DNA from: Curvularia clavata
Lineage: Eukaryota
Assembly (NCBI GenBank): GCA_023920165.1
Contig: CP089278.1
Coordinates: forward strand, 2,356,001 to 2,420,000
Length of the DNA stretch: 64,000 nucleotides
Reading direction: 5' to 3'
Positions 1 through 64,000 of this stretch are shown here, in pieces; positions within the stretch are counted from its first letter, which is position 1; the number at the start of each line of letters is the position of its first letter. A model generated the notes under the pieces. It was given only the letters and a program-made list of their open reading frames with translations. It was not told where the DNA came from and did no database searches. The translations under genes were made by a program, and so were the position numbers.

Positions 1-1681
1 AAGGTTAGTTCCCAGCATCGGGGTAATGGCCAGGGCGAACTGGGGTGAATGCCCTCATGGTCTCATGTTGGATGACGGGGTGCGGAGAAAGGTCACATCC
101 AGTAAGGAGACATGCTCGGTTGCGTGTACAGGCCCACCATCAGATGTAAGCTCTGCGGACCCGATCCTGTGAGGTCGAGAACGGCGGGTTTAGGATTCTA
201 ATTCCAGCGTATCACGTCCTGGCAAGAGACAATGCACAAGTTTGTGACGAGGAGCGAGCGGCATGTGCAACGAAGTAATCGAGATGAATCGCAGTCCAAT
301 AATGATCTACATGGAATTGAGTTGCCGAGTATCCTTGGGAGCTGATGCTGACCAGTGTAGCTGGGTTAATCGCACCGTTTGGTCGTCCTTGAAGCTTCAC
401 CATGGTACCCGGCTGACAGTACTCAGCGACCATACACCTGTGGGTAAGCACTGTTGGGGGTATGTTTGTCTGCGGGGAGCAAGCGGCGCTGACGTCCTTT
501 CAGAGACAACCTCTCTCTCGTGGAAGAATGCGGATGTGGGGTGCAGGACATCCTGTGCTTCATGCTGGGAGGGGACTATACCTTGGCGTGAACGCTAATG
601 CCGGAAAGTGCGGGGTCAGCCCCGCCTGGCGTACGGAGAAGTAATAGACCAGCCACTCCGACGATCTCCTGCAGAAGCGCCATGGGTTCCGCCGTTATCA
701 TGGCTGACGACAAGTTTTTGATGCCTACCTATTGTTAGATATATCCGGAGCTACAAGCTATCCAATGTCCCAAGTGGCACAGTATGCTCTTGCCCCCAGA
801 CACAAGCAAGGTTCAGAACGTGGCCACCATTCATTGATATGATTGAAGGAACAGAATGACCCATGGCTTTGGTTAGGATTCTAACAGTCTGGACGATATT
901 GGCTGCGGGTTTGCGGAGATCAGGAGCCTTCTCGGCGCACCAAGGATTGTCAGCTATTGCTAATAGAGCGCGAGGCTGCTCGATCGAGAAGACACCCAGC
1001 GGTGGTACGAGGATCGTGTTTTCTCCTTTGCCGGTCATATGCAAGCCCACGGCGTGTCTGCTGTTCCTCCACTTAGGTCGGTGTAGACTCCTTTCGGGTA
1101 CATTCAAATGGCAGAAATCTCCACCTCAATGCAAGTCAGCAGCATTGTTCAAAGTCTCTTGCGTTGAGGTTCGAGATGAGGCAGCCACGCGGGGCGGGAA
1201 CTTTCCGGTCAGTACCTGGTCCTTGTGCAGTGCGGTTCAGCCCTGGTCTAGTTCCTATCCCGAGACTTGTCAGTTTGCGGGGCGGATACTACTGATCCGC
1301 GCGGTCCTATTCTGAAAGTTTATCAGTCTTTGAAAGCCTTCAGCCTTGTCCAGTAAATAGCACATCACTGACGCTTCGTATGGAATAGAGTGAGGGAGTT
1401 TGTATCGAACTGCAGATCCGTGTCTGAACGTTTTCAGCTAGCATTCGACCCAGTGCGGACCCGACCAACCTGCAACAGGCTTTCATTAGTCTCGAAATGG
1501 TACAAGTACCTAAATCATACACTCTCGTCGTATGTTACAATATCCTCCACCATATTGGTATCCGTTTTCTAGAAACATTTAATCTAGTAACGCCAGGGAT
1601 GCAATGTGAAAAGAACTAAGAAAGAAAACAAGAGAAAGACCAATGTCCGGCAGTTCAAGGAGAAACAAGGTAAATCAAATC

Positions 1682-2893
1682 TCAGATGACCTCGTGTCTT
1701 TCCCAACCAGTTGGCTTTTGGTGTGCAAGGTCCTTGGTTGGGTGTGGCAGCTCGGGATTCCGGTACTCGCTAACGTACGGGTTGGGGTCTTCCTTTTGAT
1801 CGAGGTTACCGAAGGTATGGTTAACTTCTCGATGCTTACTCTCGTCTGCGCGGACTGGGATAATATTAGCGTGGCCAACACTGCATATCCATAATGAGGT
1901 ACATACTGTAGAGAAGCAAATCGCGCATTGTGCGGTGGCCTTCTGGCATTTTCCAGTAGTCGACCGCGATTTCGGGAGCCTCCATCTTTTCCCACTTGGG
2001 GAGACGGCCTGCGTCGAGGTCTTTGATCTGGCGTGTGTATGTGATGACTGCTTCCTCCTCAAGGTACCCGACGAAGCGGTGAACGGTACGAGGGCTGAGG
2101 AGGTAGGCAAAGAACAAAGCGTTACACCAGACGCCTTGTGCTCCAAGCACCATGAGGCGCATCAAAGGTCCCGGACGTTGCATCTTCAGGAACACAAGCA
2201 GATGCATGCGCTCGTTATAGCTCTCTTCGAGCAAGGATTCAATCCTGGACACAGTGCATTAGTGGAGATCTCATTCCCAAGATGCAAGAATACGCACCAT
2301 CCATTGTCTCGCTTCATTCTCCGCATAGAATGCAGGTGTCTTAGCATACCAGCTACCATGCCAGGCACGCCTGCAACGCTCTCCAAGAAGACATTCCGAA
2401 TGAGGTATTTCTCTTCGGTCATGGCAAACTGTTTTTGTGGGTTTTTGGGATCCACAGGTTTCTCGTGTTTGTATCCGGTCGCCTTATCGAGACCCCAGCG
2501 CAGCACCTTGACAGCAATGAGAGCAACCTTGTCAGATAATGTCTTAGCTTCACGGTGAGCGATGGTGACTTGGTTCATCTGCTCTTCTGTGTATACTAGG
2601 CATGGTCAGTGTCTGACAGTTCGAGTGATGTCAGCGTACGTACCTGGATGCGGCCATGCTGCCTGCGTCTTGCGGACTTTCTCGGTCGGATGCTTCTCAA
2701 AGAATTCCTTGATCTTGGCTTCGCCACTGGGTGAAGAGGAAAAGTTGCGCCGAGTGTTTGGAGTTCTGATGTACTGAGTCGCAATGAAGGTGGGTCGAAG
2801 TCCGGGGTTGTAGCTCCGGAAGGACTTGATGAGTTGTGCAGTGCCCCGTTTAGAGGCCACTGAGCCGCATATTGTTACTCTAGTGGAGATCAT
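1682..2893 (-). CDS. aox1: Mitochondrial alternative oxidase (4 exons; introns 2596-2643, 2245-2297, 1855-1906)
   Basis: Spliced frame gives [65 protein letters not shown] (di-iron ExxH motifs of AOX); Arg/Ser-rich N-terminus; GT-AG introns with CTGAC/CTAAT branch sites. Confidence 0.97.
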
Positions 2894-3007
2894 ATGTGAT
2901 ACGGCGAATATATATGTGTCGAGTAATTGAGTGTGATGTCTATGGTGTCGGTGTAATGGTGAGTGCTGATGTCAAGTAAGGGTAGATGCTGAGGCACCCA
3001 TGGATCC

Positions 3008-3020
3008 TTTATATATAAAA
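3008..3020 (-). promoter_or_regulatory. Putative TATA box of the AOX gene
   Basis: TTTTATATATAAA on the minus strand about 120 nt upstream of the AOX ATG. Confidence 0.55.
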
Positions 3021-4186
3021 TTGAGCATGACACAAAGGACTAGAGCAAATTCTTCAAATAGTTGTAGTGTTTTCGTAGACAGTCACCGATGACGCTTGGC
3101 TATGCAGGGTGCAACAGGAAGGCGCATGGGAGTTCGCCGATAGACTGGGGCGAATCCATTGTACGGCAACGCCAGTGAGCAAATCGGCTTTGTTTGGAAT
3201 GCCGAGATGGTAAGCAGACGTGTCGAGAACAGGAAGCATAGGTCGCGTGCAGCGACGAGTTCGACGGGGCTGAGCAAGTTGGTATTCAGCTCACGAGAAG
3301 AAGTCGGAACTGCAGCGCCAAGCATCGGGCTTCCGAATGCAGACATTAGTCTACATCCCTGCAAAAAGCACGCTTGCAACTGGAAATTCATTGGGTTTGA
3401 TCCAAAATACATTCTCCATGGCAAATGATTCAAATCACAAGTTTTCTCGATTCTTTGAAGCCAGTATTGCTGGTGTTGGCTGCCCCGAGTAATAGACTCT
3501 TCATCCCGGAAGATAACCGTCGGGGTCCCGGTGACTCGTTCTTACCCTAATGGACCCACTTTCTCCCATAAGGCTGTTATGGATATGCTTACAATTTCTG
3601 AGCAAAGCGCCGCAAGTCGGTTGCCCGGTTTGACACAAGGCTATCTGGGCTTGCGTATTTCAAACGCTCGCTGTTGGTAGGCTGTACGCTAGAGGATAGA
3701 AGGGAAGATTCTTACAACAGTGGTTCAGTGCCGCAGCCAGGTGAAGTAGGTCAGTTCAAAACTTCATCTTCTACAGACCAGCAAACTGAGAACCACGTGG
3801 AGATGGCTCAAGTCGTATGTCGAAGGATGGTGAGAGCCAGTGGGGCGTCTGCAGCGAATACGCGGAGCACAGTATGTTGGAGCTTATTCATACAACAGGG
3901 CAATGTTGGAATTTCTACTTTGGGATAAAAATACGCGAGTACGCAGCAGCACGGCCCGGTGTGTGGATGGAGTAGATAGACACGTTGGCTGCAGCTAGCA
4001 GAGTGAGGTAGGTGGCACTGGTGCATGTGGAACTGATTGGCGGAATGTATATTTCTTTGTTTCCATCGAAGTCACCATGTCCTTCCACGCATCTTGGTAT
4101 AAAGAGGATTGGCGATGTTGGTCTCCGAAATTCTGGCTGTCGTCCTTGTGCACCAATAGTCTCTAGACACGCCCTATGCACACAGT

Positions 4187-4563
4187 CTACTGAACACTGA
4201 AGCCGCTCTCGTCGGCTTTTGTGGCAATGTCGGAGTGGTCGACTTTGGAGACGGACGAGGCCGGCGGTCCCTTGTTCAGATGCTGGATAAAGTCATTGAT
4301 CTTGTCCTCGCTGCCCTGGGCCTCGCCTTGAACCTAGGAAGGGTTAGTGTGGACGAGGCGAGCAGCAGCACGAGGGAAGGCCTACGCTTCCGTCGGATGC
4401 ATTGGTAACGTAGCCAGTGACACCGAGACTGCGGGCCTGTTTCTGGGTAAAAGACCTGAAGTTGACACCCTGCACACGGCCCTCGACCTTGTACTGGATC
4501 TGCGTGCGCGTGTTAGCCTCTGCCCGGGCGGGCGTGGAGGAGACGGACTCGCTTGGACGACAT
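4187..4563 (-). CDS. Acylphosphatase, 91 aa (3 exons: 4563-4549, 4499-4386, 4333-4187); absent from the ORF track
   Basis: Manual splice gives [50 protein letters not shown]...[14 protein letters not shown]...GFSVQ*; GRVQGVxFR and GYVxN are the acylphosphatase signatures; both introns carry CTAAC branch sites. Confidence 0.95.
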
Positions 4564-5221
4564 TGCAGCAGCAGAGGAAAGGAAGCGCTTCATGTACAGT
4601 GTGTCGTGATTAGACGGGGAGTGGTGTAATTATCGCAATCTCGAGCATGATGTCTGCGTTCATATGGGGAAGGCGCGATGCAGCGGCGCGACGTCATTGC
4701 CGGTGCGAAATGCACACGCTAGGCACTGCTACGCTGGCCTTCGCAGCCACGTCGCGGACAGAATGGGACCAGATCGAGTGCGGGGCGGGCCACAGAGGGC
4801 GGCGGGCAAAGCAACGAGCAGCCGCACTCAGCAGACGGGGCCCAGGGCAGCTCAACGGCCGTATTTCTTTTTGCTGCACACAGTCAGCGCCGTCCTGTCA
4901 CCACCGCTATGTGTTCACGGCTGCCGGAAATTGCATGGCCGCCAGGGCGCGCCAGGCGGTGGTGACGCTAGCCTCGCGTTGTTTTCGGATACAATCTCGC
5001 GTCGCTCCCCGTCGATGAAACCTCTAATCAAACGCCCCCCTTTCGCCGCCGAGTCACATAGCAACAACCGCACATTGCCCAGGTGGCTCCGCAAACAACT
5101 GGAGCCGTTGAAAATCACCTCGCACTCTCCGTAAATGCCGAGGACAAAACACCGAATCTCGCTGCTGATAAGGAGTCTCACGACTGCTACGGCTTTGCAC
5201 CTCCCACCCCTGTCTACCAAC

Positions 5222-6712
5222 ATGGACACGACACCAAACTCCCCGCCTCAGCGCTCGACTTCGCCCGACCCTTGGGCAACGCCCTCGCTGGCCATCGGCG
5301 CCATCCCGCCCCTCGACCGCTCCGTCTCGACGGCCTCGTCTGTCTCGTCTGTCTCTGGCCGCTCGGCCGGCTCCCGGCTGTCCGATGGCGGCAGGAGGCG
5401 TGGATACATGAGGCCCGAGGGCACAGAGTTCTCCAAGTCTGCAAAGAGCAGAGAGAGCGTCATGAACCTGGGCACCATTGCCCATCTGCAATACTACTTT
5501 GCCAGGACAGGGCTGCTCGACACGGCCACAGGACGAGTGGCCAAGGCACGCAAACCTGGATCACGCACAGCGAGCGGCAACGAGCCCGTCTCGCCGGGCT
5601 TCGATGGCGAATTCCCTCTGCTGTCACCTAGCTCCCCGGACCCAATGAGCGAACACTTTGTCGAGTCACCACTCGATGAGACGGCCTCAATGACCTGGGA
5701 GGATCCCGAGCCAATGATGCTCCCACCTACCGTCAGCACATATAAGAACAACCCCATCTACGTCCCCCCGCCGCCTGACATGACGGTGCTTCGTCGTGAG
5801 CTACGCGAATCGCTTGCCGAGTCTATGAAGCACCTGCATGAGCTTGAGAAGGGATTCTCTGACGTCCACCCGGATGGCAAGACAGCAAAGAACGGCGGTG
5901 CTGAGGCTTCAGGATGGCACGAGGTCCAAGGTCTGAACCTGCTCGATGTCACGACATTAGCCATCAGGGCTGCCAAAAACTACTACACTGCACACGAAGA
6001 GCCACAGCGGCTTTACGCCATCAAGTCGGAACGCGAGATCCGCAAGGAGCTATATGACACACTAGAGGTTTTGAAGCGTCTCGCCATTCGCAACTTTGGA
6101 AACGGCGTCCAGCCATACGAAGTGACTCAGCTCAAGCAGTGGGTGGACGACATCAGCGCGCTTCTTGACACGGAAGAAGAGAAGGAGCGTGAAGAGCAAG
6201 AAGCGCGCGAGACGTGGTCGTGGCGTGAGGGCGACTGGACCGGCAAAGAACGCGAGCGAGAAGTCCTCTTCCTCCGATCATTTGACGAGACCAGCTCTGA
6301 AGCCCTGCCCGAATGGACCGCCCCTACCGGCACCGAAGTCCCGACACCTTTTCTGGCCACGCTCCAGGACGGACTCCGACTGGTGCGCCTGCACAACACA
6401 CTGGTGCGCAGGTCGAAACGACACTTTGAGCAGATCAAGACGTATCACACGGACACGACCAAGCCATACCGCTGCGCCGACAACCTGCGCTACTGGGTCA
6501 AGGCTGCCGAGCTTCGCTGGGACATCAAGCTGGACGTTGATGTCATGGGCGTCGTGCAGGGCAAGGACGCGGAAGCATGGCAGAAGTTTGACGCGGCGAT
6601 TCTGCAGTGGTGCCAGGGAGTGCGCGAGGAAATCACGCTGGAATGGCTGAAGCAGAAGAACCAAACGAGGACGCCTACACTACAGATCGACCCCAACTAC
6701 GAGGCGCTGTGA
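5222..6712 (+). CDS. Conserved fungal hypothetical protein with C-terminal calponin-homology-like region
   Basis: Intronless ~496-codon ORF with coding-type codon bias; ATG in caacATGg context; FLATLQDGLRLVRLHN...ADNLRYWVKAAELRW resembles CH-domain helices; start could be 5135. Confidence 0.75.
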   Translation: MDTTPNSPPQRSTSPDPWATPSLAIGAIPPLDRSVSTASSVSSVSGRSAGSRLSDGGRRRGYMRPEGTEFSKSAKSRESVMNLGTIAHLQYYFARTGLLDTATGRVAKARKPGSRTASGNEPVSPGFDGEFPLLSPSSPDPMSEHFVESPLDETASMTWEDPEPMMLPPTVSTYKNNPIYVPPPPDMTVLRRELRESLAESMKHLHELEKGFSDVHPDGKTAKNGGAEASGWHEVQGLNLLDVTTLAIRAAKNYYTAHEEPQRLYAIKSEREIRKELYDTLEVLKRLAIRNFGNGVQPYEVTQLKQWVDDISALLDTEEEKEREEQEARETWSWREGDWTGKEREREVLFLRSFDETSSEALPEWTAPTGTEVPTPFLATLQDGLRLVRLHNTLVRRSKRHFEQIKTYHTDTTKPYRCADNLRYWVKAAELRWDIKLDVDVMGVVQGKDAEAWQKFDAAILQWCQGVREEITLEWLKQKNQTRTPTLQIDPNYEAL

Positions 6713-7222
6713 AGTGGCCAGATGCTGGCAAGTACCGAGGGCAGTTTTCCCCTATTTCTTTCACTGTTTATGCTTTTTAACCGATATCATCTTTTGTTAA
6801 TTTGCACGATGATCATGGCTTCGCACAATCTCAACTCTTCGCCACCGAAGTTATTTTTTTTCCTTTGTTCTTGTCCTCTCTCTGAGAGAAGGCCCTGGAT
6901 GGGAAGTATTCGGGCATCTTGTAGCGTCATTTGGCTCAGAGTGCGCTGGATATGGCTGGCGACTTGAGATAGATACCCCCTCCCCTTTTGAACAAGCCGC
7001 GGCTTGCAGGCAGAATATATTGTATGAAATGGAGTTCAAGTCGATTCTTGGCGAGACTGGAACCCGGGGCAGACAAGGGCCTGCCATGTACAGTAATGTC
7101 TAGATACACTTGTACTGTAATACTACACACTATACTAGATACATGTTACATGGTGCTGGTCGGTATTTGTGGGTAGCCGTGTATCAAGGGGCACCAGGAA
7201 TGAGTGAAGACGTGTCCACAGG

Positions 7223-7241
7223 GAGAGAGAGAGAGAGAGAG
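7223..7241. repeat. (GA)n microsatellite
   Basis: gagagagagagagagagag run read directly. Confidence 0.9.
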
Positions 7242-7795
7242 TTTGGTCCACGGAGGCTGGGCGATGCACAGCACAGCACAGGCGATCGGGTGAATTTAGT
7301 GAAGACGTGTACAAAGCATGTCCACACCGCACAAAGTAATACGGGCGTGGCACAGACGGCGGCGAGGCGGCGAGGAGGGGCTGGGAGAGCATGGACAGCA
7401 GGGGGACGCTGGCGGGAAATTGGGCACAGCGGCACTCGGTGTCTCATGGGCGGGAAACGTTGCGAACCAGTGTCCTTGTGCTGATTGCTGTGGGAACGAG
7501 GCCAGACCGCACCATTTGGCTCTTATCGTCGACGACGACAGCGAACGCATCCCCGTTGCCTTGCTTGCTTGCATCGTTCAAGTGTCTCTTCCCCCCAAAA
7601 GCAACGCAACGCGTGCACCCGGCTGGCTGGCTCACTCACTGACGCGAAGGTCGGATCCGGCATCCTCGAGCAAACGACTCAATCTCCCGAAGCAGCGCAT
7701 CCGTGCATCCAGCGCTCTCCGGCGTGCGCAGCCCTCTTTTTCTCGTCAGGACGCGACCTGGAGATCTTCTCGAGGTCCAAGCAGAGAAATGCTCA

Positions 7796-10700
7796 ATGAG
7801 CCACCCGGGCGCGCCGCCTCCAGTGAACGACAGCAGCAGCCCCGCGACTGCCGTTGACGTGCCAGCGAAGACACCGCCCGCTGCATCCATCGCCCCATCG
7901 ACAGCACCATCGTCGCCCAAGCCCCTTCGTCCCACGCCGCCACACCTCGAACCCACCACCAAACTCGCACGCAATGTCTCTCCAGGCCTGCTGGCACGCA
8001 TGAAGTTCCTCAACCAGCCCACCGACGCCCACGCCACAAAGACCACCGTCGACGTCGGCCGCATCGAGCAGGACCGCCTGCGCCGCCTCGACGAGTTCCG
8101 CAAGCAGCGCTCCCTCGACATTGAGCGCCGGGGCACTGCCTGGACCGGCAAGACGACGCAGCCCACGCCCACCCTCACGCCCCTCATCCCCCAGTCGACT
8201 GGCGGCAGTGTCCCGACTCTGGTCATGGAGCCCGACTTCGAGAGCGACCGCAGCAGCGTCGTCAGCACCAGCGACAAGGTGCTCCCCTCCGAGTCAGAGG
8301 CCGACATGGAGCTCGACATGCAAAAGTACCGCCTGCCAGACGTCACAAAGCCCGAAAAGGCCCTCAGCCAGACGCTTGCCGCGACCACGACAGCTGCAAC
8401 GCCAACGCCAACACCGCCACCCACAACACTAACAACAACAATAACAACACCTCCCCAAGAGGAAGTAGCACCACCGCCACCCGCACCCGCACCCGCACCC
8501 GCCACCGAGCCACCAGCCACACTCGCTCCATCACCACCACTACCATCACCACCCCTCGAAACAAAACCCGCTACTCCCCCCACGCCGCCCCCCAAGGACT
8601 CGCCGCCGCTGCCACCGCTGCCGCTAGCCGACGAAAATGAGGCTTCTGTGCTCGACGACAACAATGGCATCGACATCGAGTCCTACTTTGCACGCCGCCA
8701 CTACCCGCGCGCCGGCTCCATCTACACCCTCTCCAAGGCCAGCTTCACCAACCAGATCCAGCAACTGACCTCGATGAAGCTGCCTCCCACCACCATCGCC
8801 TCGGAGATTACCGCCCTAGCTTCGCCCACCCAAGCCGCCCGCGCACTCCACAAGGCAGCCAACGACATCCGTCTATGGATCTCCAAGACCAAGGAGGTCC
8901 TCAGCGGCCTGGACGCCGACGACGATGTCGAGTGGGCTGCCGCTGCTGGTCGAGAGGGCTTGGCCGAGGTAGACACCGCCATTGGCAAGTTCGAGCAGCT
9001 TGTCAACGTCTACATTGGCGCCATCGAAGACCTGCAATCCCGACCAGACATTGCGCAGCTGCCCACCAGAGACCAGGTAACTCTTGTGACCCAGATGGAA
9101 GACATCGTCATGAGCTGGGGCGAGATCAAGAAAACCCTCAAGGGAATTAAGAACCAGGTCGAGATCGCCATGGAGTGGGAAGAGCTGTGGAACAATGTCT
9201 TGGGTGAAATCGGTGCTGAAGTCGAAAACCTTAGTCGCTTGGTGTTCGAAATGGAGGAGCGCAGACACCGCGTCATTTCAGACTCGGTCGCCGAAGCACC
9301 AGAAAAGTTTGACATTGCAGAGCTCGAGAACATTGTCGAGGAGATTCCACGGAAGCAGGCCATTCTTAACAGCAAGCGGTTTAGCATGCCCACGCTGTCT
9401 GTCTTGTCTCCTGTTTCACCCATTCCTCAAATCGAGCAAGAAAACTCTCGGCTCCTGGCTCTCTTCGCGAAGCTGCAGCCGTTGCGCGCATCACTCGACT
9501 TTCTGCCCATGCGACTCAACACCTTCCAAATGCGGGCAAAGCACATTTTCCCCTCGGCTTGTGATGAATTGCACCGCAGGAGAGAGCAGCTCGAGGCACA
9601 AGAGAAGAAGCTGGAAGCCGAGGCAGATGCATTGCGAGAGGAGCTAGGCGAAGACAAGTGGGTGCACAGCTTCCGTCAGGCTGGCAGCAAAGCCGTTGCC
9701 ATGTACGATTCATGCATGAAGAGCATACAGAGACTGCAGCAGGCCATTGATGACAGCGACGACGAGAAGCTGGCTGCACGCATTGCCACGTACAAGGACA
9801 AGAGAGACCATTACCCGCCATCGATGAGGCGTGTGCTAGAGTTGATTGATATCGAAATGAAACACAGGGCCACCGTCAATGGTGAGATTCTGCGCATCCA
9901 GCAGGATGTGCGAAGCAAGGTCGAGGATCTTGAGACAGTCACCAGCAACATGGACGCTATCCTGGACGACTTCACTGCCAGACGCAAGCTCCGCGACTCC
10001 GTTTCCACCGTCCTGTCCGCTCGCACCGAAGCCTCGTTCGCGCATTCAAACCTAGACACCCCAGGCAGCTCTCCTGCCTCAAGCGTCGTCATGAGCCGCA
10101 AAAGCAGTGCTACAAGCTCTGCCATTACTCCCTTGGGTGCCAAACCCCGTCAACCCAGCGCCGCAGCATCCAAATCGGCAGTTCCTGTCAGTCGACGGTA
10201 TTCGAGCATGCCGCAAAGCACAAGTGCCCCTCCCCGGAAGTCTCTGCCTTCTGCCCGCTTGAACTTTACACCTTCTCGTGCCATGTCTGGCACAGCATCC
10301 AGTCAAGCACGTGCAAAGACTCCTACCGATAAACCAGCAGTTAAGCCTCGCTGGAACTCGGACACGCACTTGCGCGACACAATTATTGGGCACAACTTCA
10401 AGCCATTGAGTCTTACCACACCGTCACCGTTTCGAAAGGACAAGGATACACCGAACGTCTCTGGACGAAGTTCGGCTGCAAGCCGTTCATCTATTCCTGT
10501 AAAGAGCCCCTTGGGTCGTTCCGCAGCGCTCTCGCCAGCTGTATCTGCCCGCTCCACATCCACCAGTCCATCTCTGCAACGTCCAGCACGACCTTTGGCG
10601 AGCCCCATGCAGTCCCCGGCTACACCTGCAAAGGGCAAATCAGCGGTTCGATCCACCCCCACTTCTTCGCCTCAGACCAAGACCACTACCCCAGGATCAA

Positions 10701-11023
10701 GCCGCCGTGTACCCACTGTAGGACAGGATGGTACTAGCCCTGGCGGCGAGGAGAGCCCCGCAGCCCTTCGTGCGTCTCGGCCTCCGAGTTCCTCAGCCAA
10801 CCGCCGCAGCAGCGTTCTTTTCAGTTCAAAGCAGCGGACTGGGTCGGCCTCGAAGCCCGCAGAGACAAGTCCTGCCTCTGTCCCCGGGCGTGCTACCAGC
10901 AGACTCGGTAGCGTGGGTGAAGGACGGGCCAGCAGAGCCGGCGAAACACGCGCTGATAGCCGTATCGGCGGACGCCAGTCAAGCCAAGGACAAAACAAAG
11001 CCATCAAACCTGTTTGGAGATAG
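7796..11023 (+). CDS. kar9: Kar9-family microtubule plus-end guidance protein (MigA-like)
   Basis: AMEWEELWNNVLGEIGAEVENLSRLVFEMEERRH coiled-coil KAR9 region, KPRWN...IIGHNFKPLSLTTPSPF block, basic Ser/Pro-rich tail with SSIP (SxIP) motif; first ATG at 7796. Confidence 0.85.
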   Translation: MSHPGAPPPVNDSSSPATAVDVPAKTPPAASIAPSTAPSSPKPLRPTPPHLEPTTKLARNVSPGLLARMKFLNQPTDAHATKTTVDVGRIEQDRLRRLDEFRKQRSLDIERRGTAWTGKTTQPTPTLTPLIPQSTGGSVPTLVMEPDFESDRSSVVSTSDKVLPSESEADMELDMQKYRLPDVTKPEKALSQTLAATTTAATPTPTPPPTTLTTTITTPPQEEVAPPPPAPAPAPATEPPATLAPSPPLPSPPLETKPATPPTPPPKDSPPLPPLPLADENEASVLDDNNGIDIESYFARRHYPRAGSIYTLSKASFTNQIQQLTSMKLPPTTIASEITALASPTQAARALHKAANDIRLWISKTKEVLSGLDADDDVEWAAAAGREGLAEVDTAIGKFEQLVNVYIGAIEDLQSRPDIAQLPTRDQVTLVTQMEDIVMSWGEIKKTLKGIKNQVEIAMEWEELWNNVLGEIGAEVENLSRLVFEMEERRHRVISDSVAEAPEKFDIAELENIVEEIPRKQAILNSKRFSMPTLSVLSPVSPIPQIEQENSRLLALFAKLQPLRASLDFLPMRLNTFQMRAKHIFPSACDELHRRREQLEAQEKKLEAEADALREELGEDKWVHSFRQAGSKAVAMYDSCMKSIQRLQQAIDDSDDEKLAARIATYKDKRDHYPPSMRRVLELIDIEMKHRATVNGEILRIQQDVRSKVEDLETVTSNMDAILDDFTARRKLRDSVSTVLSARTEASFAHSNLDTPGSSPASSVVMSRKSSATSSAITPLGAKPRQPSAAASKSAVPVSRRYSSMPQSTSAPPRKSLPSARLNFTPSRAMSGTASSQARAKTPTDKPAVKPRWNSDTHLRDTIIGHNFKPLSLTTPSPFRKDKDTPNVSGRSSAASRSSIPVKSPLGRSAALSPAVSARSTSTSPSLQRPARPLASPMQSPATPAKGKSAVRSTPTSSPQTKTTTPGSSRRVPTVGQDGTSPGGEESPAALRASRPPSSSANRRSSVLFSSKQRTGSASKPAETSPASVPGRATSRLGSVGEGRASRAGETRADSRIGGRQSSQGQNKAIKPVWR

Positions 11024-12578
11024 GTTCCCAAAGCTCCGGCCTTGAACTAACATGAACGATTCCTACTCTAACTCACTTTTGTTGAGATAAATGACGGCAT
11101 CAATATCACCATTGTCAGCTTATTTTTCAAGTTGCCCCAACAAGTTCATTTCATAACTGCGAATCCTGGCTTGATTCGCAATACACCCCTATTCCAAAGT
11201 ACGAATTTTAGCTACCCAGTTGCCCTGTTCTTTTATTTTAGCGCTCATCTCCCGTTTCTATACAGTGTGTGAATGGGGTGTTGAGGCGCCATGTTCTTTT
11301 TCCCGACTTGCATTTGTATCGAACCCACCGATCGATCTCAACTCTGGACTCTTACCCTGTTTTTTTGTGCTTTTTTTCTGCCGCTAAGAAGAGGGGGCGT
11401 TTGCAGGTAGCGGCTTGGGGGAGAAAGTTTTCATCCTATACCCCGGAGTTTTTTTGGTGTTTTTGCTTTTACTTTTTGCTTCTTAGGCCCAACGCTCATG
11501 CTGAACCAGGGGTGTGTTGGGAGATTGGCGCGAATATGACAAGTTTTAGCATTAGCGCATGGGTATTGCAAAGCTTGGAGGTGGGAAGTTGGAAGTTGGA
11601 AGGGGGTGGGGATGTGGTTGCTGGAGATACAGAATGGGATTGGAATTGGTATGGTAGGGGGATATTGGGGGACTTAGCTCACAGGTATGTCTTGGTGGGA
11701 GGGTAGAGGGGTCGTTGGGATAGGCAGGCGAGATAATACCATGTGCATGAGTTGTGGAAGTTGGCCGGTTTTCATAGCAAGAGGAGTTGAGGAGAAGAAT
11801 AGAATTGATACCAATATAGTGTTTAGAGCGAATAGGAGTATTGTTTTCCTCCTTCTTCTTACTTCACGGTCTCAACGAGTGTATTGTCCCTAAAGTTGGA
11901 AGGGTTGCTATATCGCCTTTCTTGTCTTTTCATTCTATGTCTTTACGTGGGCTCGACGATTCAAGGTACCAATCTCACGCTCCAACCAGATCGAATCGAA
12001 TCAAACAAGCATACACCCTCTTTCCACTCTATCCCAAGATCCCGCACCTTCTCTCCCATATGTAGCTTGTCACCACAGACTACGTACGTGCTGGCCTTGT
12101 TTTCTACCTCAAACAGAGAGGTCCCAGGTATTGTTTATAGATCTGTCTAAATTGAAGTACCACTAGAGATTACAGATAGTACTTGGGTAGGTTACTAACA
12201 GGGGATTTAGAAGCAGAAAAGATATCATATGAGGGCAAGAGTGGTTGTTGGTTTGATATCAAACTTGGAGAGTGGCTTATTTATCCAATTCTTGGGAGGA
12301 AGGTCGTGGTCCATATACAAGAAGTGTTTAATTTTCTTCTCGATGATTTCGGGTTTTCAGGCCGGAGACGGTGCGATTTCAACGACATGATTCACAGAAC
12401 GACTGTTCACGTGCTGTTCTAGGACACAGCTCGGATAATTGAAGTTAATTGCTTCGTCTCGCCTATGAAAAGCCTCGCCCATGCCAGCAACCAAAGCAAC
12501 ATGCCATTCTAGAAGAAAAAGAACAAGAGTCAGACAGGTATACCCGCAACCAACACATTCCCATCTCACCATCCCAAA

Positions 12579-13323
12579 TCACAGTTCCTTAACCAACGTC
12601 ACCACAATCCCATTCACCCCCGTCCTCCCACTCTCCCCACCATCCAACACCTGCTCACAAACCCGAAACCCCAAACTCTCATAAAACGCCCTCGCTTTCT
12701 CATTCGCCATCACCATATCCAAATGGACTCCTCTGGCCCCCATTTCCCTCACCTTGTCAAAAACCCTCCGCATAAGCACCGTCCCCCACCCCTTCCTACG
12801 ATACCCCTCTAAAATATCAATATGAATATGCGCCGGATATCTCTCTAGCATCTGTGGCCACGGCAACAACATACTACAATCAGCCTGGTACACCGCTTTG
12901 CGGAAATGCTTGATGTCTTCTTTTTCCATTGCCGGGTCATTAGCAACCTGTACATCGGGTGGAGGAACCAATTCGCGGTTTACACTAGGAGCGAAGTCTT
13001 TGCGCCATTGCTGTGCGAAAGAAGGAGTCGAGGCGCAGCCGATGCAGTACCCGACTACACGCCCGTGTCCGTCGTCGAGAACGAAACAGGTTTCTGGACA
13101 AAGAGTCACGTATGGTGTATACCAGAGGTGCGCGCCGATAGTGCGTGCGGGTTCATAGTCGAGAAGAGGGTCGATGGTGGAAAGGTACTAGGGTGTTGGG
13201 GGGGAGGTTAGGGGAGGGGAAATCGAATCAAGGGAGGGGAGTGAGGTGGCATACCACGTGCATGCCGTGTTGGAAGTCGCGGGATGTGTCGTAGGGGCGT
13301 ACAAACGGTGTTGGTTCTGGCAT
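12579..13323 (-). CDS. GNAT-family N-acetyltransferase (intron 13188-13254)
   Basis: MPEPTPFVRPYD...; YPAHIHIDILEGYRRKGWG (acetyl-CoA motif A), GVHLDM...NEKARAFYESLGF (motif B); GTATGC..CTAAC..TAG intron. Confidence 0.9.
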
Positions 13324-14586
13324 GCTGGGTGGATGAGATAGAGAGACGTATTTCTGGGTTTCTGAGTACCAGGCGTCTCTGGGTTGATTTCTCTACTCAA
13401 GATTGATACTTTTGAAGAGTGAGCCTGAAAGTTGCAGTACTATATGAAGCGAGACGAGTATGGGATTAGTATACGCGCAATGCGAGATATTGGCAGTGCC
13501 GGATACGAAAGGAGCAGGACTGCGGGGATGGAGGGGCTGCATCCGCTTATGGTTGGTCCCTTGGCTACCCTGACATATTCTCTGTATTGTCCGGATAAAA
13601 AGGCTCGGTCGTAGGAATTCATATGCATGTGTACGTTCTTCGGAAGAAAGCGATCCCGTTAACATTGATATCCAGTTGACACGAAAATTGAAACCCCTCT
13701 GGGAGATAGAAGAATTAGTTGCCGTTTGGAAAATCATCAAGATCTGATCACTCACCGAAGCCCAGAACTAAAATTCTGCCCTCTTCTCCTCAAGTTGTAG
13801 TTTTTCAGAGACTGCGTATAGTTTACAACCTGGGTCCTTTGCAACTCGAATGTGGATATTTTAGCCAATTGTCTACGCTATCTGGATACTGTCGTACATT
13901 CCATTTTCGGGCACGGGAAGTGTATGCATTTAGTCAAAAATGTCGGTTCTGGTGGCTATCGTTAAAGACTCATAAAACCGTAAGTACTTTTTGGAATGAG
14001 GATATATACTGGCAAAAGCGAAACACGAGAATATCAAGTTCAGTGATGTGGATCTTTTAACCCCTTAACCAAGTATTGGGTTAAAGTAAGAGTAGTACCT
14101 AGTCAACTTCACAATTTCTTGTCAATCTCCCTTGCTTTCATATTCGTCATAGTCGCAAGTAAAACATTATCCAACTTCTCCCTTCGAATCCATTCCATCC
14201 TCACACACCATCACCAAAAGCACGAAACCATGTATTGAAGTTTTTTTCAATTTGATTGTTCATATTTATGCACATGTATGCCGCTGTCAAGCATGACCGC
14301 AAATTCATAACCCAACCACACAAGTTGCCCAGACCCAGCTACAGCCGCGTGGCTCCCAAACGCCCCTATCCCCTCAAAAGATAACAATAAACAGTCCCTC
14401 GATGCTGTGCATAAAAATATTCGCATTCCCCTTTCCCCTTCATTCCCAATGGATATGCTCAAAAATGCATACACAGTATACCATCCCTCTTGTTGGAACC
14501 AGAGAAAGAGGAGGAAAAAAAGCATTAGGCCAACGTGAAATCAATCCATGATGCCCGAAGGAAGACCAAAAAAAAGGAAATCACAC

Positions 14587-16275
14587 TCAGAGATAACGAT
14601 AATCTGGAGCGCGAGATCTGCGATTACGACCTCGAGGGTTCACCGGTTGTCTATCATAAGCATCGTTATCTTGTTGTCCTTGTACACCACCCCATTGCCC
14701 TTGCATTTGTCCTCCTCCCCATCCATACTGCTGTTGTTGACCAAATTGCTGACCAAATTGTTGTTGTTGGCCGTAGCCAAAGTTTTGCTGAGGGAACCAG
14801 CCTTGCTGAGGTCCCTGTTGTTGTTGCTGCTGTGGAAAGCCCATCTGGAAGCCGTTTTGAAAGCCCATTTGGTTTGGCATCTGCATCTGCATTGGCATCG
14901 GCATTGGCATGTTCATGTTCATTGGCATGCCCATAGGTCCCATTGGTGCGTTCTTGAGCATTTCCATTTGCTGGATGAAGTCCTGCTCCATCTTCGACGC
15001 AGGGTCGGCGGCTTGACGCATCGCCTTTGGTGCGGTTGGTGGTTTGATGTCTGTCGGAGGCTCTTTGCGCTTTTTAGATGAAGTAGAGTCAGTATCCGAG
15101 ACTTCATCGGCCACCACCGCAGCAGCAGCAGGAGTAGCACTAGTAGCACTAGTAGTATTTGCAGTGTCATTTGCGACAGGAGAATTAGCGTTGTCAGTAG
15201 CATGGGATTGAGAAACTGATTCATTTGTTGAAGCAACTGCTGCCTTTGCCTTCTCCTTCTCTGCTGCCTTCTCTGCGTCGTATGCCTTGAGAGACTTGAC
15301 CATATCATCGTCGGGAACAAGATCATCCATTAAAACATCCTCCTTTGCACAGTTGGGACAAACCAAATCTCCATCTGCAAGCGCATTGTCGATGCACTCA
15401 CGGCAGTATGTCTTACCACAACATGGAGTCTTGACAGGGTCAACAAATCTCTGGTTGTCGATTGGGCATTCGAGTCCGCGCTCGCGGAGCTCCTTGCTGG
15501 CGGCATCGACGCTCGCCGCGCGCGCTCGAGATGCATTTGTTTTCTCTTGGAATTTATCCCACGCTTTCTGGTCTGTCAGGACTTGCACATACTCGCCATC
15601 AGCGTTGAGCATGATACCCTTTGCAGCCTCCTCGTCGACGGGTTTTTCGACCTTCTTCAGGAAAGACTGTGGAATACCGGTTGTGCGCTTGGCTTGGAAT
15701 GCGGGTTTGAAGTCGGGATCGTCGTTAGTGGGACAAGCCTGTATCCAGTGACCTTTGATGTTGCAGCGGCGGCAGACGTAGCCTGGTGGCGGTGGGTGCG
15801 ACGGAACGACAACGTTCTTGGTATTGTTCTTACGGTACACGGGCTTTGCGTGCGAAAGAGCTTCTTTCTCTGCGTCCCATGCCATGGCCGACTCTGCCAG
15901 GAAAGCAGCCTCCGCATCTTCCGGTGTCGCATTATTCACCGGGGCAACAGGCGCTGCAGGCTTGCTCTGCGTGGTGATTGCGCGTGACGGCGCTTTGCCT
16001 GTGACGTAGCGTGCTGCCCTTCCCTGTCCTTTTGGAGCAGGGCGTCGTATCGCAATGACGGTCGAGGAGCGTGGTATCAACGTAGTGTCGTCCTTGTATT
16101 CTGAGTTGGGGTCATCTTGTGGGAAGATGTGGAGGTTGAAGTCGGTTCCGTCGCCCAGGCCGCTCGCGCTGATGATCTCTTTCTTGAGCTCGAAGACACT
16201 GAGGTCAGTGCCATTGAATATGATCCGCTCGCTATCTCTCGAGTTTTTGAATTTGTAAAAAATGGACGAAGTCAT
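14587..16275 (-). CDS. mpe1: Mpe1/RBBP6 cleavage and polyadenylation factor subunit (DWNN, zinc knuckle, RING)
   Basis: MTSSIFYKFKNS DWNN ubiquitin-like start, YVCRRCNIKGHWIQACPTN knuckle, KRTTGIP, CPID...CCGKTYCRECI...CPNC RING. Confidence 0.95.
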   Translation of the reverse strand: MTSSIFYKFKNSRDSERIIFNGTDLSVFELKKEIISASGLGDGTDFNLHIFPQDDPNSEYKDDTTLIPRSSTVIAIRRPAPKGQGRAARYVTGKAPSRAITTQSKPAAPVAPVNNATPEDAEAAFLAESAMAWDAEKEALSHAKPVYRKNNTKNVVVPSHPPPPGYVCRRCNIKGHWIQACPTNDDPDFKPAFQAKRTTGIPQSFLKKVEKPVDEEAAKGIMLNADGEYVQVLTDQKAWDKFQEKTNASRARAASVDAASKELRERGLECPIDNQRFVDPVKTPCCGKTYCRECIDNALADGDLVCPNCAKEDVLMDDLVPDDDMVKSLKAYDAEKAAEKEKAKAAVASTNESVSQSHATDNANSPVANDTANTTSATSATPAAAAVVADEVSDTDSTSSKKRKEPPTDIKPPTAPKAMRQAADPASKMEQDFIQQMEMLKNAPMGPMGMPMNMNMPMPMPMQMQMPNQMGFQNGFQMGFPQQQQQQGPQQGWFPQQNFGYGQQQQFGQQFGQQQQYGWGGGQMQGQWGGVQGQQDNDAYDRQPVNPRGRNRRSRAPDYRYL

Positions 16276-16555
16276 CGTGGTGCGGTGTGGTGTGGCGTGG
16301 ATTGGGCGTGTCGTGAGGGAGGCGTGTTATGATGAGAGATCAGCAGTCACGTATGCTCTGCTTGACTAATCGTGCACGGACCATATATTGAGAACCACGG
16401 AAACGCCGCGCGACGGGAACCCGACAAGGCAGCATGGCATCACTGAAAAGCCGTGGTTGCTAGTGGTGCATGAAGGTCATTTGTGGTGACCAAGCACGTA
16501 TGGCAAGTTTCAATTATTAATTTGAGCACTTGAGGCTCGTCTATGTATGCAATGT

Positions 16556-19500
16556 CTACTCCTCCGAGCCATCCGCTTCTAATTCGTCAGGTCCCAGCTC
16601 TTCTCTTGCCCCTCCTACATCGCACTCATGTATGATCTTCTTCCATCCTAGCGGTTCCGAGGGATCTTTGATGTGCTCAATGGTTGGGAAGTAGTGCTCG
16701 TTCTTCTTCATGGTGGCAACCCATGGAACGTTGTCGAAGGTCATTACCTTCATGCGGAAATACTCGTTATCTTTGATCTTCTTGATCTCGACAAGGAACG
16801 CCGACAAATTGGGAGTGGGAACATTGTTGACGTGTGTGACAAAGTTTGTAGGTGCGAGCTGTGTAGTGTAATTAGCAAGTTGCTCGTAATAAGGGACATG
16901 AGAGCAAGAACTTACCCCGTACATGTATGCGGGTGAGCCGCGAGCCCGTGAAGAGATGTAAACATCTGAATGAATTTTGCTGATTTGCTGACGCACAGCC
17001 TGGTGAGGGCGGTGGAAGGTGGCGCCACAGAAGCTGACCAGTCGGTCGGTCTCGAGATCCTCAGTAGGGACTGTCGAAACCTTGATAGTCTTTTCTTCAC
17101 GCTTGCGTACGATGACTGCGTCAAGAACTTCGTTGTTGTACATGACATCCAGATCAGGGGAACGGGTTACAAGTTTGCCGTTCAACGTCAGGAGGACATC
17201 GCCCTCATGGAGGCCATCACTGTGGCCTGAGTCAACCTTCCGGACCATGAAGAGTTGGTGGCGCTCTGGATCCGCGTTCTCGGTCTTCTCAATCCATTCT
17301 TCTGATACACCCATAACACGGGCTTGACTCATCTGGACCGTCTGGAACTCGACGTTCAAGATGCGGAGCTTAGGAGTCTTGCCGCTTCGGATCTCGTTGA
17401 GCACTGGAAGGAGGCTGGGTGTTGCAAGGCCAAGGTGGTATTCTACATCCTTGCCGCTGTGCGATGTTCGCTCGCCTAGGTATGAGAGCCAGAGAGCCTG
17501 TACAGTGCCATCCTCGGCAATGAGCACGCCAGAACCACTGTGTGAAGCCTGGTTTGTGTCCACAGTGATGGCATCAAAGTTTGTTGCGCGGTATCGCGGC
17601 GTGATAGCACTAGCCGGTATGGCAACTGTAGTGATGTCTGTGACAACGGTCTTTGCCACGACAGGTCGGAAGTTTTGGTTGATACCAAAGAAGATGGTCT
17701 CTGCCCCCTTCTTGATGTATTCAGTAGCGAAGTTGGGCGTCTTTACAGGCGCATTGACTAGCGAAGCATCGTACTTGACAATGGCATAGTTCTGCAGGGG
17801 ATGCATGAAAACGACCTTTGCATCCACAAAGATGCTGTCGGCGATAATCAGAGATATATCACACAGGTCGTATGGCAGAATCGCTCTCGAAACAAGAACA
17901 AGACCCTGGTCGGCATCGACAACAAGACCGTAGCCTTGCTTGTTAAGCTTGGGAAAGCCATCAAGTTTGATTGGCATAGAGACGTGCACACGTACAAAAC
18001 TACGAACAATGTCTACTGCTTCGGGGTAACTGGAGCTCATCTTGACAAAGTTCGCACGGCGCGGCACTGGGGGCACAGGTGGTATGGCATCGGCTAATGG
18101 CTTGAAATCCCACAGGCCTGTCGTATCATTACGAGTTGCTACTCGAATCTTTGCGTGCCAATGCCTATCGACTGCAGTGATGCTAGTGTTTGCAGTGTGC
18201 AGGTCGCGCAGATGCTTGTACATCATGACCACTCGTTTGCGGTCAGGGATCTTCTTCATGACTTCAATGAAGGCATCTAGGTTGGGTGTCGGCTGGTTAT
18301 CCACTTCTTGGATCAGCCACCCAGATGTGTATCCATCGGCAAATCTAAACGAGCCAGCTGCTTCGCAAACGTACACACCTGCGTTCTTGAGCGAAATAGC
18401 GTAGAGACGAGCTTGCTGGTACGAAAGGTCATGAAATGAAGCGCCTGCAACGGAAACAAACTTGTCGGGAGTGATGGCATGGAGGTCCCCGACGTCTATC
18501 TCAACGTCCATGTTCTCTCCTGCGCGCTGTATGGTCACAGAGATGGTCTGGCCCACGTGCTCATCCAAGATCGCATCGAGACGGACGAACTGGGTTAGTA
18601 ACTCTCCATTGACGCGCAACAACAGATCGCCTTCTTCGATCTTGTTCGATGCAGGGCCTTGGGGGAGAACCACTTCAGCAACCAGCATACCCGTTTCTTT
18701 TGGGAACTGGGTGCGAATGTCCTTCTCAAGCTCGGCTGAGAGGCCCAGTCGTCGGCACTCGTCGAATGGCTTCAGTATCCACTGTGTCTGAATGGTGCCT
18801 CTGGTGACGTGTTTGCCTTGACGAATCAGCTCCAGTGCACGCAGAGGGCGGTCCAGGGGCAGGAAGTAGTCGGTTGCAGCACCGTCCGCGCGTCCACCGG
18901 CCTGGAGGGCAACGGCGAATCCATCACGGTCCACTACAGGACTGCCTGAAGATCCTCCACTGGCAGCAGCTGCTGCTTGTATGTAGTTGGTGTTGAAGTC
19001 AGAGTAGCCCTCGCCGTATTCGGGTGCGTTACGATCGAGACGACTGATGACGCCGGACAGGATACTGAGCTTCTCTCCAGCATCGTTACCAACCACGCGG
19101 ATCTCGACACCAACTTTGGCGTTATCAGGTCGCAGTTTGAGGGCAGTGACGGGCATGTACCGGATCTTCTTTGGGTCGAAGCGCAGGATACCAAAGTCGT
19201 GGACCGGGTCGCGGTAGACTGGGTGGACATCGCACTCCTCGTGGTTGTCAAAGATACAGTAGCCGATGAAGGGTCCAGCGCCCACAACATGCCTATTGGT
19301 AAGAATGTAGCCCTGCTCAGCGTCTACAACAAAGCCAGTGGCCTCTGAGCTGACGGCTGGATCCGTGTCAAACGAGCATGTCTGGCAGAAGTGTATGGAA
19401 ACTACGCTCTTAACCACGTTTTCTATAGTCTTTTGCCACTCGACCGTGTCGGGCCCTGAGGCTGCTGCGATGTGGGCCGCGGAGGGAAGGTCGTCGGCGG

Positions 19501-19873
19501 CGACGCTGTACTCGCTGCGTGCCTCGTCCATGGACTCATCTTGGCCATTTGGATGCGACATGACGCCGTTGGTCACGTGGGATTCGGGTTTGATCTGCTT
19601 CAGAGGGCGGTCGGTGGCGGGTGAGGTTGGGTGTTGCTTGCGCTTGACAGTGCCATTCTGGTCCATTTGCGGCGAGGTGGGTGCGGACGGGGGCGAGTGG
19701 AGAAGGCGGCGGTGGGCGCAGGCGAGTGCACTCGTGCTTGTGCTAGGCAATGTCGCAGGCGATCGGGTGCGAAGAAGGGCGAGCGGTCGTGACACGGGCA
19801 ACAGGCGTGAAGGTCTGGTGGTTGCGCAGAAAGATTGTTTGCAGGCGGCGAGTGAGGCTCGGCCAAGCAGCAT
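16556..19873 (-). CDS. nma111: Nma111/Ynm3 HtrA-like serine protease with PDZ domains (57-nt intron 16859-16915; alternative start at 19666)
   Basis: [40 protein letters not shown] catalytic triad motifs and duplicated protease/PDZ halves; GTAAGT..CTAAT..CAG intron. Confidence 0.96.
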
Positions 19874-20428
19874 GCCAGCCCTGGGGGAGCGCTGTCAAGA
19901 TTCTGGGGCCGCTACGGTGCAGCGGCTGCCAATTGCAAAAAGTACAAGTCACGCACAAAGAAGTGCCGTCGATGGTGAGTACAGATGAAAGACGGAACGT
20001 GCTTGAAGAGCCCTGCAGCGGCATAGTTCGCGCTGCGGCCCACCCCTGTTCTCCCTTCGCCGCACGTCGCGACCAGCGTCATTCTCGCCGCTGCACCGGG
20101 CCCGTCACTCATCCATGTCATCACGCCCAGCCACTTGACCTGTGAAACGTGGTCCTGTCTGGCAAATACACGGCATCATGCATTCATGTCCAACTACGAA
20201 TCCGTCTCACTCTCTCCGACGCTCTGTCTAGTTCTGGCTGCTTGAGTGTTGCCTGGAACAAGCAACAAAACCACTGGCTGTCAATACTCATCAGGACCGC
20301 CCAACTGTCTCTGCATACGCCGGTCCAGGTCCCGCCATCCTGTTGAATGTTTGGGAACCAAAGAAGTGACTCCGACCCTGAAACAGCCGTACCAGTCCCG
20401 CTCCGTCACATGGCCGAGTCGAGTATGC

Positions 20429-20992
20429 TCAAACACAATCAAACTCCTCTTGCTCTTCCTTGACACTCTCTTCCATCTTGATCGTCTCTTCCATAGCGGC
20501 AGCATTCTTGGCCTTCCTAGGAGTTGCCATCTTCTTCTTGGGTGAGCCATCTTCCTCAGCAACAGCATCAGCGTTCTTACGCTTCCTGGGTGTCTTGGGT
20601 GCCTTGGGCGTCTTGAGTGGCTCAGACGTCTCGGCGTTGGTACCAGCGTCCAGAGGCTGACCATTCTTGATCTTGATAATGTCTTCCTTGTGCTTCTCCT
20701 TCAGGCGGGTTATCATCCTCTTGCAAGCGATGACAGAGCGACCGGCAGGGATGGGTGCGTTCTGTGGCAAAGGGTTAGTTAATGTATATGTCAAAGCGTG
20801 ACGAAAAGCCAGACTTACGCTAATCTTGGATTCAATCCTACCCTCATTCTCGCAGAGTACGACGAGGTACGCAATCTATGTTCGATTAACTAGGGCAGAT
20901 GTGAATAGACTGAGTATACTTGCTTTCTCTCTTTCAGACCAGCCGGCACCGCTTGCGCCGGTCATGTTTGCTGTCTTCTCTGTGTCGGACAT
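20429..20992 (-). CDS. Small basic putative nuclear protein, 152 aa (3 exons; GC-AG intron 20876-20923, GT-AG intron 20762-20818)
   Basis: Spliced frame WSEREK-IAYLVVLCE...APIPAGRSVIACKRMITRLKEKH (Myb/SANT-like W...GR..AC pattern) followed by TPKAPKTPRKRK NLS/CDK-site-rich tail. Confidence 0.7.
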
Positions 20993-21631
20993 GCTGACTG
21001 CTTTCTTGTGTTTGGGTAGCACGAGTGCAACGACAGAATAGCTTGTTGTTGTAAGTGTAGTAGATGGTGGTTGAGGAGTTGAGAGGGTTAGGGCAAGGAA
21101 ACAGAGTGGGCTACCAGCCTTTATCTACAAGAGACTGGCTAGCAATTGTTGGATCATCCTCATAGTGAGTTACCGACATGCAGTGAAGTGGTGGAGTGAA
21201 GGTGAGCTTGACGGAGAAGGTGAGGTTTGTGTCATACATCACACGATCCTCACAAGTGAGCCTTCCCTCTCATTTAAAGGGCTTCCTTAACCTCCTGTGG
21301 ATATTTGGTACAACTGCGCATCAGATTTATGTAGTCTTTCATATTCTTTACGCTTCACCCGTGATCTTCTTCGCAATCTCAATGCACCACCCAGAAGCAG
21401 ATCGTTTGCCAGTATGCTGTCATATGTATATCAAATGCAAATCTGCGACATGGTTCGACAACATTCCAGACTCGCATTCCTCATTAGAAGGTAGCTGCAA
21501 CTTCAAACATAGTCACGTGCTTAGCCAATCCCCATGTAGCACTAGGCCCACGTAGACCCTAGCCTCGTACTTCCACATGATACTACACCTCCTTAAGCCC
21601 ACACTCCACATTTCTGACCCCAGAAGTAGCA

Positions 21632-22306
21632 ATGCTGGAAATAGCTTGCTTCAACGCCTCTTCCGCCATCGCATCCGCTCAGGCGGGTGCTGATCGCATC
21701 GAATTATGTTCTGACTACGCTGCTGGCGGCGTCACTCCTTCACTCTCCACCTTGGAAGACGTCCGGAGTCAGACGACAAGTGCAGTCAATGTCATGATCC
21801 GGCCGCGCGCAGGCGACTTCAATTACACGGCTGAAGAGTTTGCAAGGATGGAGGCGGAGGTAGTCTCACTCAAGCCCTTTGCTAGCGGATTCGTATTCGG
21901 CATTTTGGATCCCAACCATCGTGTGGATGAGGCACGCAATCATAGGTTGGTCCAGTTGGCTGCTCCACTGCCATGCACCTTTCATCGTGCGATTGATGAG
22001 ACGGACGATCTAGATGAAGCAGTTGAAGCGGTCGTCAGGTGTGGGTTCAAGAACATATTGACAAGTGGTAGTGCCGGTAATGCACTCCAGGGAGCTGAAA
22101 GATTACACCAGCTGCAGATGAAATTTGGGCATTGCATCTCACTGATTGCTGGTGGTGGGGCTAGAAATGGGAATATCGGAGAAATCAAGAGGAAAACTGG
22201 GGTACCGTGGCTCCACTCGGCTGCTATAACACTCCCAGGCGAAAATGTTGATGTTACGGAGGTGAGGAAGATGAAGGATTCACTGGTGGAGATAGAGCGA
22301 TCTTGA
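21632..22306 (+). CDS. cutC: CutC-family (copper homeostasis) TIM-barrel protein
   Basis: MLEIAC, GADRIELC, GGVTPS, VMIRPRAGDF, TFHRAID, ILTSG motifs. Confidence 0.95.
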   Translation: MLEIACFNASSAIASAQAGADRIELCSDYAAGGVTPSLSTLEDVRSQTTSAVNVMIRPRAGDFNYTAEEFARMEAEVVSLKPFASGFVFGILDPNHRVDEARNHRLVQLAAPLPCTFHRAIDETDDLDEAVEAVVRCGFKNILTSGSAGNALQGAERLHQLQMKFGHCISLIAGGGARNGNIGEIKRKTGVPWLHSAAITLPGENVDVTEVRKMKDSLVEIERS

Positions 22307-22505
22307 ACTACGGTGAAATATTATTCATTAAGCGTAACGTATCAACAGCGAAATGTCCCCTGTATACACATAAAGACATTCCAAGCATCTAGTGGGGTAT
22401 CATTCATATCCAGATTGCCTCACGAATAAACTCTGGTGGAGTTCCGCCTGCTCATCAAGGCAGTAATGCACAGCCAGCCATCTCCCAGTCCAACAGTCAA
22501 CGGAT

Positions 22506-23309
22506 CTACAGGAAAGCGTAGATGAGGGCGCCGAACACAGACATCTCGAACGACCTTGCATCCACATGTGCAGCAGCTCCGGTCGGCTTGGCGGCCTTGG
22601 TTTCTGTCACAACAGCCGTCTTGCCGGCAACAGTCGTAGCTTGGGTGATTGTGGTGGCGGGAATCGTACTTTTGACCTCCTGGCCGCTTACAGTTGCTGT
22701 GATGACGCTCTCAGGAACAGTGGTTGGTGCCGTGTATGTTACTGGAGGGAGAGTCGTAGTGTATACAACGATCGACCCAAGTTCAGTCTCCGGGATCGCG
22801 CCGCCAACGCCGGTACCCGTGAATTGTGGGGGAATCGACATGGTCGAGGTGTTGGGCTTCTCAGCTTCGTTGCCGGAGTAAATGTTGGCAGTTTGTCCGT
22901 CTTTAGTATAGTCTCCGCTGACCAGGTTTACGTCAGTGCCTCCGGAGTGATATTCTCCTGTCGCAATGGTTCCGTGCGATCCGTCGGGGAACTGGAAGTT
23001 GGTGGTGAACTTGTCATAGCACATGGGAATGTTGAGGTTCTGGACGTTTACGCAGTCGAGGCTTGGGTGGCAGGCGAAACCCTCGGCGCGCTCGTCCACA
23101 GAGCGCTGTTTGAATGAAATGCCCTGGACCGACGCTACGACGTTGGTGTAGAGCGAGGTGAGACCTGGTCCCACTGAAGGGGGTGTGTCGGTTGTAGCAC
23201 CCTTGGGCTTGCAAGCCTTGTAGGATTCATCTCCATCTCTCTTGAATTCCTCAAAGGGTGATGCGACAGCCATAGCCGCAAGAGCGAGGGACAAGTACTT
23301 CGGTGACAT
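22506..23309 (-). CDS. Secreted, probably GPI-anchored cell-surface protein
   Basis: N-terminal signal peptide, KR processing site, 4 Cys, Thr-rich stalk, hydrophobic C-terminus (TGAAAH...VFGALIYAFL). Confidence 0.8.
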   Translation of the reverse strand: MSPKYLSLALAAMAVASPFEEFKRDGDESYKACKPKGATTDTPPSVGPGLTSLYTNVVASVQGISFKQRSVDERAEGFACHPSLDCVNVQNLNIPMCYDKFTTNFQFPDGSHGTIATGEYHSGGTDVNLVSGDYTKDGQTANIYSGNEAEKPNTSTMSIPPQFTGTGVGGAIPETELGSIVVYTTTLPPVTYTAPTTVPESVITATVSGQEVKSTIPATTITQATTVAGKTAVVTETKAAKPTGAAAHVDARSFEMSVFGALIYAFL

Positions 23310-24885
23310 GTTGAGGTACGGCGGTAAACTATGGCAAGACGTCGGATGCTGAGGGAAAATTATGTAGATTATTCGACGAAATGCTGAACGATGGACGACT
23401 ACTAGAACCAGGGACGAATGCCGAGGGCAAAGGAGCGGATATGGAAGCGAGTGACAAGACGGTTGATCCGACAGCCGGGGATAGGAGCGAGCGGTCTCAA
23501 ATCTATATCACGACGACAACCTGTACGTGCGGTATTAACAGGGTTTATTTAGACTGCCTGTTCCCATGCCGAACTAGCCAAAAGGTACCATGCGCGGTGT
23601 GGCGCTATCTGGTGGATGGCACACTAGTATACGACAGGACAACCATCGACCGACTGGTCTTGCTTTCTATCGCGCAATCACTAGCTACTCTCCCGCTTTC
23701 CATATGGACCATATTTCGCATGGGATTCGGATGAAAACAGGTTGCGCGATCCGTGAACCTGCAATTCTGGAAACCTGTTCGTATTCGGAAATCCTTCGAA
23801 ATGGTTAGCCGTAATCAACATCCAAGTCTGCACCGGCAGCCAGTCGTCGACGAGCATTGACACGTCCAGGCGCCTACAGGTGGGGTGATAGCAAAATCTT
23901 GTGATTCGCTTGGAAATCGTTCGGCAAGTGTTCATTTCTTTTTAGCTTGGAACAAGTCGCAATTGAATCAATAAAGAAATGCGGGTTCACGTCATACGGG
24001 CCGCCTTGATTCCAACACACGGGATACGTTGGTTGGTTCCTGGCAGCATACCCACTTCATGGGTGGGCTCCCACGCCACATTGCCGTTTCTTTCTCTCAT
24101 CTTTCTTCGCGCTAGCACGCGACCTCGATTTTTTCTGTAACTCGCATGATTCCTTTTGAAGAGCGGCAAGTGGGACGATAAAAGCAGTCGGATATTTGCT
24201 TGAGCTTGATGTCTATGCATCTGCAACCCGCCCCTCCACCCCCCATCATTAGGAAAAGAATAGCAATGCCACCACAAGATTGCCAGCTGTGATCACAGCA
24301 CACTTGATCTAAACCTAAAGCCATCTCGCGAACACGTAGCTACACACGTACAAGAACTTTGCAGGAGGCTAGTCACGGCTAGTTCGGCACGTATCGACCT
24401 AACCCTAAACTCATTCCCCGGGTTGGACGACTTTCCAATGCGATTTCGTTAGGAGAAGGCATCTAATGATTGCTTCCTCGTTCACAGGCCATCTCATTGG
24501 ATAGAGAATATGTATTTTGGTTTCCCCTTACCGTTCTTTTTGCCAATTAGCGTGCACCGGACTAAAAATAGGACCAAGCATCAAGTCGGGCACTGGTTCA
24601 GGGCCTCGTAGTGCACCATAGGGACATCGAGGTGGCAGCTATGACTACGTGTTATCAGGGGTAAAGGTGAACAGGGAGAGCGATGTGCCTAAAGACGATA
24701 TGCCTCGGAGCTTCCCTTGTCAAACATCTACACAATACAGATCAACAATCTCCATACAGTTAACAGATATGGATACGAAAAAGGCCAAGACGTTATTGTA
24801 CGGCAAACATCAGCGGAATCATGTAGCCGATCGGGATCACGTGACCTCTCCACTCATACGAAAAAAATTCATTCACTGCAAAAAG

Positions 24886-25004
24886 ACATACGACAGCGGG
24901 GATTCGCCAGTGGTCACCCACCTGACTACTAGTCCGCCGGTCTCGAGCTTAAGTATGATTGATCGAACGGGGAATCCTGCTTTCTCGAGCCTATGGTCGT
25001 ATGT
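24886..25004 (-). rRNA. Dispersed 5S rRNA gene (119 nt)
   Basis: ACATACGACCATAGG...TACTTAAG...TAGTAGT..GGTGGGTGACCAC..GCGAATCCC..CTGTCGTATGT, ends complementary, followed by a T5 Pol III terminator; matches the filamentous-ascomycete 5S pattern. Confidence 0.96.
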
Positions 25005-25893
25005 ATTAGACATGTTCAGTTTTGGGAGATAAATCTACCGGGAAATCATTTCTCGAGCAGAGTTCTGGTAGAGCTACATGACGACTGCAGACTCTGGAAC
25101 TACCCTAGGCTTGTTCTGGGGTATTCTTTCCTGGCTTTGTCTCCTGTAGTAGCCAAGGACTGGATGTGTGTGTTGAATCTAACGTCGGTATTGGCGGAGA
25201 GAGCCATGCCAGAGGCTTGTGTTGATGAGACAGCATAAACGGAGCAATGTTAGTACCAGAGGTTTATGTTGTTCAAGCCACTGGCCGTAGCGTGTACGAG
25301 GTATAGGGGATCGCACTTTATCAGTCCCCAGTGGGAGTACAGGCTCTCCACATACTTCTTGAAGGATTTTTAAGCGGCCTCGAGTAATGTCCATGATCTG
25401 TGGTGCTTCAGTACGTAGTGTGGGATGTCCATGACTTGGATGAACTGCCCGCTATTTTACTACTGGTGTCACGTGTTATACAACCTTTGGGTACCCCCTG
25501 GAGGGCGCTTCTCTCTGCCTCCACAGCTTCAGCACATTACTTGGCAATATGGAATCGACTCCCACTGCGGCATACAACACAGTCCGTCACATCATGAACC
25601 TGCATAAAATTACTAGTCGATTCGGACAGTAGGTGTCGTTGTGAAGAACACTGATCGTATTTCCAAGGGTATCTTCTCCTGAAATTCTTTGCATGATATG
25701 ACGATCGAAGACAGGAATTCCGAGATTTCTACTGGTGTTTTGCTATAAGTAACCAGGGTTGCAATTCTCCCAACGACCCGGACTCTTTTCCACAAATATA
25801 GGTGGGCCAACAAGAACATGCTTATTGGAATTGCCGCGCGTACACGGAACCAAGAAATAGCAGTGTATCTTTCTATTTGAACTGCGGCCAACA

Positions 25894-26173
25894 CTAACAC
25901 CAGAAAGTGGTCTGTAGTTGTTAACACGTTGTCGCAACTACGGGACTGAGGAATACGTACACAGCATTGCTTCCTTCCTAAAGCAACATCTTCATCGTAA
26001 CAATATGTGTAACAGGGTATGGAAAAGTCGACTTCGAAGCAAGGCAAATCAAGTTTCATCTCCCCCCTCTTAGTGCATACACCGCAGAGTCTTTGGGTGG
26101 GTTTGAGAACGACAGCTGTGGCGCTTGGTAAAATGATGAGCGCCGATATGACCGTAGTAAATGATATCTTCAT
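25894..26173 (-). CDS. Small secreted cysteine-rich protein, 76 aa, 8 Cys (intron 25912-25960); effector candidate
   Basis: MKISFTTVISALIILPSATA signal peptide; GTACGT..TTAAC..CAG intron joins ...RKQCC to TTFWC*; TATAAAA upstream at about 26248-26254. Confidence 0.7.
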
Positions 26174-27616
26174 GATTGGGAGAATAGACGAGACAAGAGG
26201 CGTAAAGAGTTGTATACTAGCGAGTCGCCAGTGGAAAGAAAGACAGGGTTTTATAGGCTCACGGGCGAAAGAGCTGTAAAGTCTGGTAAAGGCTGTGTGG
26301 AAGATAAAGTGGAGATTAAAATAACTGCGACAACTGCCTGGAGAGAAATAGGAGACCTGTTGTCCAACTACCCAGGGCCTTGGAACTAACTGAGCATCAA
26401 CTAGAGCTCTTTGAGCCACGCTGCGGTATAGTTCAGGAGCCGATGGCTGAAAACAATTGCTTGAAGGAGACGCCATAGTAGAGATACACATAATTCATGC
26501 ACTCGAATGTTGTTCACGGCCTTGGACTTTTGTCAACTCAATGTCGTTGAGGCGTATACAGTCATCACCACTGATAGAGGATTTGCTATCTACGGTGTCG
26601 CCCTCAATAACATGACGGCTAAACCAGAGCGACTTCTTAGCATAATCGAATATTCACTGCCAGCGGCATAGCTAATCTTCGGGTCCTCACAAGATACTGC
26701 GCTAAGCTTTCTCAAGACCCGCAATGCCAAGCACTTAACGCTTGCTTAACCTACATACACCTAAATGCAGCGCGGCGATCAAGCCAATAACACGTCCGAG
26801 GAAGCACGTCCGGGTGCTGGATAAGGCACGGGATGTGTCCGGAGGCTGTGCAGGCTAGAGAAGATAGGTGCTTGAAGATAGCTTGGCCACACCAGGGTAC
26901 GAACTTGGATCTGAGGAAATACTCTACGTAGTTGGAGAAAGTTGTGTGGATCGGTGGTTCAGCAATCGCAATGGACACTTGACCCTGGATCCTAAATGCT
27001 AGCCTTTCTGCTGTTTGACCCTCATGGACTACGTTGATGGTGCGAAACAAGCTGCAGCCATTGCACTCACGACCTTCGTCTGAATTGGTTTTTGAGTTGT
27101 GGAGTCTTCCTGTACAAACAGTAAAATCGGAAAATCAAAACAAGCTTATCTACACTGCCAACACAGTAAAAGACACTGCGACAACTGCCGCTACTTCAAA
27201 AGTAGAATTCTAAGTACTAAAAACCTAGTAAACAGTAAGTAGCTATATCAACTACAACTACTTTGAAAAGTGGTGGGTTTTAGTCGTGGGAAAGGGAGTT
27301 CCGGTGGGGAGTGGAGAGGCGGGAGGCGATCAAACACTGGCCAGACTCACCCTTAGCAACGCCAATGACATCATAGTGGCTGTACCTGCAGCCAGCATTG
27401 ACAGCAACTTCCGACTCGTGTACAAACCTGCTGTCGTCCATCACTAACCGCCTAGTGTGCCTTCACCACTGCTATTTCTTCCCGGGCACCGGTCTTCCTG
27501 TTCTCGCGTTACTTTCTGTTCGTCAGCCTGTCGCTTTGAACCCTTTTCTTAAACGCGAGTAGCACGCGTCCATCCTTATAAGTTTTACTCTTTGCTGTCA
27601 TCATTACAAGATCAGC

Positions 27617-29261
27617 ATGGTGCATCGAAACACTTTGCAGCACCTGCTGCAACTGAGCGCAACCCTGGGTCTCGCTACGGCAGTGGCCCTACCAGAGCCA
27701 ACGGCCGTCCCCGCAAAGGTTGAAGCTCGAGAGCCAGCTGTTACTCCAGCGGCGATTCGATTCGACGGTCGGCATAGCTACGTTCAGAAGAGGGACATCA
27801 TTGACGACATCAAGAGCGGAGTCGAGGGCTACGCACAGTCACTGGGCAGCGTGCTGGGTACTGATCTGCCAAGCTTCTTCACGGACGGTAAGCAATCCTC
27901 GCGTGGAAAAGTCTCGCGCTAGTACTGCTAGTAAAGCTTACACTGACACTTCTCTAGGTATCCCGGGATGGTTCGAAAACCTACCTACCGGCTCTCAAGT
28001 CCTCAGTTCTCTCGGTATTAACGATGGCGATTTGGATTCGAAGCCTACACAAGTCCTCAACATTCCCCCGTATGCGAACTGGACCGACCAGGGCTGGAAC
28101 GTGCGCTTCCACGGCAATGTCTACAAATACCCTGATATCTCTCAGGAAAAGATCGATGATCTGGCCAATGTCTTCTTGATTGACACAAGCGTCGACAAAT
28201 TGCCTGCAGATCAGCAAGCGCAGGCACGTAACCTCACCCGCTCCATCTTCGTCGTCCAGCAAGGTGACCGCAATGTCTCAATGAGTCTTGAGCCCTCGCC
28301 CATGCAAGGCGCCGACGGTGAGCCTGGCGGTGGCAACTCTATCCAGGCACCCGGTGGTACCCAGAATCTTACCCTCCCATATCCGACCACTGACCAAGGC
28401 GATTTCGACGTCTTCGTGCCCATCGAGTTGAACGGTCTCATTCCCGGCAACCAGACCAACAATGTTCAGCGCCTCAACGTACACACTAACGGCACTGACA
28501 GCGGAAATGCCACTGCCTTCCTTGTTCCGTCTGAGGGTATCACCTTCGTCTCTGACATTGATGACATCCTGCGCGTGACCAAGATTTACGAACCTAAGGA
28601 AGGTCTTCTCAACTCCTTTGCCCGCCCTTTTACTCCTTGGATGAACATGCCTGACATTTATGCCAACTGGTCTCGCACTCTTCCCAACAACACACACTTC
28701 CATTACCTAACCACAACTCCTGAACAAGCTACCCGTCTCTACATGGACTTCATCTACAAGACCTACCCTGGCGGCTCCTTTGATACACGCCCGCTCAACT
28801 TCTCCGATGTCAAGGCTACTCTCTCAATTCGCCAGTACCTCCTCAATAAGGTTTTCGAGACCTTCCCTCAGCGCAAGTTTGTCCTCATTGCCGACACTTC
28901 AAACAGCGATGTTATGAGGGACTATCCTCAGCTCGCCCACGATCATCCCAACCAAGTTCAGTGTATCTTCTTGCGCAACACATCAGCCACCGACGACAAA
29001 ATGTGGTTCCCTTACAACACTGAGGGTTTCAAGGGTCTGAACAGCCGCAGCTACATGTTCTTCCGTGTACCAGATGACTTGACCGGACTGGACATTGCCA
29101 ATGGACAGTGTCTGAACGAATCTATTCCTCAAAACGTTACATTCTCCAGGCAAGCAGAGATTCTCGGTATCCATGGAGACAGCGCCGGTGCTAGGCTGGA
29201 TAGCGGAGTCACGCTTAGCTTTGTGCTAGCGCTCGTTGCTGCCGTTGTTCTGTTCATGTAA
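27617..29261 (+). CDS. Secreted/GPI-anchored App1-like (DUF2183, HAD-fold phosphatidate phosphatase-like) protein (intron 27888-27957)
   Basis: Signal peptide and KR site; FVSDIDDILRVT, FHYLTTTP, FPQRKFVLIAD, VQCIFLRN blocks as in App1; C-terminal SAG + hydrophobic tail. Confidence 0.85.
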
Positions 29262-29561
29262 AACGCGAATTGCTAACGCCATGATGTTGAGTAAAACGAC
29301 TGCACATGATATATGGGGTGTTCCTTGATGTAGATATGGGTTCTTTTTTTTTAGCGTAGAGCACATGATCAGCTCTGATTCTGTTTTCATATTCTTCTGT
29401 GCATAGCGTTAGTTCTATTAGGGCAGGCAAAAAACCGCTTAGCTACTCTATGACACTCACTCGCAACTTGATACATTCTTTTCCATTTATCTTACACATG
29501 TGAAGTGGTGCATCCTTCCACCAAGATTGCGAGGCTTAGATCTATACCGATTTCCATCTTA

Positions 29562-31754
29562 CTACATACACATGCTCTCCTCAAACCTCCTAACAACCTC
29601 CAGCATCTCAGCATCTAGTCTGCAGCCGCTCAGGAAGGTTACACTGAAGGGTAATACACCTTGGTCTTCATCTTGCCCACTCAGTTCCGTAATGGGGTAC
29701 GTTCCCGCTGGTACAGAGACACCACATAGGTCCAATACGTTTCCGCAGTGTGTAAACTCACCCAAGATACTGTTCTTCTTAATCGGATCAGCAAGGACCT
29801 CTTCGATTTTCCAGTGCGTGGGCGTGGTAGGCACCACAACGACGTCGACCCCAGCCGCCGAATATGCGAATACCTGCTCCGCCTGCCGAGTATACATGGC
29901 TTTGGCTTGGAGGTCACGGTATGCATCCACGGCAGAGCTTTTCCGACTCACGACCGCGTCCATGAGCTGCGCGGTTACCGGGTGTAAAGCCGAACGATTC
30001 TTTTCGAGAAAATCGTCGGGAAGCGAAGCTAGTCGTTCTGATACAAAAGTCCCATCGTAGAGCAACTGTCCTGCTTTTTGGAATGGCGACCAATCGATCG
30101 GCTGGAGGACGCCGCCTAGCGCTTGCAACTTCGATACCGTTTCATTAAACATGCGGCGTGTGGGCGGAGAGCAGATGGCAAGCGCTTCGGACGGCGGGAT
30201 ACCAAATTTAAAGGTACGTGACTTTGCACCAATGCTGTTGACGTGGCGTTCAAAAGTTAACTCGGGTTTTGCGTAGGGGTCAAGTGCGTCATAGCCTTCC
30301 AGTACCTGCCACAAGGTACGAGCATCGGATATAGTCTTTGTAGAAAGCGCGATACAGTCGAGCGATAAACACGCCGGAGTGATACCGCGGAAAGAAATGG
30401 TGCCCCTTGTGGGCTTGAAACCCACAATGCCATTCAGCCCAGCGGGAACCCTCCCAGAACCTGCCGTGTCTGTGGCTAAAGAGAAAGACACGAGATTTGC
30501 GCCTACAGATACTGCGCTGCCACTGCTCGACCCGCCGCTTATGTAGTCCTTGTGATACACAGAGTGAGGTATACCGTACGGGCTACGACATCCCACTAGA
30601 CCGGTAGCTAACTGATCCAAATTCGTCTTGCCGATGAACAAAGCACCTTGTTCAATGACCTTTTCGTATACCACGGCAGAGGTCGAAGGCACATGGGCGA
30701 GTGGCGGACACGCGGTCGTAGTGGGGAGACCAGCGATATCGATGCTATCTTTTACGCTAAAAGGAATGCCAAATAGAGGAGGTAGGGCATTTCGATCGGG
30801 AAATCTCATGATTAGCTCCCTTGCAGCTTGCATGATGGTTTCGCGTGACTGCAGATGAATCCATACTGCTGGATCAATCTCCTTGTACGCTTCGATCTTC
30901 TTGTAGATTGCTTCGACTACTGTCAGAGGTGAAAGGCCCTTCTTATATGCTTGTCGCAGACTGGACATCGTAAGATCGCCATCAAATTCGGGCGGCGTTT
31001 GAGGAGGTGTAGAGTCGATCTGATTTTGTTTGGTGGTGAAAGGCTCGAGGGCCTTAAGGAGGGGCTCTAGACTGCCGATGAAGCCGAATAGACCCTGCGA
31101 CCAGTGTATCATGTCCAGTGTTGACTTTTTGAAGCACGCATCGTTGTATCCACTGGTGGCCTCCTCGATTCCACAACACTCGAAGCCACGATCGTTTGCT
31201 TCTCGAATGGTTGTAGCAAAGCAACATTCAGTAGTTACTCCTGATACTATGAGATGTGTGATGGCTCGCATCTTGAACTGATGTAGAATAGGCGTATTCC
31301 AGAAAGAGCCTTTGCCAGGCTTGTCGATGACCACCTCGTCGGGTAGCGGTTTTAGCTCATCAATGATTTCATGTCCATACTCCCCTCTGATCAATAGGCG
31401 ACCCAGCTCTCCCGTGTCACCAATGACGAGTTTGTGTTGGGTATTACCGGGCGCTGCTTCTTGCCGGATAAGCTTTGACGAGGGGCAGTCGGAGAGATCT
31501 GGTTTGTGCCCTTCGCGTGTGTGAACAATGGTCATGCCAGCACTTCGACATGCATCCAGGAGCCGTTTGGTAGGGGCAATTGAGGCTTGAACTGCTTCCA
31601 GGTTTCCACCCTGTATTTCACCAAACCCTTGAGGGAGTAAGAAGTCGCGCTGCATATCAATAACGAGTAATGCAGTGTGGGCCAGAGGAAAGGAAAATGC
31701 ATATGGCTTTGCGTCAAAAGACACCATATTGGGTGTTGCTGTTGCCTTCGCCAT
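29562..31754 (-). CDS. Fusion of isochorismatase-family cysteine hydrolase (triuret/biuret hydrolase-like) and allophanate-hydrolase-type amidase
   Basis: IDMQRDF, HTREGH, DKPGKGSF, GVTTECC..TTIREANDRGFEC; then PFSVKDSID, GKTNLDQLATGLVGCRSPYG, GGSSSGSA, TDTAGSGRVPA amidase signature. Confidence 0.9.
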   Translation of the reverse strand: MAKATATPNMVSFDAKPYAFSFPLAHTALLVIDMQRDFLLPQGFGEIQGGNLEAVQASIAPTKRLLDACRSAGMTIVHTREGHKPDLSDCPSSKLIRQEAAPGNTQHKLVIGDTGELGRLLIRGEYGHEIIDELKPLPDEVVIDKPGKGSFWNTPILHQFKMRAITHLIVSGVTTECCFATTIREANDRGFECCGIEEATSGYNDACFKKSTLDMIHWSQGLFGFIGSLEPLLKALEPFTTKQNQIDSTPPQTPPEFDGDLTMSSLRQAYKKGLSPLTVVEAIYKKIEAYKEIDPAVWIHLQSRETIMQAARELIMRFPDRNALPPLFGIPFSVKDSIDIAGLPTTTACPPLAHVPSTSAVVYEKVIEQGALFIGKTNLDQLATGLVGCRSPYGIPHSVYHKDYISGGSSSGSAVSVGANLVSFSLATDTAGSGRVPAGLNGIVGFKPTRGTISFRGITPACLSLDCIALSTKTISDARTLWQVLEGYDALDPYAKPELTFERHVNSIGAKSRTFKFGIPPSEALAICSPPTRRMFNETVSKLQALGGVLQPIDWSPFQKAGQLLYDGTFVSERLASLPDDFLEKNRSALHPVTAQLMDAVVSRKSSAVDAYRDLQAKAMYTRQAEQVFAYSAAGVDVVVVPTTPTHWKIEEVLADPIKKNSILGEFTHCGNVLDLCGVSVPAGTYPITELSGQDEDQGVLPFSVTFLSGCRLDAEMLEVVRRFEESMCM

Positions 31755-32107
31755 TCTCTCCAATCGTGAGGTGCAAGACAAAGATCAAGATGACATATGG
31801 TAGACAGTGAGGAAATGCCTGAAATCTGCTGGATTTGATGGTAAGACGAGGAAACCTCAGACATAAAGCGGAACGTTTCATCTTTAGAATAGATTCTACA
31901 CTGACGAAGATTGATGTCCGAGAACGGCTTATGCAACAGGCCTACGGCGGGCGGCGGCGCGATGATTTATGTGGGTCAGCGGGGTACACGGCTTTTGTTT
32001 GCCCTTACTCGAAACCTCCATATTTTAGCCAAAGGCTAAGTCATCATTGGCGACTGAGACAGTTGCACAGTATTAAAACACTAGTAGTTACCAAATTAAG
32101 CTTAGCT

Positions 32108-32319
32108 TTATCTGTCAAAGATTTAAGGTATTGAACACATTCGTCGGAACTAGTACTGGTCGAGATAAGCTCTCTCCAACTACCCCAGTATCCCCAATAC
32201 GTGGTACCTGACAATATGGTTCACTCAATCATGCCTCCGCCAACGCTTATACGCCTTTCCGCGCGTACGTTGGATGTGCCGACGGTCCCTATCTTGATAG
32301 ACATGAGCCCTAACGATAA
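32108..32319. promoter_or_regulatory. Cluster of HGATAR (AreA/NIT2-type) sites in the divergent hydrolase/permease promoter
   Basis: TTATCT 32108, AGATAA 32163, CTATCT 32289, TGATAG 32295, CGATAA 32314. Confidence 0.55.
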
Positions 32320-32473
32320 AAACTTCCGATGCGGGTATCTGCGGGGACGATCTTGATACGCGGAGAACGCCCTAGCTGGATCATCGTTGGTATTAAACGT
32401 ACCGCAGAAGTATGGAGTCCAGCAAATCTGGCGGTATTCCTCAATTGCTACTGACGTTCCAATATCTGCGACC

Positions 32474-34259
32474 ATGTCAGTACTCAAGGCGAGGCTTGCG
32501 CCTTACTTCCATCTAAGAGTTCCATTCAAGAGTGGCAAGTATGGCTCCCGCTGGTCAAACAAAGGTGAGAAATCATTCGAGACTCCTATCACTCAAACAT
32601 TACTAATAGCTGAACGTATGGTAGACATGGACCCTATCCCTCCGGAACAACGTACCTGGGGCGGACTCGATTACTGGGCATACTGGTGTTCCGACCTTTT
32701 AGCCCCTCCTCTAGCATCTACCGTCAGCAGTGTCATGGCTCTAGGCTTTACAGCTAGAGAAACCGTCCCCATTGTGTTCTTCGGCTTTACAATGTGCGGC
32801 GTGGTCATCACACTCACCGGAAAGATGGGCGCCACGTATGCTGTTCCCTTCCCCGTCATTGTTCGCAGTGTCTTTGGAATGTACGGTTCATTTCCGGCTA
32901 TATGTATTCGTGCATTTGTTGCGGCCATGTGGTGTGCCATCCTTACGGTACAAGCCAGCAACTTTCTTCAACGCTGCATCGAGGCCATATGGCCAAGCTT
33001 CACCACTTTTCCGAATCATCTCCCTGAGAGCGCTGGTATTGATTGTGAGTCTCAATAATCACTGAGATCACGGAAGATACTGAAGGATGATAGCTGCCGG
33101 GCTGCTTTGCTTGTTCCTGTATTGGTTTCTTCAAACTGCCCTAGCCCTTATGCCAATTTCTAAGCTGCGGGTTCTCTTCTGGATCAAGGCCATCATAGTC
33201 CCACCGACCTTCCTTGCCTTATTCTTGTGGGCTGTCGTCATCACAAAAGGGTGAGTTTCTCGTTCTGCCAAAGCAATGTGACACGCTGATGCAATGGTCA
33301 GTGGCGGCCCGCTCATTAAGGGAGAAGCGAAGATGACTTCGACGTACATGAATACCGCCTACTCAGCCCTTTCGGGACTCAACGCTGTTGCTGGACTGTT
33401 CTCATCGCTATCCGTCAATATGCCCGACTTTGGAAGGTTCTCAAAGGACAAGCTTGCCGGTTACCAACAGTTCCTTGCTCTTCCCATTATCGGAACGCTT
33501 GGAGCACTGACACCGATATTTGTGACTGACGCCCATTCATACTTGTGGGGTGACTTCGAGTGGTATATGCCGAATGTCATTGCAAAATTTGACTCCCGAG
33601 CCGCAAAATTCTTCGTATCCGCCAGCTTCCTCCTTGCGACCATCGTCAACCAGATCGCGGCTGATACCTATCCGTTTTCAAACGACGTAGCTGGCATGGT
33701 ACCCAAGTATATTGACGTCACCAGAGCTACTATATTCCTCTCCATCTTCTCGGTCGCATCCACGCCTTGGAATATCATTAAAAATGCTCAGGGTCTGCTC
33801 TCCTTCCTGAGTGGCTACTCCTGCCTTATGGGACCCCTGGCAGGCACCATGATCAGTGACTATTACCTTGTCAAGAAAAGCAAGCTCGACGTCGATCAAC
33901 TATACACCCATCATGGAATATACTGGTACAACAAGGGTTGGAATTGGAGAGCATATGTATCCTTCATAACTGGTTTCGCTCCTCTCATGCCTGGCTTTGC
34001 AAAAAGCATCAACAACACACTTGATATTGGTGGTGCTTGGAAGATTTATACATTTGCGTGGATCTTTGGGTTTTTCCTCTCGCTTTCTACGCACTATGTC
34101 ATATGCACATATATTTCAGTGCCGACGTCGTCGCTGATCGAGATTGCGGTGTACCCGCCGCAACTTGAAGATGTCGCCTCGTCTATCATTGAAGGCGAGG
34201 AAGTCTCAACCAAGGAAAAGCCTGTCTCAAATGCGAAGGGAGTAAAAGAAATGGTCTAG
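32474..34259 (+). CDS. NCS1-family (Fur/Dal4-like) nucleobase/allantoin permease (introns 32565-32624, 33045-33093, 33251-33301)
   Basis: WSNKDMDPIPPEQRTW, VPFPVIVRSVFGMYGS, NMPDFGRF, PWNII, GTMISDYYLV, YWYNKGWNWRA motifs; multiple hydrophobic segments. Confidence 0.93.
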
Positions 34260-34670
34260 ATGTCATCTACCGAAACCTGTATGCTAGATATTTGCGTTTT
34301 CATAGAAAGATAGAGATCAAATCACCGTAGATTCTCTTCGTTATAATGTCATACATGGCAACTTGAGCATCATGAAGCTGACGTTACTCTTAGTGATGTA
34401 GATGATTAATCCCTGCTGATCGGCGCTCTGGTTGGCTTGGCCTTTCCCGCTTCTTATCGTACCTCAATGGCCTCTCATTCTTACTCCGATGGCTCATCAG
34501 GTGGCCCTCAAATTAAGAGCTTCACCAGTAAAATTGGAGTAGTCGTGCAACTCAGTGCCGAGGTCGTCTCCATGCATCAAGCTCGTAGCGCGCTAGAAGC
34601 ACCACCAGACGATGCTTAGGCGGATACGAATCATCCACTAACAACGTCAACCACGGGTATAACACCACCA

Positions 34671-36821
34671 ATGCAAGCGGATCGCATGTGCCCCACAGAA
34701 TCTGACACTTTTTGCTCCTTATCAGCAGCCATGGAAGTCATGCCCGATGAGATCTTCCCGTCAAGCCACTTCTCTGCACCAATAGCCACCTCTCAAAACA
34801 CCACCAACGCAAGGTCACGACGTCCATGCGACCCCTGTCGCCGACGCAAGTCGCGATGCGAAAGACCAGACGAGGACCGGCCCTGCCTTCTTTGCCGGTT
34901 CCACCAAAAGGAGTGCACATTTAACGAGAATCCTCCGCCACGAAAACGGCGAGCATTGACTATCAACGAGAGCACCGAGCACAGCGAGTCTCTTCCGGCC
35001 TTAATAGCATATTCACCAGATAGCAACAGGGGCAATACTGCTGCGTCTACATCACCTCAGGACGCAACCATTAGAATCCGACAGGATCCACCAATAGATG
35101 ACTACGCAAACCTGCCCGGCCCCTCACTCTTGAAAAAGACGCTGGGTTTACAGACAAGCCGACACAGCCGTCTTCTTGGATCTACATCGGAATATGAGAA
35201 GCTTCTCCTTTCTTTCGAGCCAAACCAAAACCATCACAATGCCAATTCATATTTAGGACAGTCTACGTTGCGACGAGTGGACATCAACGCTACAACGTTC
35301 ATCTCATTACCTGATGCCGAATCGCTCAACAACGATCATGACATCCAAGATCTGGACGCCATAGAAATGGCCGTCGCGCCTCATGGATCCGCTCTAGTTC
35401 ACCTTTATTTCCGGATTGTCCACCCGAGCTTTCCAGTCTTGCATAAGAAAGTCTTTTTGGAGAAGTATGCGCGCACGCACCGAGAGTTCTCACCACCCCT
35501 CCTTGCTGCGGTATATCTTCTGGCTCTTGACTGGTGGTCGTACTCGAGTGAGCTAGTTCCACTATCGAAGCCTGATGTATCTCATCTGGAAGGGCTAGCC
35601 ATGAAGTCATTCAGTAATGTTGTCCATCGCCCAAAGCTTTCGACGATACAAGCGGGTTTGCTGCTTCTGCAGCGGCATAAGGGCAATAGCTGGGCTATGA
35701 CGACTCAACTTGTTGGTCTTGCCCAAGACATGGGTCTCAACCTCGATTGCACAGAATGGCAGATTCCGAGCTGGGAGCGTGGGCTTCGGAAGCGCTTGGC
35801 CTGGGGTGTATACATGCAGGATAAATGGGGCTCTCTCATCCATGGTAGGCCCTCGCACATTACGCCATCCGACTGGGAGGCGCAACCGCTGAATGAAGAT
35901 GACTTTCCCGAAAATGCCGGTGATGAAGATGACGAAGATGGAAGCACAGAAGTCGAGAAGGGACGCATCTTGTTTTGCTACATGGTCGAACTTACCAAGA
36001 TCTTAGCAAGAATTCTAACAACATTCTACACGCTAAAGGCTGAACGCGAACTTGCGTATCGTGCAAATGAAGGGGTGCGATCGCTGCTCGATACTGCGAA
36101 GCCCCTGCAGCTCGCTTTGCGCCAATGGTATGTCGACATGCCATCCACTCTCAGAATGGACAATATTCCAGCGAGAAAGCTCTCCAGCGTAGGATACCTC
36201 CATCTTGGCTACTACGCTGTTGAAATGACGTTGCATCGGCGCATCATCCGTTCAGTATCATCTGCAGATGATGTAGAACTTTCCATGATCTGCCGTCAAG
36301 CAGCACAGACACGACTTACTTCAGCCATGAAATTTGTGCAGTCCTTGAGGCCCGAGCATCATCAATCGTTTTGGTATTCTGCATCAATTTACAACTTCGT
36401 ACTTATTGGCTCTTTCATATCCCTGTTGTGGGTAACGTCTCGTACTGAGGAAGAAGCTGCCGAGTACCGGAAGAAGCTGGATGAATACAAATGGACGCTG
36501 CGCCTTTCCAGCAAATCAGCAGATTTTCTTGGGCGAGCGCTAGCGTCACTCAATGATTCAACTGTCGCATTGGTACACAAGGCTGCCGAAAACCTCGATT
36601 CAGGCAGAATGTTGAGCGCTCATCAGCACGCGAGGAACCGTCAAGCTTCGACGGCAGCGAGCCAGGCTCATCTGGATACGGTTCGATCTACACCTTATGA
36701 TTTAGCGTTCGTCGGAGTGGAGGCCCGTGAGAGCACTAGAGAAGCGCCTCTGGATGAACACAACATGGATGGGCACTCGTGGTTCCAAGCGCTGACGGGG
36801 AGCGAATTCCAAGGCGCATAA
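34671..36821 (+). CDS. Zn(II)2Cys6 transcription factor, Dal81/TamA-like
   Basis: RPCDPCRRRKSRC...CLLCRFHQKECTF binuclear cluster; LYFRIVHPSFPVLHK, LRKRLAW..YMQDKW..LIHGRPSHI fungal-TF middle region; start may be 34731. Confidence 0.9.
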   Translation: MQADRMCPTESDTFCSLSAAMEVMPDEIFPSSHFSAPIATSQNTTNARSRRPCDPCRRRKSRCERPDEDRPCLLCRFHQKECTFNENPPPRKRRALTINESTEHSESLPALIAYSPDSNRGNTAASTSPQDATIRIRQDPPIDDYANLPGPSLLKKTLGLQTSRHSRLLGSTSEYEKLLLSFEPNQNHHNANSYLGQSTLRRVDINATTFISLPDAESLNNDHDIQDLDAIEMAVAPHGSALVHLYFRIVHPSFPVLHKKVFLEKYARTHREFSPPLLAAVYLLALDWWSYSSELVPLSKPDVSHLEGLAMKSFSNVVHRPKLSTIQAGLLLLQRHKGNSWAMTTQLVGLAQDMGLNLDCTEWQIPSWERGLRKRLAWGVYMQDKWGSLIHGRPSHITPSDWEAQPLNEDDFPENAGDEDDEDGSTEVEKGRILFCYMVELTKILARILTTFYTLKAERELAYRANEGVRSLLDTAKPLQLALRQWYVDMPSTLRMDNIPARKLSSVGYLHLGYYAVEMTLHRRIIRSVSSADDVELSMICRQAAQTRLTSAMKFVQSLRPEHHQSFWYSASIYNFVLIGSFISLLWVTSRTEEEAAEYRKKLDEYKWTLRLSSKSADFLGRALASLNDSTVALVHKAAENLDSGRMLSAHQHARNRQASTAASQAHLDTVRSTPYDLAFVGVEARESTREAPLDEHNMDGHSWFQALTGSEFQGA

Positions 36822-38492
36822 CGAAGTACAAGCTGGATCATGTCCCGTCATTTACCAGTCCGTTATATGGGACTTGATTGCTCTATCCGAGAGTTACGAT
36901 GCTAAGAACGGCAATCGGAGGGTCGGAACAGAAGCCTAAAGATCATCCACCCGTTTTTAGAACTAGGGCAGCGATTCATACCAGCCTAGTTTTTGGAAAC
37001 CTTAAGTTAGTCATCTCACAGAGTCAAACTATACGGCTGCCTCTCCATCTTCTCGTGTGTTCCGCACAAATAGACGGCGGTCAGACGGCGGTCGCAATCT
37101 TGATCAAGGGGCTGGCGTGTTCAGCCTCACACCAATGGGCCAGCAGAAACGCGAGGCTTACCTTCACAATCTCCACTCGCAGCTAGCTCTCATTCTCGAA
37201 AAGGCTTAGATGTAGATGGAAAGTCAAAGAATGAATCCGCATCAGCCCACCAGGAGACTTTGCATCATATCACACCAACGCAAAACATCACTAGATGACG
37301 GCCTAACCCACATCCCAATTCCCCGCAGGACCACCCCCTCAAACAGCGGCTCCGCCCCTCTTTAAGCTCACAATAGGAGGGGTAAAGTAAAAACAAAGAA
37401 CAAAAACCCTTCTCTGGGTTTCCTTTGTGTAGTGTAGCCTGCATTGTACTATTGCGAAGCATGTTGGCAACCCAAACAATATCTAAAGTTTTGTCGCAAT
37501 CTCGTCGGAAACAAGTATCCCTGACCAAGCCTCATTTTACGCCGTCTAGGATATAAAACTACAGAAAGCATGGATTATCGTTAAACAAGCTAGCCACGCT
37601 ATGTAAGCACAGTAACTCAGCCGTGAAACCGCAGCGTGTGGAATACATAACGATGAACGGAACATGACGTCATTCCTCGCTCAGAATTCACAATCGCGCG
37701 CGGCAATCGGGGGAGAAACGCTCCGTATCGTGCTTGCGTGAACTAGGTTCATGGGCTTGCTTTTTACGTAGGTTATTGCTTATTCGGTACCTCGTTTCCC
37801 TTACATTACCGGTGAGGAGGTATTCAAGGAGAGGCTTTAGGAGTGGGGCTCTGAGAATGTGAGGTGTAAGAGGGGTGCTCAGACAAAGTGCGGGCAATGT
37901 GGGAGCCAGGGAAGTCCAGCACAGCTTGAGCTGATTGCTTTTCCTTCTTATCGACAGACCTTTGCTGATGAGAAAAGTTCCTTGGGACCGAACCATACCC
38001 TTGGGAAAATCAATATGGTGGGTGGTTTGCAAATGCAGGGTCGCTGGCAGCCCGTGGATTCCTATTGGAAGGAGGAAAAGAAAGAAACATTGATCGCTAT
38101 AGTTAGCCCTGTTTGGGCACAGCACATGTGCAAAGGTTAATTGGAGTCATCGACAAGCGAGTACAGTCGCATTGAGGGGAAACAGGGAATCAAGGCGTTT
38201 TGGAAAACACCAGAGGTGTTATGATAACAGGAAATTCGCAGAGCTAATATTACAGTACATGAATGAGAATCGAAACCTAGCAGTTCCATCGCTGATGCCT
38301 CAGCATCGAGGGGTATCTCATTTTCTGATTTGAGCACTTCATTTCAGAACCGTTACGCCGTATCCCAAACACACCCAGTTACACAAATATCGCCAGAACC
38401 CGTAGCTGCGTTGCAGTCGTAGAATACGTCAGCCCATATCAACATCTAAATAGGTTGAATTGATCGTAAAAACGTCATCGCAAGAGTTGAGT

Positions 38493-39101
38493 TCACGCCC
38501 AGGTCTTGGAAGTATTGAGCCCAAGCTCAAGGTGCTGGGCGATGGCAGACGCAAAGTCACCGCTCACATTTGATGAATGACGGCGACGCTCACGACGTAT
38601 TTGATGTTCGGCCTCCATGAGACGCTCCTGGATCCAGGCACGCTGCTTTTCGTCGTTGCGGATACAGTCGGTATTCAGGAGCTCGGTAAGTGTGGCTACA
38701 ATCTGCTGGTTGATCTCAGCGAGCTTTTGGGACTCTTCTGTATGCATGTCGTCGACACTGTTACGTGGGGCAGTGCTGGTCCTGGTGCCGGTGGGTATTG
38801 GATCACTCGCCATGGGATACGGCATAGAATGATTCGAGGATGTTGGCGACGAGGAGAGGGATTGAAACTCCGGCGAGTTGGGAGTCATTGGAGCATTGAA
38901 TGGGATCTCCATCGCCATGCGGCGTTGAAGAGCCTCTTTCTGGGCAGAGAGCAGCATGTACTTCTGCATCGATTGATGCTGAGTAAAAACGTTAACATAG
39001 GCCGCTTCATGAATACATGTGGGGATACATACCCGACACAAAGCGGGTCTCGACATGGGTGTCATGGTTTCGTTTGACTTAGTATCGTCTGGCATTTGCA
39101 T
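38493..39101 (-). CDS. Hypothetical protein (probable 54-nt intron 38979-39032)
   Basis: Open frame with helical C-terminal block KLAEINQQIVATLTELLN...RAWIQERLMEAEHQIRRERRRH; GTATGT..TTAAC..CAG intron signals. Confidence 0.7.
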   Translation of the reverse strand: MQMPDDTKSNETMTPMSRPALCRVCIPTCIHEAAYVNVFTQHQSMQKYMLLSAQKEALQRRMAMEIPFNAPMTPNSPEFQSLSSSPTSSNHSMPYPMASDPIPTGTRTSTAPRNSVDDMHTEESQKLAEINQQIVATLTELLNTDCIRNDEKQRAWIQERLMEAEHQIRRERRRHSSNVSGDFASAIAQHLELGLNTSKTWA

Positions 39102-40650
39102 TGTTCGTAGTTTGTAAGGTCTGATTTCTGATTGTGTGGGGATGTCGGGTTCTAGTAGATATACCAGTTGGCAATGCCAAGAGCGTTACGTGCTGGGAGA
39201 TCGGCAAGACCTAAAGGTGTGGGTACCAAAACTAATCAGTGTGGATTAAAGTGGAGTCAAGTCGAAGAGGTGATGCTGCTGTGAAGCCTTGGTAAGGGTT
39301 GACGCGCAAGCTGTCGGACAAGCGTGATATGATGGATGGATTCCAGAGTTTGTTCGACAAACAAAAATGGTCTTCCGTTTGGAGGGCTGCTGGCAACTTA
39401 AACACTTCGTAACGAGAGAGCCATGACGTCCAGCTAGCTTATCCTGTCCAAGACACAGCGCGGCTGAATCCGCCCTTCCCAGGCTCTGAGCCAACAAGGC
39501 CCGTTTCGTACAACCTTGTTGGGATAGCCAGGAGCTCTGAGTGGGTAGATTCATGATTGGCAGAGGAATCGTCTTTGTGGATCGACATGTGGTTGTGAGG
39601 GGGCTTCTAAGCGACATCACGTCACCGGTAGGGAACTCGATGTAGCGTTCTCGGCGCTGAATCCCGATCACGTCCAACCAGCATACCCTCTGGGAAATCC
39701 GTTACGAGAATCGTGATTCTATCCTGTACCTGCATGAATGCGAGCAAAAAAAAGTTTGATTTGCCTCTCAACATGGTTGAGCGACTCGTGTCAGCATCGG
39801 ATTTTTTTCAGCGCTCCATCACAATTCCATCATAACACAAATTGCCATGTGTTACAAAGGAATGACGTCTAACCTGAAACCCGAATTACCCCCGTCGCAC
39901 ATTTCCACACCCCTGGCTAAGCCATAGAGACCCCTCACACATCACTGCCAGCAGGGCAAATAGGCGCTCGGCAAAGACATTCAATTTCATAGTCCGGCCA
40001 GTTGGAGGGCGCACAGAAAGGGCAACGTCTGATTGCTGCGATCTCACGCCAACGCAAGTAGTAGCCGGGAAGAGATTCGTAGCTGTGGCAGCGCAAAATC
40101 CGGTTTGGAACGCCACATTAGTGGCTCAGTCTCACGTGTGTGCCGCGCCCCGGCTTAGCGGTGACGTCCCAGTTCCAACCAGATCCTGCGGGTTGAAATA
40201 CCGCGGAGTGTGATCGTCGCCTGGAGCGTATCAGGGTGCTCTGGTGTATTGTAGATTGGGCTTCTAGATGAAGGTCGAAATCCTTCGCTGTAAAACCCGT
40301 ACGTCACATAGAAACGCCACGTTGGTGGCACGCATGGATAGCGTGGCCTTTTTGCGCAAAATGACCCTGCAGTCTGTATTGTAGAGGAAATACAATCAGG
40401 GAAATCCACCTTGGACCCTGGCGGGCTCCATGGCTAGTCCCGTCTATGGACGCCTGCAAGGTTCGGTGTCATTGTTATCCAGTTGACGTTAGTCTTTCGG
40501 CGTGAGTCTGTTGGACTATCACGATCCTACATGGACTGCGCCTATATCCGAAACCCTTTGACGATGATAGGCGGAAGAAGCAGGGCAAACGTGCGAGTCT
40601 TTGTGCTCACATCATCGAAGATGGGGTTGCAACAGGAGTGCATGTGCATG

Positions 40651-41259
40651 TCACTCTTCAGCTGCCTGCCGCTCTGACCAAAAGCCTTTGCCATAGCTGA
40701 CCAGGATTTCCTGGCCACGACCAATGCCCTTTGCTCTCTTTCCGCTCTTACCGGCGCTGAGGACAAAGACGCCGACTCTCTTCTCTACCTTCCCATTTCC
40801 AATATCCACATATATATCGCGAAATTCAGCGTTGGGTGCAGAGGAGACGCCTCGGTAGTCGTTGATGAAGCGCGCTTCGTTGCCCATGGTGGAAGCGTCC
40901 ACGCCGATACCTAGTTCACGGTCCAGAGAGAGATCGTAGTCTGAGGCTGGATTGGTGTCGTCCTGATCATGGACATAGCCCAGATACGGAAGAATGAACG
41001 AGTCTGGAGGGAGCTGCTGGTTAGCGTAGAGAGCATGTTGTCCGTATGCTGGATGAGCAGAGTCTGTGACAGGGGTAATCTTGACATTGATATACGGCCC
41101 GCTTGGCTTATAAACTTGTATATTGGAACCTAGATGTGATTTTGAGAATACAATTGCCTGTGCCTTATCCTGAGACAGCTTCTTTGAATATGAAGGTGCG
41201 TGGAGGTAGATGGTATTCCCATCCCATCCTTTCGGCACAGCGCCTGATGTCCGAGGCAT
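40651..41259 (-). CDS. Small stand-alone SET-domain protein
   Basis: GQHALYA, YLGYV, DASTMGNEARFINDY...PNAEF, GQEILVSYGKGFW SET motifs. Confidence 0.88.
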   Translation of the reverse strand: MPRTSGAVPKGWDGNTIYLHAPSYSKKLSQDKAQAIVFSKSHLGSNIQVYKPSGPYINVKITPVTDSAHPAYGQHALYANQQLPPDSFILPYLGYVHDQDDTNPASDYDLSLDRELGIGVDASTMGNEARFINDYRGVSSAPNAEFRDIYVDIGNGKVEKRVGVFVLSAGKSGKRAKGIGRGQEILVSYGKGFWSERQAAEE

Positions 41260-43006
41260 TCTACGATAGCGTTGGGGCGGATGTCCAGTGCCTACTTGGG
41301 GAGGGCGCCCTTTGCCGCCGTGGATGCAGGCAATAGGGTGCGAGCAGGGCAGAGGTGACTGTGATTCAAGTGTATGTATTGAAGGTGGCGTCAGGAAGGG
41401 CGTTGGTGTCGGGACATGCTGACGGCAGGCTGAAGTGGGCGGCCGGTGTGGAAAAGGGAGAGCATCGTGGGCGGCAGCACCTCGGAGCAGCAGCCGCTAG
41501 CGCGCGCCTGCATTGCCTTGCCTGTCCACAATAACCTCAACACCCCGAAGCTACGCCTCACCATCTTCACCGCGACCCGAGACGCTCCCACGGCCCCAAG
41601 GAAATGACAGCCATTTGCGGTAAGTCGATGCCGGCCACACGCCAGTGGAGATGCGATTGCTCGTGTTGTATGGGGCACTATTTGCTCCTTCACATATCCC
41701 ATCCAAGCCTGTGCCGCCATCAACGCGCGATGGCTTACATACGTTACGGTAGCGCCCACTAGACTCATGTGTGCCGCTCGCGACAATAGTGCATGCGAAA
41801 TTACACAGCTGCCTCTGGACTCTGGACTGCCGTCCGTAAGCCGTCAGCAGATCGTGGCCGATCCGACTTACGGCACGACAAAGAAGTTTATCGACAAAAG
41901 CTTCTTGCAACGACCGCCATATAGAAGCCGCCGTCGAAGTCGAGCCTCGTTTCCATCTGCTCGCTCTGCGAAGATTTGTAAGGCGACCATCGGGACAGTG
42001 CTGCAGCGCGGATGTCGGCCCTTCGCTGGATTTAGTCAAAGGTCTAGATGCTGCTCGCGATGCAGGAACCCGTCCGTATCCACATAGAGCATAGGCCAAT
42101 GACATGGCATCGAGGCCAACTGACGGCTGGATTTCGCGCCCTCTCCTTTCAGCAGGTGGTTATTATTGCTCGGACGCGGGGAGACTTGTCTATGCGTGGT
42201 CACTTCGAATCTCCGCGCTGACGGATCTCGCTGGGCTAGTCTATTTTTGTGGCCCCTCCCCCTAATCGTCGCTATGTTCAGGTGTTCAGCGATGACGGCC
42301 AAGAGCGGTGTGGCCTACAGATCCCTACGACGCGTCACGAAACCCACTTACCAAGAGGCTCAACATTGGCGTGGTCGTCCTGCATGTTCGTGCTGCCGGC
42401 TCTCTCTGCCTTGATGCGGCGGCGGATCATAGGCTTCAGGAGCGTCGAGCCTAGTGGGTGATTGAGCAAATCCGGTGTGCACAAGTCGCCCGCTAGTCGA
42501 CAGCTCGCCCAAAGCAGTTAAGACAAGAGTCGAGATCCTGAGACGACATGAGTCGCTTGGCAGGGAGCTTGTCAAACTCATTTCGTTTCTGTCCTGCATC
42601 CTCCCCCTGATTGGCTCGCTCAACAGGTATCAATAAACGACTCATAACGGCGGCCAATGTCGACACTACCCACAGCTTCCCCTTTTCCGTACTGTTTCTG
42701 CGCACAGCCCACTGGACGGCGCCATCGGCACGCCATGCCAAACTTCTAGCGATGCTACCAGACGAACGCGGAAATGTCCCTGTCCCCTTGTCCCCTGGGG
42801 GGTGAGCATTCTCGGCAAGGCCAAACTCGAGCACAGTTGTATATAATGTCTTCCCCATCAGCACCTCTGATTCTTTCCTCACCACACACTCACTACACTC
42901 GCTAATACCCGGTTATCACCGATCACATTCGTTCTCTACGACCTCCATCGCCTTTTACTTAATACCAACCGTATTTAATACCAACCCCCCAAACCCCACA
43001 ATCAAG

Positions 43007-43654
43007 ATGCGTTCCTTCGCCGTCGTTGCTGGCTTCGCTGCCGTCGCCATTGCTGCTCCTCACTACGAGGCTGCTTCCAGCTCCGCTCCCGTCTACCCGG
43101 TTGAGACCCCCAGCTCTGCTCCTGTTTACCCAGCCAGCTCTGCCCCGGTCTACCCAGCCAGCTCCGCTCCCGTCTACGCTGCCTCCTCGGCTCCGGTTTA
43201 CCCCGTTGCCTCTTCCTCGGCCCCTGCCTACACCACCACCGAGGTCATCTCTGCTACCACCTACGTCTGCCCCGAGGAGACCACCATCACCTACGGCCCC
43301 AGCACCTATGTTGTTAGCAAGAGCGGCACCCTGAGCATCCCTCAGTACACTGCCACCTACGTCCACTACCCCGTTGCTTCCGCTCCTCCTGCGCCTGCCA
43401 AGTCCACCCCTGTTTACCCAGTTGCCAGCGCCAGCAAGCCCGCTTACACTCCCCCGGCTTACTCTGCCGCTCCCCCTGCTCCTCACTACCCTGCCACCAA
43501 CGGCACCCAGCCTTCCGTCCCTGCTGCTCAGGGTACCGCCACTGGCACCAAGCCCACTGCTACCAAGCCCGCCACCCCTGAGTTCACTGGTGCCGCTGGC
43601 AAGGCCACCGTTGGCTTCTTCGCCGTTGCCGGTGCCGTCGCTGCTTTCTTGTAA
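43007..43654 (+). CDS. GPI-anchored cell-wall protein with SSAPVYP repeats (Ccg-6/Sed1-like TTEV..TTYxCP motif)
   Basis: Signal peptide, strongly biased codons, YTTTEVISATTYVCPEETTITYG, C-terminal FTGAAGK + hydrophobic tail; TATATAA at about 42840. Confidence 0.88.
   Translation: MRSFAVVAGFAAVAIAAPHYEAASSSAPVYPVETPSSAPVYPASSAPVYPASSAPVYAASSAPVYPVASSSAPAYTTTEVISATTYVCPEETTITYGPSTYVVSKSGTLSIPQYTATYVHYPVASAPPAPAKSTPVYPVASASKPAYTPPAYSAAPPAPHYPATNGTQPSVPAAQGTATGTKPTATKPATPEFTGAAGKATVGFFAVAGAVAAFL
43078..43231 (+). repeat. Coding tandem repeat, 24-27-nt units encoding (A)SSAPVYP
   Basis: Five SSAPVY units plus one SSAPAY in the translation. Confidence 0.85.
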
Positions 43655-44040
43655 GCAGTGAGCTCTTGAGTGGTTTGTTGGGACATGAATCCATCATGTT
43701 CCATCTGATCTATTCTTGAGTTGGTGTGAGTAAAGAGGAGGGAGATGAAAAATATGGCTTCACGGGTTACGACTTGATAAACTGCATTCACGATTCAGTC
43801 TCGGATTGAGAGTCGCGGTGTTTTCTGGTACGAGCCCTTGCTTCCTTGCGCAATTCTGTCGCAGCAGCATTTCGATGGAAAATATAATACTTGGTATTGT
43901 AATACGCATTGGTTGGAATGCTTAGTCGCCCTATGGAGGGAGTCGTGTGGTCCGGGTGGACCTGCTTGTCTTCCATAGATTCTTTGCCCATAGTTTTTTG
44001 AGAGGAATCGCCAAGTTAATTGACAGTAGTCCACCTTTTA

Positions 44041-44563
44041 CTATTGCATCATCAGTTCTGCATTCGCAACGTGACCGCTATCCATCTCAACCTCGAGTGC
44101 TCTCGATTTTCCACGCGACGACGTTTCCCCCTCGCCACCCCCGGAAACTCCCTTGCCCCTGTCAGCCCTGGATTCCGCCCACCCCCCCTTCCATCCCCTT
44201 CTCCCCCATTCGAGAAACCTTTTTACCCCGGTGGAAATTACAGCCCGCATAACTGACATGTCTCCCTTCCCTGATTCGCTTGCCTTGCCCGACAAAAGAG
44301 CATCCCTGTTTTCGCTCCTAAACGCCCCTGTCTATTGGAATGGTTGGGGTGGGTTGGCTACCGATAACCAAGTAATCCCGGCCTAGGTATACGATTATCG
44401 CCTCGGCGCTAGATTACCTGTTTTGGCACTGTGCATCCATCACGATCTGCCGAGTTATGCAAGCATGTTTGTGTTCTTGTGCTATTTATTCTGTTTGGCT
44501 TGGTTTTTTGGGAAGGGACGGGGTGGGGACAATGAGGACATGGGACTTACATGGAAGCGCCAT
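44041..44563 (-). CDS. Candidate spliced orphan gene, 110 aa (introns 44447-44550, 44332-44417)
   Basis: atcATGG start, GTAAGT..CAG and GTAATC..TAG junctions keep the frame into the 44041-44295 ORF; branch sites are weak; no recognisable domain. Confidence 0.3.
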
Positions 44564-45107
44564 GATTCTGATCACTTCATTGAGAGTGTGTCGATGTGCT
44601 AGATGCCTTGCTCAAGGCTAGACAGGTTAGCTGCGCACGGGCGGGCGGCGGTGAATGTTATGAGCGGTTTATGTGCGGTGTCTGTGTGTCTATAGACTTG
44701 GTGGATTATGGATTAGCGCATGAGTGACGATGGTGATGCGGTGTGCGATGATGTGCTGTGTAAGTTGGCTGATGTTGACATCGGGGAGGTTGGAGGTTGT
44801 GGAGCGCATGCGTTGGAGATGGGGCGTTTGGCACCATTTGTGCTGGCCAAGAATATGTCTTGTTGTGCGGGAAGTCTAAGTATTGGTGGCTTGAAGCTCT
44901 CGTTATTAATTTTACCGTCGAACTGGGTGGTAGTGGTCGCGGGTATACCTGCCTTCTTCACTATCCTGGTTCAAGATGCAACTCACTATCTGAACTGCAA
45001 CCCCCATTTTGATGTATCATGTCACAGGACAGGATGTCATAGTATAGTAAATAGGGTTGTATTCGTATTCATATTCATCATTGCCTCCAACACGCCCTGA
45101 ACTGCTC

Positions 45108-45470
45108 TCAATTCGGTGAGCCTTGCCTACACCTCGCCCCGCTTTTACCACAATCACTCGCAACCCCATAATCACAGCATCCGCCGCTCGAGCTACACTG
45201 GTATGCGTGGTTGCTCACACGCTTCGTTTTAATCGCGTATGTTCCTGCGCCTACAACGCAGTTGCCGCAGTAGACGCCGGCAGCGAGTCCGCTGACACAC
45301 GCGCATCCGTTGTAGCTACATGCTCTCTTGTCGAGCGTGAGGTCGTTGTCTCGAGTAGACAGGTGTAGTTTGTTGTTGAAGTGGCTGTTGCTGTCGCGCT
45401 CTTGGGGCGGTGAGGCAGAGACGTGGCAAGCGAAAGCTGCGAAAAGGAAGACGATGGAGTGAAAATGCAT
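45108..45470 (-). CDS. Small secreted cysteine-rich protein (signal peptide, pro-region ending LDKR, mature ~71 aa with 10 Cys)
   Basis: [23 protein letters not shown] Kex2 site; CSYNGCAC...YCGNC...YQC...CCDYG...C...C. Confidence 0.85.
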
Positions 45471-46209
45471 GATTTATGAAACGGACTTAGGAAGGTTGTA
45501 GATTTGAAGCTGGAGAGGTTTTCAAGTAGTTGTTATGTATTTGTTTTTGCTTCGAGCGGAGATCTCAATCTAGGATTGATGCAACTCAACTACAAGTGTG
45601 CATTCGTTCGAAAACATCAATTTGTCGCACAAGCGCTGATTGGGTATGACTTCGTGTTCTTCGCTTTTGAGCTGCAAACTGCAAGCCACTTTGTCTAGCT
45701 AGACACGCTGTGCGACTCTTCCCGTCCCTGTCTTGGCCAATAGCCTCGGTTGGAGTTGGCCCCCAATGCGATGCCAATGGTCATGTGGTGTCTCTACTCG
45801 GGGTGTTTTTATTCCTTCTAGAATGACTTGGTGATGCTATACCATAGCACCAAGAAGTATGACAGGAAACTGCTTTAACTACGTCAATTGTGACATCGTG
45901 TGTCACGCCAATGCTACCTCGCAATACTTAAGTACCGCTTTGAGTGTATATGCATAATACTAGTAAACACTTATTTGATATCCGTTACATTTCGTATAAT
46001 CTTAAAACACGCTTTCCAGCGAGACTGTTCGTTTTTCTTGTCCATTCAATCCACCACAAAGAAGAATATCGTAGTCATTACCTGCTACTAGTCTCTAACA
46101 CAAGCACCTAGCACCTACTATACATCTCAAACTCGGTTGCTGCTAAGCAAAGTAAAGGCAAAACAAAACCACTGAAAACATTGCCTCTTAGTATTTGTGC
46201 AAGAAACGA

Positions 46210-46231
46210 ATATATATATATATATATATAT
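46210..46231. repeat. (AT)n microsatellite in an AT-rich intergenic stretch
   Basis: atatatatatatatatatatat read directly. Confidence 0.9.
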
Positions 46232-46719
46232 CCAAACAACCAAACTTACTATCCTGAATTCAAGTCATGTCTATTTCGCCGCTAGGAAGTTGTCTGTGCT
46301 ATTTCCCGCTCAATTTGGGGTAAAAAAAAAACATCTCTGAAACAGCTGAAACGTGGAGAAGAAAAAAAACTATCGTCAAAGAAGTTGAGATTCCGCTATA
46401 CACAAAAAAGAAGAGGACGAACATGCGCTGAGAATGTCCGATGTTTCGAGTGCCGTCTTAATGCTACAAAGAAACTCACGCAGCCTGTCGTTTCTTTGAG
46501 ACACTTTGATAGGCCAGTTGTGGAAAACAGAAAAGAAAAGACGAAGTAACGAATTTCACGATAAGTGCTTAGAGATACAGCCTCAGATATTTGTATCACA
46601 GTATGCACTGGTACACACTCTACCTAGGGGCACGTTAGACTGCAATCTTCAATTCTATTATTATGTTCACTCCCTAATATTAAACCATGACAAAAAAAGA
46701 AGAAGAGGTTAAAAAAAAA

Positions 46720-46991
46720 ATCAAGCAATCCTCCACTGCGAAATTGTTGCACCAGCAACCGTCCGGATTCGAGCGGCCGCCCTCCTGGCTTTAGCAACCC
46801 CATTTTGGACGACACTAGGTGGGCCACGGGTATTTCGTGTAAACCCGTTAGCAGCCTTGAATGTTATGATTGCTCTCGCTGGTAGTGTTGATCCTTATGG
46901 CCTCGACAGCAGTCTAGTGTTTTGGTAGACATACCCACCTAGTGTCGTGTGCTAGGAGCCCAGCCGACCACGAAGGAGAGGATTGCTTGAT
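46720..46991 (-). ncRNA. Unassigned structured Pol III-type non-coding RNA gene (~272 nt)
   Basis: 14-bp perfect terminal helix (46720-46733/46978-46991), nested 15-bp perfect helix (46809-46823/46934-46948), several internal hairpins, TATAATTA at -30, A-box-like and B-box-like motifs, T10 run immediately 3'. Confidence 0.72.
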
Positions 46992-47214
46992 GGGGAAGGA
47001 GGTAATATACGGGTAATTATACAAAAAGCGGTGAATTAGATTGTAGCAGGAAAAGTAGCCGATGTTCGCTGGGCTGCGAGGACCGTTTGTTTGTTACAAA
47101 TATGGAGATCTACTTGGTTACCGCGAAAAAAAATTGAACAAACAGAGAAATCCTAAACGCCTACCCACATTCCTTCGTAATCCTCGTGGCCTGATGCAAA
47201 AAGATACTCTGCGC

Positions 47215-48311
47215 TTACAAAAGCGTATCACCAAGCGCACACCTCACAATCGAAACGCCCGCACGCACTGTGTCGGCGGCACCCTCAGCATCGAGGCTGG
47301 GGTTCACTTCGACAAGGTCCAGCGCAATGAGGGAACCGGTCTCAGCTACGCACTCGGCGATGAAGTCGCCTTCTCTGAGGGTCAAGCCGCCACGGACAGG
47401 AGTACCTGTGCTGGGCGCCCACATGGGGTCCAGGGCGTCGACATCGAAGGAGAGATGGATGGGGGTGTCGCTTCCGATCCAGCCCAGGGCCATGTCCATG
47501 ACTTTGCCGATTCCGTGTCTATGGAAGTAAGCGTTAGCCCATTTTCTCCCAATTACCTTTGTTGGTGATGGAATTGCAGACTTACCGGTCAATATCGTGC
47601 ATGGAGAAAGCCTTGATACCATGGTCCCTCAGAATCTTCTTCTCGCCCTTGTCAATGTCCCTCAGGCCGATGTAGACCAGTTTCTTGGTACTGAGCATGT
47701 GCTCCTCCTTAATCCAGCCGAAGATGTCCTCACGATCCTCCTTGGCAAGGCCAGTTAGGAAGGAGACGGGCATGCCGTGGATGTTGCCGCTATCCGAAGT
47801 CTCAGGCGTGTTGATGTCAGCGTGCGCATCGACCCAGATGACGGCAATTTCCCTGCCCAGTCTTTCACGGACAGCCTTTGCGGTACCGGAAATAGTGCCA
47901 ATGGCGATGGAGTGGTCGCCGCCGAGGGTAAGGACGAGCTTGCCGTCTTTGGCGTGCTTGTACACTTGGTCGCTGACTTCGCGCGTGACGGCGCTGGCGA
48001 ACTTGGGGCGCTTCATGCCACGGTAGTCTGGGTCCTCGGATGGCTGGAGCTCAGCGTAGTTGTGCACTTGGCCGTCGTAGGTGACGTTGTATTCTAGGTC
48101 TTCTTCTAGCTGCTTGATGAGGCCGTTCTCAATGAGGGCCATGGGAGCCGCGTCGACACCGGCTTTGGGCTGAAAGTGACATGGTCAATGTGTGGAAGAG
48201 CATTACGAGAGCTGAGAATCTTACCTGGCCGCCGCTAAAGCCGACTGCGACGATACCCAGATCATGGCGGTTGGGCAGGAACTTGGGCTGTATTGTTGGT
48301 GGGGAAGTCAT
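47215..48311 (-). CDS. agaA: Arginase (introns 48170-48224, 47519-47585)
   Basis: GFSGGQPKAGVD, LGGDHSIAIG, WVDAHADINTP, SGNIHGMP, SFDVDALDP..APSTGTPVRGG, DLVEVNP. Confidence 0.97.
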
Positions 48312-48323
48312 TTTATTTATTTA

Positions 48324-48511
48324 CTAAGAACGGACGTTAAACTCGACGTCGACAGCAATTCGTGCAGCAAAGATTGAATGCGCAAAGTGGTTGGTTTTTC
48401 GTGGTTCATCGACGGGCAAGTGAAAGTCCGAATCTCCAAGCTTGCCAAGAAAGAAGAGAAAAAGAAACAAAGCAGGAGCATGTTGCAAACGCTGCAGCAC
48501 AGAGTTCTTAC
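48324..48511 (-). other. 5'-UTR intron of the arginase gene (188 nt)
   Basis: CAG|GTAAGA donor, TTTAAC branch, TTCTTAG acceptor 12 nt before the ATG; TACTTAAATA TATA-like element about 45 nt upstream of the donor. Confidence 0.7.
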
Positions 48512-49272
48512 CTGATGGAGATGAGCTCTTGTATTATCAAGACACAGTGAGGGTATTTAAGTATAGTCAAACAAGGGCGTGGATGTACACTCGACGTCAC
48601 CACCAACGGCCCGACGAACGAGATAGGCGAAGAAGTGGGAAAAGAAAAAGATATCAGTCACAACAGAAGCAGAGCAGACGCGGGGGAGGCCCTTTTTATC
48701 TCCAAGCAGGGTCTCGGTTGTTAGGTAATTATGTGTCGCTGATTTTTCGTGGCCATCGTGTACACCTGTACTTAGGGGAAGAGCAAGTTGAGGCTCTCGT
48801 CAAATTTATCACTTAGGGGAAGTAGTTCAGTTCCAGGAAGGTCTGGTAAGAAGAGGGAGCGGGTCCCCCCACTAAGCAACATGGCCGAGGCAAGACCATG
48901 TCTGATTAGGTAGGTCGCATGCTTGAAGGCCGACTGCTGGGAGCTGAGAAAGGAGATAGGGAGATAGAGGCTCTATGGCATTGCAATGCGGGATATGTGT
49001 GTATGCGCTACATGTGTAGTGAGGACAGTGAGAGGTGACCATGCGAGGACGTGTTGCAGGCAAAAAACCGTCGGGGATGTGCTCGGAGGCGCTGGGGGCG
49101 TCATTGGTGGGCGGTTGCATGGCTAGTCCTGGCTCGGAAACACCGGGTTCAGTCGGCTTTGCCTCCGTTCTCAGCCGTCCTCGCCGCCCTATCTACAGTC
49201 CACCTGGCGTAGAGCCACCTGACCTCTATACGCCGGTCGACTCCAGTGTCACCATTTTGTCCATTGGCGTTG

Positions 49273-49623
49273 ATGACTGCCCGAGTTGTTCGCTTTGTCG
49301 CTGCGACGCCAAAGTCAGGTAGAGCCATGCTGCAGCTACTTTGTCACGTGAAGCCCGGCGTCAGTGCAAGTCGCGAGGGTATCGCAGCCATCTCAGAGGA
49401 CCGTATTGACGTATGCGTTGCAGCCCAGGCAAGAGACGGAGAGGCCAACAAGGCCGTGAGACGAGTCGTTGCGGATGCGCTTGGGGTAGCCAAATCTGAT
49501 GTCGAGGTGATCAAGGGTCTCAAGAGTAGGGATAAGACTATAGCGGTTCGGACAACACAAGAAGCATCTCAAGAGGAAGTCGACAAGATCAAGACCATGC
49601 TAAGGAGAAGCGCTGGTATGTGA
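49273..49623 (+). CDS. DUF167/UPF0235 (YggU-like) protein
   Basis: HVKPG, VAAQARDGEANKAV, ALGVAKSDVEVIKGLKSRDK motifs. Confidence 0.9.
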   Translation: MTARVVRFVAATPKSGRAMLQLLCHVKPGVSASREGIAAISEDRIDVCVAAQARDGEANKAVRRVVADALGVAKSDVEVIKGLKSRDKTIAVRTTQEASQEEVDKIKTMLRRSAGM

Positions 49624-49957
49624 GGAAAAGACAACGAAATGTGTGTATTGGTACAGTAAGAGAGCAATAAGTTCAGAATAAAATTGTGAACTCAATACTG
49701 TTGTAAGGCGGAGAAAGTAACCAAATTCAGAGCAAAATCGCAATTGAGTTCAATACATATTATCATTATCCGACTCGATCATGCAAGCCATTAAGGAGCG
49801 TTATATATACACCATAGGGTTCTGTCCCTTCCTCCACAAAATTACCGGTCGTATCCGATATTTTATCATACAGCGCACAAACTCAGCGCATTAGTGTTCG
49901 TTCTATGGTACTTTTACGTCCGTCGAAAATCCAATTGCAGGAAAAAAAAGGGACAAC

Positions 49958-50600
49958 TTAGTATTGCCAGGCACCAGGAGCGTTACCGGGAGCTGTCATA
50001 TTCGTTAGTATCATGTAGATGTATGCAAGAGCATCAAGACTTACAAGCAATAGCGCTGAAACCAAGGCACTCATCCGAGAAGGTACCGTTGGCAAGGTTG
50101 CCGTAGACCTGCCAGCCGTCCTCGGCCGCACCAGGGCAAGCAATGAATCCGTTCTCCCAGTTGAGGTAGCCAAACGCGTCGCTGTTAGGTGCCGCAGTAC
50201 GGCTGAATCCAGTGACGGTGGAGCCAGGTGGGATGTAGGCAGAGTGAGCCTGAGTGTAGCTGAGCGCGCCATCGGGAGCAACGTAGACCTGTTGGCCACC
50301 GGGAACAACGACGCCGAGGCTGAGAGTCTGATTGCCGCCAGCGAAGGTGGTGACGTTGCCAGCAGGGCAGTTCTCAGGTCCGACAACCTCCTCAGGGCAG
50401 TAGGAGGATGGGCCATTACCACCCAGGTAAAAACGTCCGCCACGGGCGTTCATGGGCTGGAAGTGGATGGGAGATGCGCTGCGCTGGGCGATGACGCCGA
50501 AGTAGGGGCTGCTCTCAGCTTGTCTGGCGACGGGCTGAATTGCGGTAGGAGCTGCAGCGGCAGCAGCGAGGAGGGAGGCGAAGGCAGTGGTGTACTTCAT
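49958..50600 (-). CDS. Secreted IgE-binding protein / PhiA-like cell-wall protein (intron 49993-50044)
   Basis: Signal peptide; RSASPIH, SSYCP, VPGGQQVYVAPDGALSYTQAHSA, FIACP; spliced C-terminus ...GAWQY*. Confidence 0.85.
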
Positions 50601-52043
50601 CTTGATGGTGTGGATTAAAGGAGTTTGAGATTAACAAGTAAATAGTTTGTTGGAGGATAGATTTGAAAGCGGTGGTTTTGGTTTGAGGCTGATGGTTCTT
50701 TGTTCAGAGCGCCGTCGAGGTCCTTATATGTAGAAACAGTAGGGTCTCTCCCAGCCATCACCTTTCATCATTAATTGGACCCGTCTTGCGTGTATGCGGA
50801 GTCGCTTGCGCACCTTTCCCTGTCCAATGCACACAGCCCTGCATTTGCGAAAGCAACCCTGTCACAAGCGACTGGCTAAGCTCCTGCTATGCACGTCTTT
50901 GGCCAAGATCATCTTGCACTAGTACGGGGATAGAGTACATTTAGTGGACTTATCCGCAACGTTGTATTGAGATAGTCCCAGAATCAGCGTCATACCCGAT
51001 CCCGGCCACCCGAACACGAGAGACGGATGTGGTGATCCTCTCGTACTGACTAAGTTCAGCGTTGTTTGAAGTCACACGATGATGCAATCTGAGGAAGAAG
51101 CGGAAGCTCTCCAAGCAGTTGAACCTTGGGATGCTTCTCTGGGATTCTATGCTAGCGAGACGGCAACGTGCGGAACCGAGTCTATGCTACCACTGGGCTA
51201 CCAATCTGGTAGTGATAGTCGCCTTCGCCCGCCATTCTTGGTCAAACGTGGTGTCCCGAATTCATGGAATCTGTTTCCTCTGTTTCCCGTCAATTGCTAT
51301 TTTCGTACGCATGCTGGGCTATATTATGCAGCGAATATACACCATTGTACACAGGTTTCTCCTAGCTTTGTCGGTCGCCGGATCAGCTGGCTGTCGCAAC
51401 ACGTCCGTTCGACAATGGAAATTGGTGGAACAAAATAGAGATCAACAAATCGTCATGCGGTCCCATCTCCCCACTCTCAGGATTGTGCCACACCCGTCCG
51501 ACTAGCGCCACTGCTGTTGCCACGCCCGTAAATAGAAGCCCCAAAGGCTCGTGTTTAGGCTTTTGGAAGCTCTGCGCCCCTCTGAGGTGACATTGGGCGT
51601 GATCTCTTGGTGCATTGGGTCATGTTACCAAGCCCATACAGTAGCAGTTGTGCGAGGCTGCAGTGGGATCGCATACTGTCGCCATGTAGTCCTCGTACGA
51701 ATATTCAATCAAACCATATCCGGCCCGAACCTGGACGAGCTTCTTCGACCCCAGAGCGTTTGGGCCGTTGTCGTGCGACATGGCGGGCAAGCATGTCAAT
51801 GTCAAAGAGCGCATGACAGGTGACCCCTGCTACCCAATATGGAGAAGCTTCTTGATTCGGCCACACAGCTCATAGCATTTTTTCGACAGGCGGGTCGCAT
51901 ACCTGCAACCGTGCATATTTCAATAGCCTGCAATTCAACTCTTGCATGAACTGTGACTTGAGGACCCGCTCGGAGAGAGCAGCGGTGAATGTTTTATGCG
52001 TAACCTTGCAACAATAGCTTATCTTCACGATACGAACGATCGT

Positions 52044-53669
52044 CTACATCCACAAACAGAGTTTCCCACTCGCCGTCCCAGCCGCTACCCAGTCGAGCGT
52101 AGGATGGAACTTTGCGACAGCTGGCACTGCTGTGATGCCGTCGCCTCCCAACTGCGCCAACTGTTCGCCCTTTGCCGTGTATATGTCGACAAAGCGGTTC
52201 ATGTTGCCAATGCAGAAGCGCTGCACATTGTCTTGGGGAAACTGCTGCCATTGGGCACGTAATCTACACACCGAGGTCAGTATCATTTCTTGCACAAGGC
52301 GCATATATGGGGTAACGAACATGGTGACCCATCGACCGGTCTGATTGTTATGCCGCACAATGACCTCCGGCTCCATGTCCGCTTCTTCCAAAGTCGAACC
52401 CGCTTTCCACTCTGCACAGTTTCCAAAGTCATGAATCTTGATGGTGTCATCGTACGAGGCCGTAGCTACCTGACCAACAGAGTTCCACGCAGCATGTGAG
52501 ACGGACAGCTTGCTAGTATGCTCACCAACGAGCGTTGGCAGACGTTCCTCTCCCTTTCCTGTAATCTTGCGCAGATCCCAAATCTTCAAAGTACGGTCTA
52601 AAGAAGCTGTGGCTACGAGATGGGGATGAAGAGGATGTAGTGTGAAGCCCCCGATTTTCTTCTCCGAGAGTTGGAAGATCTGCAGTCCTGCAGCCTTCTC
52701 TGAAGGCGTGCGCATATCGTATATGCCGAATTGGCCGTCCAACGTGGAAAAATACAGCGTATTCGGATCCTCCTTGGATATCTCGAGACCGGAGAGCGGC
52801 GCGTCCTCGCTCGCATCTGAGGGAGCATAAACTTCCACCGCAACCCCTTTTGCAAGATCCAGTTTCCGTACCGTAGAGTCATACGAGGCAGAGTATAGCA
52901 GATTGGAATCGTGAGGACTAAACTGGAATGTGTGTATTGTTCGTGTGTGCGGTTTCAAGGTTGTGATGGTAGGCCCCTCTCGATCCGCGTCCTCATCGTC
53001 TTCCACTTTAACCTCAGCGGCCTTCTGGGAAGCATCGCATATGCCCAGGTTTCCAAGTTTATCGCCAGCGAACACCAAGGGCTTGTCTGTGGTGGGATGC
53101 AGCCCCATAGAGTAGATGCGCTCGGGCGTGATTTTGATCTCATTAGGCTCAAAGTCTTCCCATAGCTGCAGGCCACTCATGCGCTCTCGAAGCGCTCGTA
53201 GCTCTTTATCCGTCGTTTCCTTAATATCGTCGTAATTGAAAGTTCGCGCATAAGGATTTGCTGGACCGACGGAAAGAAAGTTGCCGCTCTTGTCCCAGTC
53301 CTTGCCGGCGACAACGATATCGCTAAAGTTGTAGGCATCACTTATGCGTTGTCTCTTTGCGCGATCGGCTTCTCGTATTGCAGCGTATTCCTCCTCTGCC
53401 TTGCGCTTCGCGACCTCACTATCAGCCACGATGCCCCTTAATCGTGATGAAGTTCGTCGCGGCGCAGTTTCTTCTTCCTTGATCTTCTTTGGTGCCGGCT
53501 TCTTTGCCTTTGGCCTCGACGGCATCGATGCTTTTGCTGTGCTCGTAGGGCCTAGACCGGCCTGCGCAGCCTCCATCTCGAGGTTGCGCAGCAGCGCCTG
53601 CGTTTTTGCAATGTTTTCTTGCCTCTTCCGCTCATATTCGCTGATCTCGACATTTTTTCCACGCGCCAT
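52044..53669 (-). CDS. cmr1: Cmr1/WDR76 DNA-damage-binding WD40 protein (57-nt intron 52264-52320)
   Basis: [13 protein letters not shown]-terminus, [40 protein letters not shown] after splicing, IGNMNRFVD. Confidence 0.93.
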
Positions 53670-54369
53670 TGCGGTCTCGTTCGTGCGTTGCGAGGCACCG
53701 TGCCAACTGTGGCGGTAGTTGACGCGGGTTGCGGTGGGTACGATAGTGGTGACGGGTGATTTGCGTGCAGATTGTGCTGTTCCTCCAAGATTTACGGGGT
53801 ACCCGATGTATCGCTGTAAATCGAGAGATGGTGTCTTCCCGCATCGAGGGCGAGAACTCCAGCCTGCCCCTGCGTCATTTGCCACTAGCGTAAACGCGGT
53901 GGACGCGTCTGTCACGTGTTCGCGCGTACATCTTCTGCTGGTTCAGAAGAAAACGTTTGATATGAGGCAACTACACTGCTTCCGTCAGGCTTAGTTTGAG
54001 GTATACTAGAAAAGCTACTTGGATATTTTCTTTAGGGATTGGTTTTCCTGCTAGTACCCAAGGTGACTACACAGCATCCAAATGCTACCATGCATTCGAA
54101 GTGTATCACGCCTAGAGCCACAGTTGCCACCCCCCCGCTTAGTATCAAATACTTTTATCCAAGCTAGTAGACGCAGCACCTGGAAAACCTCCGACAGAGT
54201 GGTCGAGCGTCGAGCGGCGGGATCTAGCGAAGAGCGGGACATGTTCCCTTGTCTGCTAAACATATGGTTGCTGACTGTCGGTGGATCGTCGTTAGTGCTT
54301 GGCAGAATTGCGAATGAGGCGTTGTCGCCGTTGGTATCGGCAGATCTGAACTTTCTTAATCCCACCACC

Positions 54370-55189
54370 ATGCCACCAACACGCCTGGCCACTTCGTTAC
54401 TGGGGACGTGCCGAGCAGCCTCAGTGCGCCCAATAGTGCCATGGAGACAACGATGTCTGTATCATTCCTATGATTACCCTTCGCCACCACCATTCCCCCC
54501 CGCCGAGACAGCGATCCTCTCGTCTGCGTACGCACATGTCCCAAACCACGGCTTTACCATCGATGCGCTCAAGCTGGGCGCTCGGGATGCTGGCTATCTT
54601 GACGTTTCTACGAATTTGCTTTCACGAGGCGTATTTGACCTGATCAATTATCATCTTGTGACGCAGCGGCTGGCCCTGCAAAGCAATGTGCAGTTTCCAG
54701 AAGAGAGCGAGCAAGGGAAGAAGATGGGAACGGGAGCCAAGGTCAGAACGCTGACTCTTGCACGACTTCGCGCGAATGCACCCATTATCCACCGCTGGCA
54801 AGAGGTAGTACCATGACAGCACAGGACCACCAGAACAGCTCATTGATATTTGTTAGGCACTCGCCATCATGGCCCAGCCCACGTACATTCCCCCGTCCAT
54901 TGCAGAGCTGGCTAGACTTGCGGACGAAATATGGTTCCTCTCAGGCGACCAGAGTGTTGACAGCAGCTGGTACACGAAGCGCGCAACGCTCTCAGCAATT
55001 TACTCGTCAACGGAGCTGTACATGACACAGGACAAGTCGAGTAACTTTGTCGAGACTGAACAGTTTCTGGACAACAGATTGCAGGACCTGATGAAGGCTG
55101 GCGGCTTGATGGGAAGTATTGGAGAATGGCTCAATTATACGGGCCATTCTACTATCAACGTGCTCCGGAGCAAGGGGGTTCGCATCTAG
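54370..55189 (+). CDS. coq9: Ubiquinone biosynthesis protein Coq9, mitochondrial (intron 54805-54856)
   Basis: Presequence-like N-terminus; HVPNHGFT, LARLADEIWFLSGD..VDSSWYTKRATLSAIYSSTELYMTQDKS. Confidence 0.95.
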
Positions 55190-57042
55190 GGCAGGCTAGG
55201 GCAGGCCAGGCAAGGGCTCGTGAAAGAAGGGTACCTTTGATGGCGCCCTATAAAGATTTGTATTATTTACTTGTACTATGGCAATTCTGGTCGATGGCAT
55301 CGTGGGCGGGGCCATGGCTGCGTGGCATCCAACCTCTCGTCGCGCGCCCAAGTTTCTTTCATCTGATCAAGGAATGCAGGCTTTTTGCTCCTCGGAGCCA
55401 CGTAAGCGACGATGGTGGAACACGGGATCTCGATTGCAGTTTGAGGTCTCACAGGCTCGGTAGGAGCAAGTGCCGATGGCCCAAAAAAAAAAAGATCGTA
55501 TGATTGCCAGCTTGTAATGATGGACATCGGCGATGCGACTAAGTAGCATTTTGAATGGCGCAGTCATCAATTAAACGTTGCTAGCATCGCGGTTCATGGT
55601 TCGACCGGGAAAATTCACCGACGCCCTGACCTGGGGGGAGGTGAGCGCGCAGGGCGCACCATCTGAACCAATCTGATACATGACAGTAGATGGGTGAATC
55701 AAGACGAAGAGAGCAGGAGCTAAGAGCAATAACAAGGGCTGATGTGCAGCAAGGCAAGGCGGGCTCCGCGCGAGGCCGGCGGCAGTATAGCACCAAGAGT
55801 GAGGGCTTGTGTGAGGGTCCAGAGGAGCATGGGGACCGAGTGCCGATCGTCGGCACATGGGCCAATGACGCTGTGGCGAGGGTACTGGAGTGTACAAGTA
55901 CAAGTATTCGTGCGGGCTTGGGAGTAGGGTCTTCCCGACTACGATGGGACAGCGACCAGGTCGATTGATCGCGCAGCGGTGCATTAGCCGCTAAACGCAC
56001 CATGGGCACGCCAACAGTATCAGGGTCCAGTGTATACCCAGCCGATCTGCTGGCTGTGGCTGTGGCTGTGGCTCTCCCACGGTAAACATGACCTCAGCTC
56101 TGCTTCGGCGCAAAGCACCGGACATGGGATCGTGCTAAGAGCATACTGTATACACTCCGCCGCGGGGGCGTGAAGAAACGAAGCGCTTGTGATCTCGATC
56201 GTCGTCGTCTGCCCAGCGCCGCGCCTGGCGTAGTGCCAACACGGGTCGCACCGCCCGTCGAGCTGCTGTTTCTGTCGCGCGCAGTGGATGGGGTGCGTCT
56301 AGAATGCCTGGTTGACAATTATCGCGTGGCGGGCGTGAGAGTCTTATTCGCTGGCAACGGGCGTCGAGGTGAGGTGCAGGTGGATGCGGCTATGTGCACG
56401 GAGCGCCCAGGCCCAGGGCTCATCCATCATCGATTGAGGGAGCCATCGGCGCAACAATCCACACCCAGGGCGCACAACCGGTCTTGCATGGGCGATAGGG
56501 TCCAAATCTGGCGATGGCGGAGTGAGTGAACGAGGCCCATCGACGATGCGAGGCTTGTTCTGGCCGTGAGCACGCCACACGATCACTTCGTTCCCTTCCA
56601 GGCACCTCGATCTCCGCAACCTTTCTTGGCGTCCTGGAAATCGAGCACTTCGCCATCCTTGCCCACAGCAAGATCGATAATCATCATGGCTCCACGCTCG
56701 CAAGAAACTCAAAGGCCCGGTTCCTCAGACCCTCTGCGTCAACCACCACCGCCGTCCACGCCCCCAGCCCGCCGATCCCTCTACCTACACCCGTCTCCTC
56801 TGCTCCCACATCCACGTCCACCTTTACCAGACAAACACACGACCCAGACTTGTGCTCCCCCAGCACCCCATAGTTTTCGACTCCCGACTACGCCGGCAAG
56901 TGCCCTTCCGCGGTTTGGCCAACCGTGTGGCGTTCGGCCCTCAGTCCCCACATATCAGCACCTGCCAGCATTCCGCTATCGACCCTCGCGCCCACATGGG
57001 GAACTTCTTGTACGCATAGCTTGTCACCACACGCTATCCATC

Positions 57043-60000
57043 ATGGACGACCTTCCAGGCACCATCCCAAAGACTGTCAAGAGCCATCCTCGCCGTCCCC
57101 CAGCCCACAAGTCAGTCTCACTGCGACACAGCCCACCACCCACGGCCACAGGAACACGCCCCAAGGAGCAGATCACCAGCCGGAGCTCGCCAACCCTCGC
57201 CAGCGACAAGGCCAACCCGCCCTCGAGTGTGTCGCCACAGCTCACCTCGCTTAAGAACAGCTCGGGAGAGAGCAGTGACGCCGGCCAATGGTTCGAGAAG
57301 ACAAACAACAACGCCAAACAGAGCAAGTCCAGTTTTAATGACAGTAGGTCCTGTCTTGAATCCTCGTCGGCGCTAGACACGTTGCTAATAGGTGCGCTGT
57401 AGATGAACCGCCCTTCTTCCTCCGCAACTCGTCTTCATCCGACACACCACCAGAGCACTCCCATTCTAATGTGACAAACTCCGCAATCCCATACCGTCCT
57501 AGCCTGGGCCACCTAGGTACCGACGGCAGCAGCACCGAGGACTTCCGGAGTGTCATCGACGACCTCACTGTAGCTAACAAGAGACTTAAACAGAGACTGA
57601 AGAAATACGAGAAGCTATATGATGCCCATCTGCAAGAAGAGAAGCTATTCGAGGTCAGGTTCCACGGCCTCCCTGACCACAAGAAGAAGGAGTTGGAAGA
57701 GACGCTACGCAAGTTTGCCTCTGAGCTTGATGATGGGACTGGCAACGACTATGCGCAGACTTCGAACGCCTACACTCCGGCTCTCGACACCCACAACACC
57801 ACCGATTCGTCGACATCACGGTTTGCCGAGTCAGGTTATGCATCCTTGTCGGCATCCGGTCAGAACTCAGCGGGCGCATCCAACCAGGAGAAGGACCGTA
57901 AGATGACTCGATCAGCATACAGCCGCCAGCAACAAAGCATCCAATCATTTCTACACGATATCCCAATGGGTCTGATGCCAAATACCAGGAGCATCCCAAT
58001 GACCGAGAAGTCTAAGAAGAAGACGGTCGTCCAGCGCTTGGAGCAAATCTTTGCTGGCAAGCGATCAGTGCCCGGATCCCACCCACAACCAATGCAACAA
58101 CAAGAGGTTGCCCAGTCAGCTGCAACAGCAGACCGCGAACAACGCGAAGCCACCGGCCAACATTTTAGGCCTGAAGGCCAACGCGAAGCCCGCATCATGT
58201 CTGAACGCGGTGCAGTCGATAGCGATGACGTCAATCAGAGTGAGGTCATTCAAGGATTGTGTCCTACTCTGCATATTGAGGAACATGATTTCGCTGGCTC
58301 AGGTTCTTCTCCCGATCAACGACCAACCCGCCCCCTGGACTTGGACCCTCATCGTGCTCAGATACCAAATGAAAACATGGGTTATATCCGCCATCTTGGT
58401 TTCAGCCCGCCAGACATGGACTCTGGAGAAGCACCCCTCGGCCATGGCTGGATTTACCTCAATCTGCTCATCAACATGGCTCAGCTACACACCCTTAACG
58501 TCACCCCTGAATTCGTCAAGGACGCGCTGCAAGAGTACAGCAATCACCTCGAGATATCCCGTGATGGTCGCAAGATTCGATGGAAAGGCGGTCGCGAGGT
58601 CACGCAACATAGTGGCGAGAGCTCCTCGGAGCACTACAGCAGCTTCTCGCCCAACGAAGCAGGTTCATTATCGCCATTTAAGCGCATGAAGACTGGAACC
58701 AGCGGCAGCGGCAGTGATCCTACCAGCTCTGAGCAGGCAAGGCGACTGGCTCGTTATCAGCGCGAAAAGGAACAAAGCAAGTTTGCCTATAAGCCGCTCT
58801 TCTTCCACAAGGAAGATTCCGACAACGAGGATGACTTTTACGGCTTTGACGCTGATTCGTCAGCAAATTATTCTTACCAGCCACAGAAGACAGGCAACTC
58901 TTCCGGGTTTAGCAGCTCAATCATGCAAAGCTCTTCATCCCGACCAAGGAGGCGTGAGAACGGCCCTATGATTTTTTACACCAAAGCCAAGTTTTGTACT
59001 GATCTCAGCGGTGACAACAACGGGGCATTCTTTACAATGCCCGGTAACTACGAGCCCATCACCAACCAGCCGTTAGGTACGAAATTGAGTCCTCAATTGC
59101 GGGTTGATGCGACTGGTGAACTTGCTGAACGAAAAGGCCTTCTGGACACTTTGGCCATGGAGGGGGAGTCGAACAGCGGCTCTCGCACCGTCTCTAGTGG
59201 AGAGGACATTGGCTTCTCGCCAGAGTCTCTCGAGCGCGACAGCGGGCACAACAGTCCAGAAATCGTCGACTTTGAGGCTTCTGGTGTTGGTGGCGTACAG
59301 CCCGAGGACAATTTCTCTATTCATGTTCGCCGCTCGCAGATACCAACAATGCCGTCTCAGGTCGCCGCCGGGCGTCGTACAAGCTTCTATCCCAAAGCCA
59401 TTCAGGAGGCACTTCGCTCTGAGCATATGCCAATAGAAGTCGAGTCACCACGTTCAAGTCCACAGCGCATTATCCACGAGAAGATCATTTCTGCATCGCG
59501 CAAGGACCTACCCAACTCTACACTCCCCCCAGCCTCCTTCCTTCCCCTCGGCTCCTGTTCCTCAGGCGACGTCGATTCCGAGTTTGCATCCGACGCCTCC
59601 TCCGAACTAGACTCTGACTCATCTGATTGCCCAGCCACGGCCATGCAGATTCTTAACATTGCTCCTGCTCGCACAGATGAATCCGAGATTTCAGACTCTG
59701 ATTGTGATGACAGCGACGATGACAGTGTCGATCTGCTTGCCACCGCTCGCCAGCAAAACCCGAATGCTGTTCGTGCGAGTGAGCGTGAGTATGACGCTGC
59801 GTTGGCCGATCGTTTGGCTGAAGAGATACCTGCTGGTAGCTCGGCGGCGACGGCAGGTGGCGGCAGCGGATTCAACAGCCCTGCTGATGGTGCTCGCGAT
59901 AATTCACAGCGCGAGAACCGAGTCAGCAGGCAAAGCACATCAAGCAGTATGGTGTCTGGTCCTGCAAGATTGAAGCGTGCTAGAACGAGCGATTCGATGA

Positions 60001-60047
60001 ACCCTCAACCGACGAAGAGCCCGAAAACCAGGAGGGCAGAAAAATAG
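57043..60047 (+). CDS. frq: Circadian clock protein FREQUENCY (intron 57344-57402; possible upstream in-frame start 56686)
   Basis: HPRRPPAHKSVSL, EPPFF, EDFRSVIDDLTVANKRLK coiled coil, KKKTVVQRLEQIF, DQRPTRPLDLDP, GWIYLNLLINMAQLHTLNVTPEFV, FCTDLSGD, EASGVGGVQPEDNF, SSAATAGGGSG. Confidence 0.96.
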
Positions 60048-60708
60048 GCTCAATTTGCAAGAGCTTTGTTATGACGGGTTTTTTATAGCCCTGTTAGGGG
60101 TTAAAGGTCTGTGGAGACGGATGGCATTTGATTTTCTCATTTACAATTCTGCGTCTTTGATACCCCAATCTTTCTTTCTTGAAGTCAGTTAGCATGTTGT
60201 ATGCGGCGGGCGAATTGCGGTGGTTACAATTGAACACACAAATAAACCCCGTTTAACATCTCATATCACGTCAACTTGCAGAATTGCTTACAAGCGGTGA
60301 ATTTCTTGAATGTATTGCGAACATTAGGATTGTGTTTTTGAAGTCGGTCAAAGTTACAAATGTGAGCCTATTGAGACTGAGACAGTGATCGAAAAAGTAC
60401 CGAGGCAGTGCTTCTGCGAACGACCACTTTGTGCTAAATCCAAGAGCTGAAGCCTCTCGGTCATTGCACTTCCCTACGCAATCGCCATGTGATCTTGGCT
60501 CGAAAACTGCGTGTGGAGCCGGTATCAATTGTCATACATCGGATTAGCTCGGCGCGTCAAGCTTGCACCAACGGTACGTCATCGTCGCCGATTTCCCGTC
60601 CCACCCGCAAGCACCCGGCCCTTTTCAGAGGGGCCTACATAAAAAAGTTCTGTAGGGCAAGAAAACAAACGTTTCAAGTTATATCGGATTTCTTCTCAGG
60701 TGACGGTT

Positions 60709-62543
60709 ATGCTGTCGAGTCGCGTATCTCAATTGCCATTGGGCATCAGGGAATTGGTGTCTGCAAATATCAAAACGGCGTTACCATTATGTCGGGCTGG
60801 CAGTTTGAAAAGTGGGAAGAGCTTGGATCAAAGGAGATTGATTACGATGGAGCAATTGAATAAAGGCAAAGACAGTATGTACTACGGATCTTCACTACAG
60901 CATTGCTGATCCGAACGTATTTATGCCACAAGCAATCAAAAGCTGACTAGCACATGCCAGATCGAGAGCGCGTAATCATTCTAGGATCAGGCTGGGCCGG
61001 CTTCACCGTCGCCCGCTCTCTCGACTCCTCAAAATATCAAACTGTAGTCGTCTCTCCACGGTCCTACTTTGCTTTTACTCCCCTCCTTGCCTCTACCGCA
61101 GTAGGAACACTGGAATTCAGGACCGCACTGGAACCTATCCGGAGCCGAAGAACTAATGTAGAATTCATGCAGGGCTGGGCCGACGATGTGGATTTCAAGA
61201 ACCGAACCATTACCGTGGAAGAGGCGGTTGATGATCCTAGACAAGGCGTAGCGCTGACGACGGATCGGCATGCAGGGAAAAGCGCGGAACAAAGGGCCTT
61301 GGAGAAGAAGAAGGAAACTAAAGAGGGGAAGATGTTTGAGCTAAGCTACGATAAGTTGATCGTCACAGTGGGTTGCTATAGCCAAACATTTGGCACACCG
61401 GGTGTCAAGGAGCATGCCTTTTTCCTTAAAGATGTCGGCGATGCACGTAGAATCCGGAACCGCGTCCTAGCTTGCTTCGAAGGCGCTGCTCTCCCCACTA
61501 CTCCCGTAGATATGAAGCGGCAACTCTTGAACTTCGCCGTTGTAGGCGGCGGACCAACCGGCATCGAATTCAGCGCTGAGCTGCACGACCTCATCAACGA
61601 AGACATGAAGAGGCTTTACCCGGAACTCATCCAGTACCACAAGATCACCGTGTACGACGTAGCAGAAAAGGTGCTGCCCATGTTTGACAAGAAGCTAGCC
61701 GATTACGCCATGCAAAAGTTCAAGCGTGAGGGCATCGATATCAAGACGAGTCATCATGTCGAGGAGCTGCGTGCCGGCGCGCCCGTTGAGACGAGTAACT
61801 CTGAGAAAGTGGAAGCTTCGCATTTGTACACTCTCAAGGTAAAGGAGCAGGGCGAGATTGGGGTTGGAATGTGTGTATGGAGTAAGTTGCTTTCCCCCCT
61901 TGATTTCCTCTTCATCCTGTGCTGACCAACAACCATAGGCACAGGTTTGATGCAAAATCCATTCGTCCATAACGCCCTCTCCAGCGTCCGCGAAGCCCCT
62001 TCCAACCTCATCCTTCCCTCATCTTCTTCCTCGACCCCCTCTTCCACCGTCAAATGGATCGTCAAAAAAGACCCAAAATCCGGCTCCATCATCACCGACG
62101 ACCATCTGCGCGTGAAACTCGTTCCCGCCCCCTCTTCCTCATCCCAAGAAACCCCTCCAGAGTCCCAAACCGAAGCCATCCACCCCGACGTCTTCGCCCT
62201 CGGCGACTGCGGCATCATCGATTCAACCAGCTACCCAGCAACCGCGCAAGTCGCAAGTCAAAAGGCCTTCTGGCTCTCCAAACAGCTCAATCAGTCTTCG
62301 AACCTATCCGCCACCAAAAAGGGCTTCACGTACCGCGACCTGGGCACGCTGGCATACATTGGGAACTGGAATGCGTTATTCCAAGGAGGAGGCAAGTGGG
62401 GAGGCAGGTTGCAGGGGTATGTGGCGTGGATTATTTGGCGTGGAGCGTATATTACGAGGACTGTGAGCTGGAGGAACAAGGTGTTGGTGCCGGTGTATTG
62501 GGTGGTGAATTGGGTGTTTGGAAGGGACATTACTCGGTTTTAG
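60709..62543 (+). CDS. Type II (alternative) NADH:ubiquinone oxidoreductase (introns 60875-60960, 61882-61938)
   Basis: VIILGSGWAG, FTPLLASTAVGTLE, VVGGGPTGIEFSAEL, VFALGDC, PATAQVASQ, FTYRDLGTLAYIG, WRGAY. Confidence 0.93.
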
Positions 62544-62872
62544 CTACTTGCATGTGACGTTTGAACTTGCTGAGAACAAGTTCAGACATGGTATCTGGCG
62601 CAAATGGGGGGGGGGGGGGGGGGGTCCTATCGACTCAATTCTTAGCATTTCTTCATGTTCATATGCAGTTTCACTGTTACCTACTTGAAAGCAACTTTTC
62701 TTCTCTCCTTGCTGGAAAACATGATTAAAAGGGACATGCGGCTCGAGTAGCCAAAGCAAGCTCAAAGGTTAGGAAAAACAAGTAAATCTAAAATTGGGTA
62801 TCGATATCATATCCTCCTCTACAAACACACATATACAAACGTGAAACCCCCCCCCCCCCCCTTTACGCACTC

Positions 62873-63562
62873 TTACCTCCCCTTCCCCTGTTGCCCCTCC
62901 AAATACCCCAGCACATCACCCGCCCTCTCCAATCTCGCCCTCGTCTCCGGCAACCCCTTATTCAGTCTCTGCAAACCCTGCACCGCCCTCTCCCAATTCC
63001 TCTCCACCTCCTCTTGCCTCTCCAGCGCCTTGACATCGACCTCATCCGCCTCATTCACGACACCCACCCTTTGCAGCATCTCTCGCCACGCAGCCTCGAC
63101 CTCTGCACCATCCGTCTCCCACCTCTGCACAAACGCCTCTGCCGCCGTTTTTCCCGTACTCCTCCTATGCGCACTAATCTTGGCAACGAGCGCATCTCTC
63201 CTCGCCACCGCCGCACTCAACTGCGATCGCAATTTCTCGTCAAAAGCCTCGAATTCTTCTTTTTCAACTAGCGATTCTGCACCTTGGTCCATTCCTACCC
63301 CTGGGTCATTGATGTTCCCCTCAGTCACTACATCGATCCCGTTGATACTGATGTTCTGTCGCATTCCCTGCAGTACCTGTGCGACAAAAGCATCGACAAG
63401 GGTCTCGACGTTGCGGCGGAGGTCATCTGGTTCGTTGGAGGTAGACGAGACGGGAGGGAGGTGCAAGTCTAGTTTTTGAATGGCGGCGGCGCGCAGGCGG
63501 GAGGTGAGGTAGCTGAGGTCGGAGGGGGATTGGAGTTCGATTTTGCGGTGTTGGAGGTCCAT
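62873..63562 (-). CDS. mis14: Kinetochore Mis12-complex subunit Mis14/Nsl1
   Basis: HRKIELQSPSDLSYL, KLDLHLPP, NISING, FEAFDEKLR, LPETRARLERA pattern of Pezizomycotina Mis14; ATG at 63562. Confidence 0.8.
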   Translation of the reverse strand: MDLQHRKIELQSPSDLSYLTSRLRAAAIQKLDLHLPPVSSTSNEPDDLRRNVETLVDAFVAQVLQGMRQNISINGIDVVTEGNINDPGVGMDQGAESLVEKEEFEAFDEKLRSQLSAAVARRDALVAKISAHRRSTGKTAAEAFVQRWETDGAEVEAAWREMLQRVGVVNEADEVDVKALERQEEVERNWERAVQGLQRLNKGLPETRARLERAGDVLGYLEGQQGKGR

Positions 63563-64000
63563 TGCGTTGCTGGAGGAGATGTATGCAAGGAATGTTTGTT
63601 TGCGCTGGATGGGTTGGAGATGGTAGGACTGGTGTATCGTTTCTTGGCCGTAGTGACCTTCAAGATTTTTTATTCCGGGAAGATTCGACGTCCTGGTAGC
63701 ACTTATGTTGAGAAGCGCTAGTAGTGGTGGCCGTTCTACACTCCCAGGCTTTGTTGTGGTGTTTGTGTTGTTTGCGACGCGGAACATGCAACGGACGCGA
63801 CTTTGCCAGCGCCCGCTCTAATCGATAAGGCGTTATCCGGACCGAGGTGTGGGGCCAGTGCATCCGCGCCTCCACCACCGCGAGATGAGACAGCATCGCG
63901 GACACAATGAAGACGTTGATTAAAAGTTTAGTTATGCAGAGTGTTTAATTGATGAGTGCATATATGTGTTTGTGTGTTCAAAGAGCGCCAATCAAGTGGC

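Follow-up and report, generated by a model that had tools for sequence, protein, structure and literature searches.

What compound is handled by three neighbouring genes of Curvularia clavata that encode a cysteine hydrolase fused to an amidase, an NCS1 permease and a Zn2Cys6 transcription factor? They lie in a 64,000-nucleotide stretch of contig CP089278.1 (the window), and an earlier sequence-only reading had taken them for a self-contained module that imports and deaminates a ureide, with triuret or biuret as candidates. The cluster is confirmed, and all three genes lie where that reading had placed them. The fusion gene (29562..31754, minus strand) is a single open frame of 730 amino acids with no intron. 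Its isochorismatase-like hydrolase domain (31044..31730, minus strand) spans residues 9-237 with the triad D33-K145-C178, and its allophanate-hydrolase-type amidase domain (29574..30977, minus strand) spans residues 260-727 with K335-S409-S433, Y566 and R574; Pfam places Isochorismatase at 27-207 and Amidase at 279-687. The structure model of the whole protein reaches pLDDT 92 and pTM 0.91, and the hydrolase domain folded by itself gives a mediocre model (pLDDT 76). Beyond a divergent spacer (31755..32473) that holds the shared promoter and both 5′ leaders, the permease gene (32474..34259, plus strand) encodes 541 amino acids after removal of three GT-AG introns (32565-32624, 33045-33093 and 33251-33301, plus strand); public contigs contain the first splice joint in three of four runs, and the second and third in two of four. 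The gene of the Zn2Cys6 factor (34731..36821, plus strand; about 696 amino acids) follows, and its likely start at 34731, giving 696 residues, comes from a 69-base intron in its 5′ leader (34657-34725, plus strand), which two of four runs support with a short side of only 28 letters. A recent horizontal island was considered and rejected, since GC (0.51) and GC3 (0.52) resemble those of the neighbours and the flanking APP1 gene adjoins the cluster in another locus (L013) too.

For the hydrolase domain the earlier reading had named TrtA and BiuH together, and it is the TrtA half of that assignment that stands, on sequence and fold. The best match in the PDB is TrtA 6XIX at 204 bits, with BiuH at 181 and 171, and comparison with TrtA gives an rmsd of 1.3-1.4 Å at 46% identity. 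BiuH (PDB 6AZO, 6XJM) shares the fold, the triad and 41-43% identity, and it yields the compound on which the type of amidase fused here acts, but the fungal domain has none of the BiuH lid residues (consensus Y/Y/D/T), lacks an equivalent of Q215, and scores 213.6 bits against the cut-off of 370 of NCBIfam NF050097. In the tree, the fused sequences form one monophyletic clade (support 1.0) that falls among sequences with the TrtA motif, apart from BiuH; this nesting has a local support of 0.93, the entire TrtA grouping is weakly supported (0.585), and the root is a single sequence. Judged from these comparisons, the fungal domain is closest to TrtA, and probably derived from TrtA rather than BiuH. 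Across 119 fungal orthologues, the triad is found in 117 (D33), 117 (K145) and 118 (C178), the remainder being gaps, and the TrtA-diagnostic F35, E160 and Y187 in 119, 118 and 118, with F29, E72 and K132 likewise conserved, all as in TrtA of Herbaspirillum sp. BH-1 (PDB 6XIX, 6XJE; PMC7948467). The two differ at the distal end of the substrate pocket, where the fungal proteins replace Q202 by Ser (119/119), N41 by Gly (113/119) and I205 by Leu (119/119), together with L39 by Gln, V161 by Cys, A201 by Trp and G203 by Gln, so that the remodelled pocket consists of Q48, G50, C177, W218, S219 and Q220. Mutation of Q202 or N41 in TrtA removes more than 90% of its triuret activity (PMC7948467), and BiuH also depends on the same Gln. 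Since this key distal Gln and Asn are absent from the fungal domain, triuret or biuret as its substrate is only the best guess. With Ser at 202 the pocket becomes larger, and next to it the proteins gain an aromatic residue (in most of the clade at 201 or 202), and a different or ring-bearing ureide could equally fit. The residue at 203 is Gln in 108 of the 119 close orthologues and acidic (Asp or Glu) in many distant relatives. None of the best 80 bacterial genome loci listed has the fungal pocket signature, all of them keeping the TrtA motif, and therefore no operon context names the substrate.

The amidase domain had been described as AtzF or AtzE, and here AtzF is upheld while AtzE is not. 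Allophanate hydrolases occupy ranks 1-7 of its matches at 38% identity, with AtzE at rank 19 and 21%, and AtzF-family profiles give 460 and 426 bits against 138-142 for AtzE profiles. The full-length AtzF cut-offs are missed (460 against 487 bits, 426 against 511), with a match to positions 6-447 of 600, and the fungal amidase lacks the AtzF C-domain. The triad K335, S409 and S433 is intact in all 119 orthologues, as are Y566 and R574, which align to 4GYR and 4CP8; S433 corresponds in the alignment to the residue mutated in 4IST (S177A). The Tyr/Arg pair of allophanate hydrolase is said, from work by Lin and St Maurice in 2013, to bind the carboxylate. The domain shares the amidase-signature fold, the Lys-Ser-Ser triad and the Tyr/Arg pair with AtzF and with urea amidolyase's allophanate hydrolase (AH) domain (PDB 4CP8, 4GYR, 4ISS); besides the missing C-domain, it differs in having TH instead of TN near the C-end. 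AtzF without its C-terminal domain equals the complete enzyme in activity, and AtzF also hydrolyses biuret, as measured at 50 mM (PMC3944691), so the pathway can close without BiuH. The partner of the fungal amidase is an N-terminal cysteine hydrolase, whereas the AH domain of urea amidolyase has a C-terminal urea carboxylase; in that enzyme channelling was ruled out (PMC5770610), and by analogy the present fusion need not imply it.

Elsewhere in the genome, a profile search finds no second AtzF-like gene (428 bits for the fusion, 132 for the next), no BiuH over the family cut-off, no match to AtzH, and none to AtzD of the cyanuric acid route, for which the control genomes gave no match either. 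A stand-alone urea carboxylase and three DUF1989 genes are present, as is a guanylurea-hydrolase-like paralogue that carries Glu at position 202 itself, which is the GuuH signature. The amidase is the only candidate allophanate hydrolase for this separate urea/guanidine carboxylase route. Because the species match and this genome has only one AtzF-like gene, the fusion genes are very probably the same as the stand-alone fungal amidase of Dothideomycetes described by Strope et al. in 2011 (PMC3073912), whose main text makes no mention of an isochorismatase or cysteine hydrolase domain, of biuret or of a cluster.

The permease carries the PF02133 domain, which bears out its assignment to the NCS1 family, and it belongs to the Fur type, where it forms a subfamily of its own with 25-34% identity to the other Fur-type carriers of the genome. 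Mapping of FurE positions through Mhp1 and these paralogues showed that it retains the equivalents of W130 and Q137, as in FurE and Mhp1, but has lost two canonical nucleobase-binding residues: the TMS3 Gln (Q134) is Leu in 62 of 63 sequences, and the TMS8 Asn (N341) is Gly in 108 of 119 and Asp in the other 11. The substrate site is remodelled yet strongly conserved. With Q202 and N41 replaced in the hydrolase and these residues lost in the permease, neither protein can be named simply after a known one.

The TamA-like family proposed for the regulator is supported by a Zn2Cys6 cluster, a fungal transcription factor domain and database labels; the likeness to TamA/Dal81 is by those labels, its homologues bearing the automatic name 'OTam'. 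It is the cluster-linked member of two TamA-like paralogues, the other being 47% identical and on a separate contig. In the spacer, said earlier to be about 720 bp with five HGATAR (GATA-factor-type) sites, we count 719 bases and exactly five sites (32108..32319; starts 32108, 32163, 32289, 32295 and 32314). Three of them lie within the stretch covered by spliced permease contigs, and probably in the permease 5′ leader. A 719-base window slid along the 64 kb reaches five sites at only 17 of 633 positions, but 699 of 5000 dinucleotide shuffles of the spacer do so (p 0.14), which is no more than chance, and the sites were rejected as evidence from this spacer alone. Enrichment is significant in seven of nine orthologous spacers tested (p <= 0.007), from about four independent lineages, the two without it being this one and L017. 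A conserved GCCT[A/C]CGG is the only 8-mer with one degenerate position common to five of five orthologous spacers, and any shared motif arises in 9 of 200 shuffles of them; here it reads GCCTACGG, followed by CGG repeats (31940..31947, plus strand), and from this motif comparison it is a candidate target of the cluster's Zn2Cys6 factor. It was not found in the 1 kb upstream of the urea carboxylase or the guanylurea-hydrolase-like paralogue.

With moderate confidence, we read the cluster from its sequences as a nitrogen-scavenging unit for the import and stepwise deamination of triuret or biuret, in keeping with the ureide-scavenging role first proposed. The permease would import triuret and/or biuret, and the hydrolase domain would cut the terminal carbamoyl group through C178 by the chemistry shown for TrtA and BiuH, giving ammonia and an unstable N-carboxy product; triuret would become carboxybiuret and, by loss of CO2, biuret, and biuret would become allophanate. 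Deamination of allophanate would then fall to the AtzF-type domain, which would probably act on biuret or carboxybiuret as well, such that one polypeptide may stand in for the bacterial set of TrtA, BiuH and AtzF. Expression would be set by a GATA factor under nitrogen limitation and by the linked TamA paralogue at GCCT[A/C]CGG. The same two-step chemistry could act instead on a different ureide that arises when purines or pyrimidines are oxidised, the main rival reading, which we hold as possible but tentative. Formylbiuret, from ring opening of oxonate or 5-azauracil, and an N-carbamoyl ring compound are candidates. Loss of the Gln that binds the far amide of triuret, the aromatic at 201 or 202, the remodelled but conserved permease site, the usual cargo of NCS1 carriers (ring compounds) and formylurea as the best alternative substrate of TrtA all suit it; the loci examined, however, contain no additional conserved ring-opening gene, and the second domain requires an amide-carboxylate or biuret-like product. 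Oxalurate is disfavoured, as a carboxylate would meet no new basic residue in the pocket and, in many relatives, the acidic 203.

It is unlikely that the amidase is mainly a housekeeping allophanate hydrolase for the urea/guanidine carboxylase route, with the hydrolase and permease serving a minor side substrate rather than the same pathway. The single AtzF-like gene in a genome with urea carboxylase, three DUF1989 genes and the paralogue would fit, as would the four long loci in which the fusion stands without permease or regulator, but the hydrolase domain is as well conserved as the amidase and outlasts it in yeasts, no copy of the promoter motif turned up within 1 kb upstream of carboxylase or paralogue, and Aspergillus species have urea carboxylase without such an amidase while Mycosphaerella shows the reverse (PMC3073912). 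Less probable still is that the hydrolase converts a guanylurea-type amidino-urea to carboxyguanidine, from which DUF1989 deiminases would supply allophanate to the amidase: the downstream guanidine genes exist and many distant members have Asp or Glu after position 202, yet that residue is Gln in nearly all close orthologues, a separate paralogue already has Glu at 202, and the domain is probably TrtA-derived.

As far as the literature found goes, bacteria are the only organisms in which the breakdown of triuret and biuret has been characterised, and no growth or enzyme report on any fungal fusion member turned up either; the cluster would be a fungal variant of that known bacterial pathway. 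BiuH is also below the cut-off in 9 of 14 bacterial genomes picked for TrtA adjoining AtzF. An actinobacterial operon of GntR, short AtzF, TrtA and permease (loci L123, L143, L148, L164 and L165) likewise combines a regulator, two hydrolases and a permease without BiuH in the locus, and its AtzF lacks the C-domain; it differs in unfused genes, an intact TrtA motif and an unrelated permease. A shared TH motif had made its short AtzF a possible donor of the fungal amidase, which was rejected because the tree gives no support: the fungal domain does not join the BiuH-less actinobacterial group, the two amidases are not sister groups, and we claim no donor.

Co-conservation of the three genes holds in several fungal classes, though not everywhere: gene order is kept in five of nine long metagenome loci and by consecutive accessions, and linkage of an NCS1 permease to the fusion arose with two different NCS1 subfamilies. 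To call the module self-contained was an overstatement, given the other four loci, one genome in which the regulator is unlinked, and the amidase's sole candidacy for the urea/guanidine carboxylase route. Early-branching yeasts keep the hydrolase triad and have lost the amidase triad, which is expected if the hydrolase product is allophanate that other routes can clear. The cluster occurs across Ascomycota, with fused relatives in these yeasts and one basidiomycete, a spread long older than urea fertiliser, and this suggests that such compounds are supplied in nature and bears on where triuret and biuret come from naturally and what role they have. A more speculative extension, possible but tentative, is an old and widespread fungal pathway for a natural ureide new as a metabolite or nutrient, a product of oxidative nucleobase breakdown related to triuret; one polypeptide would then have a new cysteine-hydrolase specificity, the permease would stand for a new class of NCS1 specificity, and the TamA paralogue would sense the ureide and bind GCCT[A/C]CGG. 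On the triuret/biuret reading, the fungal allophanate hydrolase that was noted as an orphan in 2011 would gain a function and the NCS1 family a specificity outside the nucleobases; the reading would also bear on the fate of fertiliser biuret and triuret impurities in soil. One enzyme, one carrier, one regulator and one DNA site make a compact test set.

The three-gene cluster is real and conserved, and apparently has not been described as a unit. Literature on the enzymes, the cluster, the regulator and the Fur carriers, with few subscription journals covered, yielded no paper on the fusion or the cluster; trtA is present in some fungi (PMC7948467, citing Robinson et al. 2018), and a stand-alone amidase is reported in three Dothideomycetes, a second domain going unmentioned in the main text (PMC3073912). 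The fusion gene occupies 29562-31754 on the minus strand as a single open frame of 730 amino acids, and the permease gene starts 719 bases from it on the plus strand, encoding 541 amino acids cleanly once three introns are removed. The coordinates that the sequence-only reading had assigned to all three genes coincide exactly with those found here. The window is of fungal origin; in a protein search, the named organisms with the nearest matches to the fusion were Stemphylium (88%) and Bipolaris (86%). Public contigs (four runs from two studies, not recorded as RNA), which bear on splicing alone and not on level or co-regulation, show the three GT-AG joints of the permease in 3/4, 2/4 and 2/4 runs and contain an additional joint at 34657-34725, which moves the likely start of the regulator to 34731.

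The best solved-structure match of the hydrolase domain was the triuret hydrolase TrtA (204 bits), with biuret hydrolases at 181 and 171 and RutB at 88, and a model of the full-length fusion overlays TrtA at 1.3-1.4 Å. We mapped the TrtA residues defined in PMC7948467 onto the best 119 other proteins of 3009 found. Among these, the triad D24/K129/C162 (TrtA numbering) is kept in 117, 117 and 118; F29 and E72 are retained in all and K132 in 115, as are the TrtA-specific F35 (119), E160 (118) and Y187 (118). Across the same 119, Q202 has become Ser (119), N41 Gly (113), L39 Gln (116), V161 Cys (118), A201 Trp (118) and I205 Leu (119), while G203 is replaced by Gln in 108 and by Glu in 10. The TrtA mutants Q202E and N41Y have less than 10% of activity left, and BiuH, the biuret hydrolase, uses the same Gln as TrtA Q202, sited deeper (PMC7948467). 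Taken with the mutant data, these kept and changed residues indicate a pocket that is TrtA-like at its catalytic end and that, at the far end, was remodelled and has stayed constant since. In a FastTree phylogeny of this domain (215 columns and 137 sequences, made up of every fourth locus from the 80 genome loci, the representatives whose alignment covers 195 residues or more, and a few other loci), the fused clade has support 1.0 and, on a root of one distant paralogue, joins the TrtA-motif sequences (local support 0.93, but 0.585 for the group as a whole), apart from BiuH. The TrtA motif is intact in 80/80 of the best bacterial loci.

The amidase domain matches allophanate hydrolases in sequence (329, 323 and 249 bits, versus 92 for the carboxybiuret hydrolase AtzE) and in fold (ranks 1-10, versus rank 19 for AtzE), and K335, S409, S433, Y566 and R574 are invariant in all of the best 119 of 3009 proteins. 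It lacks the C-domain seen in AtzF, the allophanate hydrolase, and therefore scores under family cut-offs. AtzF accepts allophanate, malonamate and biuret, and its C-truncated form was equally active on biuret, at 50 mM (PMC3944691). The full-length model, which has a pTM of 0.91 and in which residues 243-252 form a short, loose linker, suggests that the two domains are held in a fixed arrangement; channelling should not be assumed, because it was excluded for urea amidolyase (PMC5770610). On the tested features the fusion falls outside each of TrtA, BiuH and AtzE, and its proposed working resembles that of the pair TrtA plus AtzF.

The permease is an NCS1 carrier of the Fur type. According to bioRxiv 10.1101/2022.03.28.486045, FurE binds uracil via W130, Q134, T254 and N341, and its Q137 lines the entry path; we mapped these positions through Mhp1 and the genome's other carriers. 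In the cluster permeases the W130-equivalent Trp is kept in 61/63 and the Q137-equivalent Gln in 63/64; the Q134 equivalent is Leu in 62/63, and the N341 equivalent is Gly in 108/119 or Asp in 11/119. The genome's paralogous NCS1 carriers retain the canonical residues where aligned. Loss of the Q134 and N341 equivalents argues against ordinary uracil or allantoin transport. At two distant loci (L024 and L027) the fusion is paired with a different, canonical NCS1 carrier, 31-36% identical.

The cluster is a variation on the pathway by which bacteria degrade triuret and biuret; two of its binding sites have been rebuilt, and its substrate is putative. The most likely reading, to which we give an even chance, is that it imports triuret and/or biuret and deaminates it stepwise: the permease would take up the substrate, the cysteine hydrolase would remove a terminal ammonia, decarboxylation would follow and the amidase domain would finish the breakdown. 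Carboxybiuret, dicarboxyurea and allophanate are unstable, a possible reason for keeping both activities together (PMC6219798). Another oxidised-nucleobase ureide is a less probable substrate, though one to be taken seriously, and amidino-urea is a distinctly improbable one. That the amidase is mainly a housekeeping allophanate hydrolase is also unlikely, if slightly less so than amidino-urea; the fusion is the only AtzF-like gene among 28 amidase matches in the 32 Mb genome (428 bits, the next 132), which also has urease, a stand-alone urea carboxylase and three DUF1989 loci. AtzH had no match in the genome, in a search whose control did match; AtzD had none, and the control genomes gave none either. 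The nearest paralogue of the hydrolase domain is 41% identical, scores 236 against a BiuH cut-off of 370 and has BiuH-type lid residues with Glu at position 202, which we take to be a guanylurea hydrolase signature. With this inventory, an enzyme that hydrolysed triuret alone would leave three of the four nitrogens stuck in biuret, unless a fused domain handles biuret, as the triuret/biuret reading would have it.

Next to a histone H4 gene lies a BiuH-like hydrolase that stands alone and whose residue at the Q202 position is Glu (L002, G000:C2:1306730-1307398); together with the urea carboxylase and the DUF1989 genes, of which there are three, it is suggestive of a fungal route for guanylurea/guanidine. 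An isochorismatase domain also lies within a 1118-aa open frame (L198, G000:C7:1010197-1010952).

The lack of a BiuH recurs in bacteria: of fourteen genomes, some incomplete, picked for TrtA beside AtzF, nine had no BiuH over the cut-off, and several encode GntR, TrtA, a permease and an AtzF that lacks its C-domain. In the amidase tree, the short actinobacterial AtzF is not placed as sister to the fungal domain, so the bacterial operon is a parallel to the fungal unit rather than its demonstrated origin. Operons of GntR, AtzF, TrtA and a membrane protein occur in Actinomycetota (L123:4568-8328, L143, L146, L148:3896-8292, L164, L165), their AtzF lacking the C-domain where fully seen and BiuH often absent from the genome. 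The membrane protein (526-535 aa) had no Pfam or NCBIfam match and is a candidate unclassified triuret permease family.

The fusion was found in 17/79 metagenome loci. Where at least 4.9 kb of upstream sequence was present, fusion, permease and regulator occurred in this order in 5/9 loci, and neither partner was near in the other four; among shorter loci, three have an adjoining NCS1 gene and two a downstream regulator (one a weak match). Cases chosen by eye, which yield no rate, include consecutive accessions in Patellaria and Aulographum for the complete trio, and in Geopyxis and Eremomyces for fusion and permease (the Eremomyces regulator is 324 numbers off), consecutive fusion and permease locus tags in seven more genomes, and permease and regulator at most two tags apart in Trichoglossum and Capronia. 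Clonostachys, Aspergillus californicus, three yeasts (Sugiyamaella, Dipodascopsis and Limtongia) and Meredithblackwellia, a basidiomycete, carry distant fusions. An intact hydrolase motif accompanies a lost amidase triad in 9/19 distant or reference fusions aligned (those yeasts and four relatives), eight of the nine having a BiuH-type Tyr at position 35, and likewise in A. californicus. In P0378, P0379, P0382, P0384-P0388, P0394 and P0402, 200-430 residues of amidase domain remain without catalytic residues; such dead domains possibly have a structural role. Other domain fusions (P0361, P0363, P0366, P0370, P0372, P0380; P0482; P0422) comprise tandem TrtA-TrtA or BiuH-TrtA, a TrtA-type with a ureidoglycolate-lyase-like domain, and a BiuH-like with an amino-acid-kinase-family domain.

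Homologues of the regulator are automatically annotated as 'nitrogen regulatory protein OTam'. It has a paralogue, 47% identical, on a different contig, and all 120 homologues among the matches listed are closer to the cluster regulator. The spacer holds five HGATAR sites (p 0.13-0.14) and that of L017 four (p 0.12); the other seven of nine spacers, three near-identical and two others close, hold 5-8 each (p ≤ 0.007). Among one-degenerate 8-mers, GCCT[A/C]CGG alone is common to all five spacers compared, the same five in which it was first spotted by eye, and shuffled spacers yield any common motif in 9/200 trials. It was absent from eight other upstream regions, including four loci without linked permease and regulator, and present in two held-out ones (L027 and L015); CGG triplets are compatible with Zn2Cys6 binding.

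An APP1-domain gene (27657-29261, plus strand), whose product has a hydrophobic tail at the C-terminus, runs convergent with the fusion and adjoins it in L013 too; one contig spans from its 3′ side into the fusion 3′ end. Open frames of 230-525 aa at 5135-6712, 22506-23507, 25613-26494, 38493-39185, 42806-43654 and 56530-57402 had no Pfam match. Pfam identified KAR9 (7643-11023), DWNN/RING (14587-16326), a PDZ-trypsin protease (16556-19894), CutC (21581-22306), WD40 (52044-53942), the FRQ clock protein (57360-60047), a pyridine nucleotide oxidoreductase (60951-61925) and Mis14 (62873-63817). An arginase exon (47582-48184, minus strand), 11 kb from the cluster, is probably unrelated to it.

Follow-up and report, generated by a model that had tools for sequence, protein, structure and literature searches.

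A candidate RNA polymerase III gene, located downstream of an arginase gene in Curvularia clavata, for a structured RNA of about 270 nt

Introduction

To our knowledge, the products of RNA polymerase III (Pol III) in fungi are usually taken as a closed set that comprises tRNAs, 5S rRNA, U6, SRP RNA, RNase P RNA and a few others in some fungi. A stretch of intergenic DNA downstream of an arginase gene of Curvularia clavata raises the question whether this set holds a further member, whether a known member is present here in strongly diverged form, or whether the locus is a mobile element or an inert palindrome. A preliminary description of the locus had proposed a previously unannotated gene for a structured RNA of about 270 nt on the minus strand, with a full Pol III signature.

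The locus was analysed here as part of a window, i.e. the whole stretch of 64,000 nucleotides taken from contig CP089278.1 (assembly GCA_023920165.1). The reading that we favour, and that we place just on the probable side, is that of a conserved, low-copy gene for a small structured Pol III RNA that belongs to no described family and has a promoter layout like that of SNR6. The layout of the gene, the fold statistics, the pattern of conservation and the lack of an Rfam match on which it is based are supported by the sequence data.

Results

Promoter and terminator layout

Read directly on the minus strand, TATAATTA occupies 47021-47014, the predicted start near 46991 is a purine, a body of 271 nt follows, and a run of ten T residues (T10) lies at 46720-46711 (Table 1). 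The predicted start, A 46991, is located 30 nt past the first T of the TATA element. The arginase stop codon occupies 47215-47217 on the same strand, so the predicted RNA starts about 223 nt downstream of this stop, in agreement with the approximately 220 nt given earlier. A query with the arginase exon confirmed the assignment of this neighbour to the arginase family. On the plus strand, the T10 run is one of only three runs of at least ten A residues in the 64 kb.

The TATA element, the A-box-like element and the T10 run are all present where the preliminary description had placed them. The A-box-like TGGTCGGCTGG agrees with the consensus TRGCNNAGTGG, quoted here from general knowledge, at 8 of 11 positions, or at 9 of 11 when T is permitted at position 4, and is weak when taken alone. 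Two B-box-like elements had also been named. The letters of the first, GGATCAACAC, are found at 46894-46885, but they match a B-box poorly and this role is unsupported. The second, GCTCGAATCC, is present as well, although at 46774-46765, one base off the 46764-46773 originally assigned to it. Taken as CGCTCGAATCC, this element matches the consensus GGTTCGANTCC, likewise quoted from general knowledge, at 9 of 11 positions and lies mid-way in a nearly invariant module of 40 nt (46747-46786); with up to two mismatches the consensus occurs at 54 sites in the window, so the match alone is not significant. The confirmed Pol III gene of the window, a 5S rRNA gene, is preceded at about 30 nt by an A/T-rich element and followed at once by a T-run, and shows in these points the same local habits as the candidate.

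Table 1. Features of the candidate RNA gene, in positions of the window
Feature	Positions	Strand	Remarks
TATA element TATAATTA	47014..47021	-	-30 to -23 from the predicted start; read directly
Predicted body of the RNA (271 nt and a few U from the terminator)	46721..46991	-	start at A 46991 predicted
Terminal stem, 5' arm	46977..46991	-	pairs with 46720-46734; 15 pairs, mean probability 0.96
A-box-like TGGTCGGCTGG	46960..46970	-	+22 to +32; read directly
Inner stem, 5' arm	46933..46948	-	16 bp with 46809-46824; mean pair probability 0.98
First B-box-like GGATCAACAC	46885..46894	-	read directly
Inner stem, 3' arm	46809..46824	-	pairs with 46933-46948
Near-invariant 40-nt module	46747..46786	-	most conserved part of the unit; contig alignments
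Hairpin of the conserved module, GCGGCCG/CGGUUGC	46780-46774 / 46761-46755	-	probability 0.86
B-box-like CGCTCGAATCC	46765..46775	-	+217 to +227; loop of the conserved hairpin
Second B-box-like GCTCGAATCC	46765..46774	-	read directly
Small hairpin UGC-N9-GCA	46737..46751	-	between module and 3' arm of the terminal stem; probability 0.72
Terminal stem, 3' arm	46720..46734	-	runs straight into the T-run
T10 run, Pol III-type terminator	46711..46720	-	read directly

Predicted fold

The minus strand of the unit folds with a minimum free energy of -109.4 kcal/mol, against -86.0 +/- 4.9 kcal/mol in 200 shuffled sequences (z -4.74), none of which is as stable. The perfect helices of 14 bp at the ends and 15 bp in the interior that had been described are borne out, each extended by one further pair: the terminal stem (46991-46977 / 46734-46720) consists of 14 Watson-Crick pairs and one U-G pair, and the inner stem (46948-46933 / 46824-46809) of 15 Watson-Crick pairs and one U-G pair. 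In the predicted fold, a multiloop sits on the inner stem, from which three hairpins branch off (46912-46930, 46871-46911 and 46826-46848). Among the smaller hairpins proposed before, GUCUA/UAGAC and ACGGGU/ACCCGU are well supported by the ensemble (pair probability 0.90 and 0.94, respectively), whereas UGCUG/CAGCG and GUUGC/GCAAC can pair but are out-competed (0.07 and 0.12), the ensemble preferring UGCU/AGCA with UCG/CGA over the former and GCGGCCG/CGGUUGC with UGC/GCA over the latter. Three stacked stems make up an imperfect rod of about 48 bp, which is closed at the 5'/3' end and bears an oligo-U 3' overhang.

The fold does not tell the strands apart. The preliminary description had taken G-U wobbles that work only on the minus strand as a strand marker, which fails: the plus strand reaches -112.4 kcal/mol (z -5.21) and has 8 G-U pairs of its own, versus 12 in the minus-strand fold. 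Because the plus strand folds equally well, an inference of the strand from folding was rejected and the strand is called from the TATA element and the T-run only. The structure derives from palindromes in the DNA and by itself indicates neither an RNA nor its strand. Perfect stems of 15-16 bp are a typical trait of young inverted repeats and unusual in a functional RNA of great age, which counts against an RNA gene.

Searches for known families and further copies

A search of the whole window against Rfam at gathering score returned the 5S rRNA gene, located elsewhere in the window, as sole match. At E <= 10, no match was obtained on 46600-47100, and with lax filters on 46715-46995 (281 bases) only two chance-level matches of 10 bits to lncRNA models appeared; the models of SRP RNA, RNase P and MRP RNA (RNaseP_nuc, RNase_MRP) and snRNAs gave no match even at E <= 10. 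The covariance search that the preliminary description had proposed as a check thus assigns the candidate to no Rfam family. Its statement that the RNA is not a spliceosomal snRNA agrees with the lack of snRNA matches, and that on the missing tRNA cloverleaf with ARAGORN, which found no tRNA or tmRNA gene in the window. At the protein level, no Pfam family was detected at E <= 1 in four of the stop-to-stop ORFs of the region, nor at E <= 0.01 in an overlapping stop-to-stop ORF of 79 aa.

No second copy of the unit occurs within the 64-kb window. A 20-mer of the module was found at four loci in JGI metagenomes, all G+C-rich, unrelated and matched by chance, and none of the four is alike beyond the 20-mer itself. 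Searches with an 18-mer in viral contigs and with a 22-mer in prokaryote genome contigs returned no match. A local alignment of the module with helix IV/V of the 5S rRNA of the window scored 20 and was rejected, since this score is not significant against shuffled sequences (16.4 +/- 2.1, maximum 25). A full-text search of the literature for a 14-mer of the module, in DNA and in RNA form, returned no paper, and searches on Pol III ncRNAs in Pezizomycotina yielded no description of such an RNA. A study of 17 fungal RNAs makes no mention of Pol III in the part of its text at hand (PMC8216456), and none of the 15 motif names in the available part of another study fits the candidate (PMC5640933).

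Conservation in public sequencing runs

Conservation was assessed in four public sequencing runs, all in the form of contigs; the mismatches and ends of diverged copies reported here are those listed for them. In run X4, the contigs other than the window-like one add depth only in the bins 46710-46996, which correspond to the predicted transcript, whereas both flanks of the unit keep the single-contig depth of 4.1. The 40-nt module is aligned at >= 80% in at least eight further contigs of X4 and at least two of run X17, besides the window-like contig; these further contigs have unlike flanks, with alignments that extend from 46744 or 46747 to 46786 or 46791. Within the module, A>T at 46751 is the one well-supported difference among those listed, with A replacing U in every listed contig that is not window-like.

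Both borders of the predicted gene recur in the diverged copies. The T-run is reached at a fixed distance from the module in all five listed consensus sequences of diverged 3' loose ends (8 contigs). At the other border, a diverged 5' copy (X17, record 6) is aligned over 46949-47015, i.e. from +43 to -24, and the TATA-like ATATACATA is found directly upstream in the same place (loose end at 47015, reverse complement). The 3' arm of the terminal stem differs in sequence among the listed diverged copies, with a UUGAU-type end kept. In the small hairpin at 46737-46751, AGC-N7-GCU can form in three of the five listed loose-end consensus sequences and cannot in the other two; the change in this hairpin, the one candidate for covariation, is possibly two-sided, judged from one pair in sequences that are non-independent and ambiguously aligned.

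As a control for copy number, arginase gave 5 diverged contigs at one listed position in X4, versus 8 contigs for the RNA module. Numbers this similar are compatible with about one or two copies in each fungus and not with a repeat of high copy number. The extra contigs could nevertheless be paralogs within one genome rather than orthologs.

In total, 20 of the 24 listed public runs contain part of the stretch; none is on record as RNA, and the entries guessed to be RNA are assembly-sized. Run X19, from a library labelled transcriptomic and flagged as probably DNA, has a contig over about 46915-47119, which enters the unit from the intergenic side, past the predicted start. Since it crosses the promoter and the start, this contig is not the proposed transcript and counts neither for nor against its expression. 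No X19 contig covers the module, despite many arginase contigs, and this absence was given no evidential weight.

Discussion

Conservation that is confined to the predicted transcript, together with the kept T-run and TATA-like element, is in keeping with a Pol III ncRNA gene outside the described families. The proposal of a novel Pol III ncRNA is supported in part, by its gene-like layout, the lack of an Rfam match and the extent of the conservation; its strand argument, its first B-box and its likeness to SRP helix 8 are not supported. We infer that the locus is transcribed, that its transcription depends on Pol III and that the RNA has the ends given in Table 1.

The conserved borders also bear on the two explanations that need no RNA gene. 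It is unlikely, in our view, that the unit belongs to the dispersed repeats, be it as a non-autonomous foldback or MITE-like mobile element or as a repeat of another kind, with the extra contigs representing copies within the same genomes. Such an element would account for the perfect 14-bp terminal inverted repeat at the ends, the second perfect 15-bp inverted repeat inside and the equal folding of both strands, and the likeness between copies ends at the unit borders, as it does in mobile elements; the depths of the diverged X17 and X4 contigs (3.2-5.7) are close to those of the window-like ones (3.65-4.9) and would fit paralogs in one genome. However, a target-site duplication is absent, the flanks reading ...TTCCCC and TTTTTT... 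and the shared AT belonging to the palindrome, and the best conservation is found in the internal 40-nt block instead of the termini. The 3' T-run is kept in all five listed diverged copies and a TATA-like element, which lies beyond the inverted repeat, in one, whereas a transposon does not bring its flanks along. The lack of an A-rich tail in either orientation argues against a SINE, the 64 kb hold no second copy, and the 8 diverged contigs are close to the 5 of the single-gene arginase control in the same run. Only a slight chance is given to a structured element of the arginase 3'UTR or of a read-through mRNA, or to a non-functional intergenic palindrome. The unit does lie on the arginase strand about 223 nt past the stop, the X19 contig (about 46915-47119, library labelled transcriptomic) joins the intergenic region to the unit over the predicted start, and structured 3'UTR elements are known in Pezizomycotina (PMC8216456). 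A UTR element needs neither the T-run kept at the border (5 of 5 listed copies) nor the TATA-like element (1 of 1 listed), the likeness between copies ends at the unit borders, and X19 is flagged as probably DNA, so that its contig may not be RNA.

The other two explanations accept a Pol III RNA and assign it to a known class. We regard it as very unlikely that the Rfam models have missed a strongly diverged form of SRP RNA, RNase P RNA or RNase MRP RNA; none of these models matches the 281 bases at E <= 10 with lax filters. In SRP RNA, the apical tetraloop of helix 8 is named GNAR and the 3' side of its symmetric loop reads AGCA. The hairpin at 46903-46885 (AGG / CC-AUAA-GG / AUCA) is loosely like this symmetric loop, but its loop AUAA keeps only the A at the fourth position, its 3' side is AUCA rather than AGCA, and a bulge of 10 nt follows on the wrong strand; no GNAR loop occurs in the other hairpins of the predicted fold. 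The conserved features of helix 8, i.e. an apical tetraloop with A at the fourth position and a symmetric loop with an invariant A-C pair and a neighbouring G, thus contradict the likeness that had been suggested for this hairpin, whose AUAA loop, AUCA and bulge fail them (PMC4605306). The terminal (Alu) domain of SRP RNA displays the motif UGUNR in a loop (PMC4605306). In the candidate this motif occurs only as UGUCG at 46908-46904 and 46814-46810, both in mid-molecule stems and neither in a loop near the ends. In RNase P and MRP RNAs, the P4 pseudoknot pairs CR-I with CR-V and precedes the 3' strands of both P2 and P1; the module lies between the 3' strands of the second stem and the terminal stem, which differs, by eye, from the place of CR-V. 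A dikaryon-type SRP RNA, which is devoid of helices 3 and 4, would be compatible with the size of the candidate, its Pol III layout, its paired ends and its branched inner domain, and in basidiomycetes computational models missed altered SRP RNAs until these were purified (PMC4605306). The alterations of helix 8 are reported for Basidiomycota only, with none in Ascomycota (PMC4605306). The remaining explanation, that Pol III makes a precursor from which microRNA-like or other small RNAs arise, as for milR-1 of Neurospora crassa, is to our mind highly improbable too. The milR-1 locus yields an intergenic short hairpin transcript that is made by Pol III and then diced; pri-milR-1, about 170 nt long, is directly followed by a T stretch and requires TATA-like elements for Pol III recruitment, without A and B boxes (PMC3547838). 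The rod of three stacked stems in the candidate, imperfect and about 48 bp long, and its oligo-U 3' overhang would suit such a role. The longest unbroken stems are 15-16 bp, however, and a three-way junction with the module breaks the rod after 15 bp, so that the predicted fold would probably be a poor Dicer substrate; the best-conserved part is a short hairpin of 40 nt with a large loop and not a long duplex.

If the candidate is indeed a Pol III gene, TFIIIB would be placed by the TATA element at -30, aided by the A-box-like element at +22 and the distant B-box-like element at +217. Pol III would initiate at A 46991 and end in the T10 run, resulting in an RNA of about 271-275 nt with an oligo-U end. 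The ends of this RNA would pair as the 15-bp stem, by which they would be protected and the U-tail offered to La-type proteins. A bulged second stem and the 16-bp third stem would stack on the terminal stem and bear the three variable hairpins, and the nearly invariant 40-nt hairpin module, flanked by the second stem and the terminal stem's 3' arm, would be the functional core. As DNA the module may serve as a TFIIIC site and as RNA as a platform that binds a protein partner, which would make the RNA the scaffold of a small RNP; protein partners and a cellular role are thus part of the proposal.

More tentative, and in our judgement somewhat short of probable, is the wider reading that filamentous fungi possess a conserved family of Pol III RNAs of about 270 nt, of which the candidate is the first to be described; in this family the module would double as intragenic B-box for TFIIIC and as protein dock, and the family would form a new small RNP beside SRP, RNase P/MRP and U6. 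If true, a further conserved Pol III RNA would point to an RNP and a cellular function as yet unknown in a large group of fungi, plant-associated species among them. The compact promoter unit of TATA element, internal boxes and T-run could be used to express guide RNAs in filamentous fungi.

Comparison with known systems

An RNA of the same size is Afu-202 of Aspergillus fumigatus, an intergenic RNA whose class is not known, with a cDNA of 266 nt and a northern band of 270 nt, reported as conserved in sequence and structure over its full length in four Aspergillus species (PMC2377427). It matches the candidate in size, the comparison being one of size and kind of location alone, and it sets a caveat to the term 'previously unannotated' (PMC2377427). 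Afu-202 may itself be SRP RNA, RNase P RNA or MRP RNA, as its paper, in the part available, discusses none of these, nor Pol III (PMC2377427). Later work on Afu-202 is not found among the 10 of 16 matches listed, which are unrelated DOI strings only.

With dikaryon-type SRP RNA, the candidate shares a similar length, the pairing of its 5' and 3' parts and a long stem that leads to a branched distal domain; unlike SRP RNA, it is devoid of the conserved helix 8 loops, a GNAR-type tetraloop, UGUNR in a terminal loop and a covariance match (PMC4605306). It resembles the milR-1 locus in being intergenic, short and hairpin-rich, with TATA-like elements and a T stretch right after, and differs from it in length (about 271 versus about 170 nt), in its branched fold and in the invariant 40-nt module that is conserved across diverged copies (PMC3547838). 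Fungal MITE and foldback elements, as generally known, are alike in their size (about 270 bp), in the perfect inverted repeats at their termini and in the equal folding of both strands. In contrast to these, the candidate has no target-site duplication and no second copy in the window, its internal block is better conserved than its termini, and the flanking TATA element and T-run are kept.

In the SNR6 gene of Saccharomyces cerevisiae, a TATA element sits near -30 and an A-box-like element follows about 20 nt inside the gene; the B-box is found more than 200 bp past the start, and a T-run serves as terminator. The B-box of SNR6 is located after the terminator, whereas the B-box-like element of the candidate, at +217, lies within the transcribed region, in the conserved hairpin. 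The candidate RNA itself bears no likeness to U6, with no match in Rfam; what it has in common with SNR6 is the gene architecture only, i.e. an upstream TATA element, an A-box-like element, a distant B-box or B-box-like element and a T-run.

Predicted gene signals and secondary structure

The TATA element, the A-box-like element, the first B-box-like motif and the T10 run proposed in the preliminary description are all present on the minus strand (table). The second B-box-like motif is present as well, one base away from where it had been placed. The B-box-like CGCTCGAATCC agrees with the B-box consensus at 9/11 positions; its weight lies only in its place in the nearly invariant block of about 40 nt described below (the module), because 54 sites in the window match equally well.

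Features of the candidate RNA gene (the unit) and its surroundings
Feature	Position	Strand	Basis or value
TATA element TATAATTA	47021-47014	minus	direct reading
Predicted start A	46991	minus	30 nt past first T of TATAATTA
A-box-like TGGTCGGCTGG, +22	46970-46960	minus	direct reading
First B-box-like motif GGATCAACAC	46894-46885	minus	direct reading
Second B-box-like motif GCTCGAATCC	46774-46765	minus	direct reading
T10 run	46720-46711	minus	direct reading
Terminal stem, 15 bp (14 Watson-Crick, one U-G)	46991-46977 / 46734-46720	minus	mean pair probability 0.96
Second stem, bulged	46975-46955 / 46801-46781	minus	predicted fold
Inner stem, 16 bp	46948-46933 / 46824-46809	minus	probability 0.98
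X4 summed depth	46710-46750		12.8
X4 summed depth	46751-46791		36.5
X4 summed depth	46792-46873		about 8
X4 summed depth	46956-46996		12.1
X4 summed depth, flank	46546-46709		4.1
X4 summed depth, flank	46997-47037		4.1
Dispersed 5S rRNA gene	25004-24885	minus	Rfam RF00001, 76.9 bits, full length

The minus-strand stretch of 285 nt has a minimum free energy (MFE) of -109.4 kcal/mol, compared with -86.0 +/- 4.9 for 200 dinucleotide-preserving shuffles (z -4.74), none of which (0/200) was as stable. In the predicted fold, the inner stem bears a multiloop with three hairpins, and two further hairpins, GCGGCCG/CGGUUGC (probability 0.86) and the 3-bp UGC/GCA (0.72), lie between the 3' strands of the second and terminal stems. 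The hairpins UGCUG/CAGCG and GUUGC/GCAAC of the preliminary description can form, but they have low probability (0.07 and 0.12, respectively) in the ensemble. The argument that G-U pairs reveal the strand did not hold: the MFE of the plus strand is -112.4 kcal/mol (z -5.21), and its fold has 8 G-U pairs vs 12 on the minus strand. Folding therefore does not assign the strand, and the call is based on the TATA element and the T-run. A self-complementary octamer, GCGGCCGC (46773-46780, minus strand), lies in the 5' arm of the conserved hairpin; in the RNA, it could form an intermolecular duplex as an alternative to the intramolecular pairing.

Searches against known families

The Rfam covariance search suggested earlier matched no known family to the unit. 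At the gathering score, Rfam 15 found a single RNA in the whole window, the 5S rRNA gene; at E<=10 there was no match on 46600-47100, and on 46715-46995 only two 10-bit chance matches, both to lncRNA sequence models. ARAGORN found no tRNA in the window, Pfam no family in four ORFs of the unit region, and repeat search, blastn and nhmmer no second copy within the 64 kb. The supposed likeness to SRP helix 8 failed against the defining features described in PMC4605306: the candidate hairpin has the loop AUAA, not a GNAR-type loop, and a 10-nt bulge comes after AUCA on its 3' side. In the predicted fold, none of the terminal-domain loops contains a UGUNR motif.

Conservation in related copies

Contigs of four public sequencing runs were compared on 46300-47500 at >=80% likeness. 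In run X4, a mixture of related fungi, one contig is near-identical to the window over 46529-47070 (depth 4.1), and further contigs align solely inside the unit. Depth is raised in the tabulated bins of the unit and stays at 4.1 in the flanks (table), so likeness to the diverged copies ends at the predicted start and terminator. The strongest conserved block is the module, 46747-46786, which is matched by at least eight further X4 contigs and at least two contigs of run X17 whose flanks are unlike the window; A>T at 46751 is its only well-supported difference among those listed.

Among the listed contigs, five loose-end consensus sequences (unaligned continuations; eight contigs) reach beyond the module on its 3' side. 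Each of them begins on the plus strand with AAA or AAAAAA where the window has A10; therefore, these five diverged copies all end in a T-run, and the 3' arm before it is similar in length, differs in sequence and keeps a UUGAU-type end. At the other end, a diverged X17 contig (record 6) aligns from +43 to -24 with 13 mismatches in 67, and TATA-like ATATACATA lies directly upstream of the aligned part. The UGC/GCA hairpin starts at 46751, where A replaces U in all non-window contigs listed; GCU follows in 3/5 loose ends and AGC-N7-GCU can form, whereas the other two (second subtype) cannot form it. This change would be at best weak covariation, requiring a 2-nt loop indel and coming from three non-independent sequences.

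Two subtypes of the diverged copies at 46745-46791 (X4, X17) can be told apart from what follows the module: N3-5 GCU with the UUGAU-type end, and UGGAAAC/UGGAAUC with a different 3' arm. The subtypes may correspond to paralogous lineages or to separate species groups.

At 47443, X4 has five arginase contigs, all unlike the window. Eight module contigs against these five suggest one or two copies per genome and not a high-copy repeat, from contig counts at near-floor depth that leave room for the extra contigs being paralogs in one genome.

Genomic neighbourhood

Upstream on the same strand lies an arginase gene, two exons of which match Pfam PF00491 (E 4.6e-29 and 1.4e-39). With its stop codon at 47215-47217, the unit begins ~223 nt past the stop, in agreement with the ~220 nt estimated previously. 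A second A10 run (T10 on minus) lies at 46322-46331 (plus strand), ~390 nt downstream of the unit within an A/T-rich spacer; inspection by eye showed no structured unit ahead of it. A 120-aa ORF at 45108-45470 (minus strand) has a hydrophobic, signal-peptide-like N-terminus, is cysteine-rich and matches no Pfam family at E<=0.01; from its sequence, it looks like a small secreted protein of no assigned family.

Discussion

On balance, the unit is probably a conserved Pol III gene of low copy number whose product would be a structured RNA of ~271-275 nt with closed ends, belonging to no described family. The functional core of this RNA would probably be the invariant module, which in the DNA would serve as a TFIIIC site. 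Transcription would be by Pol III, the U-tail would be bound by a La-type protein, and the RNA may act as an RNP scaffold.

A foldback or MITE-like element would account for the perfect inverted repeats and the equal folding of both strands, but there is no target-site duplication, conservation is internal instead of terminal, and the flanking TATA element and T-run are conserved, which makes this reading unlikely. We give still less credence to a Pol III-made milRNA precursor resembling Neurospora milR-1, which PMC3547838 describes as ~170 nt long and TATA-dependent, with a T stretch directly after; the uninterrupted stems of the unit are short for such a precursor. Just as improbable is a diverged SRP or RNase P/MRP RNA: altered SRP RNAs have been overlooked in basidiomycetes (PMC4605306), yet the unit fails every feature tested. 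Least probable is an element of the arginase 3'UTR, or an inert palindrome. In run X19, a contig near-identical to the window (~46915-47119) covers the spacer between arginase and the unit, the TATA element and one third of the unit from its 5' end, and so crosses the predicted start; the library is labelled transcriptomic, but the run is flagged as probably DNA. If it is RNA, the contig would be an arginase read-through or an antisense transcript across the candidate promoter.

Topic searches of the literature on Pol III ncRNAs in Pezizomycotina yielded no description of an RNA of this kind, and a 14-mer of the module is absent from the searchable full text. The unit is not listed in the consulted passages of PMC8216456 or the outline of PMC5640933, both fungal structure screens. 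Among described RNAs, the closest lead is the A. fumigatus (Aspergillus fumigatus) RNA Afu-202, a 270-nt intergenic RNA on northern blots, whose sequence and structure are reported to be conserved across four Aspergillus species (PMC2377427); it agrees with the unit in size, the feature compared.

The 5S gene of the window has an A/T-rich element ~30 nt upstream, T5 directly after and T7 20 nt further; the upstream element and the immediate T-run are local habits that it has in common with the unit. Should the candidate prove genuine, the RNA family would be new and the architecture of the gene of a known kind. SNR6, the U6 gene of yeast, combines a TATA element, A- and B-like elements and a T-run. 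The layout of the unit (TATA at -30, A-like element at +22, B-like element at +217, then the T-run) is similar, with the difference that its B-like element is transcribed, whereas that of SNR6 is not.
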